Assembly (NCBI GenBank): GCA_009379815.1
Contig: WHSY01000002.1
Span: forward strand, 22,074 to 86,073
Length of the DNA: 64,000 nucleotides
Reading direction: 5' to 3'
Source: Pseudonocardiaceae bacterium
Lineage (GTDB): Bacteria > Actinomycetota > Actinomycetes > Mycobacteriales > Pseudonocardiaceae
Part shown: positions 1 to 64,000 of the stretch, piece by piece
Layout: each line of letters starts with the position of its first letter
How positions within the stretch are numbered: position 1 is the stretch's first letter
Program-made: the position numbers and the translations under genes
Notes under the pieces: model-generated
Database searches by the model: none
What the model saw: the letters and a program-made list of their open reading frames with translations, nothing else
Told to the model about the DNA's origin: nothing

Positions 1-524
1 GGTGTCATACCGCCGGACACCGGGACGACGGTGCAGCCGAGCTTCTCGGCGCCGTAGTGCGCGCCCAGCCCACCGGTGAACAGGCCGTAGCCATAGGCCA
101 CGTGCACCCGGTGGCCGGGACGGCCGCCGGAGGCGCGGATCGAGCGGGCCATCACCTCGGACCAGATGTCGATGTCGCGCTGGGTGTAGCCGACCACGGT
201 GGGCCGTCCGGTGGTGCCGGACGAGGCATGGATGCGACGGACCTGCTCCCGGGGCACCGCGAACATGCCGAACGGGTAGGCCTGCCGCAGGTCGGCCTTC
301 GTGGTGAACGGGAACCGTGCCAGGTCGGCGAGCTCCCGGCAGTCGTCAGGCGCGATGCCGGCCTCGTCGAACGTGCGCCGGTAGAGCGCGACGTTGTCGT
401 AGGCGTGGCGCAGCGTGGCCTGCAGCCGCCGCAGCTGCAGCGCGTGCAGCTCGTCGACGCCCATCCGCTCCGCAGGGTCCAACTCGTCGGCGGGGGGCGC
501 CGTCCCGAGCCTGCGGGCCGTCAC
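1..524 (-). CDS. paaK: Phenylacetate-CoA ligase, N-terminal ~174 codons (gene continues past the left edge)
   Basis: Own reverse-strand translation: [57 protein letters not shown]...[51 protein letters not shown]. It has the SSGTTGxPT adenylation motif and a PaaK-type N-terminus. GTG at 524 is the first in-frame start. It is absent from the ORF track because no stop lies inside the window. Divergent from paaABCDE. Confidence 0.85.
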
Positions 525-658
525 GGCGTCCCCGTCTCTTGTTCGACGGTCCGGCTGCGTCCGCGGAGCTCCCGGGAGGCGCTGTCGGCGGCGAGCATCG
601 CCTCGGCCGGGCCCGCCGTCTCGTCCGCCCGCGGGGCCATCGCAACCTCCCTTGCGGG

Positions 659-672
659 ACCGAATGTTCGGT
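659..672. promoter_or_regulatory. Palindromic box ACCGAA-TG-TTCGGT in the paaK/paaA divergent region (candidate PaaR-type operator)
   Basis: Perfect 6+2+6 palindrome read directly. A near-identical copy lies at 766-779 on the other strand. The position between divergent paa genes fits a TetR-type PaaR site. Confidence 0.4.
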
Positions 673-765
673 AGATAATGCCGCACCGGGCATCGGGCAT
701 GTCAAGGCTCGCGCAGCACCGCGAACGGCGGTTGCGACTGCGGCCGCGGTACTGCACAATTAGTG

Positions 766-779
766 AACGAACATTCGGT
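766..779. promoter_or_regulatory. Second copy of the paa box (reverse strand ACCGAATGTTCGTT)
   Basis: 13 of 14 positions identical to the 659-672 box. It lies just upstream of the paaA Shine-Dalgarno sequence. Confidence 0.4.
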
Positions 780-793
780 TGAAGGAGGTGCGG

Positions 794-1750
794 GTGAGCG
801 CTGCACCCGAGGAGCTGGAGCAGGCCTTCGACGCCACCGTCGCCGCCGACCAGCGTGTCGAGCCGCGGGACTGGATGCCCGAGGCGTACCGCAGGACTCT
901 CATCCGCCAGATCGCGCAGCACGCCCACTCCGAGATCATCGGCATGCAGCCGGAGGGCAACTGGATCCTGCGCGCCCCGTCGCTGCGCCGTAAGGCGATC
1001 CTGCTGGCCAAGGTGCAGGACGAGGCCGGCCACGGGATGTATCTCTACGCGGCCGCCGAGACGCTCGGCGTCGACCGCGCGGAGCTGACCGAGAAGCTGA
1101 TCGAGTCGAAGCAGAAGTACTCCTCGATCTTCAACTACCCCGCGCTGAGCTGGGCCGACATCGGCGTCATCGGCTGGCTGGTCGACGGCGCGGCGGTCTG
1201 CAACCAGGTGCCGCTGTGCCGTTGCTCGTTCGGCCCCTACGCCAGGGCGATGATCCGGATCTGCAAGGAGGAGTCGTTCCACCAGCGGCAGGGCTACGAG
1301 CTGCTCATGGCGATGATGCGAGGCACCGACGCGCAACGGGCGATGGTGCAGGACGCCACCGATCGGTGGTGGTGGCCGTCGCTGATGATGTTCGGCCCGC
1401 CGGACGGGGACTCGCCCAACACGCAGCAGTCCATGCAGTGGCGGATCAAGCGGCACACCAATGACGAGCTTCGACAGCGGTTCGTGGACATGACCGCGCC
1501 GCAGGCCGAGGCGCTGGGCGTCACCCTGCCCGACCCGCAGCTGCGCTGGAATCCCGAGCGCGGCGCGCACGACTACGGGGAGCCGGACTGGGAGGAGCTC
1601 AAGCAGGTGATCTCCGGTGCGGGCCCGTGCAACCAGCAGCGGATCGCCCACCGGCGCGCGGCGCACGAGAGCGGCGCCTGGGTGCGGGAGGCCGCCACCG
1701 CCTACGCCGCCAAGCAGGCCCGCCGCGCCACGGAAGGCGCGGCGGCATGA
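794..1750 (+). CDS. paaA: 1,2-phenylacetyl-CoA epoxidase subunit A
   Basis: ORF track 779..1750. PaaA-like di-iron oxygenase sequence ([42 protein letters not shown]). Start moved to GTG 794, 5 nt after AAGGAGG (782-788). Confidence 0.9.
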
Positions 1751-2061
1751 CCCCGGCCGAGTCGGGCGGGCCGGCGCCGCGCGACTCGTGGCCGCTGTTC
1801 GAGGTGTTCATCCGCGGCAAGCGCGGCCTCAACCACGTCCACGTCGGCTCGCTGCACGCCCCGGACGCCGAGATGGCACTGCACAACGCCCGCGACCTCT
1901 ACACCCGCCGCAACGAGGGCGTGAGCATCTGGGTGGTCGACGCCGCGGCCATCACCGCGTCGAGCCCCGAGGAGAAGGACCCGTTCTTCGCGCCGTCGGG
2001 CGACAAGGTCTACCGGCACCCGACCTTCTACAGCATTCCCGACGACGTGCCACACCTGTAG
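1747..2061 (+). CDS. paaB: 1,2-phenylacetyl-CoA epoxidase subunit B
   Basis: ATG 1747 overlaps the paaA stop (ATGA). [49 protein letters not shown] is typical PaaB. It is the 3' part of track ORF 1627..2061. Confidence 0.9.
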
Positions 2062-2074
2062 GAGGAGTAGCCCG

Positions 2075-3037
2075 GTGAGTTCCGAGGGCCACCACACCGC
2101 CGCCGACGACGACGCCGGCAACGCCTACCGGGCGCTGGCCGAGACGACCTCGGACGGTGATCCCCGGTGGGCGTTCGGCTCCGGGTTCGACTCCGGGTCA
2201 GACGCAGTCGAGGCCGAGATCACCTCCCCGGTCCCGGACGGTGTCGACGCGGCCGACCTGGCCGCCTACTGCCTCATGCTCGGGGACGACGCGCTGATCT
2301 GCTCGCAGCGGCTGGCGGAGTGGGTCGCGGCCGCGCCGGAGCTCGAGGAGGAGGTGGCGCTGGCCAACATCGCGCTCGACCTGCTCGGCCAGGCCAGGGT
2401 GCTGCTCTCCCGCGCCGGTCACGTGGAGGGCCGCGACTCGAGCCCGATGGACGGCACCGCCGTCGCCGACGAAGACGCGCTGGCCTACTTCCGCGACGAG
2501 CGTGCGCTCCGCAACGTCACCCTCGCCGAGGTCGACGGCGGGGACTTCGGCCGCACCATCGCCCGGCTGCTCGTCTTCTCCAGCTGGCGGCTGGCCCTGC
2601 TGCAGCGGCTGACCGCCTCCCGGGACCCGGTGCTCGCCGCCGTCGCCGGCAAGGGCGTCAAGGAGGTGGCTTACCACCGCGACTACGCCGCGCGCTGGAC
2701 ACTGCGCCTCGGTGACGGCACGGCGGTCTCGCGGCAGCGGATGCAGGCCGGGCTGGACGGTATCTGGCCGCACGTCGAGTCGCTGTTCACCACGCACGAC
2801 GTCGAGCGGCGGCTCGCGCATGCGGGTGTCGCGGCCGACCCCGGCGACACCCGCGCCGACGTCGACGCGGTGCTCGACGAGGTGCTGGGCCGCGCCACGC
2901 TGCACCGGCCCGACGTGCCGGCCGTCGGCCTGGTCGCGGGTCGCGGCGGGCGCGACGGGGTGCACACCGAAGCGCTCGGACACCTGCTCGCCGAGATGCA
3001 GAGCCTGGCCCGGATACACCCGGAGGCGGCATGGTGA
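2075..3037 (+). CDS. paaC: 1,2-phenylacetyl-CoA epoxidase subunit C
   Basis: ORF 2075..3037 with GGAGGA at 2061-2066 upstream. PaaC-like helices (YCLMLGDDALICSQRLAEW, ALANIALDLLGQAR). Position within the paaABCDE order supports the call. Confidence 0.85.
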   Translation: MSSEGHHTAADDDAGNAYRALAETTSDGDPRWAFGSGFDSGSDAVEAEITSPVPDGVDAADLAAYCLMLGDDALICSQRLAEWVAAAPELEEEVALANIALDLLGQARVLLSRAGHVEGRDSSPMDGTAVADEDALAYFRDERALRNVTLAEVDGGDFGRTIARLLVFSSWRLALLQRLTASRDPVLAAVAGKGVKEVAYHRDYAARWTLRLGDGTAVSRQRMQAGLDGIWPHVESLFTTHDVERRLAHAGVAADPGDTRADVDAVLDEVLGRATLHRPDVPAVGLVAGRGGRDGVHTEALGHLLAEMQSLARIHPEAAW

Positions 3038-3531
3038 CCCGCAACCCCGCAGCCATCGCCGCCGAGGTGCCCGACCCCGAGCTGCCGATGCTCACGCTCG
3101 CCGACCTCGGGGTGCTGCGCTCGGTCGACGTCGACCCCGGTGGCCGGGTCCGGGTGACGATCACCCCGACCTACTCCGGGTGCCCGGCGCTGGAGGTGAT
3201 GCGCGACGACGTCGCCGGACGGTTGCGCGATGCGGGATACGCCGAGGTCGAGGTCCGCACCGTGTTCTCCCCGGCCTGGAGCACCGACTGGATCTCCGAC
3301 GAGGGCAGGCGCAAGCTGGCCGAGCACGGCATCGCGCCGCCCGGCCACATCGGCCCGCGCCCCGCGGGGCCCGTCCCGCTGACCTTGGACGCCCCGTCGA
3401 GCGTCGTGTGCTGCCCGCGCTGCGGCTGCCCCGCGACGTCGGAGCTGTCGCGCTTCGGCGCCACTGCCTGCACGGCGCTGCGCCGCTGCACCGCATGCCT
3501 GGAACCGTTCGAGCACGTCAAGGAGATCTGA
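3031..3531 (+). CDS. paaD: Phenylacetate degradation protein PaaD (SufT/DUF59-like)
   Basis: ORF 3031..3531; its ATG overlaps the end of paaC. VPDPELPMLTLADLGVLRSV plus C-terminal Cys pairs (CCPRCG...CTAC). Confidence 0.85.
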   Translation: MVTRNPAAIAAEVPDPELPMLTLADLGVLRSVDVDPGGRVRVTITPTYSGCPALEVMRDDVAGRLRDAGYAEVEVRTVFSPAWSTDWISDEGRRKLAEHGIAPPGHIGPRPAGPVPLTLDAPSSVVCCPRCGCPATSELSRFGATACTALRRCTACLEPFEHVKEI

Positions 3532-3533
3532 CG

Positions 3534-4604
3534 GTGCCCGGATTCCACCGGCTGCGCGTCGCCGAGGTCGACCGGCTGTGCGCCGACGCGGTGGCCGTCA
3601 CCTTCGACGTCCCCGACGAGCTGCGCGACACGTTCGCCTTCCGCGCCGGCCAGTACCTGACGCTGCGCCGCCACGTCGACACCGCCGGCGGCCCGCGCGA
3701 GGAGCGCCGCTCGTACTCCCTCTGCGCGCCGGAGGGAGCCCGCCCGCGCGTGGGGGTACGCCGCGTCGCCACCGGCCTGTTCTCCGAATGGCTGGTCGAC
3801 CGGGTCGAGCCGGGCGACGAGATCGAGGTGGGCCCGCCCACCGGCCGCTTCACGCCGGAGCTCACGCCCGCGACGCACCACGCCCTGCTGGCGGCCGGCT
3901 CCGGGATCACGCCGGTGCTGTCCATCGCCGCCACCGTGCTGGCCGCGCACCCGGACAACCGCGTGACGTTGCTCTACGGCAACCGTCGCACCGACACCGT
4001 CATGTTCACCGAGGAGCTGTCCGATCTGAAGAACGTGCACGGCCCCCGGCTGCAGCTGGCCCACGTGCTGTCCCGGGAGCCGATGGCGGCCGAGATCTTC
4101 TCCGGGCGGCTCGACGCGGACCGGATGCGCGCGCTGCTGACCGGCCTGGTCCCCGTGCCCGACATCGACCAGTGGTGGCTGTGCGGGCCGCTGGGCATGA
4201 CCACCGACGCCCGGCAGGTGCTCACCGAGCTCGGGGTGCCCGCCGACCGGGTGCACCGCGAACTGTTCTACGTCGACGAACCGCCACCGGAGCCCGTGCG
4301 CCCCGACGACGCCGCGGACGGCGACGATGGCGCCGCGGCGACCGTCATCCTCAACGGCCGGTCCACGCAGCTCACACTGCCCCGCGCCGTCCCAGTGCTC
4401 GACGCCGCGCAGCGGGTCCGCTCGGACCTCCCGTTCGCCTGCAAGGGCGGGGTGTGCGGGACGTGCCGCGCGAGGGTGACCGGCGGCGAGGTCCGGATGC
4501 GCCGCAACTTCGCGCTCGAGGACGACGAGATCGAGGCCGGGTTCGTGCTGACCTGCCAGTCGCTGCCGGTGTCCGACACCCTCGTCGTCGACTACGACTC
4601 CTGA
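3534..4604 (+). CDS. paaE: 1,2-phenylacetyl-CoA epoxidase reductase subunit (FNR-like, 2Fe-2S)
   Basis: Real gene is the 3' part of track ORF 2712..4604. GTG 3534 lies 3 nt after the paaD stop. Motifs RAGQYLTLRR, RSYSL and GSGITP, with a C-terminal CKGGVCGTCRARV ferredoxin motif. Confidence 0.85.
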   Translation: MPGFHRLRVAEVDRLCADAVAVTFDVPDELRDTFAFRAGQYLTLRRHVDTAGGPREERRSYSLCAPEGARPRVGVRRVATGLFSEWLVDRVEPGDEIEVGPPTGRFTPELTPATHHALLAAGSGITPVLSIAATVLAAHPDNRVTLLYGNRRTDTVMFTEELSDLKNVHGPRLQLAHVLSREPMAAEIFSGRLDADRMRALLTGLVPVPDIDQWWLCGPLGMTTDARQVLTELGVPADRVHRELFYVDEPPPEPVRPDDAADGDDGAAATVILNGRSTQLTLPRAVPVLDAAQRVRSDLPFACKGGVCGTCRARVTGGEVRMRRNFALEDDEIEAGFVLTCQSLPVSDTLVVDYDS

Positions 4605-4608
4605 GCGG

Positions 4609-4654
4609 GTCGTGAGTGATGACGCGAGCTCCCGCTCGCGTCATCACTCACGAC
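4609..4654. repeat. Perfect hairpin (21-bp arms, loop TCCC), member of the CGTGAGTG... palindrome family
   Basis: GTCGTGAGTGATGACGCGAGC-TCCC-GCTCGCGTCATCACTCACGAC read directly. It starts 5 nt after the paaE stop. The arm is related to the repeats at 25100, 35829 and 56531. Confidence 0.75.
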
Positions 4655-4726
4655 TTGGCGGATCCGCAGCGGGGGTGACGGCGCTACCGTCAAGGGTCAG
4701 TCGCTGACCGACGCCGAGGAGGCACC

Positions 4727-6637
4727 GTGACCCGCGTCGAACCCGCCGCCACCGCGGTGAAGCACCCGCTCGAGCCGCTGACCGCAGCCGAGATCACCGC
4801 CGCAGTCGACGTGCTCCGCGCCGAGCGGGGGCTGACCGCCAGCACCCGCTTCGTGTCGATCGCGCTGCGGGAACCGGCCAAGGAGGCGATCCGCGACGGC
4901 GAGGGCGCCGCGGTCGACCGTGAGGCGTTCGTCATCGCGCTGAACCTCGACGACGGGCTGACCTACGAGGGTGCGGTGTCGCTGACCGACCGGGCGGTGC
5001 GGTCGTGGGAGGCGGTGCCGGGCGTGCAGGCGCAGGTCACGATGGACGAGTTCTTCGCCTGCGAGGAGATCGTCAAGAACGATCCCGGCTACCGGGAGGC
5101 GCTGGCGGCCCGCGGGATCACCGACACCGACACGCTGATGGTCGACCCGTGGTCGGCCGGGAACTACGGCGACGAGGTCGAGGGCCGGTTGCTGCGGGCG
5201 CTGTCCTGGGTGCGGCTCGACGGCCCGGACGACAACGGCTACGCCCACCCCGTCGAGAACCTCATCGCCTACGTCGACCTGCACGCGCGCCGGGTGGCCA
5301 AGATCGAGGACCACGGCGTCGTGCCCGTGCCCCGCGCACCGGGAAACTACACGCCCGACGCCGCCGCCCCGCTGCGCCACGACCTGCGGCCGTTGGAGAT
5401 CACGCAGCCCGAGGGCACCAGCATCACCGTCGACGGGCACGAGGTCGGCTGGCAGAAGTGGCGCCTGCGGGTGGGCTTCACCCCGCGCGAGGGCCTGGTG
5501 CTGCACACCGTCAGCTACCAGGACCGCTCCGTCCTGCACCGGGCCTCGCTGGCCGAGATGGTGGTGCCCTACGGTGACCCGGCCCCGACCCACTCGCGCA
5601 AGAACGCCTTCGACGCCGGCGAGTACAACATCGGAGCGCTGGCGAACTCGCTCGAGCTCGGCTGTGACTGCCTCGGCGAGATCCACTACTTCGACGCCGT
5701 GCTCGCCGACTGCGACGGCGAGCCCGTCACGCTGCGCAACGCCGTGTGCCTGCACGAGGAGGACTACGGGCTGCTGTGGAAGCACTTCGACTTCCGCACC
5801 GAGAAGGCCGAGACGCGGCGGTCGCGGCGGCTGGTCATCTCGTTCGTCGCCACCGTCGGCAACTACGAGTACGGCTTCTACTGGTACCTCTACCAGGACG
5901 GCACGATCCAGTGCGAGGTCAAGCTCACCGGCATCATGTCCACCGGCGCGGTGGCGCCCGGGCAGCGCCCGTCGCACGGGCAGCTGCTGACCTCCGAGGG
6001 GCTCTACGCGCCGATCCACCAGCACTTCCTGAACTTCCGGCTCGACTTCGACGTCGACGGGCCGCACAACTCCGTCCAGGAGGTGCACACCGAGGCCGAC
6101 CCACCCGGCCCGGGCAACCCGCTGGGCAACGCGTTCCGGTCCAGGGCCACCGTGCTGGCACGGGAGTCGCAGGCACAGCAGGTCATCGACCCGCTGTCGG
6201 CGCGGACCTGGAAGGTGATCAACCCCTCGGTGCGCAACGCCGTCGGGGAGCCGGTGGGCTACCGGCTGGTGCCCGGCGCCAACGTGCTGCCGTTCGCAGC
6301 CGGCGATGCCAGCGTCTCGCGGCGGGCAGCGTTCGCCACCAAGCACCTGTGGGTCACTCCCTACCGGCAGGCCGAACGGCACCCGGCGGGCGACTACCCC
6401 AACCAGCACGCCGGCGGCGCCGGGCTGCCGGAGTGGACCCGCGCCGACCGGCCGATCGAGGACACCGACGTGGTGGTCTGGTACACGCTGGGCTCGCACC
6501 ACTCCCCTCGGCTGGAGGACTGGCCGGTGATGCCGGTGCAGTACGCCGGGTTCACGCTGGCACCGGACGGGTTCTTCGACCACAGCCCCGCGCTCGACGT
6601 CCCCCCGCCCAGCGGCGACGGACACTGCACACCGTGA
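4727..6637 (+). CDS. Copper-containing primary amine oxidase (TPQ enzyme, phenylethylamine/tyramine oxidase-like)
   Basis: ORF 4727..6637 (GTG, with GAGGAGG at 4716-4722). TPQ consensus TVGNYEYGFYWYLYQDGTI. Copper-His region WYTLGSHHSPRLEDWPVMP. Confidence 0.9.
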   Translation: MTRVEPAATAVKHPLEPLTAAEITAAVDVLRAERGLTASTRFVSIALREPAKEAIRDGEGAAVDREAFVIALNLDDGLTYEGAVSLTDRAVRSWEAVPGVQAQVTMDEFFACEEIVKNDPGYREALAARGITDTDTLMVDPWSAGNYGDEVEGRLLRALSWVRLDGPDDNGYAHPVENLIAYVDLHARRVAKIEDHGVVPVPRAPGNYTPDAAAPLRHDLRPLEITQPEGTSITVDGHEVGWQKWRLRVGFTPREGLVLHTVSYQDRSVLHRASLAEMVVPYGDPAPTHSRKNAFDAGEYNIGALANSLELGCDCLGEIHYFDAVLADCDGEPVTLRNAVCLHEEDYGLLWKHFDFRTEKAETRRSRRLVISFVATVGNYEYGFYWYLYQDGTIQCEVKLTGIMSTGAVAPGQRPSHGQLLTSEGLYAPIHQHFLNFRLDFDVDGPHNSVQEVHTEADPPGPGNPLGNAFRSRATVLARESQAQQVIDPLSARTWKVINPSVRNAVGEPVGYRLVPGANVLPFAAGDASVSRRAAFATKHLWVTPYRQAERHPAGDYPNQHAGGAGLPEWTRADRPIEDTDVVVWYTLGSHHSPRLEDWPVMPVQYAGFTLAPDGFFDHSPALDVPPPSGDGHCTP

Positions 6638-6877
6638 GCCGGGATGCGGTGCCGTGACCACCTGTCCGGAGGCGACGCGGCGTCACGAGCCGGAGGGGCG
6701 CAGAGCCCCTCGACGACGACGACGTACCCGTTCACCGTGTCCCTCCCTCGATTCCTGCCTGTCTCAGGATGCTCCTCTCGGTCATCGCCGCAACGCTTGC
6801 CAGTGACCTCGGCAGCCGGGGCGCGTCGGTAGACTCGGGCGGTCCGTGTAGGGAGTCTCCGGAGGGTTGGCGCGCAG

Positions 6878-8638
6878 GTGAGTGGTGAGGTGCGGTCGCT
6901 GTCGGCGCAGGTGCACGATGCGTTCGCCGCGGCGTTGCGACAGGTCGACCTCGCGGGTGCGGACCCGCTCGTGCGGCCCTCGGACCACGCCGACTTCCAG
7001 TCCAACGCGGCGATGGCGCTGGCCAAGCGCGCCGGCACGAAGCCGCGCGACCTCGCCGAGCGGCTGGCCGCCGCGGTGCGCGAGCAGCCCGGCGCGCCCG
7101 CGGGCGTCGAGCTGTCCGGACCGGGCTTCCTCAACGTGAGCATCGACGACCGCACCGTGTGGCGGCAGGTCGAGCAGCGGCTCGCGGCCCCGCGGCTGGG
7201 CATCGCCGAGTCCCGCAGCGGCGAGCGCACGGTGATCGACTACTCCGGGCCGAACATCGCCAAGGAGATGCACGTCGGTCACCTGCGGACGACGATCCTC
7301 GGCGACGCGCTGGCCCGGGTGCTCGACGGGCTCGGATCGGAGGTGATCCGGCAGAACCACCTCGGCGACTGGGGCACCCAGTTCGGGATGCTCATCCAGT
7401 ACCTCGACGAGCACCCCGAGGCGGTCTGGCGTCCGGAGGACCTCGCCGAGGGCGCCGTGGCCACGACCTCGGCGCTCGACGAGCTCTACCGCCAGGCCCG
7501 CGCGCGGTTCGAGGCCGATCCCGGGTTCGGCGACCGCGCCCGCGACCGCGTCGTCGCCCTGCAGTCCGGTGACGAGACCACGCTGGCGCGGTGGCGGGAA
7601 CTGGTGGCGCAGTCGCAGCGCGCGTTCCAGGCGATCTACGACCGGCTCGGCGTGCTGCTGACGCCGGAGGACTCGCGCGGCGAGTCGTTCTACAACGACC
7701 AGCTCGCCGAGGTGGTCGACGAGCTGGTCAAGGCCGGCGTCGCGGTCGAGAGCGACGGCGCGCTGTGCGTGTTCTCCGACGAGTTCACCGGCCCGGGGGG
7801 CGACCCGGTCCCCCTGATCGTCCGCAAGCGCGACGGCGGCTACAACTACGCCACCACCGACCTGGCGACCATCCGCTACCGCATCCGCGACCTCAAGGCC
7901 TCGCGCATCCTCTACGTCGTCGACGCGCGGCAGGCGATGCACTTCCAGATGATCTTTGCGACCGCGCGGCGGATGGGCTGGCTGACCGAGGGCATCGAGG
8001 CGGTCCACGTCCCGTTCGGGGCCGTCCTCGGCCCCGACGGCAAGCCCTTCAAGACCCGGTCGGGCGGCGCGGCGCGGCTGATGGAGCTGCTCGACTCCGC
8101 AGTCGACCGGGCGCGCCGCGAGATCGAGGGCCGGGCCCACGACCTCGACGCCGCCGAGCTCGAGCGCATCGTGGCCGACGCGGGGATCGGCGCGGTGAAA
8201 TACGCCGACCTGTCCACCTCGCGCACCAAGGACTACGTGTTCGACGTCGACCGGATGGTCTCCTTCAACGGCAACACCGGCGTCTACCTGCAGTACGCCC
8301 ACACCCGCATCCGCTCGATCCTGCGCAAGGCGGGCGACGCGGACACCGAAGTCACCGCGGATGCCCCGCTGCAACCCGCCGAGCGCGCGCTGGTGCTGCT
8401 GCTCGACGGGATGGGCGGCACGCTCGACGAGGTCGCCTCGTCGCTCGAGCCGCACCGGCTGTGCGGCTACCTGTTCGCGCTGGCCAAGGCGTTCACCGAC
8501 TTCTACGAGTCGTGCCCGGTACTCAAGGCAGGCGACGAGCGGGTGCGCGGCAACCGGCTCGCGTTGTGCCGGTTGGTAGGCGACAGCCTCGCCCGGGGAC
8601 TCGGTCTGCTCGGCATCGCCGCACCGGAGCGCATGTAG
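6878..8638 (+). CDS. argS: Arginine--tRNA ligase
   Basis: ORF 6878..8638. Class I HIGH-type motif AKEMHVGHLRTTILGD. ArgS-type architecture and a C-terminal anticodon-binding domain ending GIAAPERM. Confidence 0.95.
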   Translation: MSGEVRSLSAQVHDAFAAALRQVDLAGADPLVRPSDHADFQSNAAMALAKRAGTKPRDLAERLAAAVREQPGAPAGVELSGPGFLNVSIDDRTVWRQVEQRLAAPRLGIAESRSGERTVIDYSGPNIAKEMHVGHLRTTILGDALARVLDGLGSEVIRQNHLGDWGTQFGMLIQYLDEHPEAVWRPEDLAEGAVATTSALDELYRQARARFEADPGFGDRARDRVVALQSGDETTLARWRELVAQSQRAFQAIYDRLGVLLTPEDSRGESFYNDQLAEVVDELVKAGVAVESDGALCVFSDEFTGPGGDPVPLIVRKRDGGYNYATTDLATIRYRIRDLKASRILYVVDARQAMHFQMIFATARRMGWLTEGIEAVHVPFGAVLGPDGKPFKTRSGGAARLMELLDSAVDRARREIEGRAHDLDAAELERIVADAGIGAVKYADLSTSRTKDYVFDVDRMVSFNGNTGVYLQYAHTRIRSILRKAGDADTEVTADAPLQPAERALVLLLDGMGGTLDEVASSLEPHRLCGYLFALAKAFTDFYESCPVLKAGDERVRGNRLALCRLVGDSLARGLGLLGIAAPERM

Positions 8639-8718
8639 CCGCCGACGCCGGCGCGGCGGGAGGTGCTCGGGTCGGCGGCGCGGCGGTGCGGTGGAGTGGC
8701 AGCGGTACAGTTCAGCAG

Positions 8719-11700
8719 GTGGAGACGGGCCGGCTGCGCCTGCGGTTGCTCGGGCGCTTCAGCGTCGAGGGTGACCTCGACGGCCCGCTCCCGAGCGGGA
8801 AGGCGCAGCGGCTGCTCAAGCTGCTCGCCGCCCATCACGGGCAGTTCGTCCCGGTCGACTCGGTGATCGATGCGCTCTGGGGCGACGATCCCCCGCAGCA
8901 CGCCGACCGCAACGTCGCCGTGCTCGTCAGCCGGCTGCGCCGTAGCCTCGGAAGCCGCCGCATCGACGGCGGGCCCAGCGGCTACCGGCTGGTGCTCGAC
9001 GAGCTCACCGTGGTCGACGTCTTCGAGGCCGAGGACCTGGTACAGGCCGCCGAGCGGGAACTGTCCCGGCGGATGTACGCATTGGCCGCGGTGAGCGCGG
9101 AACAGGCGATCAGGCTGCTGGCCGCAGGGCGCCCGCTCACCGACGAGCGCGAGGCGCACTGGGCCGAGGACCTGCAGCGGTTCTCCGAGCGGCAGCTGCG
9201 CCGGGCACGGGCCTGTGGCTGGACCGCGGCGCTGGAGCTCGGCGAGCACCGGACGGCGATCCAGTTGGCCGGTGACGCGGTGGCCGCCGACCCCCTCGAC
9301 GAGGAGGCATGCCGCGCGGTGATGCTCGGTTGCCAGCGTGACGGCGAGTCCGGCGCGGCGCTGGTGGCCTACAAGTCGCTTCGCGCGGCGCTGGCCGAGC
9401 AGCTCGGCAGCGATCCCTCCCCCGCCAGCCAGGCGCTGTTCCTGTCGATCCTGCGTTCCGAGGTTCCGGCGACCTCGTCGCGGTCCAGGTCCCCGGACGC
9501 TGCGGCCGAGCCGTCCCCGCTGGTCGGGCGCGATGCCGAGCTGGAGCGGCTGCTCGACCTGTGGTCGCGGGCCGTGAACGGTTGCGCTGCGGTGGGCCTG
9601 GTCGTCGGGGAGGCCGGGATCGGCAAGAGCGCGCTGGTCGGTGCCGTGGCTGACCAGGTGCGCCATACCGGCGGCCTGGTGCTGGCCACCGGCTGCTCCG
9701 AAGCCGAACGATCGTTGTACCTGCAACCCTTGGTCCAGGCGGTGCGCGAGGCGGTCGCGAGGTTCGACAAGCGCACGATCCGTGACCTAAGCGGGGAGTG
9801 GCTCGGCACGCTCATCGAGCTGGTCCCCGAGCTGGCCCGGCTGACGGGGCCGGTGGGCTACGAGCGGGTCGCGCCCGAGCTCGAACATCGCCGCAGCCTC
9901 GAGGCGCTCGCCGCATTCCTCGCCGGCGTGGCCGAGCGGCAGCCGGTCATGGTGACGATCGAGGACCTGCAGCACGCCGGCCAGTCGACGATCGAGGCGC
10001 TGCACTTCCTCGCCACCCGCTGGGAGCGCGAGCGGATACTCGTGGTCGCCACCGAACGCATGACGGAGGACCCACCTGCCGTGACCCCGCTGCGCGACCT
10101 CGCGTCGTGCCTGCAGCTGCGGCCGTTGCCGATGGCCGCGGTGACGACCCTCGTCGAGCACTCCGGGCTCTCGCTCGACCCCGGTCGGCTCTACGAGTGG
10201 ACCGGCGGGTCGCCGCTGTTCGTCACCGAGCTGCTGCGCCACCCGGGATCGGCCCGGACCGAGCGCATCGAGCTCGGGATCCCGGTCTCGCTGCACGAGG
10301 CGGTCGCGGAGCGGCTGGACCATGCCGGCGAGGACGTCGCACTGGTGCTGGCGCAGGGCGCGATCCTGGGGACGGCCTTCTCGCTGGCGGAGGTCGCCGC
10401 GCTGTCCGGGCTCGACGAGGAGGAGTGTGCGTGGCGGGCGGAACGGGCACTGCGAGCAGGCCTGCTCGTCGAGCGCGGGGACAGCTTCCGGTTCGCCAAC
10501 GACATCGTGCAGCAGGTGGCCTACGACTCGGTCCCGGAGCCGATCCGGATCAGCCGCCACCGCAGGGCAGCCAAGCTGTTCGACGCCCGGCCCGAGGCGG
10601 CCGCGCATCAGCTCGCCGCAGCACACGACTGGCCGGAGGCCGCCAAGGCGTGGCTGCTCGCGGCGCACGCCGCGCACCTCGCGTTCGCGAACCGAGAGGC
10701 CGATCGCCTGCTCACCGAGGCCCTCGGGTCGGCGGAGCGCTCCGGGGACCATGACCTGCTGGCCACCGTCCGGTTCCGTCGGGGCCAGATCCGCACCGAT
10801 CTCGGACGCCACGACGATGCGCGGACCGATCACGAGGGCGCGCTGGCGCTGGCCCGCGAACTCGGCGACGAGGAGCTGGAGGCGCGCGTCCTGGAGCAGC
10901 TCGGCTGGACGGCGCTCTACGCGCGTGACGCGCTGGTCGCGGTGGATCTGGCCGCGCGCGCCAGCCATCTCGCGGAGTCGGCGGCGGCCGCCCCGGGCGC
11001 ACTGCCCAGCTCCCAACTGCTGCTCGGCCGGACGCGGCACTGGGACGGCGACTACTCCGGTGCTGCCTCGGCCTACGAGCAGGTGCTGACCGCGGAGACG
11101 GGTGACACGACGACGGCGATCGCACTGGCGTACCGGGGAGCGCTGCTGCAGCACATGGACCGGTTCGCCGAAGCGCAGTCGGTGCTCGAACGCGCCGCCG
11201 TGCTCTGCCGCCGAAACGGGCAGTTCCGGCTGCTGCTGCAGACGCTGTTCTTCACCGGGCTCGCGCGCGGCGATGTCGGCGACTTCGAGGGCGCGCTGCG
11301 AGCACTGGGCCGGGCTCGGCGACTCCTCGACACCTACGGCGTCAGCTATTACCGCGCGGGGATCGACACCACCACCTCCTGGCTGTGGCAGGAGCTGGGT
11401 GATGTGGGCCGCGCCAGGGAGTACGCCGAGCGTGCGGTGGACCTCGCCCACCGCGGCGGGGGCGCACTCGAGCTGGAGCAGGAGCTGCATGCGCTGCTGG
11501 CGCTGGCCGACTGCGACCTGATGCTCGGGCACGATGACGACGCCGGGGCGCGGGTGGAGGCGGCCGCCCCGATGCTGGAGAAGTCGCTTCCGTTTCAGCC
11601 CCGCGCCACGATGCGGCTGCTGGAGATGCGCGCCCGGTGGGATCCGGGCCAGGCCGAGGCCCTGCTCGAGTACTCGAGGACCTACTCGTCGGCCAAGTAC

Positions 11701-11910
11701 GAGTCGCTGGCACTGCGCCACCTCGGACGCGACGAGGAGGCGGCGCGCAAGGCCGCCGGGACCGGATCGGACCTGCTCGTCGGCCACCTGGGCGGGCCCG
11801 CGGCGAGCCGGGCTGCGGTGGGACGCATCGCCGGGGCGCTCTCGCCCGAGCTCCGGGACAGGTTCCTGTCCGATGGCCGGCTCGTCGGGCCGACCTTCCG
11901 GGCACGCTGA
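8719..11910 (+). CDS. AfsR/SARP-family transcriptional regulator (winged helix + BTAD + NTPase + TPR-like repeats)
   Basis: 3' 1063 codons of track ORF 7591..11910; the 5' part is an argS shadow frame. GTG 8719 gives VETGRLRLRLLGRFSVEG. BTAD region AYKSLRAALAEQLGSDPSPASQALF. Walker A GEAGIGKSAL. The exact start is uncertain. Confidence 0.8.
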   Translation: METGRLRLRLLGRFSVEGDLDGPLPSGKAQRLLKLLAAHHGQFVPVDSVIDALWGDDPPQHADRNVAVLVSRLRRSLGSRRIDGGPSGYRLVLDELTVVDVFEAEDLVQAAERELSRRMYALAAVSAEQAIRLLAAGRPLTDEREAHWAEDLQRFSERQLRRARACGWTAALELGEHRTAIQLAGDAVAADPLDEEACRAVMLGCQRDGESGAALVAYKSLRAALAEQLGSDPSPASQALFLSILRSEVPATSSRSRSPDAAAEPSPLVGRDAELERLLDLWSRAVNGCAAVGLVVGEAGIGKSALVGAVADQVRHTGGLVLATGCSEAERSLYLQPLVQAVREAVARFDKRTIRDLSGEWLGTLIELVPELARLTGPVGYERVAPELEHRRSLEALAAFLAGVAERQPVMVTIEDLQHAGQSTIEALHFLATRWERERILVVATERMTEDPPAVTPLRDLASCLQLRPLPMAAVTTLVEHSGLSLDPGRLYEWTGGSPLFVTELLRHPGSARTERIELGIPVSLHEAVAERLDHAGEDVALVLAQGAILGTAFSLAEVAALSGLDEEECAWRAERALRAGLLVERGDSFRFANDIVQQVAYDSVPEPIRISRHRRAAKLFDARPEAAAHQLAAAHDWPEAAKAWLLAAHAAHLAFANREADRLLTEALGSAERSGDHDLLATVRFRRGQIRTDLGRHDDARTDHEGALALARELGDEELEARVLEQLGWTALYARDALVAVDLAARASHLAESAAAAPGALPSSQLLLGRTRHWDGDYSGAASAYEQVLTAETGDTTTAIALAYRGALLQHMDRFAEAQSVLERAAVLCRRNGQFRLLLQTLFFTGLARGDVGDFEGALRALGRARRLLDTYGVSYYRAGIDTTTSWLWQELGDVGRAREYAERAVDLAHRGGGALELEQELHALLALADCDLMLGHDDDAGARVEAAAPMLEKSLPFQPRATMRLLEMRARWDPGQAEALLEYSRTYSSAKYESLALRHLGRDEEAARKAAGTGSDLLVGHLGGPAASRAAVGRIAGALSPELRDRFLSDGRLVGPTFRAR

Positions 11911-12387
11911 TCAGCCGGTCAGCCCGATCTCCATGAGTACGTGCGGGCGGCCCACGTACTCCTCGACGTCGCCCCGGCGGGCCCAGCCGAGTCGCTCGAA
12001 GAAGCGCTCGTTGGCCAGCTGCACGTGCGCGAGCATCCGGCCACCGCCGCGCCTGCCCGCCGTCTCGACCGCGAAGGCGACCAGCGGGGCGCCCAGACCG
12101 CTGGTCCGGTAGCCGGGCAGCACGGCGAGGCGGTCCCCCTGCCAGGTTCCGGTCGAGGCATCCAGCGGGTAGAGCCGGACGGCACCCGCCGGAACCCCGT
12201 TGTGCAGCCCCAGAACGTGCAGCACGTCGGGCCGCGCGTCCTGGGCGTCCACATCGGACTCGTCGAAGATGGCCTGCTCGCGGACGAAGACCTCGAACCG
12301 GATCCGGTGGTGGGCGGCCAGCTCGGCGGCATCGCCGGCCAGCCGGCAGGACACCGGCCCGGCGCTGACCCCGGACGGCGCGGTCAT
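11911..12387 (-). CDS. GNAT N-acetyltransferase, probably MSMEG_0567/Sll0786 (Nit1C NitE-like) family
   Basis: ATG 12387 overlaps the radical-SAM stop (ATGA). GNAT features FEVFVREQAIF, GAVRLYPL, GDRLAVLPGYRTSGLGAPLV, ANERFFERLGW. The family call rests on coupling to the radical SAM gene. Its stop abuts the AfsR stop with zero spacer. Confidence 0.7.
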   Translation of the reverse strand: MTAPSGVSAGPVSCRLAGDAAELAAHHRIRFEVFVREQAIFDESDVDAQDARPDVLHVLGLHNGVPAGAVRLYPLDASTGTWQGDRLAVLPGYRTSGLGAPLVAFAVETAGRRGGGRMLAHVQLANERFFERLGWARRGDVEEYVGRPHVLMEIGLTG

Positions 12388-13559
12388 CCCGTGCCCTCCC
12401 GCGACGGGCCGGAACCGATCTGCAGCAACGGCTGCACGGTGTTCAGCGCCGAGCACGCCTGGCATCGCGCACACCCGGCGACGGCGGTGTCGGCACCGAG
12501 CCCGCGTTCGGCGAGGTAGCCGGCGACGCGACGGTAGATGCGTTCGGTGTACTCGGCCGGCGGGGCGGGCACGTCCTCCATCAGGCTGCCGGCCACCGGG
12601 CGCAGCGGAACGACGAACGGGTACACCCCGATGTCGATCGCGCGGCGGCACTCGGCCACGGTCAGCTCCGGGTCCTCTCCCATGCCCAGGATCACGTAGG
12701 TCGACACCCGCCCCTCCCCGAACAGCTCCACCGCCCGCTCCCAGGTGCGGAAGTAGGTCTCGATGCCGGTGCGGGCCTTGCCCGGAGCCACCCGCGCGAG
12801 TACCGCCGGGTCGAACGTCTCGACGTGGATCCCGACCGCGTCGATACCGAGACCGGCGACCTCGTCGAGTACCGCGAGGTCACGCGGCGGTTCGAACTGC
12901 ACCTCCACGGGCAGGCCGGCGGCCTCCTTGACGGCGTGACCGCAGCGGGCGACGTAGCGCGCTCCCCGGTCGGGAGCGGCCGAGCTGCCGGTGGTCAGCG
13001 TGGCGTCGACCGCACCATCGAGCTCCTTGGCTGCCACCGCGACCTCGGCGAGCTGCTGCGGCGTCTTGCGCACGATCGTGCGCCCGGCTTCGAGCGACAG
13101 GCCGATGCCGCAGAACCCGCATTGGTCGGAGTTGCCCCAGTAGTTGCAGGTCTGGACCACGGTGCTGGCCAGCGAGTCAAGGTGCAGCAGCGCGATCTTC
13201 CAGTACGGCACGCCGTCGGCGGTCGTCATGTCGTAGAACCGGGGGCGGTGGCTGCTCGTGACCGAGGCGAGCTTTCTCCCGTCCCGGTAGATCCCCTCGC
13301 CGTCGTCCTCGGCCTTGAGTACGTACGGCGAGTGACGTGCGGCCTCGGTCTGCGTGGGCACCGTGGCCGGGATGCCCTCGATCCACAGCATCCCGGAGTC
13401 CGAAGGGCCGGCTCCCCCACGCCGCGTCTCGATCGGCGCCTCGACGCGCAGCCCGACGCTCTGCAGGTCCATGACCAACGCCGCGACGGCTGTCGGGTCC
13501 GCTGCAGTGTCGCGCTCGTCTACTCCCACGACGGACCCGGTACCCAGCTCACCAGTCAT
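12384..13559 (-). CDS. Radical SAM protein, probably MSMEG_0568 (Nit1C NitD-like) family
   Basis: ORF 12384..13559. Cys triad in VVQTCNYWGNSDQCGFCGIG (spacing C-x8-C-x2-C as read). Size and neighbourhood match the Nit1C radical SAM gene. Confidence 0.75.
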   Translation of the reverse strand: MTGELGTGSVVGVDERDTAADPTAVAALVMDLQSVGLRVEAPIETRRGGAGPSDSGMLWIEGIPATVPTQTEAARHSPYVLKAEDDGEGIYRDGRKLASVTSSHRPRFYDMTTADGVPYWKIALLHLDSLASTVVQTCNYWGNSDQCGFCGIGLSLEAGRTIVRKTPQQLAEVAVAAKELDGAVDATLTTGSSAAPDRGARYVARCGHAVKEAAGLPVEVQFEPPRDLAVLDEVAGLGIDAVGIHVETFDPAVLARVAPGKARTGIETYFRTWERAVELFGEGRVSTYVILGMGEDPELTVAECRRAIDIGVYPFVVPLRPVAGSLMEDVPAPPAEYTERIYRRVAGYLAERGLGADTAVAGCARCQACSALNTVQPLLQIGSGPSREGTG

Positions 13560-13645
13560 GCGCTATCCCTCACCTCGAGCACCATTTACTTTAGGAGTCA
13601 GCCATACCTCATAGGAGACCTGTCACCGCATGGTTGTCAAGGCGG

Positions 13646-14005
13646 TCACCCGCGTTCGGTCTCGGACCCGGTGGCGGCGGCCAACTCCCTGCTGCGCAGC
13701 GAACATGCGGCCCGCAGCAACACCTCGTCACCGATCCCGGCAGCAGCGGCCCGATCGACCGTGGCGGCGGCGAGTATCTCGGCAGGCTGCGCCTCGACCG
13801 CGAGCAGCTCCTCGGCGGTGGCCGTCCTGCGGCGCAGCTCGCTGAGCACGGCGCTCACCACGGAGATGACCCGCTGGTAGGCGTCGGGATCGGCCATCAA
13901 CTGCGGGTAGAGCCGGTCCTCGGCAGCCCGCCACCGCATCCGCGCCGCCACCAGCCGGTCAGGTCCCGACCCGCTGCCGTCCACGGGGTCACCTCCCACC
14001 GACAT
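13646..14005 (-). CDS. Hypothetical 119-aa protein heading the rSAM-GNAT unit
   Basis: ORF 13646..14005. ATG preceded by GGAGGAGG (complement of 14012-14019) at 6-nt spacing. Ala/Arg/Leu-rich helical sequence; no family recognised. Confidence 0.5.
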   Translation of the reverse strand: MSVGGDPVDGSGSGPDRLVAARMRWRAAEDRLYPQLMADPDAYQRVISVVSAVLSELRRRTATAEELLAVEAQPAEILAAATVDRAAAAGIGDEVLLRAACSLRSRELAAATGSETERG

Positions 14006-14098
14006 CGACGACCTCCTCCGATGAGTTTACTATAGTGTACGTTGCAGGATCATCCTGAATGTGCAGTGTCCGAGGACGGACCACGGGAGACAACGAAC

Positions 14099-15076
14099 AT
14101 GCCCAGGACAGCCGTCGTCGCGCTCGGGGGCAACGCGATCACCCGAGAGGGCCAGTCCGGCACCCATTCCGAACAGGCGGCCAACGCGCGCGCGATGGCC
14201 GCGGCCGTGTGCTCACTACGTGACGCCGGCTGGCAGGTCGTCCTCGTCCACGGCAACGGGCCGCAGGTGGGCAACCTCGTCATCCAGCAGGACGAGGCTG
14301 CCCACGAAGTGCCACCACTGCCGCTGTTCTGCCTCGACGCGATGACCGAGGGCCAGCTGGGCAGCCTGCTCACGCTGGCGCTGCACGAGCAGGCGGGTGA
14401 CACGCTTCCTGGCGTGGTGTCGGTCGTCACCCACGTGGTGGTCTCGCCGGATGACCCGGCGTTCACCCATCCAGCCAAGCCGATCGGGCCGTTCCTCGAC
14501 CGTGAGCAGGCCGACCGGCTGGCTGCCGGGGGTCGCTGGCAGGTGGCCGAGGATGCCGGGCGTGGCTACCGCCGGGTGGTCGCATCGCCACAGCCGTTGG
14601 ACATCGTCGAGACCGAGGCGATACGGGCGTTGGTCGACCGCGGCATGATCGTCACGGCGGCCGGTGGGGGCGGGGTGCCGGTCGTCGCCGAGGGGCGCGG
14701 CTACCGGGGCATCGACGCCGTCATCGACAAGGACCTCGCGGCGCAGCAGCTGGCGCAGTCGCTCGACGCCGGGGCCCTCGTGCTGGTGACCGACGTGGAC
14801 CAGGTGCTGCTCGACTTCGGCAGTCCGCAGCAGCGGCCGGTCACCGAGCTGACCGCCGATGAGGCGCAACGCCACCTCGACGACGGGCAGTTCCCCGAGG
14901 GGAGCATGGGACCGAAGGTGCGGGCCGCGATCGGCTTCGTCCGGGGCGGCGGCCAGGCCGCCGTGATCACCAGCGCGCAACGGGCCGTACGATCGCTCGA
15001 CGGCGAGCCGCATCCCGATGACGAGGTCGGCACCCGCATCGTCGCGGAGCGGGTGCGGCTGGAGGGAATCTCGTGA
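14099..15076 (+). CDS. arcC: Carbamate kinase
   Basis: ATG 14099 inside track ORF 14042..15076. Hallmarks HGNGPQVG, GGGGVPV, VIDKDL, GSMGPKV. Confidence 0.85.
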   Translation: MPRTAVVALGGNAITREGQSGTHSEQAANARAMAAAVCSLRDAGWQVVLVHGNGPQVGNLVIQQDEAAHEVPPLPLFCLDAMTEGQLGSLLTLALHEQAGDTLPGVVSVVTHVVVSPDDPAFTHPAKPIGPFLDREQADRLAAGGRWQVAEDAGRGYRRVVASPQPLDIVETEAIRALVDRGMIVTAAGGGGVPVVAEGRGYRGIDAVIDKDLAAQQLAQSLDAGALVLVTDVDQVLLDFGSPQQRPVTELTADEAQRHLDDGQFPEGSMGPKVRAAIGFVRGGGQAAVITSAQRAVRSLDGEPHPDDEVGTRIVAERVRLEGIS

Positions 15077-16617
15077 CGACCTCGCTGCGGTTGCACACCG
15101 ACACCTACCTCGACTCGGTGGTGCAGCTGTCCGGAACCCGCGCGATGCGTGAGGTCGACGGCGTGCAGTGGGCGGCAGCCGCGATGGCCACCCCGGCGAA
15201 CCTCGAGACGCTGGCGGGGGAGGGTTTCGGCTCCGAACAGTGGCAAGGCGCGGGCGCCAACGACCTGTTCATCGCGATCCGCGGGGATTCCGAAGACGTG
15301 ATCGAGCAGGCGGTCACGGCCGCCGAGCGGGCGATGTTCGCGCCGCGGGGCGGCGACGAGCCCGGGCAGGGCAGCACCGAGCAACCCGCCAGGACGCTGC
15401 GCGATGCACTGCAGCGCGCGCCGGACAGCAACGTCGCGGTGATCTCGGTGCCCGGCGACTACGCCGCGCTGGAGGCGCACAAGGCGTTGACCGCAGGGCT
15501 GGACGTGCTGCTGTTCAGCGACAACGTGCCCCGCAGCGCCGAGGTCGAGCTCAAGCAGCGTGCCGAACGGCTCGGCCGGCTCGTGATGGGGCCCGGCGCC
15601 GGGACGGCGATGCTCGGTGGCACCTGTCTCGGCTTCGCCAACGTCACCTCGCCGGGGCCGGTCGCCGTCGTCGCGGCCGCCGGTACCGGCGCGCAGGAGG
15701 CGATGAGCCTGCTCGACCGGTGGGGGGTCGGCGTGTCTCATGTCATCGGCCTCGGCGGCCGCGACCTGTCCCGCGAGGTCGGGGGGCCGATGGCCCGCAC
15801 CGCGCTGGCCGCGCTGGCTGCCGACGAGCGCACCGAGCTGATCCTGCTGGTGTCCAAACCGCCGGACCCGGACGTGGCCCGCGCCGTGCTGTCCGCCGCG
15901 GCGGGCACGCCGGTCGTCGCGTCACTGATCGGGCTCGACAGCGGACTGGACGTGCCGGCCGGGGTGACGCAGGCCGCCACCCTCGAGACCGGGGTGGTCG
16001 AGGCGCTGACCGCGATGGGCCGCGCGGCGCCGGACACCGCGGCCGGCCTGGCCGACCGGGTGCGCGAGGTGTGCGAGGAACTGCCGGGCCGGCGCACGCT
16101 GGTCCGCGGCCTGTACTCCGGGGGGACGCTGTGTTACGAGTCCCTGGTGATCCTGTCCCGGATGCTGGGGTCGGTGTATTCGAACACCCCGATCGAGGCC
16201 GGCACCGGGCTGCCCGCCCCGGACGGCAGCCACCTGTGCCTCGACCTGGGCGAGGAGGAGTACACGCAGGGCAGGCCCCACCCGATGATCGACCCGGAGG
16301 CCCGTATCGAGCTGCTGCGGCAGCAGGGTGACGACCCCGACGTGGCGGCGATCATCCTCGACGTCGTGCTCGGCTACGGGGCCCACCCCGACCCCGCGGC
16401 CGAGCTGGCGCCGGTGTGCGCCCAGATCAGCGCGGACGGCGGGCCCAGGGTGGTGACCTACGTGCTGGGCACCGAGCAGGATCCGCAGGGCTTCGCCGCC
16501 CAGCGCAAGGCGTTCTCCGACGCCGGCTGTGTGGTCACCGAGACGGCGGCCCGCGCGTCGCTTGCCGCCGCGGCGATCGCACTGCGCGACCCGGAGCTGG
16601 CCGGGACCGCGCTGTGA
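15073..16617 (+). CDS. FdrA-family protein (succinyl-CoA-ligase-alpha-like; AllF-like)
   Basis: ORF 15073..16617; GTG overlaps the arcC stop (GTGA). N-terminus MTTSLRLHTDTYLDSVVQLSGTRAMR and ~514 aa fit FdrA. Confidence 0.8.
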   Translation: MTTSLRLHTDTYLDSVVQLSGTRAMREVDGVQWAAAAMATPANLETLAGEGFGSEQWQGAGANDLFIAIRGDSEDVIEQAVTAAERAMFAPRGGDEPGQGSTEQPARTLRDALQRAPDSNVAVISVPGDYAALEAHKALTAGLDVLLFSDNVPRSAEVELKQRAERLGRLVMGPGAGTAMLGGTCLGFANVTSPGPVAVVAAAGTGAQEAMSLLDRWGVGVSHVIGLGGRDLSREVGGPMARTALAALAADERTELILLVSKPPDPDVARAVLSAAAGTPVVASLIGLDSGLDVPAGVTQAATLETGVVEALTAMGRAAPDTAAGLADRVREVCEELPGRRTLVRGLYSGGTLCYESLVILSRMLGSVYSNTPIEAGTGLPAPDGSHLCLDLGEEEYTQGRPHPMIDPEARIELLRQQGDDPDVAAIILDVVLGYGAHPDPAAELAPVCAQISADGGPRVVTYVLGTEQDPQGFAAQRKAFSDAGCVVTETAARASLAAAAIALRDPELAGTAL

Positions 16618-17798
16618 CGGCCGCGCGCGCCGGGACGGGCTCCGGCGTTGGGGTCGCACTGGTCACCTACTCCACCAAGCCGCGTGGCGGTGTCGTGCAC
16701 ACGCTGTGCCTGGCCGAGGAGCTGCACCGGCAGGGCTACCCGGTGCATGTGATCACGCTCGGGGATCCCGCGGTGGGCTTCTTCCGGCCGACCACCGTGC
16801 CCCACACGGTGCTACCGGCTCCGGACAAGGGCACCACCCTCGACGAGCGGGTCTTCGCCGCGATCGACGCGCTGACCGAGGGTCTGAGCGACCTCGCCGG
16901 GCACTTCGACATCCTGCACACCCAGGACTGCATCTCCGCGCGGGCCGCAGCCGGAATCCGCGCTGCCGGCCTGCCCGTGACGGTCGTCCGCACGGTGCAC
17001 CACGTCGACGACTTCACCACCCCCGCCCTGATCACCTGCCAGCGCCGGGCGATCGAGGAACCCGATCTGGTGCTCGTGGTCAGCGAGCAGTGGCGGCGGA
17101 TCCTGCGCGCCGACTACGGCGTCGACGCCCTCGTGGTGCCCAACGGCGTCGACACCGAGCGCTTCCCCGCGGTGCCCGCCGCCGCCCGGGCGCAGCTGCG
17201 TGACCGTGCTGGTGCCGACGGGCGGTTCCTGTTCCTGTCCGTCGGTGGTGTCGAGCCCCGCAAGGGCAGCGTGTACCTGTTCGAGGCGCTCGGGCGGTTG
17301 GCGAGCACCCACCGGCTGCGCCCGATGCTCGCCGTCGTCGGCGGGCACTCCTTCCAGGACTACGCGGCCTACCGCGAGGCCGCGCTCGCGTCGCTGCCGT
17401 CGCTCGGGTTGCGGCCCGGCGCGGACGTGATCGAGCTCGGTACCGTCGACGACGCCGAGCTGGCAGGGTGGTACGCCGCCGCCGACGCGCTGGCGTTCCC
17501 CTCGGTCAAGGAGGGCTGGGGGCTGGCGGTGCTCGAGGCGATGAGCATGGACCTGCCGGTGATCGCCAGCAACCTCCCCGTGTTCGGCGAGTACCTCACA
17601 GACGGGCACGACGCGCTGCTCCCGGCCGTCGCCGACAGCACCGCACTGGCCGGCGCCATGGACCGGATGATCACCGACGCTGATCTGCGCGACCGGCTGC
17701 GGACCGGCGGCCGTGAGGTGGTCGAGCGCTTCACCTGGAAAGCCAGCGCCGACCGGCACCGCGACATCTACCGCACGATCCGCTCCGCTCGGCGGTAG
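16614..17798 (+). CDS. GT4 glycosyltransferase, probably MSMEG_0565 family
   Basis: GTG 16614 overlaps the fdrA stop (GTGA), in frame with track ORF 16416..17798. VALVTYSTKPRGGVVHTLCLAEELHRQGYPVHVITLG and FPSVKEGWGLAVLEAMSMDLPVIAS (GT4 C-domain). Confidence 0.75.
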   Translation: MTAARAGTGSGVGVALVTYSTKPRGGVVHTLCLAEELHRQGYPVHVITLGDPAVGFFRPTTVPHTVLPAPDKGTTLDERVFAAIDALTEGLSDLAGHFDILHTQDCISARAAAGIRAAGLPVTVVRTVHHVDDFTTPALITCQRRAIEEPDLVLVVSEQWRRILRADYGVDALVVPNGVDTERFPAVPAAARAQLRDRAGADGRFLFLSVGGVEPRKGSVYLFEALGRLASTHRLRPMLAVVGGHSFQDYAAYREAALASLPSLGLRPGADVIELGTVDDAELAGWYAAADALAFPSVKEGWGLAVLEAMSMDLPVIASNLPVFGEYLTDGHDALLPAVADSTALAGAMDRMITDADLRDRLRTGGREVVERFTWKASADRHRDIYRTIRSARR

Positions 17799-17823
17799 TT
17801 CCGGGTGTGATGAGGTCGCTGCC

Positions 17824-18204
17824 GTGCTTGCCTCACCTCGCCTTGCGGCCGTCCCGTTCGCCGCGGCTGTCGTGCTCAGCGTTCTGGTGCTGTTCACCCC
17901 GGGCGATCGGGTACCGGCCGGTGCGTGGTGGAGCGACGACGTGGTGCACGCGTCACTGTTCGCCCTGCTGGCGGTCACCGGGGTGCTGCTGCCGTGGCGA
18001 TGGACCCGGCTCGCCGCCGGACTCACCGGCTATGCCGTGCTGTCGGAGGTGGTGCACGCGGTCGCCCCGCTGCAGCGCTCGGGCTCGGTGGCGGATGTGG
18101 CGGCCGACCTCGCCGGGATCGCGCTGGGACTCGCCCTGGCCGCCGCGACGGTCACGGTCGCTCGACCGACGGCTCGCTCCACCGACGGGCGGCGCGCCGA
18201 GTGA
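17824..18204 (+). CDS. Small membrane protein, VanZ-like (tentative)
   Basis: In-frame GTG 17824 within track ORF 17713..18204. Three to four hydrophobic segments with DDVVHASLFALLAVTG and VADVAADLAGIALG. The overlapping ORF 17807..18370 is Arg/Cys/Trp-rich junk. Confidence 0.4.
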   Translation: MLASPRLAAVPFAAAVVLSVLVLFTPGDRVPAGAWWSDDVVHASLFALLAVTGVLLPWRWTRLAAGLTGYAVLSEVVHAVAPLQRSGSVADVAADLAGIALGLALAAATVTVARPTARSTDGRRAE

Positions 18205-18251
18205 ACCGGTCCCCCGCCAGGCCGGTACGGCCGCTCGGTCGCGGCGGACGC

Positions 18252-20084
<1,833 letters not shown>

Positions 20085-20150
20085 AACCGGGCCTCCGCGC
20101 CAGGATCACTCCGGCAGTCAGAACCGGAGAGTTCGCTCGGGAACCCGGTG

Positions 20151-21424
20151 TCACATCGTCGGTCGGACCGTCCCCGGCGTCCACGATGGTCGGTTGTTCA
20201 GTGCGTGCACGTCGCCGTGGGTGATCCGCTGGTAGGTCTCGGCCAGTGCGTCGAGCTCGGCCGGGCTGAGCACATCGTCGATGTGGGAGAAGCCGTTCGG
20301 GGCCCGCAGCTCGACCAGCCGCACGTAGTGGTCGGCGGGGTTGGCCCGGGTGGCGAGCACGAGGTCGTTGGTGGGCTGCAAGCGGGCGTGTTCGTAGGCG
20401 CGGATCCCGGCGGCGGGATCTGGCGAGGTCGCGAGCGAGTGTGCGAGTACGCGTCCGTCGATGATGGCTTGCGTGCCGCCGTTGGAGCCGACCGGGAACA
20501 TCGGGTGCGCGGCGTCACCGAGCAGCGTCACCAGCTCGCCGCCCCAATGGGGTAGCGGCTGGCGGTCGACCATCGGGTAGTCCAGGATCTCGGTGGAGCA
20601 GCGGATCAGCCCGGGTGCGTCGAGCCAGTCAGGGCCCCACCCGTCGAAGTGGGCCAAGACGTCGGCGGTGCGGCCGGCGCGGTTCCAGTCCGGCTCGGCG
20701 CCGCCGGCAGCGGCCTGCGGCACCTCGGCCACCCAGTTCACCAACGACCGGCCGCGGTCGGCCGCCTGTTTCGAGATCGGGTATGTCACGATCCGGGGGC
20801 TGCGTTACTGTCGACGATGACCATGCTGTGTCCGGTCAAGAACGGCTCGGTCTCACACACGCCGCGCCACATCCGGATGCCGGCGTAGTGCAACGGCGCC
20901 TGCTCGGGGTGATAGAGCGCTCGTACCGCGGAGTGCAGCCCGTCAGCGCCGACCAACACGTCTCCCGCGAGGGTGCGCGCACTGCCGGTAGACCGGTCGG
21001 TCACTCCAACCGTGACACCGCCGCGCTGCTGCTCGACGCCCTCGAACTGCGCGCCGAGGCGCACCGCGCACGGGCCGAGCCGCGCACGGACCGTGTCCAG
21101 CAACAGCATCTGCAGCTCGCCGCGGTGGATCGAGTACTGCGGCCACCGATACCCGAGAGCCAGCCCGCGGGGCTGGGACCAGATGCGGTTGCCGTGCCGG
21201 TCAACGTGCACGACCTCGGCGGTCGGGATCGCCAGCTCGCGCAGCGCATCGCCCAGGCCGAGCTCGGTGAGCTCGCGCACGGCGTGCGGCTGCAGGTTGA
21301 TGCCCACACCGAGCGGCCGAGGCTCGCGGACGGCCTCGACGACCACGACGTCGACACCGGCCACGCCCAGGCTCAGCGCCGCGGTCAGGCCGCCGATCCC
21401 CGCGCCGACGACGACAACGCGCAT
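20151..21424 (-). pseudogene. FAD-dependent aromatic-ring monooxygenase split by a frameshift
   Basis: N-half (21424..20786) reads MRVVVVGAGIGGLTAALSL..ADGLHSAVR..GHSMVIVDSNAAPGS*. C-half (20789..20151) reads V/MTYPISK..LLGDAAHPMFPVGSNGGTQAIIDG. The two frames overlap by 4 nt next to a C5 run on the coding strand (G run at 20795-20799). Together they form one typical ~425-aa enzyme. Confidence 0.65.
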
Positions 21425-21557
21425 CACGATTCCCCCACGGATCTGGTCACAGGTTGTCGCCGTCGAGCCCGCCCACAGGTCATCGCAGCCTCCAGCCCGT
21501 CCGCTCCACCGGGCAGGGACGCGTGCGCACGAACCGCTCGCGGCGCGATCCACATGT

Positions 21558-21944
21558 CTACGTGCCACTGCCGTAGGGACGGGTGAGGATCTCGAGGTAG
21601 TGGCCGTTCGGGTCCTCGAAGTAGGTGCCGCGGCCGCCGTCGTTATGGTTGATCTGTCCGGGCTGCTGGGGTCCGGGGCCGGCGTAGTGCGTGATCCCGG
21701 CCTGTTGGATGCGAGCGAGGATGGCGTCGAACTCCTGTTCGGACACCAGGAACGCGTAGTGCTGCGGGGTGATCTGGTCGGTGTCGCTGTCGACAAAGTC
21801 CAGGGCGACAGCGTTGCTGGTCTCGACGGGGATGAACGGGCCGTACTGGGCGCCGACCTGCAGCCCCAGGATCGTGGCCAGGAATTCGGCGGCAGCATGC
21901 TTGTCACGGGCCGCGATAACGGTGTGGTTCAGTTCGACGGACAT
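21558..21944 (-). CDS. VOC/glyoxalase-family protein
   Basis: ATG 21944 (GGAGGGC upstream) within track ORF 21558..22052. MSVELNHTVIAARDKHAAAEFLATILGL...YFEDPNGHYLEI is typical of the VOC fold. Confidence 0.8.
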   Translation of the reverse strand: MSVELNHTVIAARDKHAAAEFLATILGLQVGAQYGPFIPVETSNAVALDFVDSDTDQITPQHYAFLVSEQEFDAILARIQQAGITHYAGPGPQQPGQINHNDGGRGTYFEDPNGHYLEILTRPYGSGT

Positions 21945-21997
21945 GGTATTGCCCTCCGGTTCGGTGGTGTCGGCTCTGATCGTTTCCTGAGCTCGGC

Positions 21998-22576
21998 TCA
22001 GGCCTGGTAGGGCTGCTGCGTTCGGTGGTTGCGTAGGGCGTGTGCCCACCACAGGAGCTGGTCAAGTTGCGATTTGGCGGCCGCGTCCGCGGCGGGGTCG
22101 TGGGGGGTTCGGTCGGGGCCGAACCGCTCGGGGTAGTCGTGGAAGCTCACGACGTTGCGGATGGTGGTGGCGTGGACCTCGGCGAAGACCAGCCGCAGCG
22201 CCTCCACCGCCCGCAGCCCCCCGCCGGTGCCGCCGTAGGAGACGAATCCGACGGGTTTGGCCATCCATTCGTCGAAGAACCAGTCGATCGCGGTCTTCAG
22301 CGAGGCGGGGAAGCTGTGGTTGTACTCCGGGGTGACGACCACGAACGCATCCGCGCGCCCGAGCCGGGGCGCCAAGTCGCGCACCGGGGCCGGGGCCGGC
22401 CCGTCCCCCGGTGAGACGTCGGGCAGGTCGGTCTCGACCAGGTCGACGACATCGACGTCGAGGTCCGCGCGCTGGCGTGCCAGGCTGGCGAACCACTCCG
22501 CCACCGTCGGCCCGAACCGCCCGGTGCGGGTGCTGCCGATGATGACCGCCACCCGGGTCCGCTGCGCGCCCACCAT
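21998..22576 (-). CDS. NADPH-dependent FMN reductase
   Basis: ATG 22576 preceded by GAGGAGG. RVAVIIGSTRTGRFGPTVAEWF and AFVVVTPEYNHSFPASLKTAIDW. An alternative ATG lies at 22597. Confidence 0.8.
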   Translation of the reverse strand: MVGAQRTRVAVIIGSTRTGRFGPTVAEWFASLARQRADLDVDVVDLVETDLPDVSPGDGPAPAPVRDLAPRLGRADAFVVVTPEYNHSFPASLKTAIDWFFDEWMAKPVGFVSYGGTGGGLRAVEALRLVFAEVHATTIRNVVSFHDYPERFGPDRTPHDPAADAAAKSQLDQLLWWAHALRNHRTQQPYQA

Positions 22577-22610
22577 GCCGCTCGCCTCCTCGACCATCGA
22601 GAGCGTCGTA

Positions 22611-22634
22611 TCGTTACGTTCCAAGCTGTAACGA
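22611..22634. promoter_or_regulatory. Inverted repeat TCGTTAC-N10-GTAACGA (candidate TetR operator)
   Basis: Perfect 7-bp arms read directly in the 74-nt divergent spacer between the FMN reductase and TetR genes. Confidence 0.4.
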
Positions 22635-22650
22635 AAAGATAGGTTGTGGC

Positions 22651-23310
22651 ATGGCTTCGCGTCAACCCCGTCACGCCTCACCGCCGGCCGGTGGCCGTCC
22701 CCGAGACCCGCACATCGACACGGCGGTGCTCGACGCGACGCTGGCGGTGCTCGACGAGTCGGGATACACCGCGCTCTCGCTCGAAGACATCGCCCGCCGC
22801 GCCGGCACCACCCGACCCGCGATCTACCGCCGCTGGCGCGGACGCGCGCGCCTGGCACTGGCCGCGCTCGCGGTTCGACTCGACGTCGCCGAGGTCCCCG
22901 ACTCCGGCTGCACCCTCTGCGACCTCGGCGAAGGCCTGGGCGTGTTCATCGCCGCGTTCGGCGCCATCCGACCCGATGTGCTCGGACCGCTGCTGGCCGA
23001 ATGCGCACCCGACCCCGAGCTGCACACCGAGTTCATGGCCACCCTGTTCGACCCCCCACGCGCCGCGGTCGCCCGGATGCTCGACCGCGCCGTCGCCCGC
23101 GGCGACCTGCGCGCCGACATCGACCGAGAGCTCGTCCTGGACATGCTCGGCTCCCTCATCCACTACCGCGCCCTGTTCGGACACGCCCCCACGAGCAACA
23201 CCGAGGTCGAAAGCGCCATCGAAGCCCTGCTGCGCGGCATCGCCACCGACTACCCCGCCCTGGTCGAACACAGCAGGCAGCTCCAAGCCGCCCACGCCCC
23301 CCACCCGTAG
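22651..23310 (+). CDS. TetR-family transcriptional regulator
   Basis: ORF 22651..23310. HTH LSLEDIARRAGTTRPAIYRRWRGRARL. Confidence 0.85.
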   Translation: MASRQPRHASPPAGGRPRDPHIDTAVLDATLAVLDESGYTALSLEDIARRAGTTRPAIYRRWRGRARLALAALAVRLDVAEVPDSGCTLCDLGEGLGVFIAAFGAIRPDVLGPLLAECAPDPELHTEFMATLFDPPRAAVARMLDRAVARGDLRADIDRELVLDMLGSLIHYRALFGHAPTSNTEVESAIEALLRGIATDYPALVEHSRQLQAAHAPHP

Positions 23311-23489
23311 TCGAAGGCTGCGCCCCGCCAAAGCCATGTCCGATGCCCCGACAGCGGCTCGCCGTCGTCGCCGGGTGGGACGCCACCCCACCGTGCACTA
23401 CCTACGCCGTGCAACTGGCCAAGGCCTGGGGCGCAGGTCACCGGCGGCGATGCTCGTATAGTTCGATGGCGGGCGGGGCATCCGCCCCG

Positions 23490-23825
23490 TCAGTGGTCGT
23501 GGCCGGCGGGGCGGGATGCGAGCGCCTCGGCGCGGCGGCCGACGTCCTCGGCACCGACCATCCCCCGCTCGACGACCACCGTCTCCAGCGCCTGCAGCCA
23601 GCACCGGTAGTAGCTCCAACACTGTCCGGGCGGATGGTCGCGCTCCCACTCCGCGATCCGCGCGACGAGATGGTCGCGGAAGTCGTCCCAGCCGAACGGC
23701 CCGGCATCGTGCAGCGTCATGGCCAACCCGAACGCGCGGCTCTCCCACGGCTCGCTGAACACCAGCTCGCCGTTGCTGCGCGGGGGCGCCCCGGGGCCCT
23801 CGATGTCGAGCTGCGGTGCCGTCAC
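23490..23825 (-). CDS. Nitrile hydratase accessory protein (small beta-homologous, P14K-type)
   Basis: ORF 23490..23825; GTG overlaps the alpha stop (GTGA). [18 protein letters not shown] parallels [17 protein letters not shown] of the beta subunit encoded upstream. Confidence 0.7.
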
Positions 23826-24418
23826 GACCCGACCTCGGCCACACCTACCATGGTGTCACGGGTGACCATCGCCGCCAGCTCCTCGACTGGGCGCCCCTCG
23901 GTCCCGGCGGGGCGCTGCGGCAGCACGAGGTAGCGGACCTCGGAACTCGAGTCCCACACCTTGATCTCGACATCGGCGGGCAGCGTCAAGCCCATCTCGG
24001 CCAGCACCGCCCGGGGTTCGCGCACCATCCGTGATCGGTAGGCCGGGTCCTTGTACCAGCTGGGGGGCAACCCCAGCACCGGCCAGGGGTAGCACGAGCA
24101 GAGGGAGCAGACGACGACATGGTGGACGTCGGGCGTGTTCTCCACGACGACGATGTGTTCGCCCTGCGGCCCGCCGAAACCCAGCTCCTTGATCGCGGAC
24201 GTGCCCTCGGCGAGCAGCCGTTCCTTGTATTCCGGGTCGGTCCAGGCCTTCGCGACGACCTGCGCCCCGTTGAGTGGGCCGACGTCGTTCTCGTAGGTGG
24301 CGATGAACTTGTCCATCACCGCGGAATCGACCAGGCCGCGCTCGACGAGCAGCTGCTCCAGCGCCTCCGTCCGCAACGACGGCGGCAGCCGATCCCGGTT
24401 CGGTGCGCTCGTGGTCAT
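23822..24418 (-). CDS. nthA: Nitrile hydratase alpha subunit
   Basis: ATG 24418 overlaps the beta stop (ATGA). Metal-binding claw [29 protein letters not shown]. Confidence 0.9.
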
Positions 24419-25080
24419 TCGTCGGCCTCCAGGTAGCTCTCGAACAGGTCCACATGCAGCCGGAAGGACTCCGCGTCCGGACCCCACAGCTCGTGCGAGT
24501 CGAAGCCGACCGCATACACGTACTGCGGGTTCTCGCCGAGGAAGTGCGCGTTGGTGTCGGGCAGCACCGCCGCGGGCTGGATCAGCTCGATCACGCCGCG
24601 GTGGCCCCGCAGGTAGCCGCACAGCCGAGTGTGGCCCTCGGGGTGGATGTCCTTGGCCCGGACCCGGTCGCCCACCGCGAAGCGCGGGGGCTCCGCCACG
24701 GTCCGCAGCTGGCCCGCCGCCGTGTTCTGGTAGTCGGGTTTGTTCGGCTCCGGGAAGGCCGGCTGGTCCGTCTGCTCACCACGGTTGGCGCGGGCCCGCG
24801 CATTGACCGCCCCGGGGGCCAGGATGGCGCTGTCGGTGAGCATCAGCTCGGCGGCGTTGAGCCAGCGCCCGTAGTACCCGTCCGCCAGGTAGTCGTCGCG
24901 AGGCAGCCGTTCGAGGGCGTGCCGGAAGGCGTCGAGGTTGCGGCCGGACACCCGGCCCATCGACAGCAGGGTCAGCGCGAACGCCCGGCCCTCCCAGGAT
25001 TCCGCGAAGACCGGCTCATCGACGGGCACGGGGGCACGTCCCCAACCCCGGGTTCCGCCCATGTCGGCGATCGTTTCCAC
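24415..25080 (-). CDS. nthB: Nitrile hydratase beta subunit
   Basis: GTG 25080 preceded by GGGAGG, in frame with track ORF 24415..25143. [18 protein letters not shown]...[13 protein letters not shown]...[28 protein letters not shown] is a typical beta layout. Confidence 0.85.
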
Positions 25081-25099
25081 ATGGCCTCCCTGCGGTCGG

Positions 25100-25147
25100 C
25101 CTCGTGAGTGGCGATACGAGTCATGACTCGTATCGCCACTCACGAGG
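25100..25147. repeat. 48-bp perfect palindrome of the CGTGAGTGGCGATRCGAG family
   Basis: CCTCGTGAGTGGCGATACGAGTCA|TGACTCGTATCGCCACTCACGAGG read directly. It fills most of the 75-nt spacer between the 161-aa gene and nthB. Confidence 0.85.
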
Positions 25148-25155
25148 CGAAGCCA

Positions 25156-25641
25156 TCACACCGTCCAGGTCTGCATGATCAGAGCGTTCTCGCGACGGGC
25201 GGTGAGCACGGCATCCAGCACGTCGAGCGGGTTGATCGGCTTGACGCCTTCCATCATGTCGACCTCGCGCATGCCGTAGAGCATCGCGGCCGAGAACCGG
25301 CACGCGTAGACGTGCCCACCCTCGTCCATGAACGTCTGCAGCTGCTTGTTGTACATCAGCGCGCCGGGGAACGCCTCGTCACCGACGGTGGGGAAGCCGC
25401 GGGAGGCCGACGCCATCAACGAACCGGGACCGTAGAGCACCAGGTGGGTGTCGAAACCCTTGCGGTTGATCCGGGTACAGGTGAGCTGATTCACCAGGCC
25501 CACCGACCCCTCGAAGGGCACGGTGTGCATCAGCACGTACGCCTTCTCGCCCGGCTGGGCCTGGATGTCCTCGAAGACCTTGTCCTCGTAGTCGACGATC
25601 GCGTCGCCCTTCTTGACCCTTTCACCCACGATCTGAGCCAT
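25156..25641 (-). CDS. 161-aa protein, probably MSMEG_0572/Sll0783 (Nit1C NitB-like) family
   Basis: ORF 25156..25641 with strong AAGGAGG upstream. The size, and its position directly upstream of the nitrile-converting enzyme and downstream of flavoprotein + small ORF, match the Nit1C layout. The family call needs an HMM check. Confidence 0.55.
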
Positions 25642-25693
25642 TACCGGCCTCCTTGTCCTTCTGTCGTTACCGTTGGGTCTGGTGCTCGTTCCG

Positions 25694-25727
25694 ATCGGTG
25701 ATCAAACTGCATCGGTGATCAAACTGC
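25694..25727. repeat. Perfect tandem duplication of 17 bp (ATCGGTGATCAAACTGC x2)
   Basis: Read directly. The second copy contains the stop codon of the small ORF (25719-25721). Confidence 0.85.
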
Positions 25728-25976
25728 GGGGCCCCGGCGTCGGGGCGGTGGTGCCCAGGTCTTGCGGTGGCTGCCCGGCATGGCCTTGAGCACCCGGTGG
25801 CGCACCGACCACGGCAGTGCGTGGTAGACCGGTGCGAAGACCCGCAGCCAGAAGATCTCCTTGGGGCCTCGGGGGGGCCGTGGCGAGCTTGCCCCGTGCC
25901 GGTGGGCGAGCCGCTCGTGCGCGTCGACCAGCAGGTAGTGCTCGGAGTTGGCGCGCAGCCAGCCGGACCAGGACAT
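25719..25976 (-). CDS. Small basic protein (85 aa), possibly MSMEG_0570 (Nit1C NitG-like) family
   Basis: ATG 25976 lies 2 nt after the flavoprotein stop, within track ORF 25719..26006. MSWSGWLRANSEHYLLVDAHERL...FWLRVFAPVYHALPWSVRHRVLKAMPGSHRKTW. The assignment is by size and position only. Confidence 0.45.
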   Translation of the reverse strand: MSWSGWLRANSEHYLLVDAHERLAHRHGASSPRPPRGPKEIFWLRVFAPVYHALPWSVRHRVLKAMPGSHRKTWAPPPRRRGPAV

Positions 25977-25977
25977 C

Positions 25978-27330
25978 TCAGCCCTTCCCCGCCTTGGCCA
26001 GTTCATTCAGACCGTTCGTGGCGGCGACGACGATCGGCTCGTTGAGCGCCCCGATGGGGGGCGAGTAGACATTCTCCATCGTGGACAGGTCGTGCAGGGT
26101 GAAGCCGAACTTCACCGCCATCGCCAGGAAGTCGGCACGTTCCTTGATGCCCTCACCGCCGCCGACCATCTGCGCGCCGATCAGACGCAGACTGCCGGGC
26201 TCGGCGAGCAGCTTCACCTTGATCTTGTGCACACCCGGGTAGTAGCGCGCCCGGGAGATGCCCTCCGCGGTGGCGAGCACGTACGGGATGCCGAGCGCGG
26301 TGGCGGTGGTCTCGCCGAAGGAGGCCCCACCGATGACCCACTTCCCGGCCGGGGTGCCCCAGGGCACGTAGACCGACTGGTAGGTGCGCGATCCGCCGCC
26401 TGCGTTGGTGCCCGCGACCTTGCCCTGGGCGTAGGCGTGGCTGCCGGTCAGGCCCTGCAGCGGGACCTGGGTGAAGCCGTGCGGGATCTCGGTGCAGTCG
26501 CCGGCAGCGAACACGCCATCGGCCGAGGTGGCCATCCGCTCGTCCACCACGATCCCGCCGGTGGTCCCGATGCGGAGGCCGGCCGCCGAGGCCAGCGCGT
26601 TGTTGGGCGTCTTGTGCGTGCACACCACCACGACATCGGCGGGGAACTCCCCGGCCGAGGTCTGTACGCCCCGGACATGACCGCCGTCACCGAGGAACGC
26701 CTCGAGGGTGGTGTTGAAGTGCAGCTTGACCCCCATCTCGCGCCAGGACTCCTCGACGGGCGCCATGATGTCGGGGTCGGCCATCTCCCCCAGCGCCCAG
26801 GGATTCGGGTCGACGAGATGGGTCTCGATGCCCCGGTGGGCCAGCGCGGTCACCATCTCCAGACCGAGCGGGGAGGCGTCGACCACCACGGCGACCTTGG
26901 TCCGGTCGAGGACCTTGTCCCACTCCATCGCCTCGCGGATGTTCTTGACGTAGTACAGCCCCTCGAGGTCGCCCCCCGGCACGCCGGGGTCGGCGTAGTC
27001 GAAGCCCGTGCCCAGCACGAGCCGGTCGTAGGAGACCTCGCCCTCGGCTGCCGCGGTGACGGTCTTGCGGGCGATGTTGAGCGCGGTGACCTCGGTGTTG
27101 TAGTGCACGTCGATGCCGGCGTCGACGTAGGCCTGCTTACCGGCGAGGAACAACCGCTGGAAGTCCTCGATCTCGCCACCATGGACGTACGGGATGCCGC
27201 AGGGGCTGTAGGCGATGTCCTCGTACTCGGTGTAGACGGTCACCTCGGCGTCCGGATCCGCCGCCTTGACACCGCCCGCGGCCCCCAGACCCGCGGCGCC
27301 ACCTCCCACGATCACGGTCCTGCGTGGCAC
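25978..27330 (-). CDS. FAD/NAD(P)-dependent pyridine-nucleotide-disulfide oxidoreductase (single-Cys CoA-disulfide-reductase/NADH-oxidase-like), in the Nit1C flavoprotein position
   Basis: Track ORF 25978..27375. Start moved to GTG 27330 (GAGGAG 5 nt upstream). VIVGGGAAGLGAAG dinucleotide fold and redox Cys context YSPCGIPYVHGG. Confidence 0.8.
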   Translation of the reverse strand: MPRRTVIVGGGAAGLGAAGGVKAADPDAEVTVYTEYEDIAYSPCGIPYVHGGEIEDFQRLFLAGKQAYVDAGIDVHYNTEVTALNIARKTVTAAAEGEVSYDRLVLGTGFDYADPGVPGGDLEGLYYVKNIREAMEWDKVLDRTKVAVVVDASPLGLEMVTALAHRGIETHLVDPNPWALGEMADPDIMAPVEESWREMGVKLHFNTTLEAFLGDGGHVRGVQTSAGEFPADVVVVCTHKTPNNALASAAGLRIGTTGGIVVDERMATSADGVFAAGDCTEIPHGFTQVPLQGLTGSHAYAQGKVAGTNAGGGSRTYQSVYVPWGTPAGKWVIGGASFGETTATALGIPYVLATAEGISRARYYPGVHKIKVKLLAEPGSLRLIGAQMVGGGEGIKERADFLAMAVKFGFTLHDLSTMENVYSPPIGALNEPIVVAATNGLNELAKAGKG

Positions 27331-27442
27331 ACGAACTCCTCTTCCACGACCTAGGATGGTGCCGTCCTTCGGCAAAGACGTTCACCATATGCAATACCGA
27401 TCTACTATACTAATCGCGATCACCGTGTCAAGGAGCGTCAGC

Positions 27443-28060
27443 ATGGCCAGGTCGGCGACCAGCGCGCACGAGCCCGGGCGCGACGGCGGGCTCGCCCGCG
27501 ACTGGGAACCGATCGTCGGATCGATCGGGCCGAAGGTGCGCGAGCTGCGCCAGCAGCTCGGGCTGTCGCTACAGCAGCTCGCCCAGCAGTCCGAGGTTTC
27601 GGCAGCGGCCATCCACAAGGTCGAGCGGGGTGACATGGTCCCCACCATCACCACGCTGCTCAAGCTCGCGGCCGCACTCGACCGGCCGATCGGGCACTTC
27701 GTGGAGGACACCACCCCCATAGGTCCGGTGGCTTCCCACGTCCCGGCGGCGGGCCGTACCGCGCTGCGGTCCGCGGCCGACGGGGTGGACCTGGCCGGTT
27801 TCTCGGGGTCTGCGGACAGGTTTCGCACCGCCGGTGCGGTCGCCACCATCGCGCCCGGCGCGCAGGGCACCGGCGCGCAGCGCCCCGGCGAGGACCTGAT
27901 GCTCGTGCTCAGCGGCACGCTGGCCGTCGAGATCGCGGGCGAGCACTACACGCTGCGCAAGGGCGACGCGCTGCACTACCCGACCGATCGGCCGTATTGC
28001 TGGTCGAACCCCGGGCGCTCCGAGACCAGGGCGGTGTGGATCTCGCTGCCTGGCAGCTGA
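27443..28060 (+). CDS. XRE-family HTH regulator with C-terminal cupin domain
   Basis: ATG 27443 (AGGAGCG upstream) in frame with track ORF 27266..28060. LRQQLGLSLQQLAQQSEVSAAAIHKVERGD, then a cupin region GEHYTLRKGDALHYPTDRPYCWSN. Confidence 0.8.
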   Translation: MARSATSAHEPGRDGGLARDWEPIVGSIGPKVRELRQQLGLSLQQLAQQSEVSAAAIHKVERGDMVPTITTLLKLAAALDRPIGHFVEDTTPIGPVASHVPAAGRTALRSAADGVDLAGFSGSADRFRTAGAVATIAPGAQGTGAQRPGEDLMLVLSGTLAVEIAGEHYTLRKGDALHYPTDRPYCWSNPGRSETRAVWISLPGS

Positions 28061-28797
28061 GCCGCTGCCGGCTCGAGCCCGAGACCCGGCTCCAGCCCGA
28101 GACCCGACTCCAGCCCGAATCGCAGCGCGCGGCCGGAGCTGGCCCCCACCCGGTCCAGCCTCGCGAGCGCCTGCGCGGCCCGCACGCGATCGCCGCCGGC
28201 CTGTGCGGCCAGCCAGCTGTGCGCCGGCTCGATGCACTGCCCCCTCGCGGCCCAGGCCAAGAACGCCGCGGCGACATCGGTCGTCACGACCGAGCCGGCG
28301 ACCGCGGCCAGCCCGGGTTCGGCTGCCGCGCCGTGCAGCGCTCGGGCTACCAGCAGCACGCCGGCCAGCACGTCGTCCCCGGAGGGTGTCAGGCCCGGCC
28401 CGCGCCCGCCGATCCTGCCTGCGAGCGCCGCGACACCATCGGACCGCAGCACCGGGCCGAGCCGATCGCCGGTCCCCGGCGGGTGCCGTCGCCGGTATCG
28501 CGCGAGCTCCTCGGCGCCCGGCAGCTGCCCGGTCCAGGTCGGCGCATCGAGGGGCACCGACCACTGCCGACCGTGCAACCCGGTCGGGTCGATGTCCACC
28601 GCGTCGCCCGGTGCCAGCTGCGGCAGCGTCGCCACCCGCAGGTGCAGCGGTCCGGACGGCGCGCGGCCGTCGGTCAGCGCCAGCAGGCCGGCCGGAAAGC
28701 GCAGGTAGGCCGCCGCCCGGTACACCGCGACCACCCGACCGGCCCCGCGGCGCCCCGCGACCCGGCGAGCACCCACACCGACGTCCAGCGTGGTCAT
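27976..28797 (-). CDS. DUF2877-like protein (YlbF/AllH-like)
   Basis: ATG 28797 overlaps the DUF1116 stop (ATGA), in frame with track ORF 27976..29316. GRGPGLTPSGDDVLAGVLL motif; ~273 aa as in YlbF. Its last 85 nt overlap the XRE-cupin gene on the opposite strand. Confidence 0.65.
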   Translation of the reverse strand: MTTLDVGVGARRVAGRRGAGRVVAVYRAAAYLRFPAGLLALTDGRAPSGPLHLRVATLPQLAPGDAVDIDPTGLHGRQWSVPLDAPTWTGQLPGAEELARYRRRHPPGTGDRLGPVLRSDGVAALAGRIGGRGPGLTPSGDDVLAGVLLVARALHGAAAEPGLAAVAGSVVTTDVAAAFLAWAARGQCIEPAHSWLAAQAGGDRVRAAQALARLDRVGASSGRALRFGLESGLGLEPGLGLEPAAAQLPGSEIHTALVSERPGFDQQYGRSVG

Positions 28798-30200
28798 CTC
28801 GCGCGCGCGAGCTCCAGCAGCGCGTCGACGAAGCAGGCCAGCGGCGCGGTCGCCACGCCGGCACCGACCTGTCCCGCTCCGGATCTCGCGTGCAGGATCC
28901 CGGTGTTCACCGTCGGTGTCACCCCCAGCTCGACGACCTGACGGACGTCGACCCCGAGCGGCGTCCCGGAAAAGCCCAGTGGTGGCAGCGTGAAGCGGCT
29001 GCTGCGGCTCGCGCAGATCTGCCGGAACCCCTCGGTCGCCGCGGCGCCGTCGGCCATCGTGCCGCCGAGGAACGCCGCCACTGCCGGGGAGCCCCCGGCG
29101 GCCGGCCCGCCGAGCCCGACGAGCTCGAGTACCGCGCTGTCGCCGATGTCGGGTGCCGCGTCGTCGGGCCCGTAGCCGGAGTAGTACAACGCATCGGCCA
29201 CCGGTGGCGCGTCGGTGACATACCAGGCGTCGGACCCCGGCAGCCGGATGCCGAACGTCGTCCCGTTGCGACTCATCGTGGTCACGATGCTGGAGCCGGG
29301 CACCTGCCCGGCCCATGCGGTCAACGAACGCGCCGCCCCCATCGCCAGGGTGAGGAAGAACAGGTGGTTGCCGGACAGGAACCGGGCCAGCTCCGTCCGG
29401 CTCGGGGCGGGCAGCTCCGCGAGGTGGGGCAGCCAGTTACGGATCAGCAGGTTGGTGGTGGCCTGGGTGCGCATGTGCAGGTCGTCACCCATGGCGACAC
29501 CCTGCGCGGCGAGTCCGAGGATGTCGAGCGAGCCGGCCTGGTCGACGACCTGCCGCAGCGCCGGGCCCGCCACGTCGCGCAGGAAGCGCAACCGCTCGAT
29601 CGCCGCGTCGGTGTCGCGTCCGAACCACGGCACCTCGCCGGGACCCTGGCTGATCGGGGCGAACGCGCGAGTCCCGCCGTCGGGGCAGTCGACGACCCAC
29701 ACCGGCGCCGACGGGCCGATCGCGCTGGCCATCGGCACCACGGTGTCGTGGTGGTTGGCCGGCGCGAGCCCCACCGTGCCGCTCTCGAGCAACCGGTGGG
29801 CCTGCGCCGTGTCCGCCGCCCAACCCTCCGCGACGACCGCCGCCCCCATCGACCGTCGAAGCGGGTCGCACACCTGTGGCCACTCGATCGCGGGTCCGCA
29901 GTGCAGCAGGGTGTTGCCGTCCATCCCCGGCACCACCTCGTCGGCCCGCGCCACCCCGACCAGCCACGGCACGCCCTGGTCGAGGCGGCGCAGCACCTCG
30001 GCGTTGGCCGCGTCCACCTCATCGGCGGCGGTGCCGTAGAGCCGTGCCAGCGCCGCCACGAGCGAGGTGTCACCCCCCGCCGGGATCCGCCAGTCGACCT
30101 GTTGCACCGGGCTGCCCTGGGCGGCCACCGCATCGGCGAACATCGGCAACCCGATGTTGATGACGTCGACCCGCTCGGGCAACGCCAGCTGACCGGGCAT
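28794..30200 (-). CDS. DUF1116-domain protein (YlbE/AllG-like)
   Basis: ATG 30200 shares one nt with the upstream stop (TGATG). MPGQLALPERVDVINIGLPMFADAVAAQGSPVQQVDWRIPAGGD is a typical DUF1116 N-terminus; 468 aa. Confidence 0.75.
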   Translation of the reverse strand: MPGQLALPERVDVINIGLPMFADAVAAQGSPVQQVDWRIPAGGDTSLVAALARLYGTAADEVDAANAEVLRRLDQGVPWLVGVARADEVVPGMDGNTLLHCGPAIEWPQVCDPLRRSMGAAVVAEGWAADTAQAHRLLESGTVGLAPANHHDTVVPMASAIGPSAPVWVVDCPDGGTRAFAPISQGPGEVPWFGRDTDAAIERLRFLRDVAGPALRQVVDQAGSLDILGLAAQGVAMGDDLHMRTQATTNLLIRNWLPHLAELPAPSRTELARFLSGNHLFFLTLAMGAARSLTAWAGQVPGSSIVTTMSRNGTTFGIRLPGSDAWYVTDAPPVADALYYSGYGPDDAAPDIGDSAVLELVGLGGPAAGGSPAVAAFLGGTMADGAAATEGFRQICASRSSRFTLPPLGFSGTPLGVDVRQVVELGVTPTVNTGILHARSGAGQVGAGVATAPLACFVDALLELARAR

Positions 30201-31705
30201 CACGAACCACTCCCATTCGTGTCGTTGACGACGGTCCGGGCGGTGTCGAGCAGTTCCTGTTCGGCCCGGTCGAAGCCCGCCGTGCGCTGTCGAGCCCTGA
30301 CTGCCAGGTCGGCCAGCGTCGTACGCAGCGAGGTGACCATCGTGGCCAGCGCCTCGGGCGCTGCGCCACCCTGCGCGCGGCGTGACAGCACGATCTGCCA
30401 GGGGTCGAGCACCTCCGACAGGTCGGCCCCGGCCAGCCCCCAGGACCGCCCGGTGTGCTCCAGTGCCGCGCGGTCGATCATCTCGCCGGTGATCCCCACA
30501 CCGGGGACCCCCTCGCGGCTGGCCGCCCGAACCGTGTTGCCGACGACCAGGTAGGCGGTGCGGTAGTCCACCCCGCAACGCTGCACGAGATCCTCCGCCA
30601 GGTCCGTGGCCTGCGCGTAGCCACCGCGCAGCTCCTCGGCCATCCGCTCGGGATTGACCCGCACGGTGCGCACCACACCGGTGATCAGCCGCGTGATCCG
30701 CAACGTCAGGTCCAGCGCGCGCGGGACCTCACCGTAGGCGAAGATCAGGTTGTCACTGCGCGCCGACGGGCTCTTGGTGACGGCCAGGAATCCCGTGAGT
30801 CGTCCGATCAGGACTCCGGACGCACCGCGCACGATGGACAGCGAGTACGGGTTGCGCTTCTGCGGCATCAGCACGCTGGCCCGCGTGTAGGCGTCGGCCA
30901 GATCGACGAAGTCGAACTCGCTGCTGGAGAAGATCTCCAGGTCCTCGCCGAGCTTGCTGAAGTTCGACAGCAGGCTCGCCGCGGTGGCCAGCAGATGGAT
31001 GAGCCCGTCGACCTGCCACATGGCGTCCCGGGTGTGCTCGATGACCCCCTCGAAGCCCAGCATGTTCGCGACGAAGCTGCGGTCATCGAGCAGCCGGGTG
31101 CCGTTCACGCAGCCTGCCCCGCCCGGGCTGCAGTCCACCCAGTCCAGCTCGTCGAGCAGCCGCCGCACGTCGCGGACCGTCGAGTACACGAACGACAGCA
31201 GGTAGTGCCCGAAGGTGGACGGCTGCGCCTGCTGCAGGTAGGTCTGATCGGGCAGCAGCGTCTCGGCGTGCTCGAGGGCCCGCTCGGCGGTCACCTCCGC
31301 GAAGGTGACGGCTTCGTCCGCCAGCTCCGCGAGCTGTCGGCGCAGGTGCAGCCGCAGCGCGATCCGGACCGCCTCCCGGCGCGGCCGCCCGGCGTGCAGC
31401 CAGCCTGCGAGGTCACCGATGCGGGCGACGAAGTAGTGCTCCCGGGAGTTGTAGGGCTCGCCGAGGGCCGGGTCGTACGGGAAGTCCTCGGCCGCCGTCT
31501 GCTGCACATCGAGCAGCAGGCCCAGCAGCCGGCGCTGCGCGTCGGCGGGCACGACACCGCGCCGGCCGAGGTCGAGCACGTGGGTGATGTCGGCCAGGTT
31601 CAGGCCGTTGTGCAGGAACTCCGCGTCGGCGTTCTCCAGGCTGAAGCCGGAATCCACCAGTTCCTGCGCGGGGCCGTCCTGCGGCGGGCCCTCCTGACGG
31701 GTCAT
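30200..31705 (-). CDS. Argininosuccinate-lyase-like enzyme (aspartase/fumarase superfamily)
   Basis: ATG 31705 overlaps the upstream stop (ATGA). Signature region TRASVLMPQKRNPYSL and QTYLQQAQPSTFGHY; 501 aa. Confidence 0.8.
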   Translation of the reverse strand: MTRQEGPPQDGPAQELVDSGFSLENADAEFLHNGLNLADITHVLDLGRRGVVPADAQRRLLGLLLDVQQTAAEDFPYDPALGEPYNSREHYFVARIGDLAGWLHAGRPRREAVRIALRLHLRRQLAELADEAVTFAEVTAERALEHAETLLPDQTYLQQAQPSTFGHYLLSFVYSTVRDVRRLLDELDWVDCSPGGAGCVNGTRLLDDRSFVANMLGFEGVIEHTRDAMWQVDGLIHLLATAASLLSNFSKLGEDLEIFSSSEFDFVDLADAYTRASVLMPQKRNPYSLSIVRGASGVLIGRLTGFLAVTKSPSARSDNLIFAYGEVPRALDLTLRITRLITGVVRTVRVNPERMAEELRGGYAQATDLAEDLVQRCGVDYRTAYLVVGNTVRAASREGVPGVGITGEMIDRAALEHTGRSWGLAGADLSEVLDPWQIVLSRRAQGGAAPEALATMVTSLRTTLADLAVRARQRTAGFDRAEQELLDTARTVVNDTNGSGS

Positions 31706-32709
31706 GCGGCTCCTCTCGTGGCACTGTCGAGCGCGGCGACGGCGGGGATCAACCCGCCGGTGTGCCAGTAGACGACCGGCCGCGACTCCCGGCGAGGCAG
31801 CCGGTCGGCGGTCGCCGCGAACGCCTTGGCGCCGTAGGTGTCGTCGAGCAGCAGCCCCTCGGTGTGCAGCGCCAGCCTGCCGCGGTCGCGGTCGGCCTCG
31901 GCGGCGACACCGAAGCCGGGCCCGCGACCGTCGACGATCTCCAGCAGGTCGAGCCGGGGCGCTGCCGCGCCCAACGCGCTCGCGCACTGCTGCGCCAGTT
32001 CCGCGATGCGCGACGAGATCTCCGCCGGGGGCCTGCTGACCGAGATGCCGAGCACCGGCCATTCCTGTCCGGTGACGGCGAGCCCCGCGAGCAGCCCGGC
32101 GCAGCTGCCGCCGGACCCGACGGCCAGCGCCACGAACGCCGGTGGCCCGTCGAGCTGGGCGACGAGCTCCGCGGCCGCCACCGCGAACCCGGCGGCGCCC
32201 ACTGCGGTGGACCCGCCACGAGGGACCGGATACGGGCGACGACCCTGGGACGCGAGCGCGGCGGCACGGTCCTCGACGGCGGCGTCGACGGCGTCGCGCC
32301 GGTCATCGCCGGTGCGGTGCAGCCGTGCCCCTGCCGCCGCGGCGAGCGCGATGTTGGGAGCGGCCGTGATGTCGCCCCACACCACGAGCTCGCAGTCGAG
32401 CCCGGCGGCGCGGGCGGCCAGCGCCGCGGCCGGGCAGAAGTTCGAGCCGGGGCCGCCGCCGGTGACCAGGACGTCGCAGCCTTCGGCCAGTGCGGCGCCG
32501 AGCAGGTACTCCAGCGGCCGGGTCTTGTTGCCCGCTGCGGCGAAACCCGCGAGGTCATCGCGCTTGAGCAGCAGCGGCCCGCAGCGCAGCGCGGCCTCCA
32601 GCCGGTGCGCGCGCACCAGCGGGGTGGGCAGCACGGCCAGCGGGAAGCGCGGCCACGGGACCTGTGGCAACGGGACCCGTGGCCGTGCAGGGGGTGGCGG
32701 CACAGTCAT
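31702..32709 (-). CDS. PLP-dependent ACC-deaminase / D-cysteine-desulfhydrase-family enzyme
   Basis: ATG 32709 overlaps the upstream stop (ATGA). PLP-lysine motif LLKRDDLAGFAAAGNKTRPLEYLL and a C-terminal LDDTYGAKAF. Confidence 0.8.
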   Translation of the reverse strand: MTVPPPPARPRVPLPQVPWPRFPLAVLPTPLVRAHRLEAALRCGPLLLKRDDLAGFAAAGNKTRPLEYLLGAALAEGCDVLVTGGGPGSNFCPAAALAARAAGLDCELVVWGDITAAPNIALAAAAGARLHRTGDDRRDAVDAAVEDRAAALASQGRRPYPVPRGGSTAVGAAGFAVAAAELVAQLDGPPAFVALAVGSGGSCAGLLAGLAVTGQEWPVLGISVSRPPAEISSRIAELAQQCASALGAAAPRLDLLEIVDGRGPGFGVAAEADRDRGRLALHTEGLLLDDTYGAKAFAATADRLPRRESRPVVYWHTGGLIPAVAALDSATRGAA

Positions 32710-34091
32710 GTCCACCTGCGCTGCGATGTCCACTCGGCGGCCTCGGCATCCCGGGCGGCATGCGCCCTGGCCAGCACCGTGTCGACCATGGTGGCGGCGG
32801 TGTCGATCGCGGGCCGCTGCATCCAGGAGCGCACGTCCGCGGCGCTGGCCACCCCGCGCTCGACCACCCCGCGCTCGACCAGCCCGCGACCCGGGTCGCC
32901 GCCGTCCTCGCGTAGCACCTCGTGCAGCAGCTGCTGGGCGCGATGCTTGCCGATCCGCGACGACAGCCCGGCCAGCACCCGCTCCGAGCTCAGCGCCTCG
33001 CCGTAGCGGTCGAGGTTGGCCGCCATCGCGCCGGCATCGACCTCGAGACCGGTGACCAGCTGTCGACCCAGCGCCAGCGCCGCCCCGGTCAGCAGGCATA
33101 CCTCGGGCAGTGCCGCCCACTCGGCCTTCCAGGCACGGCCGTCGCGCTCGCCGGCGGCGACCATCCCCTCGGTGAGCACCCCGGCCGAGGAGCGGGCCAG
33201 CCGGGCCAGCGTGTCGAGGTGCTCGCTGCCCTCGGGGTTGCGCTTGTGCGGCATGGTGATGCTGCTGACCGCGCCGGGTGGGGCGGCTTCCGCGAGCTCG
33301 CCGATCTCGGGCCGGGCGAGCTCGTAGACCTCGGCGCCGATCCGCGCGAGCGTGCCGGCGACCATCGCGAGCAGCTGGCCGAAGTCGGCGATGCGGTCCC
33401 GGCAGGTCAGCCACGAGATGCCGGGATCGGCCAGCCCCACCTCGGCGCAGAACATCCTGCGCAGCTCGGTGGCTGCAGGGCCGAAGAACCCCAGCGCGCC
33501 GACCGCGCCCCCGAGCTGGCCGACCAGCCAGCGGTCCCGGCCGTCGCGCAGCCGCTCGACGTGCCTGCGCACCTCGTCGGCCCAGGACGCAGCCTTGAGC
33601 CCGAAGGTGACGGGGGCACCCGGCTGGCCGTGGGTGCGGCCCGCCATGGCCGTGTCGCGGTGGGCGGCGGCCAGCTCGAGCAGTGACGCCTCGAGCGCGC
33701 GCAGGTCACGCCACACCACGGTGCCGACCTCGCGCATCACCACCCCGAACCAGGTGTCGGTGACGTCCTGGACCGTGACACCGAAGTAGACGTGCTCGCG
33801 GGCGTGCTCGGGCAGCACCCGCATCAGGCCACGGATGAGGCCCAGCGTCGAGTGCGAGGTCAGCCGGGTCTGCTCGGCCACGTAGTCCATGTCGAGCGCG
33901 TCGGCACGGGCAGCGGCGATCGCGTCGGCCGAGGCCGCCGGGATGATGCCCAGCCGGGCCTGCGCCCGAGCCAGCCCGGCCAGGATGTCGCACCAGGACT
34001 GCAGCCGGGCCCGCTCGTCGAACACCGCCGCGAGTTCCGGCGTGGCCCACAGGTGGGCGTACATGACCGAGTCGGTCAGGCGGGTGCCCAT
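32706..34091 (-). CDS. Adenylosuccinate-lyase / carboxymuconate-cycloisomerase-like enzyme (aspartase/fumarase superfamily)
   Basis: ATG 34091, in frame with track ORF 32706..34724. Signature VSSITMPHKRNPEGSE and MAGRTHGQPGAPVTFG; 461 aa. Confidence 0.8.
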   Translation of the reverse strand: MGTRLTDSVMYAHLWATPELAAVFDERARLQSWCDILAGLARAQARLGIIPAASADAIAAARADALDMDYVAEQTRLTSHSTLGLIRGLMRVLPEHAREHVYFGVTVQDVTDTWFGVVMREVGTVVWRDLRALEASLLELAAAHRDTAMAGRTHGQPGAPVTFGLKAASWADEVRRHVERLRDGRDRWLVGQLGGAVGALGFFGPAATELRRMFCAEVGLADPGISWLTCRDRIADFGQLLAMVAGTLARIGAEVYELARPEIGELAEAAPPGAVSSITMPHKRNPEGSEHLDTLARLARSSAGVLTEGMVAAGERDGRAWKAEWAALPEVCLLTGAALALGRQLVTGLEVDAGAMAANLDRYGEALSSERVLAGLSSRIGKHRAQQLLHEVLREDGGDPGRGLVERGVVERGVASAADVRSWMQRPAIDTAATMVDTVLARAHAARDAEAAEWTSQRRWT

Positions 34092-34975
34092 GCGGGCTCC
34101 CGTTGCGCGGCAAGGCGGCCCAGCGCCGTGCGGACCTGCTCGAGCGAGGAACCCCACGGCACCGAGACGCAACCCTCGCTCTCCTCGAGGTGCTCCTCCT
34201 GCAGGCAGCATTTGGACAGCACCGGCCCGGCGACCGCGACCGCCGCACGCCGCGGGCAGAAGTCGACGTGGGGAGCGTCGTCGCCGTAGAACCAGCGGTG
34301 GATCTGCCGCGAGCGGGTGCATCCCAGCAGCGTCCAGTCCGCTCGGTCCGGTCGTTCGTCCAGGTACGAGATCGTCGCGCCCGGCACCTCGCCGCCCGAT
34401 CCGCGGCAGGGCAACAGGTAGTGATCCGCAGGGCGGGTGGCGGCGAGTTCGGCCAGGTCGACCAGCTCGGCCACCAGTTCGATCGGGGGCAGCTCCTCGG
34501 CGACCGTGAGCACCCGGCGAGCCTGGTCGAGCAGCTTCGCCTGCTCCGGGGGCACCACCTCGCGCACCACGATGCGCAACGGGCGGGGGTCGATGATGAA
34601 GTTCACGTGCCCGGACCGACCGTGCACCACGACGGCGCGGGTGCCGGGCGCCGCTGCGGCTGCCGTGGCCGCCAGCATCGACGGGATGGCGGTGTCGGTC
34701 TCCGGCTCGTGCACGTAGGCGCACTCGTCGGGGCCTGCGAGCAGCGCGACGTCGACGACGGGAGTGAACAGCTCGGTATCGGACTCGCGGGTGACGGCGA
34801 GCAGCGCGGTCTGCGCGCCACGGCGCGCGACGACGAACCGGGTGCGCCGGTAGACCTCCCTACCCAGGAAGTGCGCGCGCAGCGAGGATTCCGCGAGCTC
34901 GACACCCGCCGGCAGCGTCGCGACGGACACCCCGCGGTAACGGCCGGGCACCACGTTCGGACCGTGCGGGATCAC
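34076..34975 (-). CDS. Hypothetical 299-aa protein with Cys-rich C-terminal region
   Basis: GTG 34975 overlaps the comA-like stop (GTGA); its 3' end overlaps the next gene by 16 nt. C-terminal cysteines in LLPCRGSGG, LLGCTRSRQIHRWFYG, DFCPRR, SKCCLQEEHLEESEGCVSVPWG. No family recognised. Confidence 0.55.
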   Translation of the reverse strand: MIPHGPNVVPGRYRGVSVATLPAGVELAESSLRAHFLGREVYRRTRFVVARRGAQTALLAVTRESDTELFTPVVDVALLAGPDECAYVHEPETDTAIPSMLAATAAAAAPGTRAVVVHGRSGHVNFIIDPRPLRIVVREVVPPEQAKLLDQARRVLTVAEELPPIELVAELVDLAELAATRPADHYLLPCRGSGGEVPGATISYLDERPDRADWTLLGCTRSRQIHRWFYGDDAPHVDFCPRRAAVAVAGPVLSKCCLQEEHLEESEGCVSVPWGSSLEQVRTALGRLAAQREPAWAPA

Positions 34976-35775
34976 GCCGGGCCCGATCCCACCGCGCCGT
35001 GCTCGCCGTTGCCCAGCACGCCATCCCAGACAGCGGTGTCCGATCGCAGCCCGAGGCGCAGCGTCTCGACGCCGAGCACGTCGGACAGTGCGACGTTGCC
35101 CAGGTTGACACCGGTCCCGAACCGGCGGACGAACCACGCCTGCTGGGCGGTTCGCGGCGCTTCGAAAATCACCCGGTCACGTCCCACCGCGGCGACCACC
35201 GCCTCGACCACGTCGGGCCGCACCCGTCCGGAGGAGGTGAAGGTCCCGACCGTGCCACTCTGCCTGCCCTCGGTGACCACGAGCTGTGCCCCCGCGTCGA
35301 GATCCGAGGACGCCTCGGCCGGCCAGTGCCGTGCCGCCAGCGCCTCGTCGGGCGACTTCGTGCCGACCTCGGCCAGCACGACGAAGTCCCTCGCGGCGAG
35401 CCGGATCAGCTCGCGCTTGTCGTGCAGGCTCATCGGTACTGTGCCGCGGGAGACCTCGACGTGGTCGAAGCCGGTCGCTGCGGCCCACTGCAGGCACTCG
35501 CCGGCCCTGCCCTGCGCCCAGGCGAGCTCCAGCAGGGTCCCACCCAGGCAGCTCGACACCCCGTGCTCGGCGAGCAACGCGAGCTTGGTCTCCAGGGCGC
35601 CGTCGAGATACGCGACGCCCCAGCCGACCTTCCAGATGTCGATGTACTGCGCGCCCGAGGCCAGCACGTCGGCCGCGGCCGCCGGCCCGACACCGGGGTC
35701 GATGACATGGGTCAGCCCGGTGCTGCGCGGCTTGGGCGTACGGTCGGGCAGCTCGAGGAAGCTCGCGTGGGCCAC
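34972..35775 (-). CDS. comA: Phosphosulfolactate synthase (ComA) family protein
   Basis: ORF 34972..35775 (GTG). FLELPDRTPKPRSTGLTHVIDPG, IDIWKVGWGVAYL, VLGVETLRLGLRSDT match ComA-family blocks. No SD; a TACCAT hexamer lies 6 nt upstream, so the transcript may be leaderless. Confidence 0.8.
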   Translation of the reverse strand: MAHASFLELPDRTPKPRSTGLTHVIDPGVGPAAAADVLASGAQYIDIWKVGWGVAYLDGALETKLALLAEHGVSSCLGGTLLELAWAQGRAGECLQWAAATGFDHVEVSRGTVPMSLHDKRELIRLAARDFVVLAEVGTKSPDEALAARHWPAEASSDLDAGAQLVVTEGRQSGTVGTFTSSGRVRPDVVEAVVAAVGRDRVIFEAPRTAQQAWFVRRFGTGVNLGNVALSDVLGVETLRLGLRSDTAVWDGVLGNGEHGAVGSGPA

Positions 35776-35828
35776 GCTTCGATGGTAGATCAGATAGTGG
35801 AGAAGCGCCTACTATCAGAAACGTACTC

Positions 35829-35870
35829 CGTGAGTGGCGATGCGAGTCCTTGCTCACATCACCGCCACGG
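35829..35870. repeat. Degenerate copy of the CGTGAGTGGCGATGCGAG palindrome family
   Basis: The left arm CGTGAGTGGCGATGCGAG (35829-35846) is identical to the arm at 56531. The partner arm has decayed (CTCACATCACCGCCACGG). It lies in the comA/PurM-like divergent region. Confidence 0.45.
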
Positions 35871-35892
35871 CAGCGATGCTCATGGAGGTGGC

Positions 35893-36843
35893 ATGCTCGG
35901 CGAGATCGTCGAGGCGGTGCGGTCGCACGCGGGGATGCGCGACAAGTCCGCGATCGGCATCGTCTCCGAGGTCCTCGGCGCGAGCGACTGGCTCGCCGGT
36001 CCGGGTGACGACGGCGCCGTCGTCGACGCCTTCGGGGGCAAGGTCGTGGCGTGCGGGGAGGCACTGTGGCCACCGTTCGTGCGGGCGGACCCGTTCGGGG
36101 CAGGCTTCGCCGCGGTGCTGACCAACATCAACGACCTCGCGGCGATGGGCGCGACTCCGCTGGGCATCGTCGACACCATCGTCGCTTCCGAGGACACGGC
36201 CCGCGCCGCGCTGCGGGGCATGCGTCACGCAGGCGAGCTCTACGACGTGCCGATCCTGGGCGGGCACCTGACCCCGCACGACGGCGAACCCGCGGTCTCC
36301 GCGTTCGGTGTCGGCAGCACCGGCCACCCGCTGTCGGTCACCCGGATCATCGCCGGGCAGAGCCTGCTGATGTGCTGCGCCCTCGACGGGCAGCTGCGTC
36401 CCGACTTCCCCTTCTTTCCCGCCTTCGAGCAGCGCGGTACCCGTTGCGCCGGGGATGTGCGGCTGCTCGCGCAGGTCGCGTCCTCCGGTGCCTGCGTTGC
36501 GGCCAAGGACGTCAGCATGGCCGGCCTGGTCGGTTCGCTGGCGATGCTGCTCGAGTGGGGCGGGTTCGGTACCACCGTCGACCTCGATGTGCTGCCCGTC
36601 CCGGCCGGGGTCGGCCTGCCGCGGTGGCTGACCTGCTTTCCCAGCTTCGCCTTCCTGCTGTGCGTCCCGCCCGGCCGGGAGCAGGAGTGTGCCGGGCAGT
36701 TCCACGACCGCGGCCTGCACGCGGCGACGATCGGCCGGATCGACACCTCGGGCGAGCTGAGGTTGCGGCTGGGCTCGGCGTCGGCGACGGTGCTCGACAC
36801 CAGCGATGCCCCGGTCACCGGCCTGGGCAGGGCGCAGCGGTGA
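35893..36843 (+). CDS. AIR-synthase-related (PurM-like) protein, probably sll0787 (Nit1C NitF-like) family
   Basis: ATG 35893 (GGAGGTGG upstream), in frame with track ORF 34999..36843. GPGDDGAVV and NINDLAAMGATPLG PurM-type motifs; 316 aa. Confidence 0.75.
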   Translation: MLGEIVEAVRSHAGMRDKSAIGIVSEVLGASDWLAGPGDDGAVVDAFGGKVVACGEALWPPFVRADPFGAGFAAVLTNINDLAAMGATPLGIVDTIVASEDTARAALRGMRHAGELYDVPILGGHLTPHDGEPAVSAFGVGSTGHPLSVTRIIAGQSLLMCCALDGQLRPDFPFFPAFEQRGTRCAGDVRLLAQVASSGACVAAKDVSMAGLVGSLAMLLEWGGFGTTVDLDVLPVPAGVGLPRWLTCFPSFAFLLCVPPGREQECAGQFHDRGLHAATIGRIDTSGELRLRLGSASATVLDTSDAPVTGLGRAQR

Positions 36844-36857
36844 CGAGGCCGGTGGCG

Positions 36858-37211
36858 CTACCCGGCGGCGGCGAAGACCGGGTTCCGCGGGGCGGCAGCT
36901 GTGTCGCCGCGACTCGACCGCGACGCGATGTCGGTGGCCAGGCTGAAGACCCGCAGCATCCGGTCGGGGTCACGCCACTGGTGGCACAGCGCGAAATCCA
37001 ACCACTGCTGCGGCGGCACGAGCGGCTCGCGGGAGTAGTCCAGCTCCCCCCAGGTGACCGCGAGCTCGAAGAGCTCGAGCAGCTCGTCGCCATCGGTCTC
37101 CACCGCGAGCAGCCGATCATGATGCCGTCGCAGCGCGGCATCGACACAGCCACCCCGGCAGGTGGCGAGGCCCACGACGTCTTCCTGACGGACGCAGAGC
37201 GTTGGCGACAC
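36858..37211 (-). CDS. Hypothetical 117-aa protein
   Basis: ORF 36858..37211; GTG preceded by GGGAGG at 5-nt spacing. No family recognised. Convergent with the PurM-like gene. Confidence 0.45.
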   Translation of the reverse strand: MSPTLCVRQEDVVGLATCRGGCVDAALRRHHDRLLAVETDGDELLELFELAVTWGELDYSREPLVPPQQWLDFALCHQWRDPDRMLRVFSLATDIASRSSRGDTAAAPRNPVFAAAG

Positions 37212-37319
37212 GGTGACCTCCCTGGCAGCGACGACGTCAGGTCATGATGGGCATCACGATCGCCGACGTGATTGCACACGTGTTGCAGTGCCGGTGAAGC
37301 CGAGCTGGAGGTGGCGCAG

Positions 37320-37715
37320 GTGACCGATCGGACCGTGCAGTCGCGGTGGGACGGCGGGCTGCGCGCCGTGGTGCAAGCCGGTGGTTTCGAGCTCACCGTG
37401 GACGAGCCGGAGTCCATGGGCGGCACGGATCGGGGGCCGCAACCGACCGATCTGCTGCTGGCGTCGGTCGCGTCCTGCTTCACCCTCGCGATGGCCTACA
37501 GCGCAGCCAAGCGCGACATCGAGCTCGAGGGCCTCGACGTCGACGTCACCGGCCGCTACGACGGGCCGCGGTTCTCCCGGTTGCTGATCGAGGTCCGGGC
37601 GCAGCGGCCGGCGGGCGCCGAGCTGGCCCGGCTGGTCAGCGCGGCAGAACGGGTCTGCTACGTGACCAACACGCTACGGCGCCCTCCCGAGATCGAGATC
37701 GTCGGCGCCAGCTGA
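37320..37715 (+). CDS. OsmC/Ohr-family peroxiredoxin-like protein
   Basis: Track ORF 37272..37715. Start moved to GTG 37320 (GGAGGTGG upstream). GGTDRGPQPTDLLLASVASCFTLAMAY and ERVCYVTNTL hold the two conserved Cys. Its 3' end overlaps larC by 42 nt (convergent). Confidence 0.75.
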   Translation: MTDRTVQSRWDGGLRAVVQAGGFELTVDEPESMGGTDRGPQPTDLLLASVASCFTLAMAYSAAKRDIELEGLDVDVTGRYDGPRFSRLLIEVRAQRPAGAELARLVSAAERVCYVTNTLRRPPEIEIVGAS

Positions 37716-38846
37716 CTCCCGTCGTGCCCTGTCGGCCACCACCCGCACGGGCACGTCGAGCGCCACGGCCGCCGCCACCACGTCGTCGTGCTCGGGCTTG
37801 GCTCCCCACGGACCGCGCTTGACCCTGATCGGGTGGCCGTCGACGTCGACGGTGCTGTCGCTGCGGGGCAGTGCCAGCCGGTCGACGTGGCTTCGGCGAA
37901 GCCCGAGGCTGCCGGTCTCGGCGAGCACGAGCCGCTCGAGCTGCGCGGCACGTTCCGGCGGGGCGAGCACGTGCACGGTGTGCGCCGGGCGGTTCTTCTT
38001 CATCACGATCGGCGAGACCCAGACGTCCGCCGCTCCGGCCTGCAGCGCCACGCCGATGAGGTGGCCGAGCACCTCGCCGGTCACGTCGTCGACGTTGGTC
38101 TCGAGGAGCACGAACGACGCGGCGGTCGGCGAACGCGAACCCAGCACGACCTGCAGCACGTTGGGCCGGTCCTCGAACTGCTTGCTGCCCGCGCCGTAGC
38201 CCGCGCCTCGCAGCGTCATCGCCGGCAGCGCCCCGTACCGCGCACCGGCCGCGAGCAGCAGGGCGGCGCCGGTCGGGGTGACGGTCTCGCCGTCGAGCCC
38301 GGCACCGGTGATCTCCGCGCCCGCCTCGGCGAGCAGGGCCAGCGTGGCGGGAGCGGGAGCGGGCAGCGCGCCGTGCCTGGTGGCCACCGAGCCCGCACCC
38401 AGCCCCAGCGGGCCGCAGTGCACTTCGGTCACGCCGAGTAGGTGCAGGGCGGCCGCGACCCCCACGGTGTCGACCACGGTGTCCAGCCCGCCGATCTCGT
38501 GCAGCGCAACCTGGTCGGGATCCGCGGCGTGCAGCCGCCCCTCGACGCCGGCGATCGCCGTCACGGCGGCGGCGGCCAGCTGCGCCACCGGCGCCGGCCG
38601 GGCGTGGCCGATCAGCTCGAGGAGCTGCGCCGCCCGCCGCTCGGTCGCCGTGTCGGTCACCCCCACGACCGCGCGGGTAGCGCCGAGACCGCCCCGCCGG
38701 ACGCGCTCCGCGGCCAGCGTCCAGCCGGTGATCCCGGTGCTCGCGACCGCGTCACGGATGCCGTCGACCGGGGCGCCGAGGTCGATGAGGGCACCGAGCA
38801 GCATGTCCCCGGAGATCCCGTTGAACGGGTTGCACCAGAGGATCAC
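37674..38846 (-). CDS. larC: Nickel-pincer cofactor biosynthesis protein LarC (nickel insertion)
   Basis: GTG 38846 overlaps the larB stop (GTGA), in frame with track ORF 37674..38936. VILWCNPFNGISGDMLLGALIDLGAP is the typical LarC N-terminus. Confidence 0.8.
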   Translation of the reverse strand: MILWCNPFNGISGDMLLGALIDLGAPVDGIRDAVASTGITGWTLAAERVRRGGLGATRAVVGVTDTATERRAAQLLELIGHARPAPVAQLAAAAVTAIAGVEGRLHAADPDQVALHEIGGLDTVVDTVGVAAALHLLGVTEVHCGPLGLGAGSVATRHGALPAPAPATLALLAEAGAEITGAGLDGETVTPTGAALLLAAGARYGALPAMTLRGAGYGAGSKQFEDRPNVLQVVLGSRSPTAASFVLLETNVDDVTGEVLGHLIGVALQAGAADVWVSPIVMKKNRPAHTVHVLAPPERAAQLERLVLAETGSLGLRRSHVDRLALPRSDSTVDVDGHPIRVKRGPWGAKPEHDDVVAAAVALDVPVRVVADRARRESAGADDLDLGRAP

Positions 38847-39523
38847 CGCCGCTCCCGGACCGTCGCGATCCGGTGTGCGGCCATGGCGGCACCGAACCCG
38901 GAGTCGATGTTCACCACGACCACGCCGGCCGCGCACGAGGTGAGCATCGCCAGCATCGGCGTGATCCCGTCGAGTGCAGCCCCGTAGCCCACCGAGGTGG
39001 GGACCGCGATCACCGGGCAGTCCACCAGACCGCCCACCACGCTGGGCAGCGCGCCATCCATGCCGGCCACGCAGATCAGCGCATCCGCGGCGGCCAGGTC
39101 GTCGGTCTCGGCGAGCAGCCGGTGGATCCCGGCCACGCCGACATCGGCCAGCAGCCGGGCGGACAGGCCGATCGCCGTGGCCACTGCCACCGCCTCGGCC
39201 GCGACCGGCCCGTCCGAGGTACCGGCCGAGGCCACCACGACCCGGAACCCCCGCGACCGGGCGTGCCGCCAGCTCAGCACGCGGGCGACCTCGTCGTAGC
39301 TGCCGCCGGGCAGCTGTGCGGAAACCTCGTCGGCCTTCTGCGGCGCCAGCCGCGTCGCCAGCACCGGCCCGGTGTTGGCCTCGAGCAGGCTCCCGACGAT
39401 CGCGACGATCTGCCCGGGGGCCTTGCCCGGCCCGTACACGACCTCCGGAAGGCCCTGACGGCTCTCCCGGCCCACGTCCGGGCGGGCGAAGCCGAGATCG
39501 GTGAAGCCACCCCCACCGCTCAC
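38843..39523 (-). CDS. larB: Nickel-pincer cofactor biosynthesis protein LarB (PurE-like carboxylase/hydrolase)
   Basis: GTG 39523 overlaps the larE stop (GTGA). VVVASAGTSDGPVAAEA and VAGMDGALPSVVGGL PurE-like motifs; 226 aa. Confidence 0.8.
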   Translation of the reverse strand: MSGGGGFTDLGFARPDVGRESRQGLPEVVYGPGKAPGQIVAIVGSLLEANTGPVLATRLAPQKADEVSAQLPGGSYDEVARVLSWRHARSRGFRVVVASAGTSDGPVAAEAVAVATAIGLSARLLADVGVAGIHRLLAETDDLAAADALICVAGMDGALPSVVGGLVDCPVIAVPTSVGYGAALDGITPMLAMLTSCAAGVVVVNIDSGFGAAMAAHRIATVRERR

Positions 39524-40359
39524 CGGGCGGCCGCAGCCGGCATACCGAGCAGCACGTTCATCCGGCCGCTGGCAAAGCCCTGCAGGTCCAGCGCGCAGAA
39601 CGCGAACCCCGCACCGCGAACCGCGGCGTCGAGATCCGTCCGCAGCCCGGCAGCGCGGTCCACCTCGTCGGCGGGCACCTCGACCCTGGCCACGGCGCCG
39701 TCGCCGTGCGAGCGCACCCGGCAGACCGGGAAGCCCAGCGCCCGGACCGCCTCCTCGGCGACCTCGATGCGGTGCAGGAGCTCCTCGGTGACCGGCTCCC
39801 CGTAGGCGACGCGCGAGGCGAGGCAGGCCGCCGCAGGCTTCGCCGCGGTCGACAGCCCCAGCGCCGCGCTCACCCGGCGCACCTCGGCCTTGCCGAAACC
39901 GACGTCGCACAGCGGCGCGATGGCACCTCGGGCAGCGGCGGCGTGCTGGCCGGGACGGTGATCTCCGAGGTCGTCGACATTCGTGCCCAGTGCCACGTTG
40001 GCGCCGGACAGCGTCGCCAGCGGCTCGACCGCGTCGAACAGCGCCGACTTGCAGTGGTAGCAGCGGTCGCCCGCATTGGCCACGTACTCGGGGCGCTCGA
40101 TCTCGTCGGTGCGCACCTCGACGTGGGCGATGCCGCGAGCCCGGGCGAGCTCCCTGGCGGCCCTGCGCTCGGCGGCGGGCAGGCTCGACGAGACGGCCGT
40201 GACGGCGACGGCCCGATCACCGAGCACCTCGGTGGCCACCGCCGCCACCAGCGCGGAGTCCACGCCCCCGGAGTAGGCGACGATCAGCCGCTGTTCGCCC
40301 CGCAGGCGTTCCCGCAACCGCGCCAGGAGAGCCCCCGCCGGGGTTTCGACCTCGTCCAT
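39520..40359 (-). CDS. larE: ATP-dependent sacrificial sulfur transferase LarE (PP-loop)
   Basis: Track ORF 39520..40398. ATG 40359 preferred (GAAGGTG upstream). PP-loop IVAYSGGVDSALVA and Cys in KPAAACLASRV. Confidence 0.8.
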   Translation of the reverse strand: MDEVETPAGALLARLRERLRGEQRLIVAYSGGVDSALVAAVATEVLGDRAVAVTAVSSSLPAAERRAARELARARGIAHVEVRTDEIERPEYVANAGDRCYHCKSALFDAVEPLATLSGANVALGTNVDDLGDHRPGQHAAAARGAIAPLCDVGFGKAEVRRVSAALGLSTAAKPAAACLASRVAYGEPVTEELLHRIEVAEEAVRALGFPVCRVRSHGDGAVARVEVPADEVDRAAGLRTDLDAAVRGAGFAFCALDLQGFASGRMNVLLGMPAAAAR

Positions 40360-40462
40360 CCAGGCACCTTCGGCCGCCACGGTCGTTGACCCCATCACCT
40401 TAGGTACGCTTCACCGTCCCGTACAGGCTCGCCGCGCGACGCACCCGCGCGTCCCCGCCCCG

Positions 40463-40681
40463 TCAGGCCGCTTCGGCGTCGGGAACCGGCCGGTCGAGCA
40501 CGTCCGTGACCACCTGCGACATCAGCGCCTCCCCGCCCAGGCGGTATCCGAACTCCTCCCAGGACATTATCTCCCGGGACAGCAGCTCCCCCACGGCTCC
40601 CGGATAGATCTGCTTGGCCCGATACGCCGCGGCGCGGAACCTGCTCCTGACGTGGAGCTCGGCGTGCGCGTCGTCCCGCAC
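40463..40681 (-). CDS. Small conserved-looking hypothetical protein (72 aa)
   Basis: GTG 40681 preceded by GAGGAGG, in frame with track ORF 40463..40783. VRDDAHAELHVRSRFRAAAYRAKQIYPGAVGELLSREIMSWEEFGYRLGGE. No family recognised. Confidence 0.35.
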   Translation of the reverse strand: MRDDAHAELHVRSRFRAAAYRAKQIYPGAVGELLSREIMSWEEFGYRLGGEALMSQVVTDVLDRPVPDAEAA

Positions 40682-40843
40682 TGCGCCCTCCTCACTGCTG
40701 GCTCGACCACGTCCCTCCTGGATACCCCCACGGCGGCAAAGTATGTGAGTTGAGCCCGACAATCTTGTCGTGGGCTGCGCCACGCGCGCCGTGCTCGCGC
40801 CCTAGGCTCCCGCCATCACCCCGCCGAGCCGAGGGAGTAACAA

Positions 40844-41269
40844 GTGACGACCGTGTTCAGCCGGATCATCGAGGGCGAGCTGCCGGGCCGGTTCGTCTGG
40901 AGCGACGACCGGTGCGTCGCGTTCCTGTCCATCGCACCCCTTCGCACCGGGCACACGCTGGTCGTGCCGCGCGAGGAGGTCGACAACTGGACCGACGCCG
41001 ACGACGACCTGCTCGCCCATCTCCTCACGGTCGCCAAGCAGATCGGCGCTGTGCAGCGCGGCGCGTTCGACGCGCCCCGCTCCGGTGTGGTCATCGCCGG
41101 TTTCGAGGTGCCCCACCTGCACGTGCACGTCTTCCCGGCGTGGGGCATGACGGACTTCGACTTCGCACTCGCGGAGTCCGACCCCGACCCCGACGAGATG
41201 GACGCCGCCGCCGAGATGCTGCGCCGAGCGCTGCGTGACGCAGGGCACGCCACACGTGTCCCGGCCTGA
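40844..41269 (+). CDS. HIT-family nucleotide hydrolase/transferase
   Basis: ORF 40844..41269 (GTG, GAGGGAG upstream). Histidine triad VPHLHVHVFP. Confidence 0.85.
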   Translation: MTTVFSRIIEGELPGRFVWSDDRCVAFLSIAPLRTGHTLVVPREEVDNWTDADDDLLAHLLTVAKQIGAVQRGAFDAPRSGVVIAGFEVPHLHVHVFPAWGMTDFDFALAESDPDPDEMDAAAEMLRRALRDAGHATRVPA

Positions 41270-41290
41270 TCCGCAGGAGCCGCGCCTGAC

Positions 41291-43564
41291 TCAGGTGGAC
41301 GGGGCGAGCGGGCGGAAGCGGCGCAACCGCAGGCTGTTGGACACCACGAACGCGCTGGACAACGCCATCGCCGCTCCCGCGATCATGGGGTTGAGCAGCC
41401 CCAACGCGGCCAGCGGCAGCGCTGCCACGTTGTAGGCGAACGCCCAGAACAGGTTGCCCTTGATCGTGCCCAGCGTGCGGCGGGACAGCCGGATTGCGTC
41501 CGCAGCCACCCGCAGATCGCCACGTACGAGGGTGAGGTCACCTGCCTCCATGGCGACATCGGTGCCGGTGCCCATCGCCAGGCCCAGGTCGGCCTGTGCC
41601 AGCGCAGCGGCGTCATTGACGCCGTCACCGACCATCGCGACGACGCGGCGCTGCGACTGCAGCCGCCGCACCTCCTCGACCTTGCCCTCGGGCAGCACCC
41701 CGGCAATGACGTCGTCGATGCCCACCTCGGCGGCCACGGCACGGGCGACCGTCTCGTTGTCGCCGGTGAGCAGCACCGGGTGCAACTCGAGCTCACGCAG
41801 CGATGCCACTGCCGGGGCGCTGGTGGGCTTGACGGTGTCGGCGACGGTGAGCAGGCCCCGCACCTGCCCGTCCCAGGCGACGGCGACGACGGTGCGGCCG
41901 TTGCGCTCCGACTGCGCCGACGCCCCGGCCAGCGCCCCGGGCAGGGCCGACGACCACGCTTCGGCGAGCCAGGCCGGTCGCCCCACCAGCACGGCCCGGC
42001 CCTCGACCTCGCCGGCGACGCCGAGGCCTTCGCTCGAGGTGAACCCCGACACCGCCGGGAGGGAGCTGCAGCGCTGCCGGGCCCCGTCGGCGATGGCGCG
42101 GGCGACCGGGTGCTCGGAGGCGTCTTCCACCGCCCCGGCCAGGCGCAGCACGTCGCCGGCGTCCTGGCCGGGCACGGGCAGCACGTCGACCAGCGACATG
42201 GTGCCGGTGGTGATGGTGCCGGTCTTGTCCAGCAGCACGGTGTCGACACGGCGGGTCGACTCCAGCACCTCCGGACCCTTGATCAAAATGCCCAGCTGCG
42301 CGCCCCGGCCGGTGCCGACGAGCAGCGCGGTCGGCGTCGCGAGGCCCAGCGCACAGGGGCAGGCGATGATGAGCACGGCGACGGCGGCGGTGAAGGCCGC
42401 GGCCGCCGCTGCCCCGGCGGCGAGCCACACCACCAGGGTGGCCGCCGCGATCACGATGACGACCGGCACGAACACGGCGGAGATGCGGTCGGCCAGCCGC
42501 TGCACCTGCGCCTTGCCGCTCTGCGCTTCCTGCACCAGCTTCGTCATCTGCGCCAGCCGGGTATCGGCGCCGACGTGGGTGGCACGAACCGTCAGCCGGC
42601 CGCCGGAGTTCACCGTCCCGCCGGTGACGGCCGAACCGGGTGACACCTGGACCGGCACCGACTCTCCGGTGAGCATGCTCTCGTCGATGGCCGAGGAGCC
42701 GTCGACGACCTCCCCGTCGGTGGCGAGCCGCTCGCCCGGCCGCACCAGGAACCGGTCACCGACCGCGAGCTCCTCGGTCGGGATCCGCACCTCGGTGAGG
42801 CTGCCGGGGCCGTCGCGCAGCACTGCGACATCGCGGGCACCGAGATCCAGCAGCGCTCGAAGCGCGGCGCCGGCCCGCCGCTTGGACCGCGCCTCGAAAT
42901 AGCGCCCCAGCAGGATGAATGTGGTGACCCCCGCGGCCACCTCGAGGTAGATCTGCCCATCGCCTGCCATCCGGCTGGCGGTGAGGCTGAACTCATGGGT
43001 CATCCCCGGCACTCCGGCCGAGCCCAGGAACAGCGCGTAGAGCGACCAGCCGAACGCGGCGAGCACGCCCATGGAGATCAGGGTGTCCATCGTGGCCGCG
43101 CCGTGGCGCAGGTTGGCCCAGGTGGCGCGGTGAAACGGCAGCGCGCCCCAGACCACGACCGGGGAGGCCAGCACCAGCGAGAGCCACTGCCAGTGGGTGA
43201 ACTGCAGCGGTGGCACCATCGCCAGCACGATCACCGGTACCGACAGGGTGGTCGAGACCAGCACCCGGTCGCGCAGCGCCCCGATCTCGCCCGGTTGCTC
43301 GGCATCGCCGGGCTCGGGAGTGGCCAGCTCCGGCAGTTCGGCTGTGTAGCCGGTCCGGACGACCGCGTCCACCAGGTCGTCCGGTGTCACGGCGTCGGCA
43401 TAGCGGACCCGGGCCTTCTCGGTGGCATAGTTGACGCTCGCACTCACCCCGTCGAGCCGGTTGAGCTTCTTCTCGATCCGCGCCGCGCAGGAGGCGCAGG
43501 TCATACCCCCGATCGACAGCTCGACTCGGTGGTCCAGTGGTGCCGGATCGGTGGCCGTGCTCAT
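41291..43564 (-). CDS. copA: Copper-translocating P-type ATPase
   Basis: ATG 43564 overlaps the copZ stop (ATGA), in frame with track ORF 41291..43726. GMTCASCAARIEKKL, CPC (IIACPCALGLATP), DKTGT, GDGVNDAAAL. Confidence 0.9.
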   Translation of the reverse strand: MSTATDPAPLDHRVELSIGGMTCASCAARIEKKLNRLDGVSASVNYATEKARVRYADAVTPDDLVDAVVRTGYTAELPELATPEPGDAEQPGEIGALRDRVLVSTTLSVPVIVLAMVPPLQFTHWQWLSLVLASPVVVWGALPFHRATWANLRHGAATMDTLISMGVLAAFGWSLYALFLGSAGVPGMTHEFSLTASRMAGDGQIYLEVAAGVTTFILLGRYFEARSKRRAGAALRALLDLGARDVAVLRDGPGSLTEVRIPTEELAVGDRFLVRPGERLATDGEVVDGSSAIDESMLTGESVPVQVSPGSAVTGGTVNSGGRLTVRATHVGADTRLAQMTKLVQEAQSGKAQVQRLADRISAVFVPVVIVIAAATLVVWLAAGAAAAAAFTAAVAVLIIACPCALGLATPTALLVGTGRGAQLGILIKGPEVLESTRRVDTVLLDKTGTITTGTMSLVDVLPVPGQDAGDVLRLAGAVEDASEHPVARAIADGARQRCSSLPAVSGFTSSEGLGVAGEVEGRAVLVGRPAWLAEAWSSALPGALAGASAQSERNGRTVVAVAWDGQVRGLLTVADTVKPTSAPAVASLRELELHPVLLTGDNETVARAVAAEVGIDDVIAGVLPEGKVEEVRRLQSQRRVVAMVGDGVNDAAALAQADLGLAMGTGTDVAMEAGDLTLVRGDLRVAADAIRLSRRTLGTIKGNLFWAFAYNVAALPLAALGLLNPMIAGAAMALSSAFVVSNSLRLRRFRPLAPST

Positions 43565-43782
43565 CCGGCCACGACCTCGTAACCTGCCTCGTCGATCGCC
43601 GCCCGGACCTCGGCGTCGTCGAGCGCCCGGTCGCTGTGTACGCGGACCCGGCCACTGTCGAGGTCGACGTCGACACCGGCGACGCCGTCGATGCGGCCGA
43701 CCGCATCGGTGACCGCGTCGATGCAATGCCGGCAGCTCATCCCGCTGACGGTGTACTCGAACACGGTGTCGGTGCCGGCCAT
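43561..43782 (-). CDS. copZ: Heavy-metal-associated copper chaperone
   Basis: ATG 43782 (GAGGAG upstream), in frame with track ORF 43561..43842. VSGMSCRHCIDAV metal-binding motif; 73 aa. Confidence 0.8.
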   Translation of the reverse strand: MAGTDTVFEYTVSGMSCRHCIDAVTDAVGRIDGVAGVDVDLDSGRVRVHSDRALDDAEVRAAIDEAGYEVVAG

Positions 43783-43813
43783 GGAAGCGCTCCTCGGTGT
43801 CGTCGTCTGCCGC

Positions 43814-44095
43814 TCAGGACCGCACCAGGCGGGCGATGGCATCGGAGGCCTCCTTGACCTTCACGGCCGCCTCCCCACCACCCTCGGCAGCCGCATCGAC
43901 GACGCAGGTGCTCATGTGCTCCTCGAGCATTGCCAGTGCGAAGGATTGCAGCGCCTTGGTCGAGGCGCTGACCTGGGTGAGCACGTCGATGCAGTACTCG
44001 TCGCGCTCCACCATGCGCTGCAGCCCTCGGATCTGGCCCTCGATACGCCGGAGCCGCTTGAGGTAGAGCTCACGGTCGGTGCTGTAACTGGCCAT
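43814..44095 (-). CDS. csoR: Copper-sensing repressor CsoR
   Basis: ATG 44095 (AGGAGGGG upstream), in frame with track ORF 43814..44293. [31 protein letters not shown]...EEHMSTC (C-H-C ligand set). Confidence 0.85.
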
Positions 44096-44133
44096 GGGTA
44101 CCGTCCCCTCCTGCTCTCGACGCCAGTTTACAC

Positions 44134-44152
44134 TATACCCCCGTTGGGTATA
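44134..44152. promoter_or_regulatory. Inverted repeat TATACCC-CCGTT-GGGTATA (candidate CsoR operator)
   Basis: Perfect 7-bp arms read directly, 39 nt upstream of the csoR start. A GC-tract-centred pseudo-palindrome is typical of CsoR sites. Confidence 0.5.
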
Positions 44153-44199
44153 TTCGGCGGCTGTGGAAGATCCGGTGCGCTCCCGGCGTTGCGCCGGAC

Positions 44200-45264
44200 G
44201 TGACCGGCCCAACCGCCACTGGCGCGACCCCCGTACCGCTGTCCGTCCTCGATCTGGCCCCGGTCGGCACCGGCAGCACACCGGGTCATGCACTGCGGGC
44301 GAGCCTCGAGCTGGCCAGCCGGGCCGAGGACCTCGGCTTCACCCGCTACTGGCTGGCCGAGCATCACAACATGCCCGGTATCGCCAGCTCGGCGACTGCG
44401 GTGATGATCGGACAGGTCGCGGCCGTGACCAGCCGGATGCGGATCGGTTCGGGCGGGGTGATGCTGCCCAACCACGCTCCGCTGGTGGTGGCCGAACAGT
44501 TCGGCACGCTCGAGGCCCTCTACCCCGGCCGGATCGACCTCGGCATCGGCCGAGCTCCCGGCACCGACCAGGCCACCGCCATGGCGCTGCGGCGGTCGGC
44601 GGAGGCGCTGTCCGCGGACGACTTCCCCGACCAGCTCGTCGAGCTGCGAGCGTTCCTGTCCGGCCGGTTCCCCGACGGCCATCCCTACGCCGGGATCACC
44701 GCGGTACCGGGCCGGGGCGCCACACCGGCGGTGTGGCTGCTCGGCTCGTCCGGGTTCAGTGCCCAGGTCGCCGGCCACCTCGGCCTGCCGTTCGCCTTCG
44801 CCCACCACTTCAGCGCCACGAACACGCTGCCGGCGCTGGAGCTCTACCGCGCGACGTTCCGGCCCTCCGACGTCCTGGCGCGCCCCTACGCGATGGTCAC
44901 CGCGTCGGTCGTCTGCGCCGAGGACGACCAGCGGGCGCGCTGGCTCGCCGCGCCCGGTGGTCTGTCGTTCCTGCGGCTGCGCGCCGGGCGACCCACGCCG
45001 TTGCCCAGCCCCGAGGAGGCTGCCGCCGCCCCGTTGACCGGACGCGACCGTGCCGTGATCGCGCAGTGGACCGAGGGGCATGTGGTGGGCACGCCGGATG
45101 CCGTGCGCGAGCAGCTGGCAGATCTGCAGGATCGCACCGGCGCCGACGAGCTGATGATCTCGACGATGCTCCACGACCCGGCTGACCGGCTGCACTCCTA
45201 CGAGCTGGTCGCCGGGGCGGTGCCGTTCGCCCCTTCCGGGCACGAGGCCGCGGTCGGCGGTTGA
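44200..45264 (+). CDS. LLM-class (luciferase-like) flavin-dependent oxidoreductase
   Basis: ORF 44200..45264. LSVLDLAPV and [21 protein letters not shown] are typical of the YhbW-like LLM group. Confidence 0.8.
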
Positions 45265-45274
45265 TGCAGCGCCG

Positions 45275-46264
45275 CTAGCCCGGAGCAGGCACGAGAATCA
45301 CCCACACCTTTCCCGGCGCGAGGGGCAGCGGCGTGCCGTCGGAACGGCTGAACGTGGTCGGGGCAGGCGGCGCCGGCCGCGACCACTGGCCCTGGAAGGA
45401 CCGCCCGTCGCGCAGCACCACCGCCTCGCCGTGGCCCACCGTCACGGCGAACGGCGACACCGCCCCCGTCGCGTCCCGGATCGCGGTGGGCTTCAACCGA
45501 ACGCGTTGTAGCACCACCGTCGCGGCACCCGGACGGCCGCCCTCCGCGGCTCGCAGTGGCGCCCCATCCATCGCGAAGACCCAGCGGTGCTGGGCCTGTG
45601 CCCACTCGATGCCGATCCGCGCGCTCCGGTAGCTCACGGAGGTGGCCTCGACCGGTCGCCCGCCTGCAGGTGTGGGACCGAACTCGAAGCCGATGTCGAC
45701 CGGTGGCGCCCCGGCGGGTGCCAACCGGGCGGCGTCGCCGTAGAGGTTGTGCGGACGCGGGCGCGCCCCCTCCCGGAAGTAAGCGCCGGGACGTGCGGGC
45801 GCCGAGACGTCCACCGCCGGGGACCGGTCCAGCAGCGGCCGCAGCTCGGGAGCCTCGCCGGAGAACGCGAACGCCGGCCTGCCGAAGTTCGCCAGCAGCT
45901 GCACGTCGGTCCGGCGGACGCTGCGCACTGGGCCCACGACGGGCGGGACCTGGGACTGGAACACGGCGGCCAACCGGCTGATCCCGCCCTCGACCGGTTC
46001 GACGTAGACGAGATCGGCCGCGGTGAGACCCGTCTGCGGCCGCGCCTGCCCGACATTGTCGATCTTGACGACGAGCACCGGCGCGGCCAGGTCCGTCGGC
46101 AAGCCGGTGAAGGGCGAGACAGGAGGCGATGGGGTCGGCGAGCTCGACCCCGGTGCGCTCGGCGAGCCCGGGGCACCAGGCAGCGAGCCGGTCGTGCAGC
46201 CGGCGAGCAGGACCGCGAGAACGGCGATGGCCGCGGTGCGACAGCGGGTGGCCCCATGGCTCAT
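45275..46264 (-). CDS. DUF3048-domain lipoprotein
   Basis: ATG 46264, in frame with track ORF 45275..46660. Lipobox AVLAVLLAGC, then SPFTGLP...VLVVKIDNVGQARPQTGLTAADLVYVEPVEGGISRLAAVF. Confidence 0.7.
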   Translation of the reverse strand: MSHGATRCRTAAIAVLAVLLAGCTTGSLPGAPGSPSAPGSSSPTPSPPVSPFTGLPTDLAAPVLVVKIDNVGQARPQTGLTAADLVYVEPVEGGISRLAAVFQSQVPPVVGPVRSVRRTDVQLLANFGRPAFAFSGEAPELRPLLDRSPAVDVSAPARPGAYFREGARPRPHNLYGDAARLAPAGAPPVDIGFEFGPTPAGGRPVEATSVSYRSARIGIEWAQAQHRWVFAMDGAPLRAAEGGRPGAATVVLQRVRLKPTAIRDATGAVSPFAVTVGHGEAVVLRDGRSFQGQWSRPAPPAPTTFSRSDGTPLPLAPGKVWVILVPAPG

Positions 46265-46555
46265 CACCCCATGCTGACGCAGCGGCGGCGTCGACGGAAT
46301 GCGTTTCGCTACCCTCCGGGTACATCGGGTGACTACTCGGACCGAAGATCGGGTGCCGCTCGTCGCGCGATGAGAGCCGCTCAGCGGCCCGGCCGGGTAG
46401 GTCTGGCCGCGTGTGTTGCCCCGGGCGGTGGCCGGTCGATAGCTTCCCCCAGTCCTCATCACGGCCCTGTAACGGAGGTAGGAGCTCACCCCGAATGCGG
46501 CTCCCCGGGATCCCCCGCCCGGCACCTCAGCGGCCCCCCGAATGGAAGGGCAGTC

Positions 46556-47428
46556 TTGTCTCGACACCGCTCCCCCGGCGGCAACAGACCCAGTACAGCC
46601 CTCGATACGGCACCCGCGCACGCCCGCGGCCATAGTCGAGGTGCGCACCGGCTCCCCCACCCCTCACCCAGCGCACGTGGCCGCGTCATGGTGGCCGCCG
46701 TCGCCGTTGGCGCCGTCACCGCCGCGGCCCAGGGACTCGACCCGGCCGGCGGTGACAAGCCGGCAGACACCACGCTGCTGGCCTTCGGCGGCGACGCCGC
46801 GGCGGGATTCACCGGAGTCGGCGGCGCCGCGCCCGCACCCGGGGTACTCCCGCTGCCCGACGTCATGCCGGTGACGCAGGACAGCGGCGTCCAGGACGTC
46901 GCGAGCCTGGCCAAAGGTCAGCAGCTCGCGGAGGAGCGTGCCGCCGCCGAGCGGGAGGCCGCCGAGCAAGCGGCCGCCGAACGCGCCGCCGCCGAGCGGG
47001 AGGCCGCCGCGGACGGTGCCTCGCAGCTGCCGGTATCGGCCGGCGAGGTCGTCAGGCCGGCTTCCGGGGAACTCACCTCGGGCTTCGGTTCCCGCTGGGG
47101 CTCGTCGCACAACGGCATCGACATCGCCAACGAGATCGGGACTCCGATCTACTCGACCACCGACGGGATCGTCGTCGAGTCCGGCCCGGCGAGCGGGTTC
47201 GGGATGTGGGTGCAGGTCGAGCACCCCGACGACACCATCTCGGTCTACGGTCACATCCACGACTCCCTGGTCTCGGAGGGCCAGCAGGTCAAGGCCGGCG
47301 AGCAGATCGCGACGATGGGCAACCGCGGCCAGTCGACCGGCCCGCACCTGCACTTCGAGATCTGGCAGAACGGCGACGAGAAGATCAACCCGCTGAGCTG
47401 GCTGCAGCAGTACGGCGTCGACATCTGA
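46556..47428 (+). CDS. M23-family peptidoglycan metalloendopeptidase
   Basis: 3' part of track ORF 45587..47428. TTG 46556 (GGAAGGG upstream) is tentative; ATG 46688 is the alternative. Catalytic motifs HNGIDIANEIGTPIYSTTDG and GQSTGPHLHFEI. Confidence 0.8.
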   Translation: MSRHRSPGGNRPSTALDTAPAHARGHSRGAHRLPHPSPSARGRVMVAAVAVGAVTAAAQGLDPAGGDKPADTTLLAFGGDAAAGFTGVGGAAPAPGVLPLPDVMPVTQDSGVQDVASLAKGQQLAEERAAAEREAAEQAAAERAAAEREAAADGASQLPVSAGEVVRPASGELTSGFGSRWGSSHNGIDIANEIGTPIYSTTDGIVVESGPASGFGMWVQVEHPDDTISVYGHIHDSLVSEGQQVKAGEQIATMGNRGQSTGPHLHFEIWQNGDEKINPLSWLQQYGVDI

Positions 47429-47610
47429 CGCCTGCGAGCCCCTCAGGCCGCCGGCGCCACCGCGGCATCGCGCTCGGGCACCGGCAGGCCGGTGATCCTG
47501 CGAGGTCGGCCGGTACCGCCCCAGGAACGCTGCCAGGCTCAGCCCCGCCCAGCGCACCTCGGAGACGGTCCACGCGGTGCGCCACCAGGCAAGCTCCATA
47601 CCTGCCAGCA

Positions 47611-47632
47611 TGTCTGCGCAATCACGCAGACA
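47611..47632. promoter_or_regulatory. Inverted repeat TGTCTGCG-CAATCA-CGCAGACA (candidate ArsR/SmtB operator)
   Basis: Perfect 8-bp arms read directly, ending 22 nt upstream of the arsR-family start codon. Confidence 0.45.
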
Positions 47633-47654
47633 CGAAGGTTAGTACTCTCAAGGC

Positions 47655-47987
47655 GTGCACGATGGGATCCCCGACCTCGACATGCCCGCCGACGAGCAGG
47701 TCCACCTCGCGGCGGAGTCGTTCCGCCTGCTCTGCGATCCCACCCGGATCAAGATCTTGTGGGCGCTGCTGCAGGGCGAGTCCTCGGTGTCCTGCCTGGC
47801 CGAGCTGGTCGGGGCGGCACCGACCGCGGTGAGTCAGCACCTGGCCAAGCTGCGGCTGGCCGGGCTGGTGTCAGGGCGCCGCGAGGGCACCTTCGTCTAC
47901 TACACCGCGGCGAGCGATCACGTACGAGGCCTGCTCGCCGAGGCGCTCGGGCACGCGGAGGGCGCCGAGCGCGCCACCGCCCGATGA
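47655..47987 (+). CDS. ArsR/SmtB-family metalloregulator
   Basis: ORF 47655..47987. LLCDPTRIKILWALLQGESSVSCLAELVGAAPTAVSQHLAKLRLAGLV. Confidence 0.85.
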   Translation: MHDGIPDLDMPADEQVHLAAESFRLLCDPTRIKILWALLQGESSVSCLAELVGAAPTAVSQHLAKLRLAGLVSGRREGTFVYYTAASDHVRGLLAEALGHAEGAERATAR

Positions 47988-48034
47988 GGCGGCCGGTGGC
48001 CCGGCCCGGCCCGGATCCCCGCGCGCGGGACCGT

Positions 48035-48154
48035 TCAGTGCCACTCGGAGCCGGCAACGGCACGGTGCCACTCGGAACCCCTGTGCCACTCGGAACTCGC
48101 CGCTCCTGCCGCGAGCCGGTGCCACTCGGAACCAGCGGAGGTGAAGTGCGTCAT
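48035..48154 (-). CDS. Candidate 39-aa peptide with four SEWH repeats
   Basis: ATG 48154 preceded by AAGGAG at 7-nt spacing. It translates MTHFTSAGSEWHRLAAGAASSEWHRGSEWHRAVAGSEWH*. It is the internal part of track ORF 48035..48247. Coding status is unproven. Confidence 0.4.
   Translation of the reverse strand: MTHFTSAGSEWHRLAAGAASSEWHRGSEWHRAVAGSEWH
48038..48132. repeat. Four dispersed direct copies of GTGCCACTCGGA(A/G)C
   Basis: Copies start at 48038, 48065, 48083 and 48119 (read directly). The 12-nt core is identical in all four. On the minus strand they encode SEWH with identical codons. Confidence 0.85.
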
Positions 48155-48278
48155 GTGAATCTCCTTCGATCGGCTCCGTCCATGGCGTGCGTCACACCAC
48201 CAATCGGAGCAGCGACAGTTGGTGAACCAGCGGTTACGGTGGATCACACTGTCGGATAACTCTTACGGGGAATGCATC

Positions 48279-49580
48279 GTGAGTGTCGCCCCTACGGCGC
48301 GGGCAGGGGAAGCACAGTTCGTCACACTCCGGCGTCGATTGTCACCTGGGCGATGGCCGTTATGGTCCCAGCCGGGTCGAGTCGTCGCGCTCGTTCTGCT
48401 CGTCGACACACTCGCGGTCCTGCTCGCGGCGCTGGCCCTCCGGACTCCCACCACCCCGAAGGACGCGCTCGGCTTCGCCGTCCTCGCGGTCGGTGCGATC
48501 CTGCACCTGGAGGCGGCTCGCGGCATCGAGCGGCTGCGGGAAGTGGCATCCGAGGGCGTCGCCTACGTCAACCTCAAGGCGATGTGGAACTTCGCGGCCG
48601 TGCTGCTGCTGCCCCCGGCACTGGCCGTGGCGCTGGTCGCTGTGACCTACACGCACTGCTGGGTGCGTGTCACCCGTCGCACACCGCTCTACCGCAAGGC
48701 GTTCTCGGCGGCCACCATCGTGCTGGCCGGCGCGGCCGCGCTGCTCGTGCTCGCCGCGATCGACCCGCCGACGCGGCTGGGACTGGCGGAAGGTCCGGTC
48801 GGGCTGCTCGCGATGCTCCTGGCCGCGACGGCATTCTGGCTGGTCAACCATGGTCTCGTGGTTGGTGCCATCCTGCTGTCCCGGCCGGGAACGCGAATCC
48901 GCACCGCGATCGGTGAACCGAGTGACCAGCTGGTGCTGGCCGGTTCCATCGGGCTCGGCGTCGCCATCGCCTCGCTGATGAACAGCGAGTCGTGGCTGGT
49001 CGTGGTGCTCATGGTGTCGGTGCTCGCGCTGCACCGGGCCGTGCTGGTACCGCAGTTCCGCAACGCCGCGCGGCACGACCCGAAGACCGGTCTCGCCAAC
49101 TCCGTGTTCTGGCACGAGATGGCAGGCAAGGAGCTTGAACGCTCCCGGCGCACCGGCGTCCCACTGGGCATCCTGATGATCGACATCGATCACTTCAAGA
49201 CCCTCAACGACGGGCACGGGCACCTCGCAGGCGATGAAGTCCTCAAGGCCGTCGCCCGCGAGCTGCAGCAGCAGATGCGCCCGTACGACCTGGCCGGTCG
49301 CTTCGGCGGGGAGGAGTTCGTGCTGCTGCTGCCGGGCGTGGGTGCCGGTGAGGTCGGTCACGTCGCCGAGCGGATCCGGGCCCGGATCTCCGGGCTCGCC
49401 GTGCCGGTGCTCGGGCTCGACGGGAAGGCTTCGCAGCTCGACCACATCACCGTCTCGGTCGGCGCGGCGGTCGGCCCCGCCGACGCCGAGGAGCTCGACC
49501 GGCTGCTGCTGGCCGCGGACACGGCCCTGCTCCACGCCAAGGAGGCGGGACGCAACCAGGTCGTCCTCGCACCGTGCTGA
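48279..49580 (+). CDS. Membrane-anchored diguanylate cyclase (GGDEF domain)
   Basis: Track ORF 48219..49580; GTG 48279 chosen and the start is uncertain. About six hydrophobic helices, then DIDHFKTLNDGHGHLAGDEVL and RFGGEEFVLLLPG. Confidence 0.85.
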   Translation: MSVAPTARAGEAQFVTLRRRLSPGRWPLWSQPGRVVALVLLVDTLAVLLAALALRTPTTPKDALGFAVLAVGAILHLEAARGIERLREVASEGVAYVNLKAMWNFAAVLLLPPALAVALVAVTYTHCWVRVTRRTPLYRKAFSAATIVLAGAAALLVLAAIDPPTRLGLAEGPVGLLAMLLAATAFWLVNHGLVVGAILLSRPGTRIRTAIGEPSDQLVLAGSIGLGVAIASLMNSESWLVVVLMVSVLALHRAVLVPQFRNAARHDPKTGLANSVFWHEMAGKELERSRRTGVPLGILMIDIDHFKTLNDGHGHLAGDEVLKAVARELQQQMRPYDLAGRFGGEEFVLLLPGVGAGEVGHVAERIRARISGLAVPVLGLDGKASQLDHITVSVGAAVGPADAEELDRLLLAADTALLHAKEAGRNQVVLAPC

Positions 49581-49693
49581 ACGGTGCCACCGAAAATCCG
49601 GTGACGACGGTGCGGGCGCCGTGGGCAGCGCCGGTGATGGGCGGTTACGGTCCTGGAGGATCAGGGGGAGCAGCAACGTCAGGAGGGCACGGG

Positions 49694-52048
49694 ATGATCG
49701 ACGGCGGCGATCTTGGCGACCTGGACACCGCGGAGCTGCTCGCGAGGGCCGCCGCACTGCGCGACGTCAGACACGGCAGCCGAGTGACCTTCTCGCCCAA
49801 GGTGTTCGTGCCGCTGACGATGCTGTGCCGGGACCGCTGCGGTTACTGCACGTTCGCGCACGCCCCCCGGGAGCTGCCGTCGGCCTACCTCGAACCTGAC
49901 GAGGTGCTGGCGATCGCGCGCCGTGGCGCCGAGTTCGGCTGCCACGAGGCGCTGTTCACGCTCGGAGAGCGGCCCGAGGAGCGCTACTCGGCGGCCCGGG
50001 AATGGCTGGCGCAGCGGGGCTACACGTCGACCGTGGACTACCTGGTGGACGCCTGCCGGATGGTGGTCGAGGAGACCGGGTTGCTGCCGCACGCCAACGC
50101 CGGCGCGCTGCACCGTGACGACCTCGCCGTGCTGCGCGAGGTCACCGCGAGCCAGGGGATGATGATCGAGTCGCTGCGGTCGGGCCTGCGCGCCCACCGC
50201 GGCGCGCCCGACAAGGACCCGGCGCGGCGGCTGGCCACCCTGGAGTCCGCAGGCGAGCTCGCGATCCCGTTCACCACGGGCATCCTGGTGGGCATCGGCG
50301 AGACCGAGGCCGACCGGGTGTCGGCGCTGCGGGCCATCGCCGAGGCGCACCGCCGGCACGGGCACGTGCAGGAGGTGATCGTGCAGAACTTCCTGCCCAA
50401 GCCGGGCACGGCGATGCGCGACGAGCCCGCCTGCCCGCCCGAGGAGCATGCCCGAGCGATCGCGCTGGCCCGGCTCATCCTGCCGCCCGAGGTACACGTG
50501 CAGGCGCCGCCGAACCTGTCCGACGACCCGGCCGGGTTGCTCGCCGCCGGCCTCGACGACTGGGGCGGGGTCTCCCCCGTCACCGCGGATCACGTCAATC
50601 CGGAGCGGCCCTGGCCCGGCCTCGACGAGCTGCGGGGCGTGACCGAGTCGGCGGGTCACGTGCTGGCACCGCGGCTGACGATCTACCCGGAGTATGCGCT
50701 GGACCCGTCGCGGTGGCTCGACGAGGCGATGCACTTCCCGGTGCTCGACCGCTCCGACGCCGAGAGCCTGGGCCGCGACGATCCCGGCGCGGTGGTCCGA
50801 GAGGAGTCGCAGGACGCCGCGAACGTCGGCGACGGCGCCGAGGTCTCGCTGTCCGGTCGCCACTCCACCGCGTGGTACTCCGGATCCGACGCACCGCCGC
50901 CCGCCCTGCTACCCGGTCCGGCGAGTGCAGGCGGGGCGGTCGCGGAGGTGCTCGACGGGGTGCGCGCGGGCCAGGAGCCCGGTATCGACGAGCTGGTCAC
51001 GCTGTTCTGCGCGCGGGGGCCGGAGGTCGCCGCCGTGGCCGAGCTGGCCGACGAACTGCGCGCGGTGACCGTGGGCGACACCGTCACCTGGGTGGCCAAC
51101 CGCAACATCAACTACACCAACGTGTGCACCTTCCGCTGCCGCTTCTGCGGGTTCTCCAAGGGCAAGCTGTCACTGAACCTGCGTGGCGCGCCCTACCTGC
51201 TCGAGCACGAAGAGATCATCGACCGCGTGCTGGAAGCGCAGCAGCTCGGCGCCACCGAGGTGTGCCTGCAGGGCGGCATCCATCCCAGCTTCGACGGCGA
51301 GTACTACCTTTCGGTGTGCCGGGCGATCCACGAGGCGGCACCGGGGATGCACATCCACGGCTTCACCGCGCTGGAGGTCACCGAGGGCGCCCGCCGGCTC
51401 GGCGAGCCGCTCGCCGACTACCTGGCCCGGCTGCGCGAGGCGGGTCTGAAGACGCTGCCCGGCACCGCCGCCGAGATCCTCGACGATGAGGTGCGCGCGG
51501 TGCTGTGCCCCGACAAGATCGATACCGAGGAGTGGCTCGAGGCACACCGGGTGGCGCATTCGGTGGGCCTGCGCTCCAACGTCACGATGATGTTCGGCGC
51601 CATCGAGCAGCCGGTGCACTGGGCGCGGCACCTGGTACGCACCCGGGACTTGCAGCGCGAGACGGGAGGGTTCACCGAGTTCGTCGGGTTGCCGTTCGTG
51701 CACATGGCCACCCCGATGTACCTCAAGCGCGCCGCCCGCCGCGGGCCGACCTGGCGGGAGGTGCTGCTGGTGCACGCCGTGGCGCGGATCGCCTATCGCG
51801 GCCTGATCGACCACGTGCAGGCGTCCTGGGTCAAACTCGGCGCCAGCGGCGCCCGGCAGCTGTTGCAGGCAGGGGTGGACGACCTCGGCGGCACGCTGAT
51901 GGACGAGAACATCAGCCGGGCTGCAGGCGCGAGCCATGGGCAGGGCCTCGACGAGGCGGGGTTCCGCGCGATCGTCGCGCCACTCGACCGGCCGCTGGCG
52001 CAGCGCACCACCCTCTACGGGCCGATCGAGCCGCTGCCCGTCGGATAG
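49694..52048 (+). CDS. fbiC: Bifunctional FO synthase (CofG+CofH fusion) for coenzyme F420
   Basis: Track ORF 49574..52048; ATG 49694 with AGGAGGG upstream. Two radical SAM motifs, CRDRCGYCTF and CTFRCRFCGF. Confidence 0.9.
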   Translation: MIDGGDLGDLDTAELLARAAALRDVRHGSRVTFSPKVFVPLTMLCRDRCGYCTFAHAPRELPSAYLEPDEVLAIARRGAEFGCHEALFTLGERPEERYSAAREWLAQRGYTSTVDYLVDACRMVVEETGLLPHANAGALHRDDLAVLREVTASQGMMIESLRSGLRAHRGAPDKDPARRLATLESAGELAIPFTTGILVGIGETEADRVSALRAIAEAHRRHGHVQEVIVQNFLPKPGTAMRDEPACPPEEHARAIALARLILPPEVHVQAPPNLSDDPAGLLAAGLDDWGGVSPVTADHVNPERPWPGLDELRGVTESAGHVLAPRLTIYPEYALDPSRWLDEAMHFPVLDRSDAESLGRDDPGAVVREESQDAANVGDGAEVSLSGRHSTAWYSGSDAPPPALLPGPASAGGAVAEVLDGVRAGQEPGIDELVTLFCARGPEVAAVAELADELRAVTVGDTVTWVANRNINYTNVCTFRCRFCGFSKGKLSLNLRGAPYLLEHEEIIDRVLEAQQLGATEVCLQGGIHPSFDGEYYLSVCRAIHEAAPGMHIHGFTALEVTEGARRLGEPLADYLARLREAGLKTLPGTAAEILDDEVRAVLCPDKIDTEEWLEAHRVAHSVGLRSNVTMMFGAIEQPVHWARHLVRTRDLQRETGGFTEFVGLPFVHMATPMYLKRAARRGPTWREVLLVHAVARIAYRGLIDHVQASWVKLGASGARQLLQAGVDDLGGTLMDENISRAAGASHGQGLDEAGFRAIVAPLDRPLAQRTTLYGPIEPLPVG

Positions 52049-52226
52049 CCGGCGGCTGCCGCGACCGCGGCGGCCCAGTCGCCGTCAAGGGCACCTGCAC
52101 TGCGTCAGCTGCGGTGAAGGTGCCCTCCACGGCGCGTGGCGGGCGGCGTCCTGCCCCTGGTGGCGCCGGCTATCCGGCGCGTGGTGGGCGGCGCATGGCG
52201 GGCGGCGAGGAATGCGGCGTGCGGGG

Positions 52227-52751
52227 TCAGCCGATCCGGGCGTCGAGGTCGGCGACCAGCTCTGCGGCGCCGTCGGCCCTGCTGCGGTCGATCACCAGGC
52301 AGGGTGCGGCGTCGAGCAGGAACACCAGCACCGGCCCGCTACGGGCGACCAGCGACCAGCCGTCGCCGTGCAGGACGAGCACCTCGGCGCCGCCGTCGGG
52401 CGCAATCCGGTGCGCCGATCCCGCGGCGAGCCCGAGCGCCACCGCGTCCATGGCCTGACTCTCCGCGCGACGCAGCACCACCCGCTCCCGGGACGGCAGC
52501 CGCGCCAGCTGCTCGCACAGCGCCACATCGGCTGCCAGCTCGGCCGCCATCGTCGCGACCACGTGCTCACACACGGTGGTATGGCTCAATCCACGGGCCA
52601 GTGCCGCTGCGAGCTGGGGGCGCGGCACGTCCATGCCGTCCGCGACCCGGGCCCCGATCGGCTCAGTGGTGCTCCTGCTCATCCTCACTACGACGGCCAT
52701 CGGCAGCCGGGCAGTGCGGCTGAACACCACCGAGCCGGAAATCACCCGCAT
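52227..52751 (-). CDS. Hypothetical protein (possible small regulator)
   Basis: ORF 52227..52751 has plausible composition, whereas the competing frames are Arg-rich junk. It contains LARLPSRERVVLRRAESQAMDAVALGL, faintly HTH-like. Start and function are uncertain. Confidence 0.35.
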   Translation of the reverse strand: MRVISGSVVFSRTARLPMAVVVRMSRSTTEPIGARVADGMDVPRPQLAAALARGLSHTTVCEHVVATMAAELAADVALCEQLARLPSRERVVLRRAESQAMDAVALGLAAGSAHRIAPDGGAEVLVLHGDGWSLVARSGPVLVFLLDAAPCLVIDRSRADGAAELVADLDARIG

Positions 52752-52779
52752 GCGGGACCGGTTGACCCACCCGCTAGTT

Positions 52780-52791
52780 TACTGATCAGTA
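52780..52791. promoter_or_regulatory. Perfect 12-bp palindrome TACTGATCAGTA in a divergent promoter region
   Basis: Read directly. It lies in an AT-richer patch 35 nt upstream of the reductase ATG (52826) and 29 nt from the divergent ORF start (52751). Confidence 0.35.
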
Positions 52792-52825
52792 GCAAAGCCC
52801 GCCGGGACTGACGAACGGAGGCGCC

Positions 52826-54826
52826 ATGCGGTACCTGGTCACCGGGGGGACCGGCTTCCTCGGCCGCCACGTGCTGGCCCGCCTGGTGTCACGGCAGGAC
52901 TGCGACGCGGTCACCGTGCTGATCCGCGAGGCATCGCGGGACCGGCTTACCCGGCTCGCGGCCCGTCTCGACGGCGGCGAGCGCATCAGGCCGGTGGTCG
53001 GCGACCTCACCGCACCCGACCTGGGGCTGCGCCAGGCCGACCTCGACGAGCTGACCGGTGTCGACCACGTGGTGCACCTCGCCGCGATCTACGACCTCGC
53101 GGCGGGCGAGGAGGCCAACCGCAAGGCCAACGTGGACGGAACCGGCCGGGTGGTCGAACTCGCCACCCGGGTCGGCGCGGGCTGCCTGCACCACGTGTCC
53201 TCGGTGGCTGTGGCGGGGGACCATCCGGGCCGCTTCACCGAGGCCGACTTCGACACCGGCCAGGGGTTGCCCTCGCCGTATCACGCCACCAAGTTCGCAG
53301 CCGAGGCGCTGGTGCGGGAATCGGCGACGCCCTGGCGCGTCTACCGGCCGGCGGTGGTGGTCGGCGACTCGCGCACCGGGGAGATGGTCAAGGTCGACGG
53401 GCCCTACTACCTGCTGCCCGCGATCGCGTGGCTGGCGTCACTGCGCGCTCCGGCCCCGGTGCCGATGCCGATGCCGCTGCCGGACCTCGGCGCGACGAAC
53501 ATCGTGCCGGTCGACTACGTGGCCGACGCGCTGGTCGAGCTGGCGCACCGGCCCGGGCTCGACGGTCGCGCGTTTCACCTCGTCGCGCCACGGCCACAGG
53601 GCATGGTGGAGGTCTATGACGCCTTCGCCCGCGCGGCCGGGGCGCCACGGGCCAGCACCGTACTGCCGGGGGCCGTGAGCCGGCCGCTGCTCGGGCTGGC
53701 CGGGGCGGCAGGGGGGCTGCTCGGCCGGCTGCCGGGCGCGGACTCGTTGCGGTCGGCGGCGCTGGCCGAGCTGGGCGTCCCCGAGGAGGTCCTGCCGCAC
53801 CTGACCTTCCGCCCGGTGTTCGACAGCACGGCCACCCAGGCGGAGCTCGCGGGCAGCGGCATCCGGGTGCCGGATCTGTCCGAGTACGCATCCGTGCTGT
53901 GGGGCTACTGGGCGCGCCACCTCGACCCGTTGCGGCCCCGGCTGCCCCGGCCGGGCGGGCCACTGGCGGGGCGCCGGGTGGTCGTCACGGGAGCGTCGTC
54001 GGGGATCGGGCGCGCCACCGCACTGCAGATCGCCGAGCGTCACGGCGTACCGCTACTGGTCGCGCGGCGCGCCGAGGAGCTCGAGGAGGTCCGCGCCGAG
54101 ATCGAGCGCGGTGGCGGGCAGGCGCACGTCTACTCCTGCGACATCACCGAACCCGAGTCCGTGGACGAGCTGATCAAACAGCTGCTCGCCGACCACGAGA
54201 GCATCGACATGCTGGTCAACAACGCCGGCCGCTCGATCCGCCGCTCGGTGCGGCTGTCCTACGACCGCATGCACGACTACGAGCGCACCATGGCGGTCAA
54301 CTACTTCGGCGCCGTGCGGCTGACCCTGGGCCTGCTCCCGCACATGACGACCCGGCAGTTCGGCCACATCGTGAACATCTCCTCGATCGGAGTGCAGACC
54401 AACACCCCCCGCTTCTCCGCCTACGTGTCTTCCAAGGCAGCGCTCGATGCGTTCGCGCGGGTGGTGGCCAGTGAGACCTACGGCAACGGCGTCACCTTCA
54501 CGATCGTGCACATGCCGCTGGTGCGCACCCCGATGATCGAACCCACCAAGATCTACCGAGCGTTCCCGGCCGCCACTCCGGAGGAAGCTGCCGGGATGGT
54601 GGTTCGCGCGCTCGAGCAGCGCCCCAAAGAGATCAGCACAGCGCTGGGCACCGCCGGGGCGATCGCCTACACGGTCGCGCCGCGGCTCACCGATTCCCTG
54701 CTGCACGTGGCCTACCGGGTCTTTCCCGATTCCCCCTCCGACCGCGAATCCGAGACCGACGAGAGCACCGCGCTGACCCGCGGCGCCAGGGCCATGATCC
54801 GGCTGCTCCCGGGTGTGCACTGGTGA
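52826..54826 (+). CDS. Two-domain SDR: N-terminal fatty-acyl-CoA-reductase-like domain + C-terminal classical short-chain dehydrogenase (AcrA1/FcrA-like)
   Basis: ORF 52826..54826. MRYLVTGGTGFLGRHV (extended SDR) and VVVTGASSGIGRATA...YVSSKAAL (classical SDR). Confidence 0.8.
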   Translation: MRYLVTGGTGFLGRHVLARLVSRQDCDAVTVLIREASRDRLTRLAARLDGGERIRPVVGDLTAPDLGLRQADLDELTGVDHVVHLAAIYDLAAGEEANRKANVDGTGRVVELATRVGAGCLHHVSSVAVAGDHPGRFTEADFDTGQGLPSPYHATKFAAEALVRESATPWRVYRPAVVVGDSRTGEMVKVDGPYYLLPAIAWLASLRAPAPVPMPMPLPDLGATNIVPVDYVADALVELAHRPGLDGRAFHLVAPRPQGMVEVYDAFARAAGAPRASTVLPGAVSRPLLGLAGAAGGLLGRLPGADSLRSAALAELGVPEEVLPHLTFRPVFDSTATQAELAGSGIRVPDLSEYASVLWGYWARHLDPLRPRLPRPGGPLAGRRVVVTGASSGIGRATALQIAERHGVPLLVARRAEELEEVRAEIERGGGQAHVYSCDITEPESVDELIKQLLADHESIDMLVNNAGRSIRRSVRLSYDRMHDYERTMAVNYFGAVRLTLGLLPHMTTRQFGHIVNISSIGVQTNTPRFSAYVSSKAALDAFARVVASETYGNGVTFTIVHMPLVRTPMIEPTKIYRAFPAATPEEAAGMVVRALEQRPKEISTALGTAGAIAYTVAPRLTDSLLHVAYRVFPDSPSDRESETDESTALTRGARAMIRLLPGVHW

Positions 54827-54936
54827 CCGCCGACGCACTCTTCTCCGCGGAGGCGGCATCGTGACCGCCGACGCACTCTTCTCCGCGGAGGCGGCATCGT
54901 GACCGCCGACGCACTCTTCTCCGCGGAGGCGGCATC
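54823..54936. repeat. 38-bp unit GTGACCGCCGACGCACTCTTCTCCGCGGAGGCGGCATC repeated three times in perfect tandem
   Basis: Copies at 54823-54860, 54861-54898 and 54899-54936 (read directly). Copy 1 starts inside the reductase stop (GTGA). The next unit begins the acyl-CoA synthetase gene (GTGACCGCCGAgg). Confidence 0.9.
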
Positions 54937-56535
54937 GTGACCGCCGAGGACCCGCGGCTCACCGCCCGCAGCCTGGCCCTGCTGGTGAGCTCCGGGGTGC
55001 TCGCGCCGATGCGACCGGACCGGCTGGTGGGCTCGGTGGCCGCGCTTGCCCGCTACCGGCTCACCGTGGCCACCGGCTACGCGGCGGGAGCGGCCCGCCA
55101 CCCGGACCGTCCGGCCGTCATCGACGAGCGGGGGACGCTGACCTACCGGCAGGTCCACGAGCGTTCCGACCGGCTGGCCCGCGCGCTGGCCGATCGCGGA
55201 ATCGGGGCCTGCAGCCGGGTGGCGCTGCTGTGCCGCAACCACCGTGGCCCCGTCGAGACGATGGCCGCGTGCGCCAAGCTCGGCGCCGACGTGGTGCTGC
55301 TCAACACCGGCCTGTCGGCCGAGCAGCTGCATGCGGTGCTCGGCGAGCAGCGCGCCGACCTGGTGGTGGTCGACGAGGAGTTCGCCCCGGCGCTGGAGGC
55401 CGGCTATCCGACGGTGCTCGGCTGGACCGACGGCCACGGCAACGCGGCGGACCTGGAGGGCCTGATCGACGCGGGCGGCGGCGTGGCGCTGCCGGTTCGC
55501 CCGACGCTCGGCCGGCTCATCGTGCTCACCTCGGGCACCACGGGGACGCCCAAGGGCGCGCGGCGCCCCAGCCCCAAGGGGCTCGGCCCTGCCGGGGCGA
55601 TCCTGTCCCGGATCCCGCTGCGCGCGGGCGAGCCGGTGCTGCTGGCTGCGCCGCTGTTCCACGCCTGGGGTTTCGCCGGCTTCCAGCTCGCGTTCCTGCT
55701 CGGGGCGCCGCTGGTGCTGCACCGGCGGTTCGACCCGGGCCAGGCGCTACGTGCCGTCGGCGATCACCGGGTGGCGACGATCATGGCTGTGCCCGTGATG
55801 CTGCAGCGGATCCTCGAGCTCCCCGACGCGGAACTCGACGCCGCTGCGACGAGCACGCTGCGTGTGGTCGCGGTGAGCGGCTCGGCGCTGTCGGCCCAGC
55901 TCGCCGGGCGCTTCACCGACCGGTTCGGGCCGGTGCTCTACAACCTCTACGGCTCCACCGAGGTCTCGTGGGCGAGCATCGCCACACCGCTGGACATGCG
56001 CACCGCACCGGGGACGGTCGGCCGTCCCCCGCTCGGCACGACGCTGCGGATCATGGGCGAGGACGGTCGGCCGGTCCCCGACGGCGAGATCGGCCGGATC
56101 TTCGTCGGCAACGACATGCTCTTCGAGGGCTACACCCGCTCGGGCACCGGCACCGACGTCGTGAACGGGTTGATGGGCACCGGCGACCTCGGGATGGTCG
56201 ACGCCCACGGGCTGCTGCACGTCACGGGACGCAGCGACGACATGATCGTCTCCGGTGGGGAGAACGTGCACCCGGGCCAGGTCGAGGAGCTGGCCTCGCA
56301 GTGGCCGGAGGTGCGCGAGGCGGCGGTGACCGGCGTCGACGACCCGGATTTCGGGCAACGGCTGGCGGCCTACCTGGTGCTGGCACCCGGTGGCGACCTC
56401 GACGCCGACACGGTGCGCGACCGGGTGCGTTCCCGGCTCGCCCGCTTCGCGGTCCCCCGCGACGTGCACTTCGTCGACGAGCTGCCCCGCAACGCCACCG
56501 GCAAGGTCGACAACCTGCGGCTCCGCCGCCCGTGA
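54937..56535 (+). CDS. AMP-dependent acyl-CoA synthetase/ligase (FadD-like)
   Basis: ORF 54937..56535. LTSGTTGTPKGA and GDLGMVDAHGLLHVTGRSDDMIVSGGENV motifs. Confidence 0.85.
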   Translation: MTAEDPRLTARSLALLVSSGVLAPMRPDRLVGSVAALARYRLTVATGYAAGAARHPDRPAVIDERGTLTYRQVHERSDRLARALADRGIGACSRVALLCRNHRGPVETMAACAKLGADVVLLNTGLSAEQLHAVLGEQRADLVVVDEEFAPALEAGYPTVLGWTDGHGNAADLEGLIDAGGGVALPVRPTLGRLIVLTSGTTGTPKGARRPSPKGLGPAGAILSRIPLRAGEPVLLAAPLFHAWGFAGFQLAFLLGAPLVLHRRFDPGQALRAVGDHRVATIMAVPVMLQRILELPDAELDAAATSTLRVVAVSGSALSAQLAGRFTDRFGPVLYNLYGSTEVSWASIATPLDMRTAPGTVGRPPLGTTLRIMGEDGRPVPDGEIGRIFVGNDMLFEGYTRSGTGTDVVNGLMGTGDLGMVDAHGLLHVTGRSDDMIVSGGENVHPGQVEELASQWPEVREAAVTGVDDPDFGQRLAAYLVLAPGGDLDADTVRDRVRSRLARFAVPRDVHFVDELPRNATGKVDNLRLRRP

Positions 56536-56583
56536 GTGGCGATGCGAGCTATAGCTCGTCTATAGCTCGCATCGCCACTCACG
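56531..56583. repeat. Hairpin with 24-bp perfect arms (loop CTCGT) of the CGTGAGTGGCGATRCGAG family
   Basis: CGTGAGTGGCGATGCGAGCTATAG-CTCGT-CTATAGCTCGCATCGCCACTCACG read directly. The TGA inside the left arm (56533-56535) is the stop codon of the acyl-CoA synthetase. Confidence 0.85.
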
Positions 56584-56605
56584 ACCTGTCCACAGCTGGG
56601 CTACG

Positions 56606-57754
56606 GTGCGCGTGATGCATGTCGCGGAGCTGTTCGCCCCGCCTGCCGAGGTCGCGGCGCACCCCGCCGTCACGGCGGCCCGGCGGCTGTGCGACGAGCT
56701 GCTCGAACCACACGCGGCGGCCGCCGACGATCCGGCACGCGGGGTGCGGCGCGAGCACCTCGACGCGCTGGCCGACGCCGGTCTGTTCTCGATGACGGTG
56801 CCCACCGACGAGGGTGGGCTCGGCGCATCGGCCGCGGTGGACCGCGAGGTCATCGAGCTGCTCGCCGGCGCATGCGGCGCGACCTGGTTCGTGCTCACCC
56901 AGCACGAGACACCACAGAACCTGGTCCGTGGGCGGCTGCCGCCAGACCCGGACGCCGCGACCGCCGGTCCCGCCGCCACGCGGCATCACCAGGCATTGTG
57001 CGACGGCAGCGCGCTGGCCGGGATCGCGCTGGCCCACCTGCGCCGCCCCGGCCCACCCGCGGTGACCGCCGAGCCCGACGGCCGTGGCGGCTACCTGATC
57101 TCCGGCCGGTCCGACTGGTGCACCGGCTGGGGCCTGGTCGACGTGCTGCTGCTCGCCGCCACCGGCCCGGACGGCGAGGTGGTGTTCGGGCTGATCGAGG
57201 CCACCGAGCGAGCCGGGCTGCGGCCCGGTGCACCGCTGCCGCTGGCGGTGATGGGCGGCACCGCCACCGTCGCGCTGGAGTTCGACCGGTGCCGGTTGGG
57301 CGCCGACGAGGTCGCGCTCACCATGCACGCACGTGCGTGGCCGGAGCTCGAGGCGGTCCGGAGCGCGAACACCAGGCCTGCCTCGCTCGGGCTGCTGCGC
57401 CGGATGCTCGTCGAACTGGAACGGCTCGGCCACGAGCACGACCGGCCGGAGGGTGTCGAAGCGGCACTCGAACTCGTGCGGGTCGCCGTCCCGCTGCGGG
57501 CCGAGGCCTACGCGCTGCTCGACACCCCGGCGCGGGTGCACATCGCGCGGCGCACCCAGCTGCGGGGAACGCTCGCCGAGCTGACCGTGCGCGCCGCCGC
57601 CGCGCTGGTCGCCACCCGGTCCGGGTCGGCCATGCTGTCGACCAGTCCGGAGCAGCGCTGGGCACGGGAGGCGGCGTTTCACCTGGTGCAGGCCCAGAAC
57701 CCGGCGGTGCGCACCGCCCAGCTCGGCGCGCTCGCGCGGGGCAAGGAGGTGTGA
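56606..57754 (+). CDS. Acyl-CoA dehydrogenase-family protein
   Basis: ORF 56606..57754. HLDALADAGLFSMTVPTDEGGLG and the ACAD-like domain order; the catalytic base was not identified by eye. Confidence 0.7.
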   Translation: MRVMHVAELFAPPAEVAAHPAVTAARRLCDELLEPHAAAADDPARGVRREHLDALADAGLFSMTVPTDEGGLGASAAVDREVIELLAGACGATWFVLTQHETPQNLVRGRLPPDPDAATAGPAATRHHQALCDGSALAGIALAHLRRPGPPAVTAEPDGRGGYLISGRSDWCTGWGLVDVLLLAATGPDGEVVFGLIEATERAGLRPGAPLPLAVMGGTATVALEFDRCRLGADEVALTMHARAWPELEAVRSANTRPASLGLLRRMLVELERLGHEHDRPEGVEAALELVRVAVPLRAEAYALLDTPARVHIARRTQLRGTLAELTVRAAAALVATRSGSAMLSTSPEQRWAREAAFHLVQAQNPAVRTAQLGALARGKEV

Positions 57755-58414
57755 GTGAGCTACCCCGGCGGCGACCTGCGCGACCAGCTCGCCCACGTCG
57801 GTGCCGAGGCCGTGCGGACCGGGCTGGTCATCGGGTCCGGCGGTAACCTCTCCGCCCGCGAGCCCGGCCAGGACGCCTGCTGGGTCACCTCGTCCGGCAG
57901 CTGGCTCGACCGGCTCGACCGGGGCGAGTTCTCGTTGCTGGCGATCCCCGGCGGCGAGGTGCGAGACGGGCGGCCGACGCCGTCGTCGGAGTGGCGGCTG
58001 CACACCGAGACCTACGCGCGGCGCCCCGACGTCAACGCGGTCATCCACCTGCACCCGCAGACCAGCGTGCTGCTGTCCGCGCTGGGCCACGACGTCGCAC
58101 TGCTGACCACCGACCACGCCTACTACCTGCGCGAGGTCGCCACGGTCGGCTTCGACCAGCCCGGCACCGCCGACCTCGCGGTCACGGCAGCCGAGGCGGT
58201 CGCAGGCGGGGTCAACGCGCTCGTGCTGGGACACCACGGCTGCTCGGTGCTCGCCGACACGGTCGAGCTCGCACACAAGCGGGCGTTCAACCTCGAGGAG
58301 GCGGCGCGCGCGACGTACTCGGCGCTGCTGCTGACCGGCGACGACGGGTCCCGCATCCCGCGCGTGCCGCAGCGCTTCCTCGACGCGGTGCGCACGGGTG
58401 AGGCCTCGGCGTGA
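57755..58414 (+). CDS. Class II aldolase/adducin-family protein
   Basis: ORF 57755..58414; GTG lies directly after the ACAD stop. GSGGNLSAR, SSEWRLHTETY, VIHLHPQ motifs. Confidence 0.8.
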   Translation: MSYPGGDLRDQLAHVGAEAVRTGLVIGSGGNLSAREPGQDACWVTSSGSWLDRLDRGEFSLLAIPGGEVRDGRPTPSSEWRLHTETYARRPDVNAVIHLHPQTSVLLSALGHDVALLTTDHAYYLREVATVGFDQPGTADLAVTAAEAVAGGVNALVLGHHGCSVLADTVELAHKRAFNLEEAARATYSALLLTGDDGSRIPRVPQRFLDAVRTGEASA

Positions 58415-58460
58415 GGTCCTCCCGGCACTGAGCACTGAGCGGATACGGCATGGTGGTGGG

Positions 58461-58961
58461 GTGCAGAGATCGGAACCGCTGCGGCTGCGACCGCCCCGCC
58501 ACCAGGTCAGCGACCGTGCGATCCCCTGGTGGACGCTGCAGGCGGTGGCGTCCGTGCTCACCGTGCTGGTTCCCCTGGGCATCGCGCTGGCCATGTGGGA
58601 CAGCGTCCGGGCGTGGCTGGGGTGGAGCTGCGTTGCCGTGCTGCTGCTCGGTACGGTCTACGTCGTCGTGATGCCGCGGTGGCGGTTCCGGGTGCATCGG
58701 TGGGAGGTCACCGACGAGGCGGTCTACACCTCGGCCGGATGGCTGAGCCAGGAGTGGCGGGTGGCGCCGCTGTCGCGCATCCAGACGATCGACACCGAGC
58801 GCGGACCGTTGCAGCAGCTCTTCGGCCTGTCCACGGTCACCGTCACCACCGCCTCGGCGGCGGGAGCCCTGCAGGTGACCGGTCTCGACCGCCGGCTGGC
58901 ACGAGACCTCGTCGAGCAGCTCACCGCCACCACGCAGGCCACGCCGGGGGACGCCACGTGA
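58461..58961 (+). CDS. Membrane PH-domain protein (YdbS-like, bPH_2)
   Basis: GTG 58461 in frame with track ORF 58398..58961. Two TM helices, then RWRFRVHRWEVTDEAVYTSAGWLSQEWRVAPLSRIQTIDTERGPLQQLFGLSTVTV. Confidence 0.7.
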   Translation: MQRSEPLRLRPPRHQVSDRAIPWWTLQAVASVLTVLVPLGIALAMWDSVRAWLGWSCVAVLLLGTVYVVVMPRWRFRVHRWEVTDEAVYTSAGWLSQEWRVAPLSRIQTIDTERGPLQQLFGLSTVTVTTASAAGALQVTGLDRRLARDLVEQLTATTQATPGDAT

Positions 58962-60502
58962 CCGACGCCGCGCCTGCCCGGGGCTGGCACCGGCTCGACC
59001 CACGGATGCTCGCGGTGACCCCGCTGCGCCAGCTCACCGGGTTCCTGCCGGTCATCGTGATCTTCCTGATCGCGGGCGGCACCCGCCTCGACGGCCGGTT
59101 CTACGGCGTGCTCGCCGCCGTGGTGGCGGTGGTGATCGCCGGGATCGCCCGGTGGTTCACGACCCGTTACCGGGTCACCGAGGAGCGAGTCGAGCTGCGG
59201 TCGGGCCTGCTGTTCCGCCGCAGGCGTTCGGTACCCCGCGACCGCATCCGCACCGTCGACCTCACCGCGGGCCCGGTGCACCGGATCTTCGGCCTGTCGG
59301 TCGTCAACGTCGGCACGGGCCAGCGCACCGAGGGCACCGAGGCCGGCGAGCTGTCGCTGGACGCGGTGGCGGCCGCCGAGGCCGACCGGCTGCGACAGCG
59401 GCTGCTCGAACGCGCCACCGACATCCCGCAGCCCGACGCCGACACCCCGCCCGATCAGGAGATCGCGCGGCTGGACTGGTCGTGGCTGCGCTTCGCTCCG
59501 CTGACCGTGTCCAGCCTGGTGGCGGTCGGTGCCGTCGCCGGTGCCGGTAGCCAACTGGCAGGCGATCTCGGTGTCGACCCGTCCGACATCGGCGAGCTCA
59601 ACGGTGCCCGCCAGCAGCTCGAGACCGCGCCGCTGTGGCTCGGCGTGGCCCTGTTCGCGTTGCTCGTGCTGCTGGTCGGACTGCTCGGCTCGGTGCTGCT
59701 CTTCATCGAGGCCTGGTGGGGCTACCGGCTGGCCCGGGAACCCGGCGGGACGCTGCGGGTACGCCGCGGGGCACTGACGACGCGCTCGATCTCGCTGGAG
59801 GAGCGGCGGCTGCGCGGTGTCGAGGTCGCCGAGCCGCTGCTGCTGCGGGCGGGCGGCGGTGCCCGCCTCACCGCGGTCGCGACCGGTCTCGGCGGCGCCA
59901 AAGCCGAGGGTCGCGGCACCCTGCTACCGCCGGCGCCGGTGGCCGAGGCGCACCGGGTGTCCGCCGCCGTTCTCGCCGAGCAACCCGCGCCCACCACCAT
60001 CGCGCTGCGCCGGCACCCACCCGCCGCGCGACGCCGCAGGCTGCTGCGCGCCGTGGTACCCGTCGCCGTCCTGGTCGCACTGCTGTGGCTGCTCCCGGTG
60101 CCGGGCTGGTTGCCCTGGACAGCCGCCACACTGCTTCCGGTGGCGGTGCTGCTCGCGCTCGACGCCTACCGCAACCTCGGGCACGCCCTGGCCGGCCGCT
60201 ATCTGGTGACCCGGCACGGCGCCGCGGTGCGCAGCACGGCCGCGTTGCAGCGCAGCGGGGTGATCGGCTGGACGGTGTCGCAGTCGATCTTCCAGCGACG
60301 CTCGGAGCTGGTGACGCTGGCGGCGACCACCGCGGCGGGCAGCGGCGCGTACGCCGTCTACGACGTCGGCACCGCGGACGGGCTGGCGCTGGGCGAGCAG
60401 GTCGTCCCCGGGCTGCTCGCGCCGTTCCTCACCACGGCGGCGGCAGGCGACGAGGCCCCCGACCAGGAGGTTCTGCCAGGTCACCGACCGTTTACCAAGT
60501 AG
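58958..60502 (+). CDS. Membrane protein with repeated PH domains (YdbT-like)
   Basis: GTG 58958 overlaps the upstream stop (GTGA), in frame with track ORF 58529..60502. Repeated units of the type [44 protein letters not shown]. Confidence 0.7.
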
Positions 60503-60512
60503 GCTCTGCGGG

Positions 60513-61130
60513 GTGAACGACCGACTGGTGTGGATCGACTGCGAGATGACCGGGCTGGATCTCGGCAAGGATGCGCTCATCGAGATCGCGGCGCTGGTCA
60601 CCGACGGCGATCTGCGGGTGCTCGGCGAGGGGGTCGACGTGGTCATCCACACCGACGACGGCGTGCTCGACTCGATGCCCGACGTGGTGCGCGAGATGCA
60701 CGAGGCGTCGGGCCTGACGGAGGCGTCGCGGCGCTCGACGGTGACCGTGGCCAACGCCGAGCAGCAGGTGCTGGACTACGTACGGCAGTTCGTTCCGGAC
60801 GCACGCTCGGCGCCGCTGGCGGGCAACTCGGTGGCGACCGACCGCAACTTCATCGCCCGTGACATGCCGTCACTGGATGCCCACCTGCACTACCGGATGG
60901 TGGACGTCTCCTCCATCAAGGAGCTGTGCCGCCGCTGGTACCCGAGGATCTACTACGCCCAGCCCGAGAAGGGCCTGTCGCACCGCGCGCTGGCCGACAT
61001 CACCGAGTCGATCCACGAGCTGACCTACTACCGGCGCACCGCGTTCGTGGCGGCGCCGGGTCCGACCAGCGAGCAGGCCCAGGCTGTGGCGCGGCAGATC
61101 GTCGAGGGCCAACCGGGCGGCGGGCGGTGA
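60513..61130 (+). CDS. orn: Oligoribonuclease
   Basis: ORF 60513..61130. DEDDh exonuclease motifs [38 protein letters not shown]. Confidence 0.9.
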
Positions 61131-61179
61131 GGCGCACCCGCTAGACTCAGGCAGGCGCCGGTCACGTGCCGGCGTGCAT

Positions 61180-61253
61180 GGTGGGTGTAGCTCAGTAGGT
61201 AGAGCACCTGGTTGTGGTCCAGGAAGTCGCGGGTTCAAGTCCCGTCACTCACC
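61180..61253 (+). tRNA. tRNA-His: tRNA-His (anticodon GTG)
   Basis: Cloverleaf read by hand. G-1 plus acceptor GTGGGTG pairs with CACTCAC+C. D arm GCTCAGTAGGTAGAGC. Anticodon stem CCTGG/CCAGG with loop TTGTGGT. T arm GCGGGTTCAAGTCCCGT. CCA is not encoded. Confidence 0.9.
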
Positions 61254-61271
61254 CCGAAGGCGGGTGCCCGC

Positions 61272-62123
61272 TCACGGGATCATGCCCTCCCGGCGCGCCG
61301 CTGCCACCGCCTCCACCCGGTTGCGAACACCGAGCTTGCGGGTGGCCGACTGCAGGTAGGACTTCACGGTGGAGGCGACCAGTCCGAGGCGTTCCCCGGC
61401 CTCGCGGTTGCTGCAGCCGATCGCGACCTGGGCCAGGACCTCGATCTCGCGCGGCGACAGAGCCGGTCGGGCGGTGCCACCGCCCGGGGCCGCCGGCCGA
61501 TCACGCAGCGAGGCCGCGACCCGGCGCATGAGCTCCTCGACGAGCTCCTTGGTAGGAGCTTCGGACGCCTGGTTCCGGATGAACACGAGCTCGGCGTAGA
61601 TGTCGCGAAACCGTTGATCGGCACCGCGCGCGCTCGCGCTGCCGGGCGCCGTGTCGCCCAGTTCCTCGATCCGCCGGACGACCTCGGCGTTGACAGCCGA
61701 CTCGTACTCGAGCCTGCGCACGACAGCGACCGCCTTGTCGATCACACGATCACCGAGCACAGCCGGGCGCCGCAGGCCGCCGTACACCACACCGCGGGAA
61801 CCCCCGGGTGCCTGCACCGGCACGGCGAACACCGCGCGGAGCCCTTCCTGCCGGACCGCGACGTCGTAGTGATGGGTGATCCCGCGAGCGGCGAAGTAGT
61901 CCCGGACATGGACCGGTTTGCCCATGGCGAGAGCCTTGCCACCGAGCCCGAACCCGGTGGTGAGCTGCAGGTTGCGCAGGCCGTCGGACCGGTTTCCGAT
62001 CAGCTCGTCGAGAACTACCGGCGAGTCCGCTCCCGCGGTCATGCCGCCGAAGGCCATGTCGACCGACGTCGCCGTCCTGATCTCGTGCAGGAACGGCGTC
62101 AGGCTCCACTCATCATGCGTCAT
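61272..62123 (-). CDS. LuxR-family transcriptional regulator with N-terminal sensor (GAF-like) domain
   Basis: ATG 62123, in frame with track ORF 61272..62273. C-terminal HTH LSPREIEVLAQVAIGCSNREAGERLGLVASTVKSYLQSATRKLGVRNRVEAV. Confidence 0.75.
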   Translation of the reverse strand: MTHDEWSLTPFLHEIRTATSVDMAFGGMTAGADSPVVLDELIGNRSDGLRNLQLTTGFGLGGKALAMGKPVHVRDYFAARGITHHYDVAVRQEGLRAVFAVPVQAPGGSRGVVYGGLRRPAVLGDRVIDKAVAVVRRLEYESAVNAEVVRRIEELGDTAPGSASARGADQRFRDIYAELVFIRNQASEAPTKELVEELMRRVAASLRDRPAAPGGGTARPALSPREIEVLAQVAIGCSNREAGERLGLVASTVKSYLQSATRKLGVRNRVEAVAAARREGMIP

Positions 62124-62970
62124 CGCGTCCACAAGGCCGACCCCCGTCTGTCGAGTGCGTCCTGTGAACGGAACAACGAGCCAAGAGCATCCGTGGGTGC
62201 GCGCGGGTTCACAACGACGGCGATGTTCGGCCGGGTACCTACCGATGGAGGTAGCTCCCCCGGGCTTCATCACTCAGCTAGGCGTATTCCGAATCTGTAA
62301 ACAGACATGAGTCTTTCGACATAAAGAATGACGCTCGTTCGAGTGATGCCCTGGACCGGTGCCCGTGCTCGTGACAGGCACGCCGTAGCCCCGCACGAGG
62401 CGGTGAGCAGCAGAAATGCCAGCGCACAACCCGCTCGGCACGTTGTGCAATCGCCCACGGGCTGTGACGGGATCGCCTGACGGTACGCCGCGCTTACCCC
62501 GATCGCGACCGCCGGGTGCTGCACAGCTCGTAGGACGACCGACATTTTCACCCGCAACCCACCGCCCGATCCGTCGTTAGGCTTCGTATCGGCGCTGTGA
62601 CCTGCACTTCCTCGCCTACCGCATGACCCACACCGTCCACCGGCACCGCGCCGTGCCTGGCCCCTCGCTCATCGACGGGCGCCCCGCGAGCACTCGTGGA
62701 GCCGTAGACCCCGTGGAAGGAAACCGTGATGGCCGCACCAGTGCAGTCGCCCACTTCCTTGACGCACCGTCGGACGGGCCAGGAAGGTTCGCTCACTCTG
62801 CATACCCGTCCCATCGCTTGCCGTACCTGACCTGGGTAGCGGCTAGTCAGGTACATCAGAGTCCGCCACCGACCACGCTGACACCGACTTCCCCGACTAC
62901 ACGCCGCATCCCATCGACCACCACCCGTACCTGAGGTCGTACCGACCCGGGCCCGTAGAAAGGACAGGGC

Positions 62971-64000
62971 ATGGAATCGGATCGCTCGACGGGCGAAACC
63001 ACCCCCGGCCCGGCGGCGAAGGCCGCCAAGCACGCGGCGGCAGTGGGCCAGCACGTCACCGGCCGGCGCCGCTTCCTGGGTTACCTGCTGGCCGCGCCCA
63101 CCGTGGTAGCGGCCGCCCAGCTCGGCGGGTCCGTTCTCGACCCGCGCCAGGCTCACGCAGCACCGGTGCCGTCGAACCCGCAGACCGCCGACAACTACGA
63201 CCTCAGCGACGCGTTGAGCGACGCGGCGTTGCCCACGTCCAACCTGATCTCGGTCCAGATCCACCCCGATGGCACCGCCTCGCACAACATGGTCCGCACC
63301 GAGGTTGGCCAGGGCGTCCAGACCGCGATCGCGATGCTGATCGCCGAGGAGCTGGACCTTCCGATCGAGAAGGTCAACGTCGGGCATGCCCCCGCCCGCC
63401 CGGAGCTGGTGTGGAATCAGCTCACCGGCGGATCGAACAGCCTCCGATCGCAGTACTATCCGGTGCGGGTGGCCGCGGCGATCGCCAAGGGAGCGCTGAT
63501 GCAGGCCGCGGCCCACGAGCTGGACTTCGCGATGTCGGAACTGACCGGCCAGGGCGGGAAGATTCTCGCCCCGACCGGGGTGAGCCTGTCCTACGGGGAG
63601 CTGGCCGCGAAGGCCGCCAGCACGACCACCAAGGAGGTGTCGGTTCAGCTCAAGCCGGAGTCCGAGTTCAAGATCATCGGCAAGCCGCAGCGGCGCACCG
63701 ATGCGCCGGACATCGTCACCGGCCGCAAGCAGTTCGTCACGGACTTCGACATGCCGGACGCCCTGCCGACCATGGTGTGCCGGCCGCCGACGATCAACGG
63801 CACCGTCAAGTCGGTCAACAACGCTGGGCAGGTCCAGAACATGCCCGGCGTCACCGACGTGGCGGCGATCACCACCGGGGTGGCGGTGCGCGCCAGGACG
63901 TTCGGTCAGTGCATCGACGCGATCCAGGCGATGGACGTGACCTGGAACCCGGGCCCGGTGGTGGGCACGTCGGACGAGTCGATCGAGCAGGAGCTGAAGG
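62971..64000 (+). CDS. Molybdopterin-dependent hydroxylase large/beta subunit (IorB / aldehyde-oxidase family), TAT-exported; 5' part only
   Basis: Own translation from ATG 62971: MESDRSTGETTPG...TGRRRFLGYLLAAPTVVAAAQ (twin-arginine signal), then VRTEVGQGVQTAIAMLIAEELD and KIIGKPQRRTDAPDIVTGRKQF. The frame is open to the window edge, so it is absent from the ORF track. Confidence 0.8.
   Translation, partial: MESDRSTGETTPGPAAKAAKHAAAVGQHVTGRRRFLGYLLAAPTVVAAAQLGGSVLDPRQAHAAPVPSNPQTADNYDLSDALSDAALPTSNLISVQIHPDGTASHNMVRTEVGQGVQTAIAMLIAEELDLPIEKVNVGHAPARPELVWNQLTGGSNSLRSQYYPVRVAAAIAKGALMQAAAHELDFAMSELTGQGGKILAPTGVSLSYGELAAKAASTTTKEVSVQLKPESEFKIIGKPQRRTDAPDIVTGRKQFVTDFDMPDALPTMVCRPPTINGTVKSVNNAGQVQNMPGVTDVAAITTGVAVRARTFGQCIDAIQAMDVTWNPGPVVGTSDESIEQELK

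Follow-up and report, generated by a model that had tools for sequence, protein, structure and literature searches.

Small-protein regulators are found beside membrane signalling enzymes or acting on them, such as MgrB and SafA with PhoQ and YfiR with the cyclase YfiN/DgcN. The small ORF (sORF) described here, which lies in a 64-kb stretch of DNA analysed as a whole (the window), resembles these systems in its very small gene, in its genetic link to a sensor or signalling enzyme of the membrane, and in the plausibility of a modulating role. However, MgrB, SafA and YfiR are single-pass membrane or periplasmic folded proteins with no internal repeats, whereas the sORF product is hydrophilic, lacks a signal or transmembrane segment, carries a variable array of a 4-5-residue motif and comes from a divergently transcribed gene.

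Multi-core RiPP precursors (plesiocin- and thuringinin-type graspetides, cyanobactins, triceptides) are likewise small and built of near-identical units with hydroxyl, acidic and aromatic residues, and in them, as in the sORF family, copy number varies between strains. Plesiocin- and thuringinin-type graspetides contain repeated Thr/Ser...Asp/Glu cores; in the sORF family entire clades have Asn in place of Ser/Thr, a substitution that does not allow ester cross-links. Moreover, unlike RiPP loci, the sORF loci lack nearby genes for ATP-grasp, radical-SAM, YcaO or P450 enzymes or for proteases, and a leader or recognition sequence conserved between them is missing as well. With attenuator leaders and arrest peptides such as TrpL and TnaC the sORF shares a short length, the presence of Trp, a strong ribosome-binding site and a regulatory intergenic region, but it has no downstream gene in cis, its Trp codons are spread out, conservation extends to the residues next to Trp, and no alternative hairpins were found.

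The arrays of short linear motifs that disordered proteins of eukaryotes carry, such as the DPW/NPF motifs of endocytic adaptors and the W-acidic kinesin-binding motifs, also combine a tiny acid-aromatic motif with variable spacers. They belong to another kingdom and context, so the analogy is functional only and implies no homology. A low confidence of structure prediction is a further shared feature, and so is the evolvable copy number, which suggests binding by avidity.

The window sORF and its neighbourhood

The preliminary description of this DNA reported a 39-codon ORF with an AAGGAG sequence and four SEWH units of identical codons, convergent with an ArsR-family gene and divergent from a membrane GGDEF gene. 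Re-reading of the minus strand and of the gene order confirmed all of this. The features are:

48035..48154, minus strand: sORF of 39 codons plus TGA, product MTHFTSAGSEWHRLAAGAASSEWHRGSEWHRAVAGSEWH followed by the stop; member of a microprotein family with [G/P/S][N/S/T][D/E]W repeats in variable copy number
48161..48166, minus strand: Shine-Dalgarno sequence AAGGAG, separated by a 6-nt spacer from the ATG of the sORF
48154..48152, minus-strand reading: start codon ATG of the sORF
48119..48130, minus strand: repeat 1, TCC GAG TGG CAC (SEWH), exact copy
48083..48094, minus strand: repeat 2, TCC GAG TGG CAC (SEWH), exact copy
48065..48076, minus strand: repeat 3, TCC GAG TGG CAC (SEWH), exact copy
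48038..48049, minus strand: repeat 4, TCC GAG TGG CAC (SEWH), exact copy, with the stop codon immediately after
48037..48035, minus-strand reading: stop codon TGA of the sORF
47655..47987, plus strand: ArsR/SmtB-type gene matching HTH_5 and NF033788, convergent with the sORF
48279..49580, plus strand: membrane GGDEF diguanylate cyclase gene (Pfam GGDEF, E = 1e-40), divergent from the sORF
48213..48254, no strand assigned: conserved imperfect palindrome, CGACAGTGTGATCCACCGTAACCGCTGGTTCACCAACTGTCG on the minus strand, in the divergent control region common to the sORF and the GGDEF gene

The SEWH unit, TCCGAGTGGCAC, occurs as four exact copies in the sORF, with start-to-start distances of 36, 18 and 27 nt, and no further exact copy exists on either strand of the whole window. 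Four exact 12-mers inside 93 nt are far above chance expectation, and a repeat search extended the copies to 17 nt at 88-100% identity. When up to 2 mismatches were allowed, the pattern was not enriched elsewhere in the window (8 found, 13.5 expected). The spacing in multiples of 9 was considered as a meaningful feature and rejected, since relatives also show 21, 24, 30 and 33 nt.

The GGDEF reading frame is open from 48219, and the start annotated in the source MAG is GTG at 48279, giving a protein of 433 aa that is a 100% match to a 433-aa Pseudonocardiaceae MAG protein. It combines a multi-pass membrane sensor domain with a GGDEF domain in which the GGEEF active site is intact and an RxxD I-site is present (motif RPYDLAGRFGGEEF). 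An invariant loop, HLEAARGIERLRE, is of interest for a possible complex of the sORF product with its cognate cyclase as a dimer.

The palindrome between the two genes was aligned with the corresponding region of L083, L084 and L085, three Pseudonocardiaceae MAGs that are the closest relatives and whose GGDEF proteins are about 80% identical to that of the window. Its core, CAC[CT]GTAA[CT]C, corresponds on the plus strand to TACGGT (48235-48240), which resembles a -10 hexamer and precedes the start of the GGDEF gene by about 40 nt. This core was found again across clades, including the locus L110, which has no sORF. Folding z-scores are only -1.6 to -1.8, and the element is a candidate operator or promoter block. 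A consensus scan for promoters and terminators returned no terminator and a single sigma-70-like site, which lies within the coding sequence for the GGDEF protein. RNA folds were computed for the 3' end of the sORF, for its whole transcript region and for the leader of the GGDEF gene, and none was significant (z from -0.85 to -1.84).

According to Pfam, the other genes of the window neighbourhood encode LarC, PP-loop ATPase, HIT, P-type ATPase, DUF3048, M23, SDR, AMP-binding enzyme and acyl-CoA dehydrogenase proteins; LLM oxidoreductase and FbiC genes also flank the locus. In L083-L085 the gene order is M23 peptidase, sORF and GGDEF, with no ArsR gene, and in distant relatives an MFS gene (beside the sORF in Amycolatopsis and Saccharothrix) or another gene takes the ArsR position. 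As judged from these gene orders, the ArsR gene of the window was inserted in this lineage alone, with the M23 peptidase gene on one side and the sORF on the other, and is a neighbour by accident. The gene following the sORF, whether ArsR, M23 peptidase or MFS, is convergent at every locus.

Conservation of the sORF family as peptide and as DNA

When genomes were first scanned with the full GGDEF protein, generic matches to the GGDEF domain predominated, only L001, L002, L003 and L034 matching beyond this domain; later homologue searches were limited to the N-terminal membrane domain of the cyclase, which solved the problem. A divergent sORF was found upstream of GGDEF orthologues in 23 distinct loci, from Amycolatopsis, Saccharothrix, Actinosynnema, uncultured Pseudonocardiaceae and soil metagenomes, and it is present in most of the metagenome loci that have upstream DNA. 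Named carriers are Amycolatopsis melonis, Amycolatopsis sp. CA-126428, A. bullii, Actinosynnema sp. ALI-1.44 and Saccharothrix algeriensis (CP072788.1, 6739926..6740087, plus strand), and the annotations of at least four genomes, made by independent gene callers, include the sORF. The orthologous cyclase loci L086/L087, L088, L110, L091, L106, L003 and L034 have no sORF, indicating that the cyclase does not need it; a repeat search detected no degenerate repeat array in these loci. No such motif cluster appeared in a six-frame scan of 76 unrelated GGDEF loci.

The family motif is [G/P/S]-[N/S/T]-[D/E]-W-x, present in 2-11 copies per sORF, with variants such as GSEWH, PTDWT, GNEWT/F, STDWTF and RPSEWR, and the repeat type tracks the phylogeny of the cyclase. 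The residue after Trp is His in the window clade only, being T, F, R, L, A, S or N elsewhere, and Cys occurs in linkers or tails but never within the repeat motif. Arg flanks the motif in many clades (GSEWHR, PTDWTR, GNEWTVR, RPSEWRR); the GNEWF and STDWTF clades have none in their repeats. The N-terminal region preceding the repeats has 5-20 residues, is unrelated between clades and is weakly kept even among close relatives. In most loci, L083, L084 and L085 included, the stop codon directly follows the final unit; L084 has just two units, the second degraded to SESH by a change of W to S.

This family is undescribed, in line with the preliminary description, which recognised no such peptide family: Pfam and NCBIfam gave no family match for the window peptide or an Amycolatopsis homologue at E <= 1, and Rfam 15 gave none at E <= 5 on either strand of 47400-48700. 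A phmmer search of 1.84 billion representatives with the 39-aa peptide retrieved two unrelated repeat proteins only, and a word-indexed protein search with the 70-aa extended ORF had no match. In an exact-sequence look-up against a collection of 15 billion proteins, the window sORF was absent, as were three of the four homologues looked up. Literature searches on the motif strings, and on small ORFs or tandem-repeat small proteins tied to diguanylate cyclases, yielded nothing relevant. No signal peptide or hydrophobic segment was found in the sORF product, which is thus predicted to be cytoplasmic. The AlphaFold2 model of the Amycolatopsis protein has a mean pLDDT of 48, compatible with disorder; the single-sequence model of the 39-residue window peptide is a confident single helix and contradicts this reading, but such models of short peptides were judged unreliable. 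The product is probably largely disordered.

Several lines of evidence bear on the level at which the repeats are conserved. A GGAG- or GAGG-type Shine-Dalgarno sequence precedes the ATG (GTG once) by 5-10 nt in 23/23 loci. When GA[CG]TGG was detected without regard to frame, the spacings were 18, 21, 24, 27, 30, 33, 36, 39, 42, 48 and 57 nt, all multiples of 3, and 127 of the 129 motif copies at the DNA level were in the sORF frame. Mismatches between copies fell at codon position 3 in 63 cases and at positions 1 and 2 in 11, and likewise 63 were synonymous and 11 non-synonymous, in counts where the homogenised copies of a locus are not independent observations and similarity-based detection tilts somewhat toward synonymous differences. 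For instance, L099 writes PSEWR both as CCC TCC GAG TGG CGC and as CCC AGC GAA TGG CGC, and the Ser codon of the unit is TCC in the window and TCG in relatives. Pooled GC1/GC2/GC3 values of the sORFs are 0.57/0.66/0.91. For Amycolatopsis-type genes, the first 41 codons can be aligned and give a pN/pS of about 0.35; an indel in an Arg run there is in frame.

The antisense frames contain stops in 4-5 of the 23 loci and their translation varies by clade (VPLG, VQSVG); one alternative sense frame is, like the sORF frame, stop-free in all loci, as expected at the G+C content of the family. The comparison of peptide- and DNA-level conservation in related genomes, which had been proposed as a check when the ORF was first noticed, was decisive: it shows selection on the peptide and not on the DNA repeat. 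The identical repeat codons within one genome are explained by recent duplication or homogenisation of units. The 39-codon ORF is very probably a real protein-coding gene, judging from these signatures.

Possible roles of the motif array

The comparison of loci also shows vertical co-inheritance: in Pseudonocardiaceae and related soil actinomycetes the sORF has been passed on together with the genes of a single orthologous family of multi-pass membrane diguanylate cyclases, from which it is divergently transcribed. The GGDEF gene, a mere neighbour in the preliminary description, is the partner that is conserved. It is quite likely that the functional context of the sORF is this adjacent cyclase. 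As the best overall explanation, held with moderate confidence, we propose a genuine small-protein gene whose product carries an acid-Trp motif array in the c-di-GMP module of the cyclase. The product would comprise a short variable N-terminus followed by units of 4-5 residues (a small or turn residue, N/S/T, D/E, W and x), four of them here, and this multivalent array of linear motifs may act within the c-di-GMP module of its partner.

How the array might do so is more tentative. One conceivable way is binding to the cyclase with bridging of its protomers, since GGDEF enzymes are active as dimers and every sORF has at least two motif-like units (the second of L084 degraded). Such a multivalent-ligand mechanism is possible rather than probable. 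Alternatively, the sORF product could be a locally co-expressed target of the adjacent cyclase. It is also a speculative proposal that the sORF and the membrane GGDEF gene would form a previously unknown two-gene module of actinomycetes in which the motif array is a dedicated cyclase ligand, either inside the cell, by bridging or clustering of protomers, or after release, as a multi-copy peptide pheromone.

It is unlikely that the repeats are cores of a precursor that would release several copies of an exported signal peptide or a RiPP. In this explanation, cleavage, for example at the flanking Arg, would yield GSEWHR-type hexapeptides, the genes for modification and export would lie elsewhere in the genome, and the released peptide could be sensed by the membrane domain of the neighbouring cyclase. 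A small ORF with 2-11 near-identical short units, Arg beside the motif in many clades and a membrane sensor protein as partner all agree with this, as does the MFS transporter gene that is the other neighbour in Amycolatopsis and Saccharothrix. However, an MFS gene is also found beside the sORF-less L003, L091 and L110 and is absent from the window clade, and the STDWTF and GNEWF clades have no basic cleavage sites. No modifying enzyme, protease or RRE gene was found in the window to a distance of about 10 kb, nor in the flanking DNA of relatives, and there is neither a signal peptide nor a conserved leader, the N-terminus being variable in sequence and length (5-20 residues). The earlier proposal of a RiPP-like repeat-core precursor is thus not supported.

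It is improbable, too, that the sORF product is a c-di-GMP-binding effector whose acid-Trp units would each touch a guanine, or stack on one, in the c-di-GMP made by the adjacent cyclase. Cyclases and effectors are often encoded together, and known c-di-GMP receptors rely on short motifs that are repeated and combine Arg with acidic and aromatic residues; Arg follows the sORF motif in many clades. Nevertheless, Arg is missing from the GNEWF and STDWTF repeats, and inspection of the sORF sequences for receptor motifs, including PilZ (RxxxR with D/NxSxxG) and BldD (RxD-x8-RxxD), revealed no PilZ, BldD-type or RsiG-type motif, in addition to the lack of a Pfam or NCBIfam match.

There is little likelihood that the sORF is a cis-acting regulatory ORF whose translation controls the divergent cyclase gene or an overlapping transcript, the peptide itself having no role, for instance by sensing of Trp-tRNA supply or by nascent-peptide stalling. 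Such a function would fit a short ORF with a strong Shine-Dalgarno sequence, repeated Trp residues (a single-codon amino acid) and a conserved control region common with the cyclase gene. Against it, no gene follows the sORF on the same strand at any locus, the next one always being convergent; the Trp codons are 6-19 codons apart and unclustered, the residues on either side of Trp are conserved, and an sORF may have anything from 2 to 11 copies. Moreover, no terminator or antiterminator signal was found, the folds are not significant (z of -0.85 and -1.6) and Rfam has no match.

The preliminary description also considered that the repeats are protein-binding sites in the DNA, the ORF being incidental. 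Such sites, forming an operator or iteron array ahead of the cyclase gene, would account for the four identical 12-mers, which lie in apparently intergenic DNA preceding a regulated gene, and for the core CGA[GC]TGG, which is conserved across clades as DNA too; a dual role is conceivable. This is nonetheless very unlikely, being contradicted by the conservation of frame, codons and start site: all spacings are multiples of 3, with values such as 18, 24, 27 and 36 nt that are unlike helical phasing, the copies differ synonymously at third codon positions and even by TCC and AGC for Ser, the Shine-Dalgarno sequence, the start codon and a stop just past the last repeat are conserved, and GC3 is 0.91. 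Finally, a His/Glu/Trp metal-binding peptide under the control of the adjacent ArsR/SmtB regulator, suggested by the His and Glu of each unit and by the ArsR-family gene adjoining the sORF in the window only, is largely refuted as a property of the family and has hardly any probability left, because neither the three closest relatives nor any other clade has an ArsR gene at that position, the ArsR gene of the window is convergent with the sORF, His is restricted to the window clade (T, F, R or L elsewhere) and Cys is confined to linkers and tails.

Implications for c-di-GMP signalling

Small proteins are routinely overlooked by annotation. The sORF family provides an example, supported by comparison, with an unusual design: the protein is almost nothing but a 4-5-residue motif, and species differ in the number of copies. 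Pseudonocardiaceae include the antibiotic producers Amycolatopsis and Saccharothrix, and few of the diguanylate cyclases in these organisms have a known input. The pairing of the sORF with one family of membrane diguanylate cyclases is an entry point to the control of c-di-GMP synthesis in these bacteria. Should the motif array indeed be a dedicated cyclase ligand, a peptide made on ribosomes would have a direct link to c-di-GMP synthesis. Thus, if the peptide is a ligand or regulator of the cyclase, it would represent a new kind of input to c-di-GMP signalling, and if it is not, it would still represent a new microprotein family.

The repeat-encoding sORF and its relatives

Re-reading of the minus strand confirmed the elements on which the preliminary description was built, namely the AAGGAG site, the ATG at 48154, the four SEWH units and the two neighbours, an ArsR/SmtB-family gene (47655-47987, plus strand) convergent with the sORF and a membrane GGDEF gene divergent from it.

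Features of the sORF region in the window
48166-48161, minus strand: Shine-Dalgarno sequence AAGGAG, six bases before the ATG
48154 (ATG) to 48037-48035 (TGA), minus strand: sORF, product MTHFTSAGSEWHRLAAGAASSEWHRGSEWHRAVAGSEWH
48213-48254, sORF/cyclase control region: conserved 42-nt imperfect palindrome, CGACAGTGTGATCCACCGTAACCGCTGGTTCACCAACTGTCG

The 12-mer TCCGAGTGGCAC occurs in exactly four copies (minus strand, starts at 48130, 48094, 48076 and 48049), with no further exact copy on either strand of the 64-kb window, and a repeat search of the window extended the copies to 17 nt. In a six-frame scan of the window for at least three [DE]W, each within 16 residues of one another, the sORF was the sole match, and a six-frame control scan of 76 unrelated GGDEF loci (~0.6 Mb) gave zero [DE]W clusters. 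The sORF is more than a chance ORF, and the finding is real. The peptide had been said to belong to no recognised family, and this was borne out: no Rfam family matched the region, no Pfam or NCBIfam family matched the product, an exhaustive phmmer search with the peptide returned nothing but two unrelated repeat proteins, and literature searches on the motif and on small proteins linked to diguanylate cyclases turned up nothing relevant.

Orthologous loci (L numbers) were gathered from genomes and metagenomes with the cyclase as query and later with its N-terminal membrane domain alone. The window belongs to the genome of an uncultured member of the Pseudonocardiaceae. A 433-aa MAG protein matches the window cyclase at 100% identity and places its start at GTG 48279. 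Upstream of the cyclase orthologues, on the opposite strand, lies a small repeat-motif ORF with its own Shine-Dalgarno site; across the sORFs the motif core is [G/P/S]-[N/S/T]-[D/E]-W-x. The window and three Pseudonocardiaceae MAGs (L083-L085) form the window clade.

sORF products at orthologous cyclase loci
L083 (cyclase ~80% identical to that of the window): 29 residues (not shown)
L085 (cyclase ~80% identical): MTVTTQSSSARGSEWHRGSEWHVTGSEWHRGSEWH, then stop
L084 (cyclase ~80% identical): MRPTTQSSSAPGSEWHRGSESH, then stop
Amycolatopsis L001, L002, L081, L082 and metagenome loci: M(T/S)HFLP...SRRRAQR, then PTDWT, 7-11 copies
Actinosynnema sp. ALI-1.44, L089: GNEW(F), six copies
Saccharothrix algeriensis, L090: GNEW(T/S/N), six copies
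Metagenome L092: GNEWT, five copies
Metagenome L093, L094, L102: STDWTF, six copies
Metagenome L095, L096: RPTDW, three copies
Metagenome L097: RPNDW, two copies
Metagenome L099, L114: RPSEWR, two copies
Metagenome L101, L111, L113: GNEWF, four copies

The sORF of L084 (~2856-2788, minus strand) has two units only, the second reading GSESH with TGG changed to TCG, perhaps because the copy is decaying or the assembly is wrong. The first four codons of the window sORF (48152-48143; ATG ACG CAC TTC, MTHF) are those of Amycolatopsis melonis (L001, 3798-3787), unlike its closest relatives, which begin MMAT, MRPT or MTVT; the shared start may be coincidental or an ancestral remnant.

Peptide- or DNA-level conservation

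One reading in the preliminary description was that the repeats are DNA-level sites for a binding protein and the ORF is incidental. The comparison with relatives that it proposed, peptide against DNA-level conservation, came out for the peptide on reading frame, synonymous changes and start signals. When the DNA core GA[CG]TGG was located irrespective of frame, its spacings (18, 21, 24, 27, 30, 33, 36, 39, 42, 48 and 57 nt) were all divisible by three, and distances of 18, 24, 27 or 36 nt, for example, are not compatible with helical phasing. Of copies found by DNA similarity alone, 127/129 lie in the sORF frame. Mismatches between copies fall at codon position 3 in 63 cases, position 1 in seven and position 2 in four, that is, 63 synonymous against 11 non-synonymous, copies from one locus being non-independent observations. 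Trp is invariant across 124 core copies and the remaining positions vary synonymously, with Ser as TCC, TCG or AGC, Glu as GAG or GAA, Thr as ACC, ACG or ACT, and Gly as GGC, GGT, GGA or GGG; L099 encodes PSEWR both as CCC TCC GAG TGG CGC and as CCC AGC GAA TGG CGC.

Each of the 23/23 distinct sORFs has a GGAG- or GAGG-type Shine-Dalgarno site 5-10 nt before its ATG (GTG in one), a stop codon directly follows the last unit in 4/4 window-clade genomes, and at least four assemblies carry the sORF as a gene-caller annotation. The pooled GC1/GC2/GC3 values, 0.57/0.66/0.91, are those typical of coding sequence in high-G+C actinomycetes. In the Amycolatopsis-type sORFs, whose first 41 codons can be aligned, pN/pS over this stretch is ~0.35, and the sole indel is an extra Arg, in frame. 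Antisense frames carry stops in 4-5/23 loci, and the open antisense reading shifts register between clades (the window reads VPLG, Amycolatopsis VQSVG). One further sense frame likewise lacks stops, which is no surprise at such G+C content; in it the third-position mismatches would become second-position changes. A 255-codon plus-strand ORF (47492-48259, with VPLGT repeats) overlaps the ArsR gene and the sORF antisense; its frame is not kept in other clades, and we rejected it as a high-G+C artefact.

The identical codons of the four SEWH units stand as an observation, but not DNA-level constraint as their cause: Ser is TCC in 4/4 window units and TCG in all units of the window's relatives, which points instead to recent duplication or homogenisation within the genome. 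Several independent lines of sequence evidence thus favour a translated peptide over a DNA repeat, and the sORF is a microprotein gene under selection and almost certainly translated; as a family property, the DNA-site reading is essentially rejected by the frame, codon and start-site data.

Neighbouring genes and linkage to the cyclase

A metal-binding peptide under ArsR control, as had also been suggested, essentially falls as a family property. Gene order in L083-L085 (LLM oxidoreductase, DUF3048, M23 peptidase, sORF, GGDEF, FbiC) is that of the window minus ArsR, with ~20-130 nt and no gene between peptidase gene and sORF, and His in the repeat unit is confined to the window clade. Only the window genome has the ArsR/SmtB gene at this point, suggesting either an insertion specific to its lineage or loss from the relatives; the gene is outside the sORF feature. 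A heavy-metal P-type ATPase gene with an HMA domain (41291-43726, minus strand), ~4 kb from the ArsR gene, may be its real target. Genes for a LarC-type nickel-insertion protein and a LarE-like PP-loop ATPase (37674-40398, minus strand), adjoined by a HIT-family gene, probably make up a locus for the nickel-pincer cofactor that has nothing to do with the sORF.

The convergent neighbour of the sORF is an MFS transporter gene in Amycolatopsis and Saccharothrix, and this gene also adjoins the sORF-less orthologues L003, L091 and L110. The cyclase is the sole constant neighbour across loci, and repeat types cluster with cyclase clades in a neighbour-joining cyclase tree; by these comparisons the sORF is co-inherited with the membrane diguanylate cyclase. 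The sORF-less L086, L088 and L110 are nested within the sORF-bearing clade, which suggests losses, and L091/L106 and L003/L034, likewise sORF-less, branch outside it. RxxD and GG(D/E)EF are kept in nearly all cyclases, the GNEWF-clade enzymes (L089, L101) having GGDEL, and two of the nested sORF-less cyclases have degenerate active sites (GGEVF in L088, Kribbella sp.; GGVDF in L110, a metagenome locus). These two cyclases hint, in a sample too small for a conclusion, that sORF loss may accompany loss of catalysis. In Amycolatopsis the cyclase gene faces a convergent gene for a TrpB-like PALP enzyme (L081, 2232-3584; L001, 5326-7182), an intriguing neighbour for a Trp-repeat peptide, but one that other clades do not keep there.

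One position pair of the palindrome differs compensatorily (T...A in the window, C...G in L083-L085), and its core, CAC[CT]GTAA[CT]C, is found again in other, remote clades and in the sORF-less L110. On the plus strand the core reads TACGGT or TACAGT, ~40 nt before the cyclase start. The palindrome is a candidate operator or promoter (-10 region) of the cyclase gene; its RNA fold is not significant (z ~ -1.8).

A possible role for the motif array

Lacking a signal peptide or hydrophobic segment, the sORF product would be cytoplasmic. In the conserved unit, a turn residue is followed by an N/S/T capping residue, then an acid, then Trp. Copy number varies, with at least two motif-like units per sORF, and the spacers range from 1 to ~12 residues even inside single proteins, which speaks against a regular solenoid fold. 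For the Amycolatopsis protein AlphaFold2 gave a pLDDT of 48, and for the window peptide only an unreliable single-sequence helix. The conserved unit, variable copy number and minimum of two units would fit an array of short linear motifs binding a partner through avidity. The most economical partner would be the divergently encoded cyclase; the activity of GGDEF enzymes depends on dimerisation. We regard binding of the cyclase by such an array as a tentative proposal, more doubtful than probable.

Specific evidence stands against each of its rivals. The product might itself be a c-di-GMP-binding peptide. It might be a RiPP precursor or a multi-copy signal for export, with distant genes contributing to its production; the sORF products share no conserved leader, and no RiPP-type enzyme gene lies within ~10 kb of the window sORF, where the neighbours are LarC, PP-loop ATPase, HIT, P-type ATPase, DUF3048, M23, SDR, AMP-binding enzyme, acyl-CoA dehydrogenase, LLM oxidoreductase and FbiC, or in the relatives' flanks. 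The sORF might also be a purely cis-acting regulatory ORF; it has no same-strand gene downstream to attenuate, as originally stated, and a consensus scan and RNA folding of the region gave no terminator or antiterminator signal.

The sORFs represent an unannotated and undescribed family of tandem-motif microproteins whose fixed genetic partner belongs to c-di-GMP signalling.

What the first reader, a model, noticed from the sequence alone, without database searches (positions are those of the whole stretch)
54823..54940. Triple perfect 38-bp tandem repeat creating three identical SD + GTG + 13-codon mini-ORFs chained by GTGA overlaps ahead of the acyl-CoA synthetase
Seen:
- GTGACCGCCGACGCACTCTTCTCCGCGGAGGCGGCATC occurs three times without a mismatch (54823-54936).
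- Each copy contains GGAGG 8 nt before the next GTG.
- Each copy encodes V/M-TADALFSAEAAS-stop, and its TGA overlaps the next GTG.
- The first GTG overlaps the TGA of the upstream reductase gene.
- The fourth GTG (54937) starts the real acyl-CoA synthetase, whose first 11 nt equal the repeat start.
- 38 is not a multiple of 3, so the copies cannot be read through as one protein.

Inference:
- This is either a recent slippage or duplication of the translation-initiation region, or a termination-reinitiation relay that tunes the reductase:synthetase ratio.
- Copy number may be phase-variable.
Basis: seen in the sequence. Interest (0 to 1): 0.65.

Follow-up and report, generated by a model that had tools for sequence, protein, structure and literature searches.

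The report
MIRU-like intercistronic repeat in Pseudonocardiaceae
The three identical 38-base copies between two fatty-acid genes are real and belong to a small repeat family found at many gene junctions in uncultured Pseudonocardiaceae; each copy carries its own ribosome-binding site, start and stop, as the MIRU repeats of tuberculosis bacteria do.

Summary
Each copy holds GGAGG, a GTG start and a 13-codon ORF, and all joints are GTGA stop/start overlaps.

This is not a duplication of this gene's own initiation region. The same unit lies at 8 or more unrelated gene junctions in metagenome and MAG contigs of uncultured Pseudonocardiaceae, including nuoL>nuoM, pyrC>carA and P450>FAD oxidoreductase. 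It is always co-oriented with the flanking genes and always chained by NTGA overlaps. Length variants of 32, 41, 53 and 113 nt all stay at 2 mod 3.

At the orthologous reductase>synthetase junction, relatives carry 0 copies (direct stop/start overlap), 1 copy or a remnant. Copy number also differs at two other loci, in one case between strains 99.8% identical.

The architecture matches an M. tuberculosis MIRU array fetched for comparison, but there is no significant sequence similarity. Best reading: a MIRU-like dispersed intercistronic minisatellite, tolerated because it keeps translational coupling, and recently expanded here from 1 to 3 copies by slippage. That the mini-ORFs act as a translational relay is inferred, not shown. 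The copy number in the window cannot be checked without reads.

The parts
52826..54826 (+). Upstream gene: 666-aa fusion of a fatty acyl-CoA reductase-type domain (NAD_binding_4) and a short-chain dehydrogenase (adh_short). Its TGA (54824-54826) overlaps the first unit's GTG.
54823..54860 (+). Repeat unit 1 (38 nt). Mini-ORF 1 is GTG 54823 to TGA 54862-54864 (VTADALFSAEAAS). GGAGG at 54849-54853.
54861..54898 (+). Repeat unit 2, identical to unit 1. Mini-ORF 2 is GTG 54861 to TGA 54900-54902. GGAGG at 54887-54891.
54899..54936 (+). Repeat unit 3, identical to unit 1. Mini-ORF 3 is GTG 54899 to TGA 54938-54940, overlapping the synthetase GTG. GGAGG at 54925-54929 serves as the synthetase's Shine-Dalgarno sequence.
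54827..54856 (+). Predicted hairpin of one unit: CCGCC/GGCGG plus CGC/GCG, with a variable loop. The same hairpin is predicted at +38 and +76. Its 3' arm covers part of GGAGG. Support is weak.
   Evidence: -17.6 kcal/mol, z about -1.3 to -1.8; 95.8% of cells paired, one compensatory C-G>A-U event
54937..54947 (+). The 11 nt GTGACCGCCGA that are both the synthetase start and the first 11 nt of the unit. This is the direct repeat that allows slippage.
54937..56535 (+). Downstream gene: 532-aa AMP-binding acyl-CoA synthetase. The start at GTG 54937 agrees with the homologues' N-termini (MTENPLLTARS...).

Best explanation
The array is three tandem copies of a 38-nt dispersed intercistronic repeat of an uncultured Pseudonocardiaceae lineage. 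It is built like the mycobacterial MIRUs.

One unit was inserted into an ancestral direct stop/start overlap between the reductase and synthetase genes. In the window's lineage it then expanded from 1 to 3 copies by slipped-strand mispairing or unequal recombination between direct repeats.

Each unit has three parts: an RTG start that overlaps the preceding TGA, a GGAGG 7 nt before the next start, and a TGA that overlaps the next start. Unit length is 2 mod 3.

The inferred mechanism runs as follows. A ribosome ending the upstream gene re-initiates on the mini-ORF, translates 13 codons and terminates on top of the next start. This repeats until the ribosome is handed to the synthetase. Insertion and copy-number change would therefore leave operon translation largely intact, and this is why the element persists at gene junctions.

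Shown here: dispersal, orientation, conservation of the architecture, copy-number variation, and empty versus filled sites.
Inferred only: that the mini-ORFs are translated, that coupling is preserved, and any quantitative effect of 3 copies versus 1.
For: 1. Dispersal.
- A metagenome scan with a unit pattern gave 10 contigs. None is at the reductase/synthetase junction.
- With L101 and a second site on L090 they make 8 further distinct loci: nuoL>nuoM, dihydroorotase>carA, PTPS>glycosyltransferase, P450>FAD_binding_2, an unnamed gene>GFO_IDH_MocA, ABC ATPase-like>permease-like (named from the sequences, not scanned), and the leaders of a ROK-like gene and of a BNR-like gene (same basis).

2. 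Architecture.
- In all 9 loci the units are co-oriented with the genes.
- Where there is an upstream gene, the first start overlaps its TGA.
- Every unit's TGA overlaps the next start (NTGA).
- A long ORF starts at the last RTG, with a Pfam domain confirmed at the five junctions scanned.
- Start-to-start distances of 38, 41, 41, 53 (a +1 and a +14 indel that compensate each other), 113 (three units fused in frame) and 32 are all 2 mod 3.

3. History at this junction.
- The outgroup relatives (70-71% aa identity) and two relatives at 80-83% have 0 copies with a TGATG or GTGA overlap.
- L083 and L085 have 1 copy.
- L084 has a remnant.
- The empty site CACTGGTGACC|GAGAAT in L081 compares with the filled site in L083, where a 38-nt insert sits between two GTGACC.

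4. The family is older than this insertion. MAG GCA_973786485.1 has an empty reductase/synthetase junction (L089) but 2 units at pyrC>carA (L101).

5. Copy number varies.
- PTPS>GT: 1 copy versus at least 2, with flanks 99.8% identical over 622 nt.
- pyrC>carA: 1 versus 2 copies, which share a locus-specific G at unit position 8.

6. A real MIRU array (M. tuberculosis senX3-regX3, L100) shows the same design: ATGA overlap with the senX3 stop, TGATG between units, and 77 = 2 mod 3. A 2025 review describes MIRUs as inserting at start codons with -4 coupling (PMC12548453).
Against: - No expression data exist. Translation of the mini-ORFs and re-initiation are inferred from sequence alone.
- The first GTG (54823) has no good Shine-Dalgarno sequence upstream, so entry into the chain depends wholly on termination-reinitiation.
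- The search pattern required RTGACC after the unit, so 'always at a start codon' is partly built into the sample. The overlap with the upstream stop, the orientation and the long downstream ORF were not required. The site found by profile search alone (L090b) follows the same rule.
- Only 9 loci are known, and no whole-genome census was possible.
- No insertion mechanism or enzyme was identified.
- Hairpin support is weak (z -1.3 to -1.8, and a single compensatory event).
- The copy number 3 in the window cannot be verified without reads.
Confidence: 0.78

Rival explanations
1. A purely local event: recent slippage duplicated this synthetase's own translation-initiation region, with no connection to anything else in the genome.
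For: The three copies are identical, and the unit shares 11 nt with the start of the gene. Slippage between these repeats is the likely route from 1 to 3 copies.
Against: Near-identical units occur at 8 unrelated loci. Relatives with 0 copies show that the 27-nt core is not part of the ancestral initiation region. A MAG with an empty junction here has the unit elsewhere.
Confidence: 0.07
2. An adaptive, phase-variable rheostat. Copy number changes at high frequency within populations, and each added termination-reinitiation step lowers (or, through the added GGAGG, raises) synthetase output relative to the reductase.
For: Copy number differs between near-identical strains at another locus. In M. 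tuberculosis, tandem-repeat copy number varies within isogenic populations at 10^-2 to 10^-3 per chromosome and is linked to expression phenotypes (PMC12817950). Coupling efficiency depends on spacing and structure (PMC12548453).
Against: The same unit sits in housekeeping operons (nuo, pyr), where tunability is not obviously useful. Nothing ties copy number to a phenotype. The design looks made to be neutral. There are no read data for heterogeneity.
Confidence: 0.12
3. An assembly artefact: the true locus has 1 (or 2) copies, and the assembler traversed a repeat loop too many times.
For: Tandem repeats longer than the assembly k-mer form loops whose copy number short-read assemblers can misjudge. 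One related contig (L097) ends inside an array.
Against: The 125-nt array is shorter than common read lengths. Arrays of 2-3 units appear in several independent assemblies (L091, L092/L095, L093, L098, L101). Assemblers more often collapse repeats than expand them.
Confidence: 0.08
4. The unit is kept for a function other than coupling. Candidates are a DNA operator (the palindrome CTCCGCGGAG), an RNA hairpin that stabilises or processes the mRNA, or a functional 13-aa peptide.
For: There is a 10-nt perfect palindrome and a predicted hairpin in which the stems are conserved and the loop varies. Conservation is at nucleotide level, including third codon positions.
Against: The peptide varies at positions 7-8, and the changes between the orthologous units at this junction (window, L083, L085) are mostly non-synonymous. 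Hairpin z-scores are not significant. There is no Rfam match and no promoter or terminator. None of these functions explains why every unit keeps the NTGA overlaps and a length of 2 mod 3.
Confidence: 0.1

Closest known systems
Mycobacterial interspersed repetitive units (MIRUs; Supply et al. 1997, cited in PMC12548453), e.g. the senX3-regX3 array of M. tuberculosis (L100 1355-1593)
   Same: - Short units in head-to-tail arrays, dispersed over many loci.
- Lie between co-oriented genes of operons.
- Each unit holds a small ORF whose start overlaps the upstream stop and whose stop overlaps the next start.
- Unit length is 2 mod 3 (77 versus 38).
- A purine-rich Shine-Dalgarno-like tract precedes the next start.
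- Copy number is polymorphic.
- A terminal unit is sometimes fused in frame to the downstream gene (RegX3 in L100; the permease-like gene at L090b).
- Both begin with RTGACC...GCCGACG.
   Different: - No significant sequence similarity: nhmmer finds no hit at E<=10, and the best blastn match is 8 nt.
- The unit is 38 nt, against 77 nt in the array fetched here.
- Joints between units are -4 (NTGA) rather than -1 (TGATG).
- The host is uncultured Pseudonocardiaceae, not Mycobacterium.
Ordinary translational coupling through -4 (NTGA) or -1 (TGATG) stop/start overlaps
   Same: The ancestral reductase/synthetase junction is such an overlap (L081 GTGA; L086-L089 TGATG). Every joint of the array is an NTGA (review PMC12548453).
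   Different: Here three tiny ORFs with no evident product of their own are placed between the two genes, so coupling would need four successive re-initiations.
Miniature inverted-repeat or REP-type elements (MITEs, REP/BIME)
   Same: A small dispersed non-coding-sized element with an internal inverted repeat (CCGCC/GGCGG, CTCCGCGGAG). Comparing the filled and empty sites shows a 6-nt direct repeat (GTGACC) at the two ends.
   Different: It has strict orientation, strict reading-frame architecture and tandem amplification. No transposase partner or classical terminal inverted repeats were identified. REP and MITE elements are not known for carrying chained start/stop overlaps.
Variable-number tandem repeats near genes in M. 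tuberculosis (promoter tandem repeats, PMC12817950)
   Same: Copy number varies between strains through slippage, and this may influence expression of the downstream gene.
   Different: Those repeats act at promoters. This unit lies inside an operon, at the translational junction.

Membership tests
MIRU (mycobacterial interspersed repetitive units) | Short unit (tens of bp; published range recalled as about 46-101 bp) in head-to-tail arrays | tested here: inconclusive
   The unit is 38 nt, with variants of 41 and 53 nt, in arrays of 1-3. This is just below the range I recall for MIRUs. The fetched MIRU array has 77-nt units.
MIRU (mycobacterial interspersed repetitive units) | Dispersed at many separate loci of a genome | tested here: met
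   There are 9 distinct loci across contigs, and two separate loci on the single contig L090. A whole-genome count was not possible.
MIRU (mycobacterial interspersed repetitive units) | Located between genes of an operon, in the same orientation as the flanking genes | tested here: met
   All 9 loci are co-oriented. Seven lie between two genes and two lie in the leader of a gene.
MIRU (mycobacterial interspersed repetitive units) | The unit contains a small ORF whose start and stop overlap those of the neighbouring ORFs | tested here: met
   Every unit is chained by NTGA overlaps. The same check on a real MIRU array gives ATGA and TGATG.
MIRU (mycobacterial interspersed repetitive units) | Copy-number polymorphism between strains (VNTR) | tested here: met
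   This junction has 0, 1 or 3 copies. PTPS>GT has 1 copy versus at least 2, with 99.8% identical flanks. pyrC>carA has 1 versus 2 copies.
MIRU (mycobacterial interspersed repetitive units) | Sequence similarity to MIRU units | tested here: not met
   The nhmmer profile of 11 units finds no hit at E<=10 against the senX3-regX3 MIRU region. The best blastn-short match is 8 nt (E 0.36). Only one MIRU locus was compared.
MIRU (mycobacterial interspersed repetitive units) | Host is a Mycobacterium | tested here: not met
   The closest named relatives of the flanking genes are 'MAG: Pseudonocardiaceae bacterium'. The genome-collection hits are Pseudonocardiaceae genera.
MITE | Terminal inverted repeats plus a target-site duplication; derived from an IS element | tested here: inconclusive
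   There is an internal inverted repeat (CCGCC/GGCGG) and a 6-nt direct repeat GTGACC at the filled site compared with the empty site. But RTGACC is part of every unit, no parent IS is known, and none could be searched for.
Leader-peptide transcription attenuator | A short ORF followed by alternative hairpins and an intrinsic terminator before the regulated gene | tested here: not met
   No terminator-like site lies in or after the array. There is no Rfam leader family. The unit also sits between housekeeping genes.
CRISPR array | Repeats separated by unique spacers of similar length | tested here: not met
   The units abut directly, with no spacers.

The most novel reading that the evidence does not exclude
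The 38-nt unit is an actively mobile element that specifically targets RTGACC start codons, either by a dedicated single-strand or hairpin-recognising enzyme or by template switching on the RTGACCGCC microhomology. MIRUs share the RTGACC...GCCGACG 5' end. Together they would define a wider class, spread across the Actinomycetota, of intercistronic genetic parasites that survive by carrying their own start, Shine-Dalgarno sequence and overlapping stop, so that operon translation is relayed through them. Copy number would then be a general, heritable dial on downstream gene expression.
Probability: 0.25. Interest if true: 0.78.

Novelty: new variant of a known kind. Interest (0 to 1): 0.6.

Why it matters
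MIRUs are used worldwide for typing tuberculosis strains, yet their origin, their means of spread and their effect on expression remain poorly understood. They have been treated as a peculiarity of mycobacteria.

An unrelated-looking 38-nt family with the same self-contained design (start overlapping a stop, Shine-Dalgarno sequence, stop overlapping the next start, length 2 mod 3) in another actinobacterial family points to a general solution for lodging a repeat inside an operon without breaking it.

This family also offers things that help study:
- empty, single-copy and multi-copy states of the same junction;
- compensating indels that reveal what is under selection;
- a very small unit that is easy to test in reporter constructs for multi-step termination-reinitiation.

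On the practical side, gene callers do not annotate these mini-ORFs, and arrays like this can mislead start-codon calls and short-read assemblies.

Tried and rejected
- Exact-protein look-ups of the two window genes found nothing.
- The genome-collection scan with the reductase reached only relatives at 68% identity or less. Just two kept the gene order, and both have ordinary 60-210-nt spacers without repeats, so they say nothing about the ancestral state.
- Rfam gave only chance-level matches.
- No promoter-like site lies in 54500-55200. The one terminator-like site (minus strand, 54634-54653) is outside the array.
- The viral contig collection has no copy of the unit.
- The hairpin is predicted consistently, but its energy is not distinguishable from shuffles (z -1.3 to -1.8), and only one compensatory event supports it. 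I therefore do not build the explanation on it.
- Homology to MIRUs was tested against a real MIRU array and not found.
- A functional peptide was considered and set aside, because the variable positions are non-synonymous.
- Minus-strand ORFs across the array are open, as is usual in 72% G+C DNA. They have no support.
- Literature searches found no description of such repeats in Pseudonocardiaceae. The library is incomplete, so this is not proof of novelty.
Full report
**1. The observation**

The sequence at 54823-54936 is three perfect copies of GTGACCGCCGACGCACTCTTCTCCGCGGAGGCGGCATC, followed by GTGACCGCCGA. TRF reports period 38, 3.3 copies, 100% matches and score 250, by far the strongest array in the window. 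A search allowing 3 mismatches finds exactly these three copies in 64 kb, with none expected in shuffles.

The upstream ORF, 52826-54826, is a 666-aa NAD_binding_4 + adh_short fusion. The downstream ORF, 54937-56535, is a 532-aa AMP-binding enzyme.
- GGAGG lies 7 nt before each following GTG.
- There are three 13-codon ORFs (VTADALFSAEAAS).
- All four joints are GTGA overlaps.
- Every forward frame is closed by a TGA within the array.

**2. The orthologous junction in relatives**

The genome collection holds only distant relatives (68% identity or less). Two of them keep the gene order, and both have plain spacers without repeats.

A protein search found synthetases at 80-83% and 70-71% identity, and I fetched their contigs. 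The junctions are as follows:

| Locus | State of the junction |
|---|---|
| L088, L089 (70-71%) and L086/L087 | Reductase TGA overlaps the synthetase ATG (TGATG): 0 copies |
| L081 | CACTGGTGACCGAGAAT, a GTGA overlap: 0 copies |
| L083 | One unit (GTGACCGCCGAAGCACTCCTCTCCGCTGAGGCGGCATG), then GTGACCGAG |
| L085 | One unit (GTGACCGACGAAGCACTCCGCTGCGCTGAGGCGGCATC), then ATGACCGAG |
| L082 | A 32-nt start-to-start segment of dissimilar sequence, which still forms a GTG...TGA mini-ORF overlapping both genes |
| L084 | Reductase lost; its first 11 codons are fused in frame to the unit's 3' end and the synthetase |

The ancestral state was therefore a direct stop/start overlap, and the unit is a later insertion. 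L081 compared with L083 is an empty versus filled site that differs by exactly 38 nt lying between two GTGACC.

On a rough NJ tree, the unit-bearing taxa do not form a clade separate from the 0-copy taxa. This implies either one gain with later losses or several gains.

**3. The unit is a dispersed family**

A metagenome scan with a pattern covering the three known unit variants returned 10 contigs. None is at the reductase/synthetase junction. A profile search confirmed these hits and found a second, diverged site on L090. It found nothing in about 80 ten-kb loci from Amycolatopsis, Actinophytocola and related genera.

The contexts, with Pfam support for the first five:
- nuoL>nuoM: 2 units
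- dihydroorotase>carA: 1 unit
- PTPS>glycosyltransferase: 1 unit, or at least 2
- P450>FAD_binding_2: 3 units
- an unnamed gene>GFO_IDH_MocA: 2 units
- ABC ATPase-like>permease-like (named from their sequences, not scanned): 1 unit plus one fused to the downstream gene
- two gene leaders, before a ROK-like gene and a BNR-like gene (same basis)

CarA of L096 is closest to 'MAG: Pseudonocardiaceae bacterium' (86%) and to Streptoalloteichus (80%). The G+C content of all these contigs (0.70-0.74) matches the window's (0.72).

The pyrC>carA junction of MAG GCA_973786485.1 carries 2 units (L101). The same MAG has an empty reductase/synthetase junction (L089). The family therefore existed before the insertion at the window's locus.

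**4. What is conserved**

In every unit at all nine loci:
- the start overlaps the previous TGA wherever there is an upstream gene;
- the unit's own TGA overlaps the next start;
- the last RTG opens a long ORF, with a Pfam domain confirmed at the five junctions scanned.

The length variants are informative:
- 41 nt occurs twice, by an added codon.
- 53 nt in L092 comes from a +1 and a +14 indel that together restore the frame.
- 113 nt in L093 comes from two junctions that lost both start and stop and gained 1 nt, giving one in-frame 38-codon ORF that still ends in ATGA.
- 32 nt occurs in L082.

All are 2 mod 3. Under unconstrained indels, each would keep this property with a probability of about one third.

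In contrast, the peptide varies at positions 7-8 and the differences between the orthologous units at this junction are mostly non-synonymous, while most other columns, third codon positions included, are invariant or nearly so. What is kept is the chain of starts and stops and the nucleotide sequence, not a protein.

A hairpin (CCGCC/GGCGG plus CGC/GCG, -17.6 kcal/mol) is predicted in nearly all variants, and its 3' arm covers part of GGAGG. Its energy is within about 1.3-1.8 sd of shuffles, and only one compensatory event supports it. I treat it as possible, not established.

**5. Copy-number dynamics**

- L094 and L097 share 622 nt of flank at 99.8% identity but carry 1 unit and at least 2 units respectively.
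- pyrC>carA has 1 unit in L096/L099 and 2 in L101. All of them share a locus-specific G at unit position 8, which indicates local duplication on an inherited copy.
- In the window the three copies are identical, and the unit's first 11 nt recur at the gene start. The expansion from 1 to 3 copies is therefore recent, and slippage or unequal recombination explains it simply.
- The exact number cannot be verified without reads.

**6. Comparison with what is known**

The design matches what is described for MIRUs: short mobile repeats that insert at start codons, so that an ORF within the repeat is coupled to the gene with -4 spacing (PMC12548453, citing Supply et al. 1997).

To test this rather than recall it, I fetched the senX3-regX3 region of M. 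tuberculosis (L100). It has 3.1 copies of a 77-nt unit, ATGA at the senX3 stop and TGATG between units. 77 is 2 mod 3, and the last unit is fused in frame to RegX3.

The architecture is the same, but there is no significant sequence similarity. Both units do begin with RTGACC...GCCGACG.

The element therefore works like a MIRU but fails two membership tests, sequence and host. No paper describing such repeats in Pseudonocardiaceae was found in the library.

**7. Mechanism and its status**

Shown by comparison:
- insertion into a stop/start overlap;
- dispersal;
- strict co-orientation;
- conservation of the start/stop chain;
- tandem expansion and contraction.

Inferred from the known behaviour of -4 and -1 overlaps (PMC12548453):
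- Ribosomes terminating on the reductase re-initiate at 54823, translate 13 codons and terminate on the next GTG.
- This repeats twice more, and the ribosome then starts the synthetase at 54937.
- GGAGG helps each re-initiation.

The net effect of three copies, whether attenuation, neutrality or gain, is unknown. Because the unit sits in the nuo and pyr operons, I favour near-neutrality by design over a dedicated regulatory role.

**8. Verdict**

- The array is a member of a new MIRU-like repeat family.
- Novelty: a new variant of a known kind.
- Interest: moderate to high.

Noticed in passing
window 56532-56584 (and the ORF 56532-56615): A perfect 24-bp-stem hairpin (GTGAGTGGCGATGCGAGCTATAG CTCGT CTATAGCTCGCATCGCCACTCAC) begins at the synthetase stop codon. 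Its RNA fold is -65.6 kcal/mol with z = -7.6. It is unique in the window and absent from the 100 loci held at that point. A 27-codon ORF (GTG 56532 to TGA 56613) spans it, with GTGA overlaps at both ends, the second at a possible start of the acyl-CoA-dehydrogenase-like gene. This may be a second, unrelated relay-type intercistronic element.
   Followed up: partly
L084 4001-4050 (GCA_973418515.1): The reductase gene is deleted in this relative. Its first 11 codons (MRYLVTGGTGF) are fused in frame to the 3' end of the repeat unit (GAGGCGGCTGCA) and to the synthetase, giving a 550-aa product.
   Followed up: partly
L090 reverse strand, oriented 10200-10273 (locus coordinates 4338-4411): A diverged 38-nt subfamily (ATGAGGCCCGCCGACGTGCTTTCCTCCGCGGAGGCGGT) lies between ABC ATPase-like and permease-like genes (named from their sequences only). 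The second unit has lost its end and now supplies the first 12 codons of the permease (MKPADVLSSAEA...). In the fetched M. tuberculosis strain the last MIRU is likewise fused to RegX3.
   Followed up: partly
L093 5309-5424: This is a variant array with period 39. The unit junctions have lost both GTG and TGA (ATCGTGACC > ATTATTTCCG). The three units are therefore read as one 38-codon ORF with a threefold peptide repeat, which still ends in an ATGA overlap with the downstream gene, read as a secreted BNR-type protein but not scanned.
   Followed up: partly
window 54934-54939: The database's own gene call for the window's synthetase (P0001, 533 aa, MVTAEDP...) starts one codon upstream of GTG 54937, at ATC 54934. 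This suggests the repeat confuses start-codon calling. Homologues in other assemblies likewise carry differing N-terminal extensions.
   Followed up: no
window 49574-52048; 56606-57754; 57755-58414: The neighbourhood holds a two-domain radical-SAM FO-synthase-like gene (FbiC type) upstream. Downstream are an acyl-CoA-dehydrogenase-like gene and a class II aldolase gene that abut with no spacer. Part of this order is kept in relatives L082 and L085.
   Followed up: no
window 25694-25727, 28068-28118, 32849-32888, 46943-47009: These are other short tandem repeats with high identity (17 nt x2 at 100%; 18 nt x2.8; 15 nt x2.7; 15 nt x4.5). They are unrelated in sequence to the 38-nt unit and were not examined.
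   Followed up: no
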